Below, one piece after another: positions 1 through 32,000 of a stretch of DNA of 32,000 nucleotides. Positions within the stretch are counted from its first letter, which is position 1. Every line of letters begins with the position of its first letter. The notes beneath the pieces were generated by a model. The model was not told the origin of the DNA. It saw only the letters and a program-made list of their open reading frames with translations, and ran no database searches. Position numbers and translations under genes: made by a program. Source of the DNA: Paenibacillus sp. GSMTC-2017 (GTDB lineage: Bacteria; Bacillota; Bacilli; Paenibacillales; Paenibacillaceae); NCBI RefSeq assembly GCF_016019935.1, contig NZ_JAECMT010000003.1, forward strand, positions 570,208 to 602,207, read 5' to 3'.

Positions 1-1203
1 ATGAAAAAGCCGTCACAGGAGTCTCTTAATTGCATTCATCAATTGCTTGATAGTTTTTGGGTTGTACGCAAGGAAAATCCGGAGCTGTTTTATGAAATCA
101 AACAAAACGAAGGGTTCCTGCGGGATTACTTTAAGGACTACTTCCGTTTTAAATTGGTGGTCGGAGCAAATTTTGCAAAAGTCGAGAAGTTTCAAGTAAC
201 ACCTCAACCGTCAACAGGTATATCAGATTTCAAAGAAGTGAAAGATTACGTCATTTTTTACTGCGTACTTGCGTTTTTGGATGGAAAGGCATCAAAACAA
301 TTTGCATTGTCGGACATTTGCCAAGCGGTCGTTTCGTACTACCCGAGGAGTTTAAAAGGAATAGTCAGTGAAAATACACCGATATTAACATGGAAGGGTA
401 GCGAAGGGTATAAAAATCGACTATCCCTTGTCCGTGCATTGAAAGAAGCTGTTCGGCGGTGTTTGATAGAAGTAATGGATAAAAATATTGAAGACTTCCA
501 AGACAGAGAAACGAATGATGCGCTGTTGCGTTCAACCGGACTTGTGAAATATTTTATGCGTAATATCAGTTTTAATATTGTAGAAAAGTTGAGGCTAAAC
601 GATATCGTGTTGCTTCAAGAAATGCAGGAACGGGAATTAGGTGTAGAAAGAAAGCATTTGCTGTATCGGAAACTGTTTTTGGAGCCAGCCTTGTATCGGC
701 ATGAAGTTTCGGCGGCAGATTTTGATTACTTAAGACAGTATGGACGTCATCTAAATGAACATGTTGAAAAATACTATGATATGAATGTGGATGTTTACGG
801 GAGCAGTGCTTTTTTAGTAAAAGAGAACGTCGGCACTTTTCGGCGGTTTTTCCCAGCGAACAATGCCGAATCTAATCTAGTTGTTCAGTTTGCAACGTTG
901 TTGCGGCTTAAAATCATCGACGATAATGACAGTCTCGTTGAACAAAAAGATGGGACAGTTAATTTAACCGACATTGATTTGGATATTATGTGCCGGCAGC
1001 TTATTGATGAGAACAGTCATGGATGGACGACGGGGCTAAAAAGCATGAGTGTCGCTGAAGTTAAGAATACAATTAAAAACATGCTATTTGAATGGAAGTT
1101 AGCAGAGGTAACGAAAGAGGGCGATTTGAAACTATACGATGTAATCGGAAGATTTTTCGAAAAACCTAAAGAAGAAAAAATAAAGGAGAATGACGATGAC
1201 TAA
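1..1203 (+). CDS. jetB: Wadjet type II JetB-like protein (DUF2398/TIGR02678-like)
   Basis: A 400-aa ORF starts at window base 1 and may extend upstream. Its stop overlaps the start region of the downstream SMC-like ATPase gene, which suggests translational coupling. The N-terminal stretch NPELFYEIKQNEGFLRDYFKDYFRFKLVV and the acidic tail EEKIKENDDD fit my recollection of this family. The assignment rests mainly on synteny with jetC. Confidence 0.6.
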   Translation: MKKPSQESLNCIHQLLDSFWVVRKENPELFYEIKQNEGFLRDYFKDYFRFKLVVGANFAKVEKFQVTPQPSTGISDFKEVKDYVIFYCVLAFLDGKASKQFALSDICQAVVSYYPRSLKGIVSENTPILTWKGSEGYKNRLSLVRALKEAVRRCLIEVMDKNIEDFQDRETNDALLRSTGLVKYFMRNISFNIVEKLRLNDIVLLQEMQERELGVERKHLLYRKLFLEPALYRHEVSAADFDYLRQYGRHLNEHVEKYYDMNVDVYGSSAFLVKENVGTFRRFFPANNAESNLVVQFATLLRLKIIDDNDSLVEQKDGTVNLTDIDLDIMCRQLIDENSHGWTTGLKSMSVAEVKNTIKNMLFEWKLAEVTKEGDLKLYDVIGRFFEKPKEEKIKENDDD

Positions 1204-4200
1204 CCATGCACGGCGTTGGAAACCTCACCGCGTCATCCTATTTAATTATTGGTATTTTAATTATGAAGAATATTACTTCAAGAACGGAAGACTGCTACTG
1301 CGTGGTCATAATGGTGCGGGTAAGTCGATTGCCATGAACACGCTTTTTACATTCATGCTGGATGGAAACAAGGATCCTAAGCGGTTGGACCCATTTGAGT
1401 CAAGTGACCGTAAGTTTTATGACATCTTGCTTGGCGAAGAGTCGTTAAACAAGGACATTATCGAGCGCATTGGTTATGTTGTGATTGAATATAAGTTAAC
1501 AAACACGGAGCAGTACATCACGACTGGATTTGGACTGCATTCCAAACGAAAAAACAGAAGGTTGGAAGATGCCTGGGGGTTTGTGATTCATGATCGCTCT
1601 CGGCGTATTGGGCGCGGAACAAATCCGATCTCGCTCTATAAGGTAGAAGTATTAGATGGATCACCGGAGCAAATCCCTTTAAATAGAAAAGAAATAACAG
1701 CAGTAATCCGTGAGAGTGGTACGGTCGTTGATAGTAAAGAATACGCTGAACTGATTAATAAGCAACTATTCAAGTTTCCAGATGTAACAGGACTTAAGCT
1801 TTTTACTGATGTTCTCGTGCGGCTTAAGAGCCCTAAGCTAACCAAAGGCGGGGGGCCGGACGATTTAAAGGAAACATTGAACGAATCATTGCCACCATTA
1901 TCCGACCAAGAATTGTCTGCACTAACCACTACCGTAGAAGCGCAAGACCAAACGCAGCGGGAAATTCTAAAAACACAAAGCGACCTTGGTTTTGCAACGA
2001 AACTGGATAAAGGTTATGACGATTATATTTCATATGTATTTGCAGAGAAGGCTAAGTACTATTTGGAAAGCAACAACACGTGGAATGCCATTGCGTTGGA
2101 ACATCAAACGGTACTAAGTGATATTGAAACCAAGAGTGTTGACTACAATGAGACGGAGCAAAAAATCCGAAATATTGAACATGAAATTGAAGGTTTGAAG
2201 CAAGCAAGGCAGGAATTGGGACATGATAAAATAGTGAATTTGGACGATACTCTTCAATCTGCCAAACGGGAGCTAACCCGAATATCGAATGAAAAATCAG
2301 ACCAAACAGATCGCTATGATTTGAAGAAAGCATCATTAACGGATGCTAATAATGAACGACGTAATATTGAAAATGAATTATGGGTAATTGAGAAAGAACT
2401 AAAAGCCGCGTTGGAAAGTTTGGAGGAGTTGGGGATGGATTCGGCATTTGAAGACATCTATCTGGCATTCTCTGATCATTTCAAGCGAAATGAGAAAATT
2501 GAAAATTATAATTTTTCAAATTGGGAGTCTAATATAAGAATCAGGCTTCAAAGGCTTGGGGTGCTGCTCAAAAAAATTAACGAACTGGACCAAAAGAAGC
2601 GCGACTTGGATGGTATGAGACAACAAATCGAAGAGAAACAAGGCGTTCTTGAAATTGAAAGAGAAAAGCGTATGAACCTTGCGAACATCTATGATATGGA
2701 TCGAAATAACGCTTATGCTGAGCTTGAAAACTGGATAAATGAATTAACAGCTCTTGTGCTCAGCGCTAATAGCAGTACGAGCGTGAAAAGGATGATTAAT
2801 GGATATCTAGAAAATGTGACTGAAGAGCAGTTGATATGGCCAATCACGCGTGAGCGTGAAGAACAAGTATCCCAGTGTCTTATGGAGCAAGCATTAGTAG
2901 ACGCTAAAATGCAATCAAAGATTGAAAAAAGAAAGCTCACCAAAGAAGAACTCTGTTTTCTTGAGGGGGCTGATGAAATAGAACCTGAGCTTCCGATATC
3001 CAAGGAAAATCAAATAAGGGAATTCAAAGAAAGGGGAATTCCATGTGCACCGTTTTACGCTGTAGTTGATTTCAAAGGAAACCTTACTGAGGAGCAGAAA
3101 TCACGGTTGGAGTCGGTCTTGACTGAAACTGGCGTACTAACCTCGCTGATTGTACCTAATAACCGTTATAACGAATCATTATCTGGAACGGTTCTTAGTG
3201 CTCATCAGGCTAAGGCATCGAACAATCTAACAAAGTATCTAGATGTTTCGGCTGCCGGGGATGTGAGTCATGATGATGTGCTAGCAGTTCTGCAGGGGAT
3301 TTCGGTTTCCGTTGAGGACGCTTATTTTGTAACGGCTGAAGGATCATTTAAAGGTTCCTTTACAGCCGGAACGGCCTCGCAGTATGGGGTGGCCAAGTAT
3401 ATTGGAAAGCATGCTAGGGAACAAGAGCGGCTCCGCAAAATCGCGGTGTTAAAAGAAAAAGTAGCCGCTCTCGAGTTCGAAATTGAGGAGCTTGAAGTGC
3501 TTTTTAATGAAAGTAAAGTGAGGCAATGGCAAATTGAAGTTGAGTACCAATCGTTTCCGAAATTTTCGCCTCTAAAGGACGCCAAGCAACAATTTGAATC
3601 CGTTGCAAAACGCATCACAGAATTGTTGGAACCTGAGCTCATGTCGTTAAATGAAAAATTTAAGGAACTAAAAACTAACGTGGAGAAGCAAAGCAGGAAC
3701 CTGAACGCAGAATTCGAAGACATCGCTATTGAGAAAAATGTGCAGGTAGTAAATGGTACGTGTGAAGGTTTGCTTAATTTCGAGCGCGCATTATCAAATC
3801 TAAAAATCACTTACCGTTCAAGAGAGGATAAACAAATTCTTCTAAAGAATCAAGATGACAAGATAGACACTATTAAAGATGGTGTGAATGACGCAAAGGC
3901 AGCCGTTCTATCACTAGACGGGCAAATCAAGAAAATAAATGTTCGAATAGAAAATTATAAAAAGCAATTAGAGGACATTGACGCGGATAACATTCGTGAG
4001 CTTGCCAAAAGTATTAACGATAAACTGGAACAATTGCCAAAGGACCAAAGAGAGCTGGACGGACAACTTAGTGAACTGAAAAACAATTTAAAAAATCTTC
4101 GTAATCGCCTTCCAGTTGGAGCTCAGAAGGAACACTTTATGAAGGAGCTTGTTTTGGCGTGGGAAAGTGCCTTTCTGCAAGATGCAAAAGAATTCAGTGA

Positions 4201-5377
4201 AAAGTTTGGGCTTGAAACCGAATCAGATACGAAATTGCTTGCTGAGAGTGTCAAAGCGAAGTTCGGACAACTTCTCGCGAAGAAGGATAGAACGAAAAAT
4301 AAAAGTGAATTGGGCAATGTCTTCTCAGATGCGGACAAGGGATTACCGGAATACAACTTAACGATGGAGCCAATGGAATTCGAGTTCGAGTTTTCTTATA
4401 TGGCTATTGAAGACGAAATTCGTGTAGAAATGCTTAAAACGATAGCCAGACGTGAAAAAATTACACTAGAGTATCAGTCTCGTCGTGTTTCGCCGTCGTT
4501 TGCCAAAACCAAGCTGACCGAGCAAGACCAAATGCTTGCAGAGGTAATGGCTGAAAAGGATCGCGAGATTTACGAAGATATCCTGATTAACCATGTCGGA
4601 GATACGGTAAAAAACAAAATTCGAAATGCGAAAGAATGGGTAATACGTATCAATACAATAATGGAAAAGACACAGAACTCCAGCGGACTGAAGTTTGAAG
4701 TCGAGTGGTCACCGAAAAGGACCGACAATGAACAAGAACTCGATACGATAGAATTAATGCGATTTTTGGAGAAAGATCCCATATGGCTTGCGGATTCCGA
4801 TAGGAAAAGGATAGCCCAGCATTTTCGTTCCAAGGTGTATGAAGCGAAACGTAAATCTGAGTTGAGCGGTACACCGACCTTCATGGAAGATATTAAGTTG
4901 GTCTTAGATTATCGAGATTGGTATGAATTCATTATTTACTACGAAAAAACAGGAGAAAAGCGCAAAGAAATGAAGAAAAGCAATTACAATACCTTCTCCG
5001 GAGGTGAGCGAGCAATGGCGATGTATACACCACTCCTAGCAGCGGTTGATGCACGTTTACAAAATGCTCACTGTGAAGCACCTCGTATATTTGCACTAGA
5101 CGAAGCGTTTGCTGGCGTAGATGATAACAATATCAGAGAAGCGTTTAAAGTTATTGAGATGTACGACTTTGATTACACATTAAACTCACAATCTTTATGG
5201 GGTTGTTATGAGGAAGTGCCTGATCTTTCGATTTATGTTCTGAGTCGAATGGGGAATTCAAACCTTGTTAATTCAACGGCATACTCATGGAATGGTATTA
5301 AGCAGACGCGTGTGGAAGAACCGTATGAAATAAGTGAAGACATTCAATCTTCGTTTGTTCAAAATACATTGTTTTGA
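1196..5377 (+). CDS. jetC: Wadjet JetC, SMC-like ABC ATPase (TIGR02680-like)
   Basis: The ORF is about 1393 aa. Walker A is GHNGAGKS (nt 1304-1327). A very long Glu/Lys/Leu-rich coiled-coil forms the middle. The C-terminal head carries the signature FSGGERAMAMY, Walker B IFALDEAFAGVDD and LNSQSLWGCYEEVPDLSIYVL, as in JetC/MukB-like proteins. The ORF track starts at 1190, but the AAAGGAG RBS (1182-1188) fits ATG 1196 better. Confidence 0.85.
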   Translation: MTNHARRWKPHRVILFNYWYFNYEEYYFKNGRLLLRGHNGAGKSIAMNTLFTFMLDGNKDPKRLDPFESSDRKFYDILLGEESLNKDIIERIGYVVIEYKLTNTEQYITTGFGLHSKRKNRRLEDAWGFVIHDRSRRIGRGTNPISLYKVEVLDGSPEQIPLNRKEITAVIRESGTVVDSKEYAELINKQLFKFPDVTGLKLFTDVLVRLKSPKLTKGGGPDDLKETLNESLPPLSDQELSALTTTVEAQDQTQREILKTQSDLGFATKLDKGYDDYISYVFAEKAKYYLESNNTWNAIALEHQTVLSDIETKSVDYNETEQKIRNIEHEIEGLKQARQELGHDKIVNLDDTLQSAKRELTRISNEKSDQTDRYDLKKASLTDANNERRNIENELWVIEKELKAALESLEELGMDSAFEDIYLAFSDHFKRNEKIENYNFSNWESNIRIRLQRLGVLLKKINELDQKKRDLDGMRQQIEEKQGVLEIEREKRMNLANIYDMDRNNAYAELENWINELTALVLSANSSTSVKRMINGYLENVTEEQLIWPITREREEQVSQCLMEQALVDAKMQSKIEKRKLTKEELCFLEGADEIEPELPISKENQIREFKERGIPCAPFYAVVDFKGNLTEEQKSRLESVLTETGVLTSLIVPNNRYNESLSGTVLSAHQAKASNNLTKYLDVSAAGDVSHDDVLAVLQGISVSVEDAYFVTAEGSFKGSFTAGTASQYGVAKYIGKHAREQERLRKIAVLKEKVAALEFEIEELEVLFNESKVRQWQIEVEYQSFPKFSPLKDAKQQFESVAKRITELLEPELMSLNEKFKELKTNVEKQSRNLNAEFEDIAIEKNVQVVNGTCEGLLNFERALSNLKITYRSREDKQILLKNQDDKIDTIKDGVNDAKAAVLSLDGQIKKINVRIENYKKQLEDIDADNIRELAKSINDKLEQLPKDQRELDGQLSELKNNLKNLRNRLPVGAQKEHFMKELVLAWESAFLQDAKEFSEKFGLETESDTKLLAESVKAKFGQLLAKKDRTKNKSELGNVFSDADKGLPEYNLTMEPMEFEFEFSYMAIEDEIRVEMLKTIARREKITLEYQSRRVSPSFAKTKLTEQDQMLAEVMAEKDREIYEDILINHVGDTVKNKIRNAKEWVIRINTIMEKTQNSSGLKFEVEWSPKRTDNEQELDTIELMRFLEKDPIWLADSDRKRIAQHFRSKVYEAKRKSELSGTPTFMEDIKLVLDYRDWYEFIIYYEKTGEKRKEMKKSNYNTFSGGERAMAMYTPLLAAVDARLQNAHCEAPRIFALDEAFAGVDDNNIREAFKVIEMYDFDYTLNSQSLWGCYEEVPDLSIYVLSRMGNSNLVNSTAYSWNGIKQTRVEEPYEISEDIQSSFVQNTLF

Positions 5378-5596
5378 GTTTGGTGACGTCCACCGCATGC
5401 AGCGTAGGCAAATGCAATTCAACATGAGATAATCTGGGCAAACTCATAAGTAATAGTATCACAAGATTTCTTGATTTTTTTATCGTGAATTCCCCCTTTG
5501 CGGCAAGAAAGAACTATCGCTTAAAAAGATGATAGTACATAACTTCAATATGTTTACTAAAATCTTATAGGAAGACATACAGGAGGAACTAGATAG

Positions 5597-7720
5597 ATGC
5601 AAACATCATTACAGCAGTTAGTTGAGGTTTTCCGAGACATTGATGGTTTTAACAGAGTGTTTTTACTTTTTCGACAAAAATACAGAAGTTACGGGAGAAT
5701 TACCAAAAGTACCACAGTTATTCTTGAAGATCCGACACTTGATGAGTTGAAGGTATTAAATGGATTTTTGGGTTCGACTTATGAGAAAGAAGAAGCAGTC
5801 CCAATTACTGCTGACGAAATCGAGAGAGAAATTCGAAATAGTAAATATCGAGAATTATTCGATGGATACGATCTAAGTGATTTTCTGAAAATTTATTACG
5901 GGGGGAAGTTAACCTCAAAAAGTGAAGACAAGCGCCGTTATGATGCAGAGAAGATGAAATTTTTTCAATCATTCTTGAGTGAAACTCAGATGGAAAGTTC
6001 ATTTTATCGATTTATTTCGTTTATCAGGACTTATAAAAATGCACCATCGGTTCATAACGCCTACAAAAAAAGCCCAGAATCACTCGAAGGCCTACTAATT
6101 TTAACAAATAATCTGTTTGAGCAGTTGCCATTCAACAATGACATCGATCTGCCCATGCTTGCATATAAGCTTAGAGGGGACTATCATGCGTTGGCTCCTA
6201 ACTCGGATGCTGGCAAGATGATAATATTTGCTTTACAAGTATTAAATCACTTGGCTAAAGATGCTGAAGTTCTTCCGAAACTCGAAGATGAACAAATAGA
6301 GAAACTGTTGAAGGAGTATGGCATCTTGTTCTGTCCAGAATCCAATAAGATGGCACAACGGTTGTGGATTGCTGATATCAAGAATGGTGAAGAGATGAAG
6401 AATTATCAACTAATTCCCTTGGAGAAGATTGATCGGGGATCTTTTGCACAGGTGTACAGGGTTTTTGACCCGATTGAAAGAAGAGAGTGGGCTTGCAAAG
6501 TATTGTTTGAAAGATCATATTTTATGCAATCCTATGGGAAAGATGGGGAAGAATATCTACGACGTTTTAAAACAGAGATTAATTTGCTTCGAGATCATAT
6601 CGTGCATTCTAATATTATTGAAATTGACAAGATGCAGCTAGAGCGTGATCCTGTACTGTTCACAATGCCATTAGCGACAACTTCCCTAGATAAATGGATA
6701 ACTTCGAACCCTACTTTACCCCATGAGACAAAGTTAAGCATTTTCAAGGATATTTTAAGTGGTGTTGCTTATCTACATCAGCATCCAATCAGTCATCGGG
6801 ACTTGGCCCCTCAAAATATTTTGTTGTTTCAACAAGATGCTGGAAAAGTAGTGGCAAAAGTAGCTGATCTTGGCTTGGCTAAAGATCATCGAGCGCTCTC
6901 TTCCATCACAAGATATTCGCAAGCTTCATATGGAAGGGAGGCGTTTACTGCCCCAGAGCAAAAGAAAAGTCTAAAAAATGCTGATGCTTTATCCGATATT
7001 TATTCTCTTGGGGCGTTGCTTTATTATATATTTAGTGGAACTTCACCTGAATATATATTAAAATCGTCTATTACTTATCAGCATATTGTTGGAAAAGCAA
7101 TGAGAGATGATCGCTCCAAACGTTATCAAACTGTTCAAGAGTTGTGGGACGATATGATGAATAGTCCGCTAGCAATAGATTATTACTCATTTGAAGGTTT
7201 GATAAATTATAAATTTAATGATTTTACCAATGATGTGAATCATGTATTAAGATGTCTGACAACAGTTGATATTTGGGAAGAGAATGAAGTTCTTCGGACA
7301 TTTATTAAGGCGTTAATCTCTGTGCCACTTAATATAATGGCAAAATGTTCAAGGCATGAGATGGTGATGGTTCCTTTCATACATACTGTAAAGAAGAATA
7401 TAGATAGAGCAGAGTGTAGGGATGAGGAATGGTATCATGTTTCATTGCGCATAGCAGAAATTTATAAAGAAACTCAATATAGTGCGTTGAAATTATTGGC
7501 AGCTCAACTCATTCTAGTTATTTCCTTAAAAAAGGAGAGTAAATTGACTCAAAATATACTGGTGGATATTTTATCAACCTTAACGGGTCAAAATGCACTT
7601 TCCCAACAAATTGCAAATGTTATTGAGAATGAATTCTTAAGCTATCATGATGTATTAATTGGACTTTTAAAGAACATTGACTACCCATCCAACATACGTT
7701 TTGCTCTAAACGATTTTTAA
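5597..7720 (+). CDS. JetD N-terminal (DUF3323/TIGR02679-like) region fused to a Hanks-type Ser/Thr protein kinase plus an unassigned helical C-terminal domain; no Toprim domain
   Basis: An uninterrupted 707-aa ORF follows an AGGAGG RBS (5581-5586). Residues 1-255 show JetD-N-like patterns (YGRITKSTTVILEDPTLDELKVLNGFLG; RGDYHALAPNSDAG). Residues 270-520 (nt 6404-7156) carry the full set of kinase subdomains: the beta3 Lys in WACK(301)VL, the catalytic loop H400-RDLAPQN, D424-LG, TAPE(454), DIYSLGALLYYIFSG and RY510. Residues 521-707 are helical with no motif I recognise. Confidence 0.8.
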   Translation: MQTSLQQLVEVFRDIDGFNRVFLLFRQKYRSYGRITKSTTVILEDPTLDELKVLNGFLGSTYEKEEAVPITADEIEREIRNSKYRELFDGYDLSDFLKIYYGGKLTSKSEDKRRYDAEKMKFFQSFLSETQMESSFYRFISFIRTYKNAPSVHNAYKKSPESLEGLLILTNNLFEQLPFNNDIDLPMLAYKLRGDYHALAPNSDAGKMIIFALQVLNHLAKDAEVLPKLEDEQIEKLLKEYGILFCPESNKMAQRLWIADIKNGEEMKNYQLIPLEKIDRGSFAQVYRVFDPIERREWACKVLFERSYFMQSYGKDGEEYLRRFKTEINLLRDHIVHSNIIEIDKMQLERDPVLFTMPLATTSLDKWITSNPTLPHETKLSIFKDILSGVAYLHQHPISHRDLAPQNILLFQQDAGKVVAKVADLGLAKDHRALSSITRYSQASYGREAFTAPEQKKSLKNADALSDIYSLGALLYYIFSGTSPEYILKSSITYQHIVGKAMRDDRSKRYQTVQELWDDMMNSPLAIDYYSFEGLINYKFNDFTNDVNHVLRCLTTVDIWEENEVLRTFIKALISVPLNIMAKCSRHEMVMVPFIHTVKKNIDRAECRDEEWYHVSLRIAEIYKETQYSALKLLAAQLILVISLKKESKLTQNILVDILSTLTGQNALSQQIANVIENEFLSYHDVLIGLLKNIDYPSNIRFALNDF

Positions 7721-7721
7721 T

Positions 7722-7940
7722 ATGAAGGTGTTTAAACGTTATGCTATGAATCGTGCCATTAGTGTAGTAATGGAAGTCCTGCATGGTAAGAACAAAACGT
7801 GTATTAGTTTCACATGGAAACTTAATCATGCTCCTACTTAAGAATTTTAATGACCGTAAGGGGTTTAAGGAGTGAAACCTTTATCTAATTCTGATGTATT
7901 TTATCTTTCCTTCTTAGAAGAGAAGCCCACCATTCATTAG
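7722..7940 (+). pseudogene. Possible 3' remnant of a histidine-phosphatase (phosphoglycerate-mutase-like) family gene, frameshifted
   Basis: Three short frame segments join into FKRYAMNRAISVVMEVLHGKNK / RVLVSHGNLIMLLLKNFNDRKGFKE / VKPLSNSDVFYLSFLEEKPTIH*. This resembles the C-terminal third of the family, including the VSHG catalytic-His motif. There is no N-terminal half. The remnant begins 1 nt after the kinase stop codon. Confidence 0.3.
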
Positions 7941-8367
7941 ATATGGTCAGAATCATCTACATTAGAGAGCAAGCATACTCTCTTGGACATGTACATATTT
8001 GTTGTTACTGTATAATCCGCACTATAGATAGTGCGAAAAGTTTAAGACAAAGAGGGAGTTTAGGCTCCCCTCTCTTGTTAATGGATTTATGAAATAGTAG
8101 TTGATAGTGATACCATCATCGACGCTGACTTCAATTTTCCTTATCAATTTGTGTATGATATCTCATAGTGTTTCTTCGTCAGGAGCTCGTGTTTCAGAAA
8201 CTTCATTAACTCATTTTGAAAAAATTATAGGTATTGAGTCCAGAATTCTATATCTAATAACAGTTTCTCTAACTCCGCAGTGCGAGACTTTAATGCTTCC
8301 TGTGCTCATGTGATTTCTCTAACTATCTCATCGTAGATTACCTTCGTAATCCTTCAGATGATACTAA

Positions 8368-8969
8368 TTATTGGGTTAATAAGATTAGCTCATTCTTCCG
8401 TTGTTTAAGCTGACTTTTGATATTCGTAATTTCACTTTGTAAAAGGTTGGTGTTTAGTTCTGCCCATTTCATGGTTCTTCATATTTTGTGATTCTGATGT
8501 TAATGACGCGATGTCTACTAATACTACCGTTTTTAATGTTTCGTGCTTGATGAAGTGGGAAGAGCAATGTTTACATATGTCGCACATATATTGCCTCTCT
8601 GGTACTACTTATAATTAGAACCTTGAGATACACTCCGAACAGAATACCAGCCTTGCGAATAGTGGCTTTTTATCTCTTCCGCGAACAGTTCTTATAGATT
8701 TTATTTCCCACTAATGTTGAGCTTTCATGAACGCGTCATCTCTAAATCAAAAGTTCATAACTGCCAACTATAACTGCATGTTGCTCAAGGTCGTTTTTAA
8801 TTTGTTCCTTGTGTCCCTTTTTCTGAAGAAATAATTTGTAATCGCTATTAACAAATTCTTGCTCTTGAACCAACTTGTCAGTATAGTGAGGATTGCTGAT
8901 ACTGCATTTAGCGGTTGTGTCATAAAATTTTGTCTGTTTTTTGGGTAGGGAATTTTTTTTGTCATTCAA
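8368..8969 (-). pseudogene. Large serine recombinase pseudogene (recombinase domain, zinc ribbon and coiled coil), inactivated by in-frame stops and frameshifts
   Basis: The minus-strand translation reads ...KFYDTTAKCSISNPHYTDKLVQ...EQHAVIVGSYELLI(fs)DDAFMKAQH*WEIKSIRTVRGRDKKPLFARLVFCSECISRF*L*VVPERQYMCDICKHCSSHFIKHETLKTVVLVDIASL...(fs)KWAELNTNLLQSEITNIKSQLKQRKNEL. This matches the ILxNPxYxG recombinase-domain pattern, the CxxC...YxCxxxxxxC zinc beta-ribbon and the following coiled coil of large serine recombinases. Weaker remnants may extend to about 9505. Confidence 0.5.
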
Positions 8970-9910
8970 ATGGCAGGCTATCTTATGGAGTTCCCATCTG
9001 ATTATTGACTTTACAATAGATGATGAAGCATCAACTTACAATAGAAATGTGTACAACTACTGAGCTAAAGAAGTACGGAATAAGTCTATCAAGAGAGTAA
9101 CTAGAACAATTAAATGTGGTTTGTTTTCTACGGGTGATTGATTTCACGGATTCTCGGCGTTGTATTACTTAAAGTTTTTTTATGGAAGGTAATAATAAAT
9201 CACTGGCTGAGACGCTGAGCTACTTTCCAGTGTGAGTTAGAATATTAAACAAAATGAGCTGTTTATTCAGCATTTTAAGTGATTGTATGACGAGTAGAAG
9301 GATACTGGGTCATGATTTAATGTTCGGAGGGAAATTCAAGGAAATTCTGGCTGTAATCGTTTTGCAAATTGACAAATTTCCCAAGCAAGTAGTGAAGGAT
9401 AATATAGGTATTACCGCATGAAAAGATAAATTTTTTATTTCTGCAAGAAACTGAAACATGCATCGCGTATAGTGCGTTATAAACTTCAAATTGAGGAGTA
9501 CTCATCTAATAACCAGATGCTACAACTAATGCTGACAATGCCAAGAGTGGCTAGGCAACAACTGTCATAATCTATCAACCTTATATTCTCCACTTATACA
9601 AAGATATACAGATATTTTCGGGGAGATAAAGGATTATCTTTTGGAAAATGGAGTTACTTAGGAGGGAGGGGGCGGTAGCTGGAGATTACATACATAGTTG
9701 AGAAGTCCCCTACTCACCTACACTGTTTATTGAAATGTCAAAATAACTTCTTATCTAATAAAATCAGACAAAATTTATGCTCTTTGAACCGATAGAAAGT
9801 ATAAATGAGAATTAGTATCGAATATATGCTCTTTCAGATGATATGTTTTATTAAAACAGATTTTCGATGACCTCTCTGCAACAATTGAAGAAGTGGTAGC
9901 GATACACGAG

Positions 9911-9938
9911 CTGATGAAATCATTTTTTCTTTTATAAT
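9911..9938 (+). promoter_or_regulatory. Candidate sigma-A promoter for the ATPase/DUF4435 operon
   Basis: A perfect TATAAT lies at 9933-9938. CTGATG (9911-9916) sits 16 nt upstream as a weak -35. The site is about 90 nt upstream of the GGGAGGG RBS and ATG 10025. Confidence 0.2.
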
Positions 9939-10024
9939 ACATTAGAAACTTCTCGTCCTATTAGTTTATTAAGAAGGTATTCTAATATTTTCATTGAATA
10001 TAAGTTTATGGGAGGGATTGGAAT

Positions 10025-11467
10025 ATGAAATATTCTATGCTTAATATTAATAGGTTTAATATCAACAAAATGTTTGGATGGAAAGATGTTAATTTAACAT
10101 TTGATGGGAATGTAAAAATTTATGTAGGGGAGAATGGTATAGGTAAAACTACAATCTTAAATATAATTTATTTTACTCTCACACTGGATTTTGAAAAGTT
10201 GAGAGAAATTGATTTTGAGTCTATTGAGATTGAATTCAAAAACAAAGAGAACGCAATTATTAAACGTGAATGGCTTTTAATTGAGAATGACTCCTTTGAT
10301 TTCGATAGATATAGATTGCGATTGAACCGACATTTAACTCCTGATGAATTTGAATTTGTATTTAATAAAATTTATAGAGCAAGAGAAAAGACATTAGATG
10401 ACTTCATTAATTTATTCAATGATGGGCTAATAACCAGACGAGCTAATGTTAATGGGATTTTTAGCGACATAAAAAGACTTGAAATTCATGCGGATGCAAG
10501 ATACTCGGACTATGTTAATAATGTTAGAAAAGCAATTTCTAAAAATATCACACAAAGGATATTATACTTTCCTACATATAGACGTATAGAAGAAGATTTA
10601 AATAAATTAGGATACAAAATTCAAAAAGAAGAAGAAAAATCAGCTTATTTATCTCAAAATAGTAATAAAGCAAGTAACATAGTCCTTAATACTGGTGAAA
10701 TTATTCAATTTGGAATGAATGATGTATACGCCCTCATTGAAAAGTTAGAAAAAAAAATTCAAGATTCAACGTTGTCCGGATATTCACAAATAACTGGAAA
10801 GATGATTAATCATCTGGTACACGATAATAAAGTAGATATTGAAATGAAGGAAGTTGTGAAAAATGCAGAATCTTTGAATATTGTGCTTGAGAGAGTTGGT
10901 ACTCATCTAGATAAAAACGATAAAATACGGATAAGAGATTTAGTCGCATCAAATGTACTATTCGAATCTAATCAAAATAATTATAATCCATTGATATATT
11001 TTTTATATAATTTAATACAGCTTTATGAAGAGCACAGTGAAATCGACAATTCAATTAAGTTATTTAGAAAAGCATGCAACAACTTTTTAGTTGACAAGGA
11101 AATCGTGTACAACGAAAGTTTAGTGAAAGTTAATGTTATGAATAAGTATGGTAATAAGATAGAACTGAGCAATTTATCTTCTGGAGAAAAGCAAATAGTT
11201 TCACTATTTTCCAAAATATATCTAGATATTAATAATGAATTTGAATTTAATACTAGCAACGATTTTGTCATATTATTTGACGAACCAGAATTATCATTGT
11301 CAATTGAATGGCAAGAGAAGTTATTGCCAGAAATTATGTCCTCGGGAAAATGCTCATTTATGCTAGCAGTAACTCATTCTCCATTTATATATGCAAATAA
11401 CTTACGTGATTGCGCAGAAAGTATTCAAGATTGCATGAAGGAGACTGAGCAACGAAATGGTCAATAG
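10025..11467 (+). CDS. ABC/AAA-type ATPase of a PARIS/AbiL-type defence pair (AriA/AbiLi-like)
   Basis: The ORF is 480 aa with a GGGAGGG RBS. Walker A is GENGIGKTT (nt 10127-10150). The C-terminal head has LSSGEKQIVSLFSKIYL, Walker B VILFDEPELSLS and H-loop LAVTHSPFI. It overlaps the downstream DUF4435-like gene by 11 nt. Hand counts of sampled lines give about 27-28% GC. Confidence 0.75.
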   Translation: MKYSMLNINRFNINKMFGWKDVNLTFDGNVKIYVGENGIGKTTILNIIYFTLTLDFEKLREIDFESIEIEFKNKENAIIKREWLLIENDSFDFDRYRLRLNRHLTPDEFEFVFNKIYRAREKTLDDFINLFNDGLITRRANVNGIFSDIKRLEIHADARYSDYVNNVRKAISKNITQRILYFPTYRRIEEDLNKLGYKIQKEEEKSAYLSQNSNKASNIVLNTGEIIQFGMNDVYALIEKLEKKIQDSTLSGYSQITGKMINHLVHDNKVDIEMKEVVKNAESLNIVLERVGTHLDKNDKIRIRDLVASNVLFESNQNNYNPLIYFLYNLIQLYEEHSEIDNSIKLFRKACNNFLVDKEIVYNESLVKVNVMNKYGNKIELSNLSSGEKQIVSLFSKIYLDINNEFEFNTSNDFVILFDEPELSLSIEWQEKLLPEIMSSGKCSFMLAVTHSPFIYANNLRDCAESIQDCMKETEQRNGQ

Positions 11468-12398
11468 TGAAAGTCCACAAAATCGTGTAGAATTCATGGA
11501 AAGAAAGGCTAAGCTTATTGCTGGATACCATAAGTTTCTCCAAAATTATACAAAATACAAAGAGGCACCAATATGTTTTGTGGAAGGAGAAGATGAAAGG
11601 TATTACCACCTAAGAGTAAAGTTATTATGTGATAATCTAGAACCTCAGTTTATTATTTGTGGTAATAAAGATGGTGTACTGAATACTTTTGACTTAATAA
11701 ATAGTTCAGAAAAATATTCAGATTGTAAATTATTATATTTTGTAGATTCAGATTTTGACCCTAGAATATCAAATAATTTAATTTATGAAACACCCTGTTA
11801 CGCAGTTGAAAACTTCTATACCAGCCGAGAAGTTGTATCAAAAATACTTAAATGTGAGTTTAAGTTTGATGAAGATGGCCCTGACTTTTCTACTGCAATG
11901 AAGTTATATTCAGAAAGACAAAGTGAATTCCACGAAGCAATTTCATTGCTTAATGCGTGGATTGCTTGTCAGAGAGATATAGCAAGGACCGGTATAATGA
12001 CTAGATTAAATTTAGGCGGGCTAAAGATAAATAATTTTGTAGCAATTGAGTTAGATAAAGTTGAAATGAGATATGACATTGATTTAATAGAATCAAAATT
12101 TTCACATGCATACATTTTACCGAGGGACAATGTTACTACCAAACAAGAGGAGCAGAACATTGCAAATAAGCGCTTGATTTTTAGAGGGAAATTCGAATTA
12201 GAATTTACTAAAAAATTTTTACAAAAGGTTAAGGATGACATAACTAGCCAAGAGCCAGCTTTTTTCAGTAAAAAAAGGAGTATTAGTATCAATATTCAAG
12301 AAGCGATTTCTCAATTTTCTATTTATGCAGAGACAACTAATTGTCTGATTGAATACACAAAACAACAATGGACAAGTTTATCGAGAGAAGCAGTATAG
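11457..12398 (+). CDS. DUF4435 (Toprim/OLD-like) protein, AriB/AbiLii-like effector
   Basis: The ORF is 313 aa. It carries the hallmark N-terminal acidic motif CFVEGEDERYYH (Glu43 at nt 11583) and a second acidic cluster, LYFVDSDFD, as in DUF4435. The ATG overlaps the end of the ATPase gene, preceded by GAAGGAGA 12 nt upstream. Confidence 0.7.
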   Translation: MVNSESPQNRVEFMERKAKLIAGYHKFLQNYTKYKEAPICFVEGEDERYYHLRVKLLCDNLEPQFIICGNKDGVLNTFDLINSSEKYSDCKLLYFVDSDFDPRISNNLIYETPCYAVENFYTSREVVSKILKCEFKFDEDGPDFSTAMKLYSERQSEFHEAISLLNAWIACQRDIARTGIMTRLNLGGLKINNFVAIELDKVEMRYDIDLIESKFSHAYILPRDNVTTKQEEQNIANKRLIFRGKFELEFTKKFLQKVKDDITSQEPAFFSKKRSISINIQEAISQFSIYAETTNCLIEYTKQQWTSLSREAV

Positions 12399-12835
12399 AT
12401 AAATAAGGTGAACACTGGTACATCCTTTTAGTTGTCAATAATAATGAATCCATACATGTGATGTGTATAAATTAATGATAAGGAAATCAAAGAATGAGAA
12501 ATGACATATTCGCTGAAGAAGTAAAAAGACAGGAAGATGATACATGTGGAGTGCGTTAAAGGGATTTGCCGAGTCGATACCTAGATTTCTATAGCTATGG
12601 GAAATAGGCGAAGTATTTCTCCTTTGCGAAGAACGATAGTGCTAACAAAATAAAGTACTACGAGATTCGATTAAAGCTTCGGTTGTTTTTGTTGTACACC
12701 ATTTATCTCTCGAATATATAGTGGCTAAACCAGTCAGAACCGGTCAGAGAGAAGCGTGACTAATTGGAAACAGAACAGCTTGACAGCAAGGAGGTTATAA
12801 CGAGGTTTAATCCTATCATGACATTGGGATTTATT

Positions 12836-12868
12836 AGCGTACGGAAGTCTGAGCATCTTCCGTACGTT
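12836..12868. repeat. Perfect 12-bp-stem hairpin (AGCGTACGGAAG-9 nt-CTTCCGTACGTT), function unknown
   Basis: Read directly from the sequence. All 12 positions pair, with one G-T wobble. It lies in ORF-poor DNA between convergent genes and has no flanking T-tract. Confidence 0.6.
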
Positions 12869-13120
12869 GAAATTCGGGAAAAGATTACTTGAGCAGCCGG
12901 TATTGTTCATGCCGTCACGTAAGAACGATTTCAGCACTAGAATACTGATTAAGATGAAAGAGAAGTTCGCAAAGTCAGATGCGCCAGCTCTGCAAAATAA
13001 AGTGACGCTTTACTTGGAAGAGTAGTGCCCAGCCATGTACGGCGCGGCACCGTGCAAACCCCCTCCCTACTACCGTAAGCTGCGAAGAGGGAGGGATTCG
13101 CTCCAAAATCGGCCTCTGGG

Positions 13121-14599
13121 CTAGTTATCATTCTTCCATCGAACCGAAAAAAGCACACCCTCCCCTGTATTCGCCAAGCTATATTCCGACTGATGGATAT
13201 TCAGTATCGTATTGACGATATATAGCCCTAGGCCGCTGCCTCCGGTCGTGCGGCTTCGGGATTTCTCAATGCGGTAGAACGGCTTGAACAGCTTTGGGAT
13301 TTCGCTTGGCTCTATATATGCTCCAGTGTTCAGCACGCTTAAAAGCACATGTCCCTCATCCGCATCCAAGGCGATCCGGACTTGCTCGCCGCTCCGCGTA
13401 TAGTAGACCGCATTGCTCATCACATTAGAGACGGCCTTGGACAGCAGACGTTTGTCTCCTGTCACCATTAGGTCTGGTGCGAGTTCGGCCTCCAGCTTAA
13501 TGTCGTTCAACTCGCATACGTATTGTATCTGCTCAGCTACTTCCTGAACAAGCACAGACACATTCACAGCTGCCATGCTCGGCTGGAAGCGATGGTTCTC
13601 TAGCCGCGAGATATCAAGAATTTCATAGACCAGCTTCTCCATCTCTTTCAGAATGTGATGGGATTGCGCCAAATATTTGTCCCGATCCCGATATGGACCA
13701 ACATTGTGTAGCATCGCTTCAAGCTGGCCAGATACGGCTGTAATAGGCGTTTTCAGCTCATGGGAGATCATGTCCATAAATTCCCGCCGCAACGCCTCAT
13801 CTTCCTCCTTTCGTTGAATATCATCTTTCAACTGTGCATTTGCCCCGGTAAGCTCCTGCAAGGCATGCTGCAAATTCATGGAAAGTTCGTTTAGAGAGCG
13901 GGAGATATCGCCAATCTCATCACTGGAATCATGGCAGGACCGCTCCGAGAAATCCAGTTTGGCTAGTCGCTTGGCTATTTGGCTGATTCCGATCAATGGC
14001 CGGGCGATAAGGCGCGTGTATATAAGCGACGCTAGTACGGAAATTACCAGAATGATAAGCGCCATGTATGGGATGAGCCGCAGAAGCATTTGCGTCGCTT
14101 CATCAATTGGCTGTAGAGAAGCCTGCATAGACAACTTATAACCGCGGGATTCGTATCCGGGCAAGGGTAAATTCGTATGGGAAATCATCTTCGGCGTCTC
14201 AGCCAAGTGTACACTTAGATTTTCTGGATCAGGAATGATGATGGTGGAATGAACCCCCCCCTTTTCTGTGGGCATATCCGATTCCTGAGGCGGAAAGTAA
14301 GAAGCTTCTGTGATGAAATGGTCAGGGTACACCCATTTGCCCGAGCTGTCTTGCACGGACAGGGAGGCATTGTAACGCAAGGAGAATTCATCTAGCTGTT
14401 TGACTGCCTCCGTCCAGTCTTCTTGCGGGAAGGTCGCAAGCAAGCGAGTAATGCCCTGATCCAAGTCTGCAGATTTGTTCTGCAAATAAAAGGACGGCAA
14501 AATAAAATACAAGGTTACATACAACAATAGCGCAAAAGCAACCAGGACAAGACTGGTTAACACAAAAATTTTAAAAGCTATGCTTCTATACTTGCTCAT
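13121..14599 (-). CDS. Sensor histidine kinase with an extracytoplasmic sensing domain (HAMP-HisKA-HATPase_c)
   Basis: The ORF is 492 aa. Two TM segments (about residues 10-35 and 165-190) bracket a loop of about 130 aa. It has the H-box MISHELKTPITAV, N-box VMSNAVYYT and G-box GGSGLGLYIV. An ATGA overlap links it to the upstream response-regulator gene. Confidence 0.9.
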   Translation of the reverse strand: MSKYRSIAFKIFVLTSLVLVAFALLLYVTLYFILPSFYLQNKSADLDQGITRLLATFPQEDWTEAVKQLDEFSLRYNASLSVQDSSGKWVYPDHFITEASYFPPQESDMPTEKGGVHSTIIIPDPENLSVHLAETPKMISHTNLPLPGYESRGYKLSMQASLQPIDEATQMLLRLIPYMALIILVISVLASLIYTRLIARPLIGISQIAKRLAKLDFSERSCHDSSDEIGDISRSLNELSMNLQHALQELTGANAQLKDDIQRKEEDEALRREFMDMISHELKTPITAVSGQLEAMLHNVGPYRDRDKYLAQSHHILKEMEKLVYEILDISRLENHRFQPSMAAVNVSVLVQEVAEQIQYVCELNDIKLEAELAPDLMVTGDKRLLSKAVSNVMSNAVYYTRSGEQVRIALDADEGHVLLSVLNTGAYIEPSEIPKLFKPFYRIEKSRSRTTGGSGLGLYIVNTILNIHQSEYSLANTGEGVLFSVRWKNDN

Positions 14600-15267
14600 G
14601 TCAGCCGTCCTTCCATTAAATAGCCGATGCCTTTAATCGTTTCAATACATGAGACCCCCATTTTTCTGCGGATGTTTTTGATATGGGCGTCGACCAGCCG
14701 CATATCTCCGAAAAAGTCATATCCCCATACACGATCCAGAATCATCTCTCGGGTAATGGTTCTCCCAGCATTTTCAATTAAATAGGCAACAATAGTGAAC
14801 TCCCGGACGGTCAGTTCAACGGGCGCTTCGTCGACAAAGGCTTTATAGCTGTCGCAGTCCAGACGAATGCGGCCGTACAGTAACTCCTTCGGTTTCGATT
14901 CCGGGCGCGATCTTCGCAAGACCGCCTCGACCCGCTTGACAAGCACATTGAAGGAGAACGGCTTGGCAATATAGTCATCTGCCAGTAGATCGAAAGCCTG
15001 CAATTGATCCTTTTCCTCGCTTAAGGCGGTCATCATAATAATTGGCGTCCGACTCTGGTTGCGAATCATTCGGCAGATGGAGTATCCATCCATATTCGGC
15101 AACATAATATCGAGCAACACAAGATCGAAAGTCCCCTCGGTAAACTTCTTGTATCCCTCGATTCCGTCGCTGGCGACGTCCACTTGGTACCCCTGCGCTT
15201 TCAAATATTCCGCGATTAACTCCTGAATATAGCTGTCGTCTTCAACGATTAATATAGCTTCAGACAT
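14596..15267 (-). CDS. OmpR/PhoB-family response regulator
   Basis: The ORF is 223 aa. The receiver domain shows ILIVEDD, LLDIMLPNMDG and AKPF. The C-terminal winged helix shows VDAHIKNIRRKM...GIGYLM. Confidence 0.9.
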   Translation of the reverse strand: MSEAILIVEDDSYIQELIAEYLKAQGYQVDVASDGIEGYKKFTEGTFDLVLLDIMLPNMDGYSICRMIRNQSRTPIIMMTALSEEKDQLQAFDLLADDYIAKPFSFNVLVKRVEAVLRRSRPESKPKELLYGRIRLDCDSYKAFVDEAPVELTVREFTIVAYLIENAGRTITREMILDRVWGYDFFGDMRLVDAHIKNIRRKMGVSCIETIKGIGYLMEGRLT

Positions 15268-15313
15268 AATGCACCTTCTTTAATTGGTGATTTTTTCCGA
15301 TCTTACCACATCG

Positions 15314-15388
15314 ATATGAATTTTATATGAAAATAGAGCCGGCAAACTATCTTCTTCCCAATTTCAAACGGTTTTCATACGAATTTCA
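15314..15388. promoter_or_regulatory. 11-bp-phased repeats in the divergent control region (candidate response-regulator binding sites)
   Basis: ATATGAA occurs at 15314-15320 and 15325-15331. TTTCA occurs at 15362-15366, 15373-15377 and 15384-15388, all exactly 11 bp apart. TTTTCATA (15372-15379) is the inverse of ATATGAAAA. A TATGAT -10 candidate lies at 15400-15405 without a good -35. Confidence 0.35.
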
Positions 15389-15426
15389 CACGGCCGCCGT
15401 ATGATGGGTTCCGAGGGGGAGGGCCT

Positions 15427-16305
15427 ATGAGGAACATAATGAAAAGGATATTTTATCGCGAGACGAACATCGCCCTGTTATTTATGACGCCAAGTCTGGC
15501 GGGATTTGCCCTGTTCTATTTAATGCCATTTGGCGCCGGGTTTTATTATTCCTTGATGGACAGTCCCTCGGAAGGTTCGTTTGTGGGCTTGGCCAACTAC
15601 AGGGAGTTGCTAGAGAGCGATTCTTTCCGTCTTGCCGCACAGAACACCGGGTTGTTCACCTTAATAGGAGTTCCACTCGTAATGGTGATCTCACTGGCGC
15701 TAGCACTGATGCTTAATCGTGCATTGCCACTACGCAATTGGCTCAGGGCCGCGTATGTCATGCCGCTAGTAGTGCCAGTGGCTTCGATTGTTCTTTTATG
15801 GCAGTTGTTGTTCGATCGCTCCGGTGCAGTCAATGGACTCTGGACGTTATGGGGAAGCGCGGACACAGACTGGATGAACTCGTCTTGGGCCCGGGTCGTT
15901 GTGCTGCTGGTTTATCTGTGGAAGACGATTGGATACAACATGATTCTGTTTCTGGCCGGATTGCAGAACATTCCAAAGGACTACTACGAGGCGGCGGGTC
16001 TGGATGGTGCCGGGCCATTCAGGCAATTGTTGTCTATTACACTGGTTTGTCTAACGCCAACTTCGTTTTTTGTTGCGATCATGTCGATCATCAGTTCATT
16101 CAAGGTGTTTCGGGAGACGTATCTAATTGCGGGAGATTATCCGCATGAAAGCATTTATTTTCTCCAGCATTACATGAATAACATGTTCCAGGCTTTGGAT
16201 TACCAGAAGCTTACTTCTGCGTCCTTTCTGATGGCTGCGGTGATAATTCTTGTGGTAATAATCTTGTTCCGTTTTGAACGGAAATTTCACGAAAGAGTGT
16301 CGTAA
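15427..16305 (+). CDS. ABC transporter permease, MalF/UgpA-like (CUT1 type)
   Basis: The ORF is 292 aa and polytopic. It has the EAA loop YYEAAGLDGAGPFRQLLSITL and a GGGGGAGGG RBS. Confidence 0.85.
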   Translation: MRNIMKRIFYRETNIALLFMTPSLAGFALFYLMPFGAGFYYSLMDSPSEGSFVGLANYRELLESDSFRLAAQNTGLFTLIGVPLVMVISLALALMLNRALPLRNWLRAAYVMPLVVPVASIVLLWQLLFDRSGAVNGLWTLWGSADTDWMNSSWARVVVLLVYLWKTIGYNMILFLAGLQNIPKDYYEAAGLDGAGPFRQLLSITLVCLTPTSFFVAIMSIISSFKVFRETYLIAGDYPHESIYFLQHYMNNMFQALDYQKLTSASFLMAAVIILVVIILFRFERKFHERVS

Positions 16306-17165
16306 TGGAGGGACGCATGAAGGATACGTTGAAAATAAGCGCGCGCTTCTCCATCTTACTCATCCTGGCATTGATTATGTTGTTTCCACTTTTGCTTACG
16401 GTCAGCAATTCCTTTATGACAGAAGCTGAAATCGGGTTTAATTACACCGTGGATGAGAGGGATAGCGGTTATGTCAATCTGAAATGGATTCCCGACAGGG
16501 TAAGTTTGGATCAATACAAGGCGCTGTTGTTTGACCGCATGCAATTTTTGATCATGTTCTGGAATTCCTTGCTGCTAGTGGTGCCTATCGTAGTGGGACA
16601 GGTCGTCGTAGCGACCATGGCGTCATTCGGGCTGTCGCAATTTCAATTTCGCGGCAGAGAAACGTTGTTTTTCCTCTATATCATAACGATGCTAATGCCT
16701 TTTCAAGTGACGTTGGTGCCGAATTATTTGGCCATGGACTGGCTTGGCTTACTGAACAGCCGTGCGGCGATTATTCTTCCGGGCATCTTCTCGGCTTTCG
16801 GCGTCTTTTTGATCCGGCAGTTCATGATCGGTATTCCCCGATCCTATGTAGAGGCGGCGAAAATTGATGGCGCTGGTTACGTGACCATCTTTGTGCATAT
16901 CATTGTCGCCATGTCGCGCCCCGGTATTGCCGCCTTAGTCATTCTGGCGTTCGTTGATTATTGGAATATGGTGGAGCAGCCTCTGATCTTCCTGCATGAC
17001 GCGTTTAAGCAGCCGTTGTCCATCTATTTGTCCAGAATAAATGAAGGGGAGCGCGGGTTGGCTTTTGCCGCAGCCGTATTGTATATGCTCCCGATGGTGT
17101 TCGTCTTCTTGTATGCAGAGAACGATTTGATTGAAGGCATTCAGTTATCGGGTGTGAAAGGGTAG
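16305..17165 (+). CDS. ABC transporter permease, MalG/UgpE-like (CUT1 type)
   Basis: The ORF is 286 aa and polytopic. It has the EAA loop YVEAAKIDGAGYVTIFVHIIVAMSRPG. The start overlaps the upstream stop (TAATG). An alternative start at 16317 follows a GGAGGG. Confidence 0.85.
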   Translation: MEGRMKDTLKISARFSILLILALIMLFPLLLTVSNSFMTEAEIGFNYTVDERDSGYVNLKWIPDRVSLDQYKALLFDRMQFLIMFWNSLLLVVPIVVGQVVVATMASFGLSQFQFRGRETLFFLYIITMLMPFQVTLVPNYLAMDWLGLLNSRAAIILPGIFSAFGVFLIRQFMIGIPRSYVEAAKIDGAGYVTIFVHIIVAMSRPGIAALVILAFVDYWNMVEQPLIFLHDAFKQPLSIYLSRINEGERGLAFAAAVLYMLPMVFVFLYAENDLIEGIQLSGVKG

Positions 17166-17178
17166 AAAGGCAGGTTGA

Positions 17179-18291
17179 ATGATGGAAACCGAAAATGTAC
17201 TTCATGCCAGACGCAAACGAAACATCCGCATCGCCGGATCATTGTTCTTCGGGCTGATGCTGTTGTTGACCTTCTTCTCCAACACCATCCAGCAGTTGAC
17301 GTATCCGAAAGTACAAACTGTGAAGCCGGTGTATCAGCAGTTGAGCCATGTCATCAAAGGTGAAGGTACGCTGACGCCGCGAACGATCGAAAAGGTATAC
17401 GACAATTCCGGTTGGAAAGTGGCACAAATCGAAGTGGAGGTGGGGGATGAGGTGGAGAAAGGGCAAAAGTTACTGACGCTTGATACAACCGTGGCCCTTA
17501 ACGCGTTGCTCGATGCAGAGGTGGAATATAAGCAGAAGCAACTAGAGCTAGAGACGTCACAGACCGCGTATAAAACCGCCGTCCAGAATCAGTCGTCGGA
17601 AACGATTCTGCTTGAGGCGCGAGTGAATATGGAAAATATGAAGCTGGGTATGCAAGTTCAGGAGCGAAAGCTAAGCGGTATGCGGGAAGCCTTAAGCAAG
17701 CAACAATTTGTGGTTGCACCGCTGAGCGGAGTCGTGACCGAAATAAATGCCGATCTTGGAATTCCCACTACTCCAGGGCAGCCTGTCGTCAAAATTGCGG
17801 ATAAGAGCAAGGGCCTTGGCTGGAAGTTGGTTGTTGCGAACGAACAGGTTCACGGACTGAAGGTTGGCGAGGAAGTCAAGCTCTATGTGAACGGGGACCA
17901 GCAAGACTTGATTCGAGCCATCGTGGGCGATATCAAGGATGCGGAAGCAACCGCGACTACCGCAGCGGGGAAGCAACTTTTCTTTCAGGTCACTGCTGCG
18001 GAGCTGAAAGGAGGTGAAGCTGTAGGCATTCATTGGGAGCGAAAGAGCGGACTAGTAGTGGCGACGGTGCCGAAAAAAATAGTGGATAGCGATGCGAAAG
18101 GCGATTTTGTAAACATTGTGGAAGAACGGAAGGGGCCCCTTGGCAATCAATTTATGATCCGGAAACGTTATGTCAAGCTTGGAGAAGCGGATGAGCAGAA
18201 CCAGGCGATACTGGACGGATTGACGGAAGATGACAAAATTATAAAAGATAGCAGCGAGCCTTTGAATGAAGGCGATCGAGTCAAAATGTAG
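17179..18291 (+). CDS. HlyD/RND-adaptor-like periplasmic (membrane-fusion) protein
   Basis: The ORF is 370 aa. It has a single N-terminal TM (IAGSLFFGLMLLLTFF). Lipoyl-like half-motifs VEVGDEVEKGQKLLTLD and APLSGVVTEINADLG flank a coiled-coil segment. Confidence 0.7.
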   Translation: MMETENVLHARRKRNIRIAGSLFFGLMLLLTFFSNTIQQLTYPKVQTVKPVYQQLSHVIKGEGTLTPRTIEKVYDNSGWKVAQIEVEVGDEVEKGQKLLTLDTTVALNALLDAEVEYKQKQLELETSQTAYKTAVQNQSSETILLEARVNMENMKLGMQVQERKLSGMREALSKQQFVVAPLSGVVTEINADLGIPTTPGQPVVKIADKSKGLGWKLVVANEQVHGLKVGEEVKLYVNGDQQDLIRAIVGDIKDAEATATTAAGKQLFFQVTAAELKGGEAVGIHWERKSGLVVATVPKKIVDSDAKGDFVNIVEERKGPLGNQFMIRKRYVKLGEADEQNQAILDGLTEDDKIIKDSSEPLNEGDRVKM

Positions 18292-18318
18292 GTTGAAGAA
18301 CAGGGAGGAGTTTACGAG

Positions 18319-19716
18319 ATGAGAAAATGGACATGGATGATTATATTGCTTGTGATGGCGGTTGCAACAACGGCTTGCTCTAGTGCGAATGATAAAAATG
18401 AAGTTGGCGGGGAAAACAAAGCGAGTGGATCAACCGGTGGGAAAACAGTCGTGACGATTGCAGTTGTTCAGAGGGACCCGGGAGGGTGGCTGGAGCAAGC
18501 CGAGGCGGCTTACGAAAGTAAGAATCCAGATGTGGATATCGTCATCAAGGAATATGTGGCGCTACCTGAACGTTCCACTGGTACGACTATAGACTTGACG
18601 GCAGGAGTTAGTCCGGCTGATCTGGAGAAATATCGGAACGCGATAAACACCGATCTCATGTCTGGGAAGGGAGCTGACATTGTCTCTGTCAGTGATCTGG
18701 ATTATGAGAAGTATAAGGACAAGGGTGTGTTTGCTGACCTTGGAGCCTTCATGGAGAAGGACCCAGAATTTGATCCCACAAATCTGTTTGGCAATGTCAT
18801 GGACGCGGCCAACGGAGGGGGCAAGAAGGTCATCGCACCGATCTGGTTTGGCGTTCACAATATGAGCAGCGCGCTTTCGCCGGAGCAGTTGGAGGTGGAT
18901 GGAGAGAGGTGGACGTGGGACGATCTACTACATAAGGGGGAGCAACTCGCCAAGGATCTGCCGGGCGATCTGGAAATTATGGGGGGAGTCGCGCCTACAA
19001 AGCTGGTTCGTATGATCGTGATGTCGGATTACGATAAATACATCAATCTGGAGGAGAAGAAGGTCAGCTTTGATACCGGGGAATTTGCTGGGCTCTTGAA
19101 TCAGTTGAAGGAATTGTATGGAACGGGATTGCTGTCCGATAACTATGTCAAGACCATGGAAAACAAGGTTATTTTTCGTGATGAGACGTTTACCCTTCCC
19201 ATGGTAGCACTGGAATCGCTAAAGTCCGGGCGGCAAATTTGGAATCAGCCTAGTAGCAACAAGCATGCGGGATTACGCTTCTCGTCCACTATGATGCTGG
19301 CGATCAACGCCAAATCCAAGGTAACAGCTGAAGCGTGGAAATTTCTGAGCTACTTGCTGTCGGAAGAGGCGCAGTCCAGTCCGGGGATGTTTTTATGGTT
19401 CCCGATGAATAAAGCTGCCACCGCTGGGAAGCTGAAGGGGAACGGAGCGGGAATGATGATGGCATCACCCGAAGGGGACATGTCCAGCGCCATGGGTGGA
19501 ACGAGTGACAACGCGCCAGCGCCGGCAGAAGTCACGGCACAAGACGTGGAACGATTGATGGCCTTCATCGGGCAAGCCGGGTATTTCCATGGCAGCGATC
19601 CAAGGTTGCTCGACATCGTGGAAACTGAAACGGCAGCATTTTTCACCGGAGAGAAAAGTGCGGAATCCGTCGCGAAGCTAATTCAGAATCGGGCCAAAAC
19701 CTATTTGAACGAGTAA
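18319..19716 (+). CDS. Extracellular solute-binding lipoprotein (family 1 SBP-like)
   Basis: The ORF is 465 aa. It has a signal peptide with the lipobox VATTAC-S and a GGGAGGAG RBS 8 nt upstream. A Met/Gly/Ala-rich insert (GNGAGMMMASPEGDMSSAMGGTSDNAPAPA) lies near the C-terminus. Confidence 0.8.
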   Translation: MRKWTWMIILLVMAVATTACSSANDKNEVGGENKASGSTGGKTVVTIAVVQRDPGGWLEQAEAAYESKNPDVDIVIKEYVALPERSTGTTIDLTAGVSPADLEKYRNAINTDLMSGKGADIVSVSDLDYEKYKDKGVFADLGAFMEKDPEFDPTNLFGNVMDAANGGGKKVIAPIWFGVHNMSSALSPEQLEVDGERWTWDDLLHKGEQLAKDLPGDLEIMGGVAPTKLVRMIVMSDYDKYINLEEKKVSFDTGEFAGLLNQLKELYGTGLLSDNYVKTMENKVIFRDETFTLPMVALESLKSGRQIWNQPSSNKHAGLRFSSTMMLAINAKSKVTAEAWKFLSYLLSEEAQSSPGMFLWFPMNKAATAGKLKGNGAGMMMASPEGDMSSAMGGTSDNAPAPAEVTAQDVERLMAFIGQAGYFHGSDPRLLDIVETETAAFFTGEKSAESVAKLIQNRAKTYLNE

Positions 19717-19757
19717 CGACATAGGCCAAAAGAGCGATTGCAATTATGTAGAAATTA

Positions 19758-19797
19758 GGGGTGCCTCAAAGTGTTTAAATCCACTTTGAGGCACCCC
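19758..19797. terminator. Bidirectional rho-independent terminator
   Basis: A perfect 16-bp stem (GGGGTGCCTCAAAGTG / CACTTTGAGGCACCCC) has an 8-nt loop. It sits between convergent genes, and an A/T-rich tail follows on the + strand. Confidence 0.8.
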
Positions 19798-19814
19798 ATT
19801 TATATTATTTGTAA

Positions 19815-20903
19815 CTAACCAATTACCGTCAAATGTTTCGGAAAAGAGGTTAGCACTTCTACACCATCAGATGTTACAAGTACGTCATCTTCGATGCGAA
19901 CGCCGCCAACAGATGGAACATAAATACCTGGCTCAATTGTGAATATCATCCCTTCGAGCAATCTCTCCTCGTTTCGTCCGTGAATAGATGGATATTCGTG
20001 AATGTCCATGCCGAGGCCGTGACCTAGTCGATGGTTAAAATAAGGACCATAGCCGGCTGCTTCGATCGATTCACGAGCTGCGCGATCAAGACTGCCAAAA
20101 GTAACATCTGGGCGAGTAGCTTCAATGGCTAGCAGATTAGCATTTAACACTGCTCCATAAATGTTTTTTATCTCATCAGACACTTCGCCAACTGCAAAAG
20201 TGCGTGTAATGTCTGAAGCATAACCATCCGCATATACACCAAGGTCGAATAAAAGAAGTTCGCCTTCTTTTACTTTGCGTTGATCTGGTTTACCATGTGG
20301 CAATGCAGATTTAGGACCAGATAACACCATCGTATCGAAAGAAGGACCTTGTGCACCTAGTTTCTTCATTTGATATTCAAGTTCAGCTACGATTTCAATT
20401 TCAGTTACGCCTGGTTTTACTTTAGCCACACCTGCACGAAGCACTTCTTCAACGATATGTACGGCATGTTTCATTCGTACGATTTCATCAGGTGTTTTAA
20501 TTACCCGCATCTCACGCAGTGGCAATCCGATGTCAACGAAATTGCTAGCACTAACAGCATCACAAATCGATTCGAAACGGCGTACGGTTAAATCTTCTTT
20601 CTCCACGCCAAGATTATTGATACCTGAAGGTAACAGTGTGCTTAAAATTTCAAATGCATTGTCCGTATCGCTGTGCGTATAAATTTTCGACACGGATGAT
20701 TCTGTTTGAGCTTCAGCAAAATCTAGCGCTGGAACTAGCAATATCGCTTCTTCTCCTTTAGGGAGTAAAAGTGCTAGCAATCTTTCGTGAGGATTGGTGG
20801 CAAAGCCAGTCAAATAATAGACATGTTTTGGTGAAGTGATCAACATTGCATCAATATAGTTAGCATCCATATAAGATTGAAGTTTGTTTATTCGAGAAGT
20901 CAT
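19815..20903 (-). CDS. M24-family Xaa-Pro dipeptidase/aminopeptidase
   Basis: Metal-ligand motifs are present: FDLGVYADGYASDITRT, HRLGHGLGMDIHEYP, FTIEPGIY and RIEDDVLVT. The track ORF begins at GTG 20915, but the AAAGGTGG RBS is spaced 8 nt from ATG 20903 (MTSRINKL). Confidence 0.9.
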   Translation of the reverse strand: MTSRINKLQSYMDANYIDAMLITSPKHVYYLTGFATNPHERLLALLLPKGEEAILLVPALDFAEAQTESSVSKIYTHSDTDNAFEILSTLLPSGINNLGVEKEDLTVRRFESICDAVSASNFVDIGLPLREMRVIKTPDEIVRMKHAVHIVEEVLRAGVAKVKPGVTEIEIVAELEYQMKKLGAQGPSFDTMVLSGPKSALPHGKPDQRKVKEGELLLFDLGVYADGYASDITRTFAVGEVSDEIKNIYGAVLNANLLAIEATRPDVTFGSLDRAARESIEAAGYGPYFNHRLGHGLGMDIHEYPSIHGRNEERLLEGMIFTIEPGIYVPSVGGVRIEDDVLVTSDGVEVLTSFPKHLTVIG

Positions 20904-21096
20904 CTCATTAACCACCTTTCAATCTTATTGTAAACAGTTAGTTAGTAAGTATCTAGTGCTTTTGGGGATATCCAACTTCAACCCTAGACTAAAGCCTAGG
21001 TTCAGATACCCGCTAAGACGGTTATGTCTGGAAAATAAGGCAGATATAATGAGCTTATAACTTAGAGCGTGACTAATGAAGTCAAAGGGGAAGTGT

Positions 21097-21771
21097 ATGA
21101 AAATGAATGCAAAAGAAGCGTCTGCAATAGTGTCAACAAGTAAAGGAAATCGGGTACTTTTTAATCCAAAAACCTATGCATCGATACTCTACTTATTGTT
21201 GTCTCTCCCACTAGGGATTATCTATTTTACAGTAGCGATAACGGGTCTTGCACTTTCAATCGGTTTGGCTCCAATTTTTATCGGAATACCGTTATTTTTT
21301 GGAGTTGCTATGTTGTTAAAAGAAATTGTGAGATTTGAACAAAGTTTGATCAGTCATTTTTTAGGTTTACCGACGACTACTCATGTTTCGTTTACTTACA
21401 ATCAACAGCCTGTAGAAGGGCAGAAGTGGTTTATGCGAATGGTAAGAGGTTTTAACGGTGGGCTATTCATTCGAAACCTGCTGCTCGTATTACTCAGATT
21501 TGTAACAGGCATTTTGTTTTTTGTCATTATGGTAACGGTGATTTCACTAGCATTAGGATTTCTTGCTCTTCCAGTCGTTCATATCATTTTGATGAATGAA
21601 ATACAGATTGATATTTTAGAAAATAACTTCTTTAGCTATATTCAATTAGATTGGACTTATAATGAGCAATATATGCTGTCCGTAGTTCTTGGCCTTTTAT
21701 TCTCTTGGATAGCGCTTCGCGTCGTAAATGGGTTGATGCAAATTCAACGTAGAATGTTGTTTGTAGATTAG
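21097..21771 (+). CDS. Polytopic membrane protein with duplicated putative-sensor (PF13796-like) segments
   Basis: Hydrophobic hairpins (YLLLSLPLGIIYFTVAITGLALSIGLAPIFIGIPLFF, then LLLVLLRFVTGILFFVIMVTVISLALGFLALPV) resemble the N-terminal sensor module of some histidine kinases, but no kinase domain follows. The start was chosen at MKMNAKE after AAGGGG. The track start is 21076. Confidence 0.55.
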   Translation: MKMNAKEASAIVSTSKGNRVLFNPKTYASILYLLLSLPLGIIYFTVAITGLALSIGLAPIFIGIPLFFGVAMLLKEIVRFEQSLISHFLGLPTTTHVSFTYNQQPVEGQKWFMRMVRGFNGGLFIRNLLLVLLRFVTGILFFVIMVTVISLALGFLALPVVHIILMNEIQIDILENNFFSYIQLDWTYNEQYMLSVVLGLLFSWIALRVVNGLMQIQRRMLFVD

Positions 21772-21800
21772 CCCACTAAAGGGATGGGTGAATCCAGCCA

Positions 21801-21829
21801 AAAGAGAGCTTTTCTAGCTCTCTTTTTTT
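21801..21829. terminator. Rho-independent terminator (usable in both directions)
   Basis: The stem AGAGAGCT-tttct-AGCTCTCT is followed by T6 on the + strand. An A-run upstream gives a T-run on the - strand. Confidence 0.75.
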
Positions 21830-21886
21830 GATGTTAGGAAATAAGATCATGGCATGTGTTAACTCAGATCACTTAAACAAAAAATA

Positions 21887-22966
21887 CTAATGAGAGATAA
21901 GAACCCCATATTGTTTAAAAAAGGTGATTATATCATGTTTATTCATCTGCTTATCCGGTAGGTCCTCAGGATAATAAATGCCTGGAGCTAATTGCTCGCC
22001 CTCAGGTGTTCGTAGTATCTTTTCTGCTTGGACGGCGGCTCCCAAGGCAGTAAGATGAGTCTGACCGAGTGGATCAGAAATCCCAACCCTCCGTTCAATC
22101 AAACTCCCTTCGTGATCACGACCCATGAGGTGAATGAGCACATGATGTGTACTTCCAGTCCCCGGATTGTAGAGAAGTTTTCGTCTAAACGAACGGAATC
22201 GATCACCGCTAATCATTTTCCATATTCCACTCCTAACCAGTCCGACAAGTGCGGAGGTAGATGCTTTACTGTCGAAGGAGATACGGAAACTAGCTGATTC
22301 GATATTGCCTGCTTTTAGCAACGTAACGTGATCGGGGGTATCAAGCCTGTAGCTTCTTGTTGCATAGCCGTTTGGAAACTTCACGTGAGCGGGCTCGCTC
22401 ATAGGAAATACAAGGCGACGTCCTTTTTGCTCAGTAATATAAAATGGAATAGTCATGCGATCCATGTACGCTGCGGAATCGGGTCCTGCTTTGTCCTTTA
22501 ATGAGTACAGCGCATGGATATTGACTGAAACATTCTTTAGGGAGTCTGAAAATAACGAAGCAAACAGTGAAGCAGTTCCCGCCATCCATCCGGAAGATAA
22601 CACGACAGGCGCATGAATTTCCGTAGCATTTAATTTGGCGATAGATTGTTGGAATAGCTCTGTCCAACGTGTAACGTCGATAAATGGAATTTTTCTTCTG
22701 ACCGCAGACAGAAGAAGTCGATCGTGAAGATCGTTGACAGAGTTAATAACTAGAGACACGTTTCCACTTATGTATTGAAGAGGATCTTCTGCATTATTAT
22801 CTACAACACCTGTTTGAATTCGATCAGATGCGAAGGGTTCTGCTTTCTCTGGTGATCTACCTCCCAGAACAATATTCAGGTCGGGGTGTCTTTCGAGTAA
22901 TAGTTGAGCAATTTGTTTACCCACTGCGCCGTATCCGCCAACAATAAGCACCGTTTTTTTATTCAT
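21887..22966 (-). CDS. Saccharopine-dehydrogenase-like NAD(P)-binding protein
   Basis: The ORF is 359 aa. It has the N-terminal Rossmann motif VLIVGGYGAVGKQIAQ, and its length and layout are typical of the family. A GGAGG RBS is present. Confidence 0.7.
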   Translation of the reverse strand: MNKKTVLIVGGYGAVGKQIAQLLLERHPDLNIVLGGRSPEKAEPFASDRIQTGVVDNNAEDPLQYISGNVSLVINSVNDLHDRLLLSAVRRKIPFIDVTRWTELFQQSIAKLNATEIHAPVVLSSGWMAGTASLFASLFSDSLKNVSVNIHALYSLKDKAGPDSAAYMDRMTIPFYITEQKGRRLVFPMSEPAHVKFPNGYATRSYRLDTPDHVTLLKAGNIESASFRISFDSKASTSALVGLVRSGIWKMISGDRFRSFRRKLLYNPGTGSTHHVLIHLMGRDHEGSLIERRVGISDPLGQTHLTALGAAVQAEKILRTPEGEQLAPGIYYPEDLPDKQMNKHDIITFFKQYGVLISH

Positions 22967-23062
22967 TTTAATAACCTCCGTTTTTATATGTTTATTGGTT
23001 TAAACTCTTCGACATAATGGTGTTTAAAATAGGAATGTCATCGTACTAGCCTGATTACTGGA

Positions 23063-23383
23063 CTAGTACTGGCATTCCTCTTCTACCAAATGGACAAGCT
23101 GTTTCATAAGTGAGATCGCTTCGTTAAACTCTAGAGAGTAATACATCTCTGTTCCCTTTTTTTGAACTGTGAGTAAACCTGCTTGCCTTAAAATTTTTAA
23201 GTGATGCGAGACAGTAGGACGCGACATCGGGATATGATCTGAGATTTGAGTTACATTCATACTCTCTTTGTCGATGAGCAGCGAAATGATCTGTTGACGA
23301 ACCGGATCACCCAAGCCTTGAAAATAGGGGCTGAGATTCTCGAAAACATGAATGACCTTCTGATTGCCGATATACTCGTTCAT
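23063..23383 (-). CDS. ArsR/SmtB-family transcriptional regulator
   Basis: The ORF is 106 aa with the winged-HTH signature LGDPVRQQIISLL...MNVTQISDHIPMSRPTVSHHLKILRQAGLL. Confidence 0.85.
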   Translation of the reverse strand: MNEYIGNQKVIHVFENLSPYFQGLGDPVRQQIISLLIDKESMNVTQISDHIPMSRPTVSHHLKILRQAGLLTVQKKGTEMYYSLEFNEAISLMKQLVHLVEEECQY

Positions 23384-23394
23384 AGTTCACTCCG

Positions 23395-23426
23395 TTATAA
23401 TGTTTAATTGTTTAAACGGATTATAA
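23395..23426. promoter_or_regulatory. Inverted repeat overlapping the putative arsR-family promoter (candidate operator)
   Basis: TTATAAT (23395-23401) and ATTATAA (23420-23426) are exact reverse complements. They flank the palindrome GTTTAAAC. On the minus strand the right arm reads as a TATAAT -10. Confidence 0.25.
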
Positions 23427-23471
23427 TACATTTCACAGTATAACACAATTCATTGTTAGTATTTTGACTGT

Positions 23472-23509
23472 GGGTGGGGAGGACTTAGAACTGAAATCCT
23501 CCCTAACCC
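23472..23509 (-). terminator. Hairpin downstream of the SLH-protein gene
   Basis: On the minus strand, GGGTTAGGGAGGA-13 nt-TCCTCCCCACCC forms an imperfect stem. The T-tract is poor. Confidence 0.35.
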
Positions 23510-23519
23510 TTTAATTCCT

Positions 23520-25829
23520 TTAATTATATTCCTGCACTCTGAGCAACAGGACAACTGCTTCCGCACGAGTCATTGAAGCATTCGGTGCGAAAAGATTGTT
23601 ACTCCGTCCGTTTAAGATACCTGCTTCTTTGAGTGCTTTCACTGCGCCTTTTGCCATTTGTGGAATGTTAGCATCATCCTTATAACCGGTAGCTGTAACT
23701 CCGTTCGCATTCAGTTTAAGTGCTTTAGCAATCATCATAGCCATTTCTGCACGGCTGATTGTTTTATTCGGCTTAAAGCTGCCATCTTGATAACCACTGA
23801 TGATGCCTTCTTTTACAGCTATAGAGATAGCCGTTTGCGACCAAGCAGGGATAGTATCTCGATCCTTGAATGTGAGTGTCGTACCATTACTTTTCGGCTG
23901 CAAAACACTTATTAGCATAACTGTGAATTCTGCTCGCGTGACGGTGTTGTTCGGCTTGAAAGTACCGTCGGGATAGCCGTTAACAAGTTTGTTTATCACA
24001 GCTTGCTTGATTTGTTGCTCTGCCCAATGTCCGGCAATATCGGTAGGTAGTTTTGGTTGTTCTGGTTTTTCTGGTTGAATTGGCGGTATCGGTTTTTCGG
24101 GTTGTTTTGGTTGTTCAGGTAGTTCTGGTTTTTTCTGTTGCTGAATGGTTATGGTGTATTTTTTCTGTGCACCATTTTCCGCATATACGAACACTTTTAA
24201 TATATTTTTACCCTCTGCCAAAACAGTGTTCACTCCGTCCATCACTATTTGTTCGTTTAGCGTAAATATGACCGAAGCTTTTTCATGCTCAGTATTAGCT
24301 TTGACTTTAAGATGCTTTGCTTTAGTTTCAGTTTCTAAGGTATAGCTCTCAATTCCCACATTAAATTTCGGGGTAAGCGGGATCAATGTACCATCTAAGA
24401 GTAATTCCAATGACTTTAGATTAAAATTGCTGGATAAGTCCGGACCTGTTGAAAGTGAAAGTACTTTAACAATTCGAATGACGGTGTCAGCAGCATTACC
24501 AGCATTATCGGTAACATTATAACGAATCGTATATGCTCCTATTTTATTCGTATCGACCGTATCTCCAGAGATGATAATTCGATCACTTATATCTCCATCA
24601 TATAAATCGGAGGAGATAGCTCCTGCATCCGTATATGTCTGTCCTTGGCGAATTTCGATAGCGGCTGCACCTTTCAAAGCAATAACTGGTTTCTCTCGAT
24701 CGATGTTCTCAATTTTCAATTGCTCAACCGTTTCGTTGCCGACTTTATCTTTTGCATAAACGCTGATCCAACCGTTATCGCTTAGAACAATATTCGTTTT
24801 TCCATCTACGACTACAGGGATTGTTCCTGCGTTTGCAAAGTAGTTACTGTCATGTTGCCCCAAGTCGTACTTCACTACATCAATTCCGCTCTCATATTCA
24901 TATACACTCGCCGTAACGGTAACATTTCCACGAGTAGAGTGTTCAGGATTTTTGTGAAATTTGATAGTTGGAGCCGTTCCATCCAGTTTGAATGGATTAG
25001 AAGGTGTAATTTTTGTATAACCGCTTCCATCTTGAATTCGCACATGTAAATACCAAATTTTCGATGATGTAGGTGCTGTGATCGTTTCATTGCCAGAAGA
25101 CGCTGTCCATCCGACATTGCTGTCAAGCTCTATTTCATTGTTAGACCATTTGTAATCTATCTTGTCTGTTGCGCTACCAGGATTGGTAATAGAAAGTGTG
25201 ACATCTCGTCCAGGGGATGAAACCCACGTCGAACCATATCCATTGGGTGATATTTTAACTGCAACTATGTCATCAATATTGCTAAATTTAATAAGAGGAT
25301 TAGTGCTGGCAAAATCAGCTGCTGTTGAACCGAGGTAACCATATATCTTTTTAAGTGGTGAAGCATCAAAGGCATTAACATTAATAATTGTTGTTTTACC
25401 TTCAAAAATCACGTTGCTTAATGGGTTGTTTTTAAAAGCTGAACTTCCTAATTCAGTTACACTACTCGGGATAATTATATTCGTTAATTGGTTGTCTAAA
25501 AAAGCCATACTCTCAATGCTAGTTACACTATTCGGAATTACTGCACTCGTTAATTTTCTTTGTTTAAAAGCACTATTTCCTATTTTAGTTACACTATACT
25601 TTTCGCCGGAAACTACAACTACACTAGGTATTTTTACATCTGTATTGCCACCGTTGTAATCTGTGATTGTAGCCGTTTTCGAAACTTGGTCTACGCTGTA
25701 CACAAAATCGTCTACAGCACTAGCATTGGCAATCTTCCTCCCTGCAAATGTCCACGTGCTCGTCATAAACACTGCGATAAGCATCATTACTACCAGTACT
25801 TTTTTCATATTAGCGCGAAACAACCTCAT
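23520..25829 (-). CDS. Secreted multidomain surface protein: BspA-type LRRs, Ig-like/DUF5011-like and cadherin-like beta-sandwich domains, Pro-rich linker, three SLH domains
   Basis: The signal peptide is MRLFRANMKKVLVVMMLIAVFMTSTWTFAGRKIANASA. LRR repeats follow (IPSSVT.IG.SAFK...). An Ig-like segment reads PVIALKGAAAIEIRQGQTYTDAGA...YTIRYNVTDNAGN. Three C-terminal SLH repeats are present (DIAGHWAEQQIKQAV..., FKDRDTIPAWSQTAISIAV..., YKDDANIPQMAKGAVKAL...). The start is uncertain: 25829, 25838 or 25808. The track ORF extends to 25871. Confidence 0.85.
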   Translation of the reverse strand: MRLFRANMKKVLVVMMLIAVFMTSTWTFAGRKIANASAVDDFVYSVDQVSKTATITDYNGGNTDVKIPSVVVVSGEKYSVTKIGNSAFKQRKLTSAVIPNSVTSIESMAFLDNQLTNIIIPSSVTELGSSAFKNNPLSNVIFEGKTTIINVNAFDASPLKKIYGYLGSTAADFASTNPLIKFSNIDDIVAVKISPNGYGSTWVSSPGRDVTLSITNPGSATDKIDYKWSNNEIELDSNVGWTASSGNETITAPTSSKIWYLHVRIQDGSGYTKITPSNPFKLDGTAPTIKFHKNPEHSTRGNVTVTASVYEYESGIDVVKYDLGQHDSNYFANAGTIPVVVDGKTNIVLSDNGWISVYAKDKVGNETVEQLKIENIDREKPVIALKGAAAIEIRQGQTYTDAGAISSDLYDGDISDRIIISGDTVDTNKIGAYTIRYNVTDNAGNAADTVIRIVKVLSLSTGPDLSSNFNLKSLELLLDGTLIPLTPKFNVGIESYTLETETKAKHLKVKANTEHEKASVIFTLNEQIVMDGVNTVLAEGKNILKVFVYAENGAQKKYTITIQQQKKPELPEQPKQPEKPIPPIQPEKPEQPKLPTDIAGHWAEQQIKQAVINKLVNGYPDGTFKPNNTVTRAEFTVMLISVLQPKSNGTTLTFKDRDTIPAWSQTAISIAVKEGIISGYQDGSFKPNKTISRAEMAMMIAKALKLNANGVTATGYKDDANIPQMAKGAVKALKEAGILNGRSNNLFAPNASMTRAEAVVLLLRVQEYN
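24046..24140 (-). repeat. Degenerate tandem coding repeat (Pro/Glu/Lys/Gln linker)
   Basis: Reiterated GGTT(G/T)TTCTGGTTTTTC-like units encode KKPELPEQPKQPEKPIPPIQPEKPEQPKLP. Confidence 0.5.
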
Positions 25830-26250
25830 GGTTCTCATCACTTCCTTTATTAGAATTGTACTGCTAACCAAATGTTCATTATCGTTAGGGTTGGTAAAGA
25901 TTCAATAAGAACAGCTACAGTGATTTGGAATTCATAACAATCCATAGAAAAAGTTAAACATTACAATTGAAAATATATTTTTTGTATGTATTCTCCTCCT
26001 TTGTGGTCTATAAGGGAATTTTGGGAAGGTGTCCGATAACATGTATAATTACCCATAACTTTTAAAAATGAATCAATAACGTTTAAATCCTATCAAGTCA
26101 CATGCGAGGCGTGATATAATGAAGTCTGATATGTGAATCGGATACACCAACATAAGATAAACGTTCTAAATTATGGAAAAGTTGCTGTTATCACGTATGA
26201 AGTTTGAATAAGATGTCTATTCTATGCTTTAAAATTAAAAATGGAATGAG

Positions 26251-26706
26251 TTGGGCTACTTGGAAAACCTTGAAGAACAAAACGAATTGACGTTAGATTA
26301 TGATCAACTAAAAATATTAGCAAACCGTACTTCCAACTGGAGAGAACGGTTAGCAGCTGTTGAAGAATTAGGTAAACTTGAAGATAATCAACAAGTTGTT
26401 GATGTATTGACGCATAGAATGAACAATGATTCTGTGTTTACGATTCAAGAAGCAGCTTACCGTGCCCTTAGAAAATTGGGTGAAGACGTTCAAATGCCAG
26501 CTAAGAAAAAAGGCGATCCATTTAAAGGATCGAATAAAATTTTGCTAAGAATTAAAAAAAGCTTACCGAAAGATCACTCCTTAGAGGAGTTCGGCGAGAA
26601 GTTTAAAAAGATGAGAATCGATATGTATGACACTTACGAAGGCCAAAAAGGTGACGAATTCGCTAAATGGCTTGAAGATACGTGGAATGCATTGACGATT
26701 AGATAG
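26251..26706 (+). CDS. Small HEAT-repeat-like protein
   Basis: The ORF is 151 aa with a TTG start. The segment WRERLAAVEELGKLEDNQQVVDVLTHRMNNDSVFTIQEAAYRALRKLGE resembles PBS-lyase-type HEAT repeats. The RBS is weak. Confidence 0.45.
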   Translation: MGYLENLEEQNELTLDYDQLKILANRTSNWRERLAAVEELGKLEDNQQVVDVLTHRMNNDSVFTIQEAAYRALRKLGEDVQMPAKKKGDPFKGSNKILLRIKKSLPKDHSLEEFGEKFKKMRIDMYDTYEGQKGDEFAKWLEDTWNALTIR

Positions 26707-26750
26707 TTCTATTTTTACACTTAGAAGTAACAAATAATGCAATAAATAGA

Positions 26751-26785
26751 AGGTTGCCGAATGGTTGTATCGGTAACCTTTTTTT
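26751..26785 (+). terminator. Rho-independent terminator
   Basis: AGGTTGCCGA-9 nt-TCGGTAACCT (one G-T pair) is followed by T6. Confidence 0.75.
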
Positions 26786-27004
26786 GTGTTTTCTAAATGA
26801 CTTTAGGGTGAAAAGTGGGGGGATTCCCGAGATCATAAATAGGAAGATAGGTATTCCTGCGCTGGTGTTGATTATCAAACCCTGCCTCTGATTCAACTTG
26901 AATGTTGAAATTTCAATCTTATGTCCTATTAACCGTCTGGAAAAATTACCCGATAAATTGATGAACTCCTTAAGAGGGGAATATTGTCACGAGGAAGGAT
27001 GAGA

Positions 27005-28825
27005 ATGATGTATAACAGCAAGTGGAAACATGGTGTAATTCAATCGTTCCTTGCCGTATCTTTAGTATTTTCAGTTACTAGTGGGGTTGGTATTCCTAAA
27101 GCTTCAGCGAACGTTTCGCAACAAACATTATTGGAATGGAAAAGCTCCAAAACCTATAAGAAGAGCGACCGTGTTTCTTACAAAGGTTATGAGTATGTTG
27201 CAGGACGCAACACAAAAGGAGATAGACCAGATCGTCCTGGGAGATACGGCTATGTGAATCCTTGGAAAATGGTTGGGAAAGTGAAAGAGCCCGTTATTGT
27301 AGATGTAATTCCACCCACCGTGTCACTTTCATCGAATAATGTTCAATTCAACACAGACGACACACTTCTTCTACAATCCTCAGCGAACGATGCATCCGGT
27401 ATTTCTAAAGTTGAATTTTATCAAAATAATACATTAATCCATACAGCATCATCTGCACCCTTTGAGTATCGTCTCGGAATAACCAAGGAGCTCAATGGTG
27501 AGCATTCATTTGTGGCAAAAGCATTTGATACGATTGGGAATACAGCATCGTCATCACCTGTAAATATACACGTTCAAATTGCCAATAAGGTGCCCGAAAG
27601 TAACATACGAACGATTACGTTTGAACAATTCGGAAATCCGAGAGCGGAAACGAGGGCACTTCGCAGAGAATTTAAGGGAAGCAATATACAGCCAACAGGC
27701 ATTTATGTGAAGCCAAATGAAGTGATTACAGTTACATTGACGACGATGGATGCTACTAAGCTTCCGATTGCAGCAATCGAAGATCCTCATATTACAAAAT
27801 ATAATTATATGCCAGAGTACATAACGTTACAGCCGGGTGAAAATAAACTATCTAGTCCAGCAGGGGGCTTATTGTATTTGCAGCACTTTGCCATTTTTCC
27901 TGTCGCACCAACGGTAACTGTTGAAGGTGGACAAGATATTCCTTATTTCGAATTGGGCAAAACAACAAATGAAGAGTGGCAGAAGATGCTTAATCAGCCG
28001 GACGTCTCACCATGGACAGAACTAATTTCAGACCGAGTATGGATTACAGTGCAGACGAGTAAGGCTAAGCAATACGTTCAAGATGCTACTTTACTAATGG
28101 AAGCGCATGATCGAGTTGTTGCGGAACAAGAAAAAATTTCTGGATTATCGTTTGAAAATGCAAAACCACATCAAGGGCCGAAATATCGTTTTCATTACAA
28201 AGAGTATTTTAGTGATGATCAATACATGTTTGCATGGTACGATATAGCTGGTTTTCATACTGATTCTATTGATGCGATTTTAGATATTAACAGATTTACA
28301 AAAGAAGGCTGGGGTCCATGGCATGAACTTGGGCATTTCCATCAGCAAAATCCATGGACGTGGGATGGGATGGATGAAGTAACGGTAAACATCTACAGCT
28401 TAGCTACACAAAAGATGTTCGGCTTGCAATCTCGACTAGAGAAAGACGGTGTTTATGAAAAAGCATTTGAGTATTTGAACCAGCCGACACGTGATTACAA
28501 CAAGTTAGAAGATCTTTTTGTTAAGGTGACTATGCTTTGGCAATTGCAGCTTGCATATGGCGATCAGTTTTATCCTGAGCTTCATAAGGCCTATCGCGAT
28601 ATGAACTACAATCAACTTCCTCAAACAGATGAAGATATGATTTCAATGTTTATCGTTATGACTTCTAAGACAGCGAACCAAAACCTAATTCCATTTTTCG
28701 AAAAATGGGGTCTTAACGCAGATGAAGAAACGATCAAATTTATCAATGAATTAGGACTTCCGACTTTAACGGCTGAAATTTGGAAAAATCGTGATAGTAA
28801 CAACAACATACTTCCTAACCGTTAA
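27005..28825 (+). CDS. Secreted M60/enhancin-like metallopeptidase with an N-terminal CBM5/12-like module and an Ig-like domain
   Basis: A signal peptide ends ...PKASA. The carbohydrate-binding-like segment is WKSSKTYKKSDRVSYKGYEYVAGRNTKGDRP...W. An Ig-like domain reads PPTVSLSS...ISKVEFYQNN. The zincin motif HELGH lies at nt 28322-28336, in the context WGPWHELGHFHQ. The start was chosen 6 nt after the GAGGAAGG RBS. The track ORF starts at TTG 26984. Confidence 0.8.
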   Translation: MMYNSKWKHGVIQSFLAVSLVFSVTSGVGIPKASANVSQQTLLEWKSSKTYKKSDRVSYKGYEYVAGRNTKGDRPDRPGRYGYVNPWKMVGKVKEPVIVDVIPPTVSLSSNNVQFNTDDTLLLQSSANDASGISKVEFYQNNTLIHTASSAPFEYRLGITKELNGEHSFVAKAFDTIGNTASSSPVNIHVQIANKVPESNIRTITFEQFGNPRAETRALRREFKGSNIQPTGIYVKPNEVITVTLTTMDATKLPIAAIEDPHITKYNYMPEYITLQPGENKLSSPAGGLLYLQHFAIFPVAPTVTVEGGQDIPYFELGKTTNEEWQKMLNQPDVSPWTELISDRVWITVQTSKAKQYVQDATLLMEAHDRVVAEQEKISGLSFENAKPHQGPKYRFHYKEYFSDDQYMFAWYDIAGFHTDSIDAILDINRFTKEGWGPWHELGHFHQQNPWTWDGMDEVTVNIYSLATQKMFGLQSRLEKDGVYEKAFEYLNQPTRDYNKLEDLFVKVTMLWQLQLAYGDQFYPELHKAYRDMNYNQLPQTDEDMISMFIVMTSKTANQNLIPFFEKWGLNADEETIKFINELGLPTLTAEIWKNRDSNNNILPNR

Positions 28826-28868
28826 CACCGAGTGCTTTAGTTAATAGTTGGTTAAAAGATTTAGTAAA

Positions 28869-28901
28869 GGCTGCCAAGCGAAAACGCTGGCAGCTCTTTT
28901 T
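28869..28901 (+). terminator. Rho-independent terminator
   Basis: GGCTGCCAAGCG-aaaa-CGCTGGCAGCT (one bulged A) is followed by CTTTTT. Confidence 0.8.
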
Positions 28902-28912
28902 CATTTTCGTTA

Positions 28913-28941
28913 TTTACATTAGAACATATGTACGTTAAATT
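28913..28941 (+). promoter_or_regulatory. Candidate sigma-A promoter with an embedded LexA/DinR (Cheo) box
   Basis: TTTACA (28913-28918), a 17-nt spacer and TAAATT (28936-28941) form the promoter. The spacer contains AGAACATATGTACG (28921-28934), which matches the idealised Bacillus SOS box CGAACATATGTTCG at 12 of 14 positions (GAAC-N4-GTAC). The site is about 70 nt upstream of ATG 29012. Confidence 0.45.
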
Positions 28942-29011
28942 TAATTAGTAAAAACTAGAAATTGACCTAACCCTTTGCTAATGACTAAGTAATGATGGGG
29001 TGTTTAACGCA

Positions 29012-31414
29012 ATGAGTGAATTTATAGAAATTAAAGGTGCTAGCATTCATAATTTGAAAAGTATTGATGTTCGTATACCACGAAATAAGCTGACGGTCAT
29101 AACTGGCGTGTCGGGCAGTGGAAAATCAAGTTTAGCCTTCGATACGTTGTATGAAGAGGGGAAGAGGCGATATCTTCTTTTTTCGGGAACGCAATTTTCG
29201 TCAGATCCTATTCCTAAATTTGATTCGATTACAGGTCTATCCCCTACTGTTGCAGTGGAGCAACGTATTATACGTCAATCTAACTCTAGAAGTACCGTTG
29301 GCACACGATCAAAGATCGGAAATTTAATAGCTATTTTATATGCATCATATGGACAACGGAACTCTTCTTACGGAGATAAGACACCACTTGCGATGGAGTT
29401 TTTTCAGAGAAATTCCCCTAAGGGGATGTGTGTAAAGTGCTTGGGAAGCGGGCGTTATCAGGAGATTAATGAAGATGCCATTATAAAGATGGACATGCTC
29501 ATCAAAAACATTTTTGATGGTTTCTTACTGAAGCATCGTTTTCATAAGAGCAACTTTAATAAGTTTTGCCAAATGCATCAAATAGAAGTGAATGAAAAAA
29601 TCGGATTACTATCTGATGAACAGCTGTTGTTGTTTAAGTATGGATGCCGAAAAAGTGGCTTTGTAGGAGCAGTTGTCGTTTTTCATGATATGCAGAAACA
29701 TAAGTCTAATTTAAATGCCCGTCACAATTCAGCAGATAAAGAGATCATGTTGTGGGGGGTAAATATCGCCCCAGTCACATGCCCCAAATGTAATGGCTGT
29801 GGTCTCGGTGAAGAGGCTATTCACACAACGATCTCTGGCAAGACGATTACTGAGCTGGAGAATATGTACCTAGATAAGCTACTCACATTTTTCGAAACGG
29901 AAAAGGATGAAATGCCCGGCAGAAATGTGATAGATGACATTATAGTTAAGCTTAGGTGTATGGTCGATGTTGGACTCTTTCACCTTACACTCGCACGACC
30001 ATTGCCGACTCTTTCTGGAGGTGAGATTCAACGTCTTTTTTTAGCTACCATTATTATCGCTGAAATGGATTCGATCACGTTCATATTTGATGAGCCGACT
30101 ATTGGGCTACACGAAACTGAAAAGGATATGTTGATTACGATCATCCAAAATCTCGTGAAACGTGGAAATACGGTAGTTGCAGTAGAACATGACGAAAATG
30201 TTATGCGTGTTGCAGATTATATTATTGATATTGGGCCAGACGCGGGGATAAATGGTGGCGAGCTTATATTTCAAGGCAGCTTCGAGCAGTTCATGTCCTG
30301 TAAAAACTCTAAAACAGCTCCGTATCTTTCAGGTGAAAAAACGATGAAGCCCAAACTACAATTTAAAGCGGTAGATAACCAGAAGCTACTTACAATAGCT
30401 AACGCAAATCTTCACAATTTAAGGGACGTTTTTGTATCTATACCGCTAGGACTCATGGTAGGTATTGCTGGAGTGTCCGGTAGTGGGAAATCGAGCTTGA
30501 TCAGCGGCACACTAGTTCCGAAGTTAAAGCAATTACTAAAGGGTAAGTTTGTACATGAAGATGATGATGATATGACTAGTATGGACAACGATGCGCTTGT
30601 GAGCGGAACAGAACATATTAAAAAATGTATCGTCGTAGACCAGAAGCCTATCGGTAGAAGCAAATCTTCTTGTCCGGCTACGTATACGGGTATTACGGAT
30701 CGGATTCGTGCACTTTTTGCAAAAACGGAAGAAGCGCTTGAAAATGGTTATTCACTCGGAATGTTCTCGGTAAACTCCGAAGGTGGCTGTAGAGCATGTA
30801 AAGGTGAGGGATTTACACAATTTCATATTGGTCACGGGAATTGGATGGACGTAAAGTGTGAAATGTGTGAAGGGACAGGTTACATTACAGAGGCATTGAG
30901 CGTAACGCTTGATGGGAAAAACATTATGGATATTATGGCTATGAGCGTATCGGAAGCAGTGATGTTTTTTGGCCGCGAAGGCTCGGAATCGTATGATAAA
31001 TTGGCAGCAGATATCCTCATTACATTAGAAAGTGTGGGGCTTGGCTATATTACGCTTGGGCAAAAGACACCAACGATTTCGGGAGGGGAAGCACAACGGA
31101 TTAAACTAGCAAAAGAGCTTAGTAAGCAAAAGGGAGCAGGGAATGTCTATATTCTTGATGAGCCGACAACAGGTCTCGCCTTTTCAGATAGGGATCGTTT
31201 GATTACATTGATGCAACAGCTCGTTGATGATGGTAATACCGTAATCGTTACAGAACATGATCCTTTGGTACTGACGCGTTGTGATTATTTGATCGAGATG
31301 GGGCCAGGTGGTGGCAGTAACGGAGGATATATTATTGCAGAGGGTACGCCAAAGGAACTTATAGCAAATAAGCAATCGATCATTGGAAACCACTTAGAGA
31401 AGGTGAAGCGATGA
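29012..31414 (+). CDS. UvrA paralog (class II-like, lacking the UvrB-binding domain)
   Basis: The N-terminus IEIKGASIHNLKSIDVRIPRNKLTVITGVSGSGKSSLAFDTLYEEGKRRY is almost collinear with UvrA. There are two Walker A motifs (GVSGSGKSSL, twice) and two signatures (LSGGEIQRL, ISGGEAQRIKLAKEL). Zinc modules are CVKCLGSG, CPKCNGCG and CRACKGEG...CEMCEGTG. After ...LYASYGQ the sequence goes almost directly to the first zinc module, so the roughly 140-aa UvrB-binding insert of canonical UvrA is absent (about 800 aa versus about 950). The start was taken at MSEFIEIKG. Confidence 0.85.
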   Translation: MSEFIEIKGASIHNLKSIDVRIPRNKLTVITGVSGSGKSSLAFDTLYEEGKRRYLLFSGTQFSSDPIPKFDSITGLSPTVAVEQRIIRQSNSRSTVGTRSKIGNLIAILYASYGQRNSSYGDKTPLAMEFFQRNSPKGMCVKCLGSGRYQEINEDAIIKMDMLIKNIFDGFLLKHRFHKSNFNKFCQMHQIEVNEKIGLLSDEQLLLFKYGCRKSGFVGAVVVFHDMQKHKSNLNARHNSADKEIMLWGVNIAPVTCPKCNGCGLGEEAIHTTISGKTITELENMYLDKLLTFFETEKDEMPGRNVIDDIIVKLRCMVDVGLFHLTLARPLPTLSGGEIQRLFLATIIIAEMDSITFIFDEPTIGLHETEKDMLITIIQNLVKRGNTVVAVEHDENVMRVADYIIDIGPDAGINGGELIFQGSFEQFMSCKNSKTAPYLSGEKTMKPKLQFKAVDNQKLLTIANANLHNLRDVFVSIPLGLMVGIAGVSGSGKSSLISGTLVPKLKQLLKGKFVHEDDDDMTSMDNDALVSGTEHIKKCIVVDQKPIGRSKSSCPATYTGITDRIRALFAKTEEALENGYSLGMFSVNSEGGCRACKGEGFTQFHIGHGNWMDVKCEMCEGTGYITEALSVTLDGKNIMDIMAMSVSEAVMFFGREGSESYDKLAADILITLESVGLGYITLGQKTPTISGGEAQRIKLAKELSKQKGAGNVYILDEPTTGLAFSDRDRLITLMQQLVDDGNTVIVTEHDPLVLTRCDYLIEMGPGGGSNGGYIIAEGTPKELIANKQSIIGNHLEKVKR

Positions 31415-32000
31415 GCTACGAATGGCAGTTTTCTACACCAGAGGCAGAAGGTATGAGCAGCACTATTTTGCAGCAAGTAGACGACTATATTAAACAAAAG
31501 CGATATAGACTTATCAATAGCATATTGATTTTGAAAAATGACAAGATTGTATTTGAAAAATATTATAATAAATATAATGAACAAAGCAGAAACCGTATTA
31601 GATCCGTATGGAAAAGTATCATTTCGATTGCAGTTGGGATTTGTCTGGATAAGGGTTATATTAAAAGTTTGGACGAGCCTATTGGGACATATATAGATGA
31701 ATTTGCAAGCAATCGTCATCCCTATCATAAGCTAATCACGATTCGTCATTTGTTAACGATGTCGTCCGGTATTTATTGGAATGGTGGTATTCATTATCAT
31801 TGTCCGATGTTAGCGCAAATGCTTAGATCAAAGGAGTGGGTAAATCACATATCTGATATTGCTATGAGCAATGTTCCAGGTACACAATTTCAATATAAAG
31901 AATGGGATATTATATTGTTGTCCGCATTAGTCGGGAGAGCGTTCGGAGGTACAGCTTACGAAATCGTTAATCAGTACTTGTATCGTCCCCTTGATATAAT
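31411..32000 (+). CDS. Beta-lactamase-family (PF00144-like) serine hydrolase, 5' partial (runs off the window)
   Basis: This frame-1 ORF is not in the supplied track because it has no stop inside the window. I translated it by hand: MSYEWQFSTPEAEGMSSTILQQVDDY...IRSVWKSIISIAVG (S-x-x-K), HLLTMSSGI, NVPGTQFQYKEW. Its ATG overlaps the UvrA-paralog stop (ATGA). Confidence 0.8.
   Translation, partial: MSYEWQFSTPEAEGMSSTILQQVDDYIKQKRYRLINSILILKNDKIVFEKYYNKYNEQSRNRIRSVWKSIISIAVGICLDKGYIKSLDEPIGTYIDEFASNRHPYHKLITIRHLLTMSSGIYWNGGIHYHCPMLAQMLRSKEWVNHISDIAMSNVPGTQFQYKEWDIILLSALVGRAFGGTAYEIVNQYLYRPLDI

What the first reader, a model, noticed from the sequence alone, without database searches (positions are those of the whole stretch)
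1..7720. Wadjet type II-like operon whose JetD Toprim nuclease is replaced by a protein kinase
Seen in the sequence: jetB and jetC are tightly coupled, and jetC has a Walker A, a giant coiled coil and an FSGGER/LDEAFAGVD head. The next ORF starts like JetD. Its residues 1-255 carry YGRITKSTTVILEDPTLDELKVLNGFLG and RGDYHALAPNSDAG, patterns I associate with the DUF3323/TIGR02679 N-terminal region. At the point where the DUF2399/Toprim domain should begin, the ORF instead continues into a complete Hanks-type kinase domain (K301, HRD400-402, DLG424-426, APE452-454). No Toprim-like ORF exists anywhere in the 32 kb.

Established knowledge: in Wadjet, JetABC is an SMC-like complex that recognises small circular DNA, and JetD/MksG is the Toprim nuclease that cuts it. 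Eukaryotic-like kinases serve as defence components elsewhere, for example PglW in Pgl/BREX type 2 and Stk2 in staphylococcal abortive infection.

Inference: this looks like an effector swap at a domain boundary. It would couple SMC-based foreign-DNA sensing to phosphorylation, giving a signalling or abortive-infection output rather than DNA cleavage. I know of no characterised kinase-coupled Wadjet.
Basis: partly seen in the sequence, partly recalled or inferred. Interest (0 to 1): 0.92.

Follow-up and report, generated by a model that had tools for sequence, protein, structure and literature searches.

The report
Wadjet with kinase instead of nuclease
This Paenibacillus locus is a type II Wadjet (SMC-based anti-plasmid) operon whose fourth protein keeps the JetD docking domain but carries a conserved, apparently active protein kinase and a helical-repeat domain in place of the DNA-cutting Toprim domain, so DNA sensing by an SMC motor is probably coupled to phosphorylation rather than DNA cleavage.

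Summary
In the window, jetB is at 1-1203, jetC at 1190-5377, and a 707-aa ORF at 5597-7720. Residues 1-244 of that ORF are the JetD type II N-terminal domain (DUF3323, the aCAP domain). Residues 276-520 are a complete Hanks-type kinase. Residues ~530-707 are a new helical-repeat domain. There is no JetD-type Toprim domain.

The last codons of jetA lie at nt 3-29.

The fusion is a conserved family of about 34 clusters, found in Paenibacillus, Desulfitobacterium and metagenomes. It follows jetA-jetB-jetC in all 9 loci with enough upstream flank, and no JetD Toprim lies nearby. All kinase catalytic residues are invariant across 30 members.

The closest canonical JetD is 43-57% identical up to residue ~243. 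It sits in a jetABC operon related to one of the kinase-type operons. This places the swap at the domain boundary.

A new result: the sister clade of this kinase (~44 clusters, 50-55% identical kinase domain) is the fourth gene of a different, unannotated SMC-like four-gene operon, in 4 of 4 loci examined.

I found no literature describing either system.

The mechanism is inferred, not shown: JetABC recruits and activates the kinase.

Verdict: a new variant of a known kind, of high interest.

The parts
3..29 (+). 3' end of jetA (last 8 codons plus stop, in frame 3), overlapping the start of jetB
   Evidence: Window nt 3-29 translate to EKAVTGVS*. This matches the JetA tail HEKAVTGIS* of Paenibacillus sp. 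S150 (L003), where jetA overlaps jetB in the same way. jetA (DUF2397) precedes jetB in all related loci.
1..1203 (+). jetB, type II (tandem KITE subunit, DUF2398)
   Evidence: Pfam PF09661 1.3e-64; PADLOC JetB2 2.9e-107.
1190..5377 (+). jetC, type II SMC-like ATPase (1395 aa)
   Evidence: TIGR02680 5e-192; PADLOC JetC2 E=0; PDB 9QE0 JetC 1.1e-166. Walker A, signature and Walker B motifs are intact here and in the other kinase-type loci.
5378..5596 (+). jetC-jetD intergenic spacer (219 nt) with AGGAGG at 5581-5586
   Evidence: Read directly from the sequence. The scan found no terminator-like site here. One weak promoter-like match lies at 5405-5433, not above chance.
5597..6328 (+). JetD N-terminal aCAP/DUF3323 domain (aa 1-244) of the fusion protein, the presumed JetABC-docking module
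   Evidence: PF11796 4.7e-20; PADLOC JetD2 3.5e-38 over profile positions 3-235 of 430; TIGR02679 3.6e-11 (below the full-length cutoff). 43% identical to canonical JetD2 P0121 over aa 4-244. hhalign probability 100%. AF2 pLDDT ~85-92.
5990..6050 (+). Approximate recombination breakpoint inside the aCAP domain (aa ~130-150)
   Evidence: DNA identity to L003 is 82-96% across the jetB and jetC coding sequence (71% in the jetC-jetD spacer) and 86% over the first ~400 nt of this gene. It falls to ~60% from nt ~5990 onward.
6422..7156 (+). Hanks-type protein kinase domain (aa 276-520)
   Evidence: PF00069 2.5e-31. Invariant K301, E327, HRD400-402, N407, D424/G426, APE452-454 and D467 in 30 homologues. 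Foldseek top hits are S. aureus PknB/Stk1, E 7.7e-11. The activation loop 424-447 is predicted disordered and carries invariant S435 and T438.
7187..7720 (+). C-terminal alpha-helical repeat domain (aa ~531-707) plus stop codon
   Evidence: AF2 model has pLDDT 94.5 and is all-helical. No significant match in Pfam or PADLOC, in PDB by sequence, or by fold in PDB or BFVD. Best Foldseek E is 0.15, to designed helical repeats and ARM/HEAT proteins. The domain is shared with P0036, P0037 and P0041.

Best explanation
The locus is a type II Wadjet derivative, jetA-jetB-jetC-jetD*. In JetD*, the Toprim nuclease domain of JetD has been replaced, at the aCAP/Toprim boundary, by an active-looking eukaryotic-like protein kinase followed by a helical-repeat domain. 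That anatomy is shown.

The mechanism is inferred. JetABC loads on DNA and extrudes loops as in canonical Wadjet. On a small circular DNA the two motor units reach the stalled state, which in type I Wadjet recruits a JetD dimer through its aCAP domains. Here that state would recruit two aCAP-kinase protomers instead. Their proximity would drive trans-autophosphorylation of the activation loop, which carries invariant S435 and T438. The activated kinase would then phosphorylate protein targets, either host proteins (growth arrest or abortive-type immunity) or invader replication proteins. The helical-repeat domain would serve for substrate recruitment, dimerisation or autoinhibition.

The same kinase clade has been wired to a second, unrelated SMC-like operon. 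This argues that it is a dedicated output module for SMC DNA sensors.
For: Anatomy:
- HMM assignments of all three proteins.
- Domain boundaries, and 43-57% identity to canonical JetD2 P0121 ending at residue ~243.
- P0121 sits in a canonical jetABCD operon whose JetA/B/C are 57/44/44% identical to those of kinase-type locus L086.

The family is real and under selection:
- About 34 clusters at 41-83% identity.
- Catalytic residues are invariant.
- JetC ATPase motifs are intact in all loci.

Linkage to jetABC:
- The fusion follows jetA-jetB-jetC in the window, L002, L003, L083, L084, L085, L086, L095 and L097. L096 has a partial flank ending in jetC.
- The surrounding genes differ between loci, and no DUF2399 Toprim lies within 10 kb.

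Rarity: only 2-3 of 270 representative DUF3323 clusters are ~700-aa kinase fusions. The full-length remainder are 384-502 aa (mostly 420-470), the size of canonical JetD, and the six I tested carry DUF3323 plus DUF2399. Shorter entries are fragments.

Sister clade: the P0039 family kinase domain is 50-55% identical, with the next-best kinases far below (93 bits against 264-299). It is the fourth gene after a ~430-aa protein, a ~210-aa protein (DUF4194/JetB by Pfam in L090) and a ~960-aa SMC-like ATPase, in 4 of 4 loci.

Defence context: PARIS lies 2.3 kb downstream in a low-GC island. nSTAND, restriction-modification and Abi genes lie near homologous loci.

Established knowledge: in type I Wadjet, the aCAP docks on the JetC larynx and a JetB helix while the Toprim dimer sits at the DNA kink (10.1101/2023.11.03.565488). 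Type II JetD is predicted to be aCAP plus Toprim, and it needs its cognate JetABC (10.1101/2025.03.10.642339).
Against: No experiment or complex model links the kinase to JetABC activity. Recruitment, activation and substrates are all inferred.

The catalytic loop is HRDL[A/G/S]PxN, without the usual Lys, so activity or substrate class may be atypical.

JetABC proteins of the kinase-type loci are only 24-36% identical to each other, while the fusion proteins are 43-77% identical and phylogenetically discordant. This is hard to square with a strictly specific aCAP-JetABC interface, unless the docking surface is conserved or the gene spread recently.

I could not scan the rest of the genome for a canonical jetD.

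Related kinase plus helical-repeat proteins also occur alone, with no SMC genes nearby (P0037; L088, L089).
Confidence: 0.55

Rival explanations
1. Same anatomy, different output. The kinase acts directly on invader-encoded or DNA-bound proteins at the trapped plasmid or phage genome, such as replication initiators or partition proteins. The element is lost without harm to the host, so there is no abortive or dormancy response.
For: Canonical Wadjet is a non-abortive, element-specific system according to the literature read. The aCAP would tether the kinase at the trapped DNA. The helical-repeat domain could bind a specific target.
Against: No substrate information exists. Known defence kinases matched by the kinase domain (Stk2, PD-T4-6, MAD6) are, to my knowledge, broad-acting or part of multi-gene systems. 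Nothing here discriminates the two outputs.
Confidence: 0.2
2. The kinase is a regulator, not an effector. JetABC acts alone as a condensin-like or plasmid-silencing complex, like MksBEF without MksG, and the tethered kinase modulates JetA/B/C or links them to cell physiology.
For: SMC complexes without a nuclease exist (MksBEF; papers listed). The aCAP would place the kinase next to the JetC heads and JetB. No other effector gene is in the cassette.
Against: The JetA/B/C proteins are of the type II Wadjet kind (PADLOC). The loci have patchy distribution, differing flanks, low GC and defence neighbours. The gene occupies exactly the effector slot. The same kinase clade was captured independently by a second SMC-like operon.
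Confidence: 0.15
3. A canonical Toprim JetD encoded elsewhere in the genome works with this JetABC. The kinase fusion is then a competitor or accessory that shares the docking site.
For: I could not scan the whole genome. The aCAP domain is conserved enough to compete for the same site.
Against: No DUF2399 lies within 10 kb in any of the kinase-type loci searched by tblastn (window, L002, L003, L083-L086) or in the 32-kb window. The four-gene cassette moves as a unit between different genomic contexts. JetD needs its cognate JetABC.
Confidence: 0.07
4. The locus is a decaying or non-functional Wadjet remnant created by an accidental gene fusion.
For: Some related loci have split genes: jetC in L085 and the D gene in L098.
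Against: About 34 clusters have intact 700-718-aa ORFs. Catalytic residues are invariant, JetC motifs are intact, and gene order is conserved across genera.
Confidence: 0.03

Closest known systems
Type II Wadjet (JetABCD-II, e.g. Neobacillus vireti; PDB 9QE0/9QE1)
   Same: The JetB2 and JetC2 families are the same (JetC 1.1e-166 to 9QE0), jetA lies upstream, and the gene order is the same. The fourth protein starts with the same DUF3323/aCAP domain.
   Different: The DUF2399 Toprim nuclease domain is absent. A Hanks-type kinase plus a helical-repeat domain takes its place, so DNA cleavage by this protein is not expected.
Type I Wadjet / MksBEFG (E. coli GF4-3, P. aeruginosa, C. glutamicum)
   Same: The overall logic is the same: an SMC DNA-topology sensor plus a fourth subunit recruited through an aCAP-type domain.
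   Different: The Pfam families of JetA, JetB and JetD differ, and that effector is a Toprim nuclease. The interface used by type II aCAP is unknown and is predicted to differ.
Defence-associated Hanks-type kinases (Stk2, PD-T4-6, MAD6, PglW)
   Same: The kinase domain matches their PADLOC models: mad6 1.7e-41, PD-T4-6 1.6e-34, Stk2 3.1e-34.
   Different: The matches cover only the generic kinase core. The NCBIfam equivalog cutoffs are far from met (MAD6 90.9 against 460; PglW 60.2 against 990). None of those systems contains an SMC complex or an aCAP domain.
Lamassu (LmuABC), an SMC/Rad50-like sensor with interchangeable effector domains
   Same: The principle is the same: an SMC-like sensor coupled to swappable effector domains (PMC10586767).
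   Different: The sensor proteins are different. The effector list quoted in that review does not include a kinase. Here the adaptor is the JetD aCAP domain.
P0039-type SMC-like operon with sister kinase (found here; not described in the searched literature)
   Same: The kinase clade is the same (50-55% identity). The kinase is also the fourth gene, after kleisin-like, KITE-like and SMC-like genes. P0036 also carries the same C-terminal helical-repeat domain.
   Different: The N-terminal ~355-aa adaptor is not detectably related to DUF3323 (hhalign probability 0.2%). The SMC protein is ~960 aa with only weak JetC1/LmuB similarity, and PADLOC does not recognise the system.

Membership tests
Wadjet type II (JetABCD-II) | JetA kleisin (DUF2397/TIGR02677) encoded upstream of jetB | tested here: met
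   Only the last 8 codons and the stop are inside the window (nt 3-29). They match the JetA tail of L003. Full jetA is present in L002, L003, L083-L086, L095 and L097. This is indirect for this genome, because the upstream DNA could not be fetched.
Wadjet type II (JetABCD-II) | JetB of the DUF2398/TIGR02678 family | tested here: met
   PF09661 1.3e-64; PADLOC JetB2 2.9e-107. TIGR02678 scores 122 bits, just under its 124.65 cutoff.
Wadjet type II (JetABCD-II) | JetC SMC-like ATPase of the TIGR02680 family with intact ATPase motifs | tested here: met
   TIGR02680 640.9 bits (cutoff 462.85); PDB 9QE0 1.1e-166; motifs present.
Wadjet type II (JetABCD-II) | JetD N-terminal DUF3323 (aCAP) domain | tested here: met
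   PF11796 72.8 bits (cutoff 26.6); PADLOC JetD2 3.5e-38; hhalign probability 100% to canonical JetD2 N-termini.
Wadjet type II (JetABCD-II) | JetD C-terminal Toprim nuclease domain (DUF2399/PF09664) | tested here: not met
   The protein has no PF09664 hit. The PADLOC JetD2 match stops at profile position 235 of 430. TIGR02679 scores 42.8 bits against a cutoff of 196. tblastn with three canonical Toprim domains finds nothing in the window or in the six other kinase-type loci searched.
Wadjet type II (JetABCD-II) | ATP-dependent cleavage of circular DNA / plasmid restriction | not testable with these tools
   This needs biochemistry or genetics.
Hanks-type (eukaryotic-like) protein kinases | Pkinase profile match above the curated threshold, and the kinase fold | tested here: met
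   PF00069 109.5 bits (cutoff 31.7). Foldseek finds 1991 PDB matches at E<=0.001; all 50 listed are protein kinases, the top being S. aureus PknB/Stk1.
Hanks-type (eukaryotic-like) protein kinases | Full set of catalytic residues (Gly-rich loop, VAIK Lys, alphaC Glu, HRD, catalytic Asn, DFG, APE) | tested here: met
   K301, E327, H400-R401-D402, N407, D424/G426 and A452-P453-E454 are invariant in 30 sequences. Caveat: the catalytic loop is HRDL[A/G/S]PxN, without the usual Lys.
Hanks-type (eukaryotic-like) protein kinases | Phosphotransfer to protein Ser/Thr/Tyr | not testable with these tools
   This needs an enzymatic assay.
Named defence kinases (MAD6, PglW, Stk1/PknB equivalogs) | Full-length equivalog score | tested here: not met
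   NCBIfam scores: MAD6 90.9 against 460; PglW 60.2 against 990; PknB_PASTA 101 against 450. Only the generic kinase core matches.

The most novel reading that the evidence does not exclude
A dedicated clade of protein kinases serves as the output module of bacterial SMC loop-extruding DNA sensors. It has been captured at least twice: once by type II Wadjet through the JetD aCAP domain, and once by a second, undescribed SMC-like operon through an unrelated adaptor. Recognition of foreign DNA topology by an SMC motor would then be converted into a phosphorylation signal instead of a DNA break. This would be a bacterial counterpart, in logic, of eukaryotic SMC-like complexes that activate checkpoint kinases (the Rad50/MRN-ATM comparison is from my own knowledge).
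Probability: 0.5. Interest if true: 0.9.

Novelty: new variant of a known kind. Interest (0 to 1): 0.8.

Why it matters
Wadjet is currently defined by its JetD nuclease, and its mechanism is described as extrusion followed by cleavage. A natural variant keeps the sensor and the docking domain but replaces the nuclease with a kinase, which separates sensing from cleavage.

This gives a direct handle on how JetABC signals 'small circular DNA found' to its fourth subunit. It would also show that SMC complexes can drive phosphorylation signalling in bacteria.

It adds an effector class to SMC-based immunity, and points to a second, unannotated SMC-like defence candidate that shares the same kinase.

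Practically, such loci are likely to be missed or mis-called by current defence-system finders. They may also affect the transformability of Paenibacillus and Desulfitobacterium strains.

Tried and rejected
- The genome-contig scan with the full-length alignment was swamped by the generic kinase motif SDIYSLGA. Only 1 of the 80 loci returned (L003) belonged to the family, so the number of genomes carrying the system is not established.
- The search for homologous proteins with the isolated N-terminal domain returned nothing, not even the protein itself. I treat this as a limit of the word index. The exhaustive phmmer search replaced it.
- The exact protein P0001 is not in the contig index. I therefore could not read the DNA upstream of base 1 and used the jetA tail plus synteny instead.
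- A sequence search of PDB with the N-terminal domain found no solved JetD2, and JetD was absent from the type II cryo-EM sample. No structural comparison of the aCAP domain was possible. Both structure-prediction jobs went to the full protein and the C-terminal domain.
- I tested whether the P0039-type N-terminal adaptor is a divergent DUF3323. It is not detectably so (hhalign probability 0.2%). It also has no Pfam or PADLOC hit and no non-kinase homologues.
- No kinase fusion occurs on PLSDB plasmids. The only hits were canonical TIGR02679 proteins on Bacillus megaplasmids at 25% identity.
- I considered a pseudokinase or decayed remnant and rejected it on residue conservation.
- Seven literature searches combining Wadjet/JetD/MksG/JetABC with kinase terms, or using the DUF and TIGR names, found no description of a kinase-coupled Wadjet; a further broader search on defence systems, Ser/Thr kinase and SMC listed only known Wadjet/Mks papers. 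Subscription-only papers were not searchable.
- The 2.3-kb stretch at 7721-10024 gave nothing in ORF, Rfam, tRNA, PHROG, plasmid or phage searches.


Full report
**Source and layout**

The 707-aa protein is 100% identical to a 'protein kinase' of Paenibacillus sp. GSMTC-2017. The first 12.4 kb of the window have low GC (0.28-0.42), against 0.46-0.51 from about 13 kb onward.

This low-GC stretch holds two defence modules on the + strand:
- the operon under study (1-7720);
- after a 2.3-kb stretch without recognisable genes, a PARIS pair. AriA is at 10025-11467. AriB/DUF4435 is at 11457-12398, with PF14491 1.5e-46 and PADLOC AriB 4.5e-39.

**Check of the observation**

jetB (1-1203) and jetC (1190-5377) overlap by 14 nt.
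- jetB is a type II JetB: PF09661 1.3e-64, PADLOC JetB2 2.9e-107.
- jetC is a type II JetC: TIGR02680 640.9 bits against a cutoff of 462.85, PADLOC JetC2 E=0, and 1.1e-166 to the solved type II JetC 9QE0.
- JetC carries Walker A GHNGAGKS, signature FSGGER and Walker B/D-loop LDEAFAGVD.

The third ORF (5597-7720) follows a 219-nt spacer and has an AGGAGG ribosome-binding site. Its domains are:
- DUF3323 at aa 39-244 (4.7e-20);
- a match to the PADLOC JetD2 model over aa 3-244, covering only profile positions 3-235 of 430 (3.5e-38);
- Pkinase at aa 276-520 (2.5e-31).

Two corrections apply. AriB is itself a Toprim-family nuclease (abstract of PMC11464382), so 'no Toprim-like ORF in 32 kb' holds only for the JetD-type Toprim. 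That narrower statement I confirmed by tblastn with three canonical DUF2399 domains. In addition, the protein has a third domain at aa ~530-707.

**jetA**

The window starts on the ATG of jetB, but nt 3-29 in frame 3 read EKAVTGVS*. In Paenibacillus sp. S150 (L003), whose jetB and jetC are 92% and 87% identical to the window's at the protein level, JetA ends HEKAVTGIS* at the same offset. So jetA lies immediately upstream. I could not fetch the DNA itself.

**The fusion is a conserved family that always follows jetABC**

About 34 clusters (90% identity level) of 700-718 aa carry DUF3323 plus Pkinase, at 41-83% identity to the query. They come from Paenibacillus, Desulfitobacterium hafniense DCB-2 and metagenomes.

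In an alignment of 30 members, these residues are invariant: K301, E327, H400-R401-D402, N407, D424 and G426, A452-P453-E454, D467, and S435 and T438 in the activation loop.

Every locus with a readable upstream flank has jetA (DUF2397), jetB (DUF2398) and jetC followed by the fusion:
- L002, D. hafniense;
- L083, L084, L085, L086;
- L003;
- L095 and L097 from metagenomes, and L096 with a partial jetC.

The genes outside the four-gene cassette differ in every case. No DUF2399 is found within 10 kb in the loci tested. JetC ATPase motifs are conserved in all of them.

**Where the swap happened**

An exhaustive phmmer search of 1.84 billion representative proteins with aa 1-257 gave 270 hits.
- Only P0023 and P0034, plus a fragment, are ~700-aa kinase fusions.
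- All other full-length hits are 384-502 aa (mostly 420-470).
- The six I tested carry DUF3323 plus DUF2399.

The closest canonical JetD2, P0121 (445 aa), is 43% identical to the window protein and 57% identical to P0034. In both cases homology stops at residue ~243. The profile-profile comparison of fusion against canonical N-termini gives probability 100%, E 4.7e-54.

P0121 lies in a canonical jetA-jetB-jetC-jetD operon (L094). Its JetA, JetB and JetC are 57%, 44% and 44% identical to those of the kinase-type locus L086. The kinase type is therefore a rare offshoot nested within type II Wadjet, and the exchange point is at the end of the aCAP domain.

**Structure**

The AF2 model of the whole protein has mean pLDDT 82.3, with three well-predicted domains and a disordered activation loop at 424-447. 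Foldseek against PDB lists only protein kinases among its 50 top matches, led by S. aureus PknB/Stk1.

The C-terminal domain modelled alone has pLDDT 94.5 and is an all-alpha helical repeat. It has no significant relative. The best Foldseek E is 0.15, to designed helical repeats and ARM/HEAT proteins, and there are no hits in BFVD, Pfam, PADLOC or PDB sequences.

**A second SMC-like system with the sister kinase**

This is a new result. The nearest relatives of the kinase domain are the P0039 family: about 44 clusters of ~615 aa, from Paenibacillus, Desulfitobacterium, Desulfosporosinus, Cohnella, Clostridium, Mobilitalea and Sutcliffiella. Their kinase domains are 50-55% identical. Unrelated kinases score far lower, 93 bits against 264-299.

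These proteins have a ~355-aa N-terminal region with no Pfam or PADLOC match and no detectable relation to DUF3323.

In 4 of 4 loci examined (L087, L090, L092, L093) the gene is fourth in an operon:
- a ~430-aa protein;
- a ~210-aa protein, which is DUF4194/JetB by Pfam in L090 (35.2 bits against a cutoff of 32.7);
- a ~960-aa SMC-like ATPase, with weak PADLOC JetC1 and LmuB matches of about 1e-17;
- the kinase protein.

P0036 (804 aa) also carries the same C-terminal helical repeat. A third arrangement, P0037/P0041 (556 aa: a short helical N-terminus, the kinase and the repeat), stands alone in Brevibacillus with no SMC genes nearby.

So this kinase clade is found, in the 13 contexts examined, almost only as the fourth subunit of SMC-type operons, attached through two unrelated adaptors.

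**Modular evolution**

Among the kinase-type loci, JetA, JetB and JetC are only 24-36% identical. The exceptions are two close pairs, window/L003 and L002/L085. The fusion proteins are 43-77% identical, and their similarities do not follow those of JetABC.

Against L003, DNA identity is 82-96% across the jetB and jetC coding sequence (71% in the jetC-jetD spacer) and 86% over the first ~400 nt of the fusion gene. It then falls to ~60%. This marks a recombination breakpoint inside the aCAP domain, near aa 130-150.

Conversely, L083 has a 77%-identical fusion protein next to JetB and JetC of only 26-27% identity. The effector gene, or its 3' two-thirds, has evidently been exchanged between divergent type II operons.

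**Mechanism**

What is shown:
- the sensor genes are intact;
- the docking-type domain is retained;
- the kinase has every catalytic residue under strict conservation;
- the nuclease domain is absent;
- linkage to jetABC is obligatory in all loci examined.

What comes from the literature:
- In type I Wadjet, the JetD aCAP binds the JetC larynx and a JetB helix. A JetD dimer bridges the two motor units at a kinked DNA segment, with the Toprim dimer at the apex (10.1101/2023.11.03.565488).
- Type II JetD is predicted to be aCAP plus Toprim.
- Type II cleavage needs JetABC, JetD and ATP, and the D subunits of types I and II are not interchangeable (10.1101/2025.03.10.642339).

What I infer: stalled JetABC dimers on small circular DNA recruit two aCAP-kinase protomers. 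These activate by trans-autophosphorylation on S435/T438, and the active kinase phosphorylates host or invader proteins. The helical repeat recruits substrates, mediates dimerisation (the role of the lost Toprim dimer), or autoinhibits.

Confidence by step:
- about 0.95 for the anatomy and the swap;
- about 0.75 for the kinase being the JetABC-dependent output of a defence system;
- about 0.3-0.4 for any particular output (abortive or direct).

A caution applies. The catalytic loop reads HRDL[A/G/S]PxN, without the usual Lys, and an invariant Arg (R447) sits in the P+1 loop. The chemistry or specificity may therefore be unusual.

**Comparison with what is known**

The system works like Wadjet at the sensing end and is descended from type II Wadjet. 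It fails the defining JetD Toprim feature, so it should not be filed as a canonical Wadjet.

Its kinase is a generic Hanks-type kinase by profile and fold. It meets none of the equivalog thresholds for MAD6, PglW or PknB.

Effector exchange on an SMC-like sensor is known for Lamassu (PMC10586767). However, no kinase appears in the effector list quoted there.

Seven full-text searches combining Wadjet/JetD/MksG/JetABC with kinase terms, or using the DUF and TIGR names, found no description of such a system; an eighth, broader search on defence systems, Ser/Thr kinase and SMC listed only known Wadjet/Mks papers. Papers outside the open-access library could not be searched.

**Verdict**

The evidence gathered here strengthens them. 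The functional reading is plausible and testable but unproven.

I rate the finding a new variant of a known kind, with interest 0.8.

Noticed in passing
window 10025-12398: A PARIS defence pair, AriA-like ABC ATPase (10025-11467) and AriB/DUF4435 Toprim nuclease (11457-12398), lies 2.3 kb downstream of the kinase gene in the same low-GC island. This AriB is the only Toprim-family ORF I identified in the window (AriB as Toprim per PMC11464382).
   Followed up: partly
window 7721-10024: A 2.3-kb stretch of GC ~0.33-0.36 has no ORF longer than 75 aa. It has no tRNA, Rfam, PHROG, plasmid or phage match and no notable repeats. It is an unexplained spacer between the two defence modules.
   Followed up: yes
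window ~12400-13100: GC content steps from 0.28-0.42 to 0.46-0.51, which probably marks the boundary of the defence island. Beyond it lie a two-component system and an ABC sugar transporter.
   Followed up: no
L087 5163-11875; L090 193-7395; L092 3152-9857; L093 3174-9827: An undescribed four-gene SMC-like operon: a ~430-aa protein, a ~210-aa DUF4194-like protein, a ~960-aa SMC-like ATPase, and a kinase with a novel ~355-aa N-terminal adaptor. Its kinase is the sister clade of the window's kinase. PADLOC does not recognise the system.
   Followed up: partly
window ~5990-6050, compared with L003 ~10400: There is a recombination breakpoint inside the aCAP domain. jetB, jetC and the first ~130-150 codons of the fusion gene are ~82-96% identical in DNA to Paenibacillus sp. 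S150, and the remainder is only ~60% identical. Across loci, similarities among the fusion proteins do not follow those among JetABC proteins.
   Followed up: yes
window 6794-6817 (aa 400-407) and ~6932-6961 (aa 446-455): The catalytic loop is HRDL[A/G/S]PxN across the family and lacks the usual Lys. An invariant Arg (R447) replaces the Thr of the usual GT motif before APE.
   Followed up: no
L088/L089 10001-11671: A 556-aa relative (a short helical N-terminus, the kinase and the same helical-repeat domain) stands alone in Brevibacillus with no SMC genes within 10 kb. It may be the free-standing ancestor of the module or a stand-alone system.
   Followed up: partly
L085 5912-10059; L094 2181-3382; L098 2-1805: Several related loci have split genes: jetC in L085, jetB in the canonical locus L094, and the fusion gene in L098. 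These may be pseudogenes or assembly errors.
   Followed up: no
window 29000-31414: An 804-aa double ABC ATPase has zinc-finger-like CxxC motifs and resembles a UvrA paralogue (the UvrA call is my reading of the sequence, not a tool result). Nearby are an M60-like peptidase (26984-28825) and an SLH/LRR surface protein (23520-25871, minus strand).
   Followed up: partly
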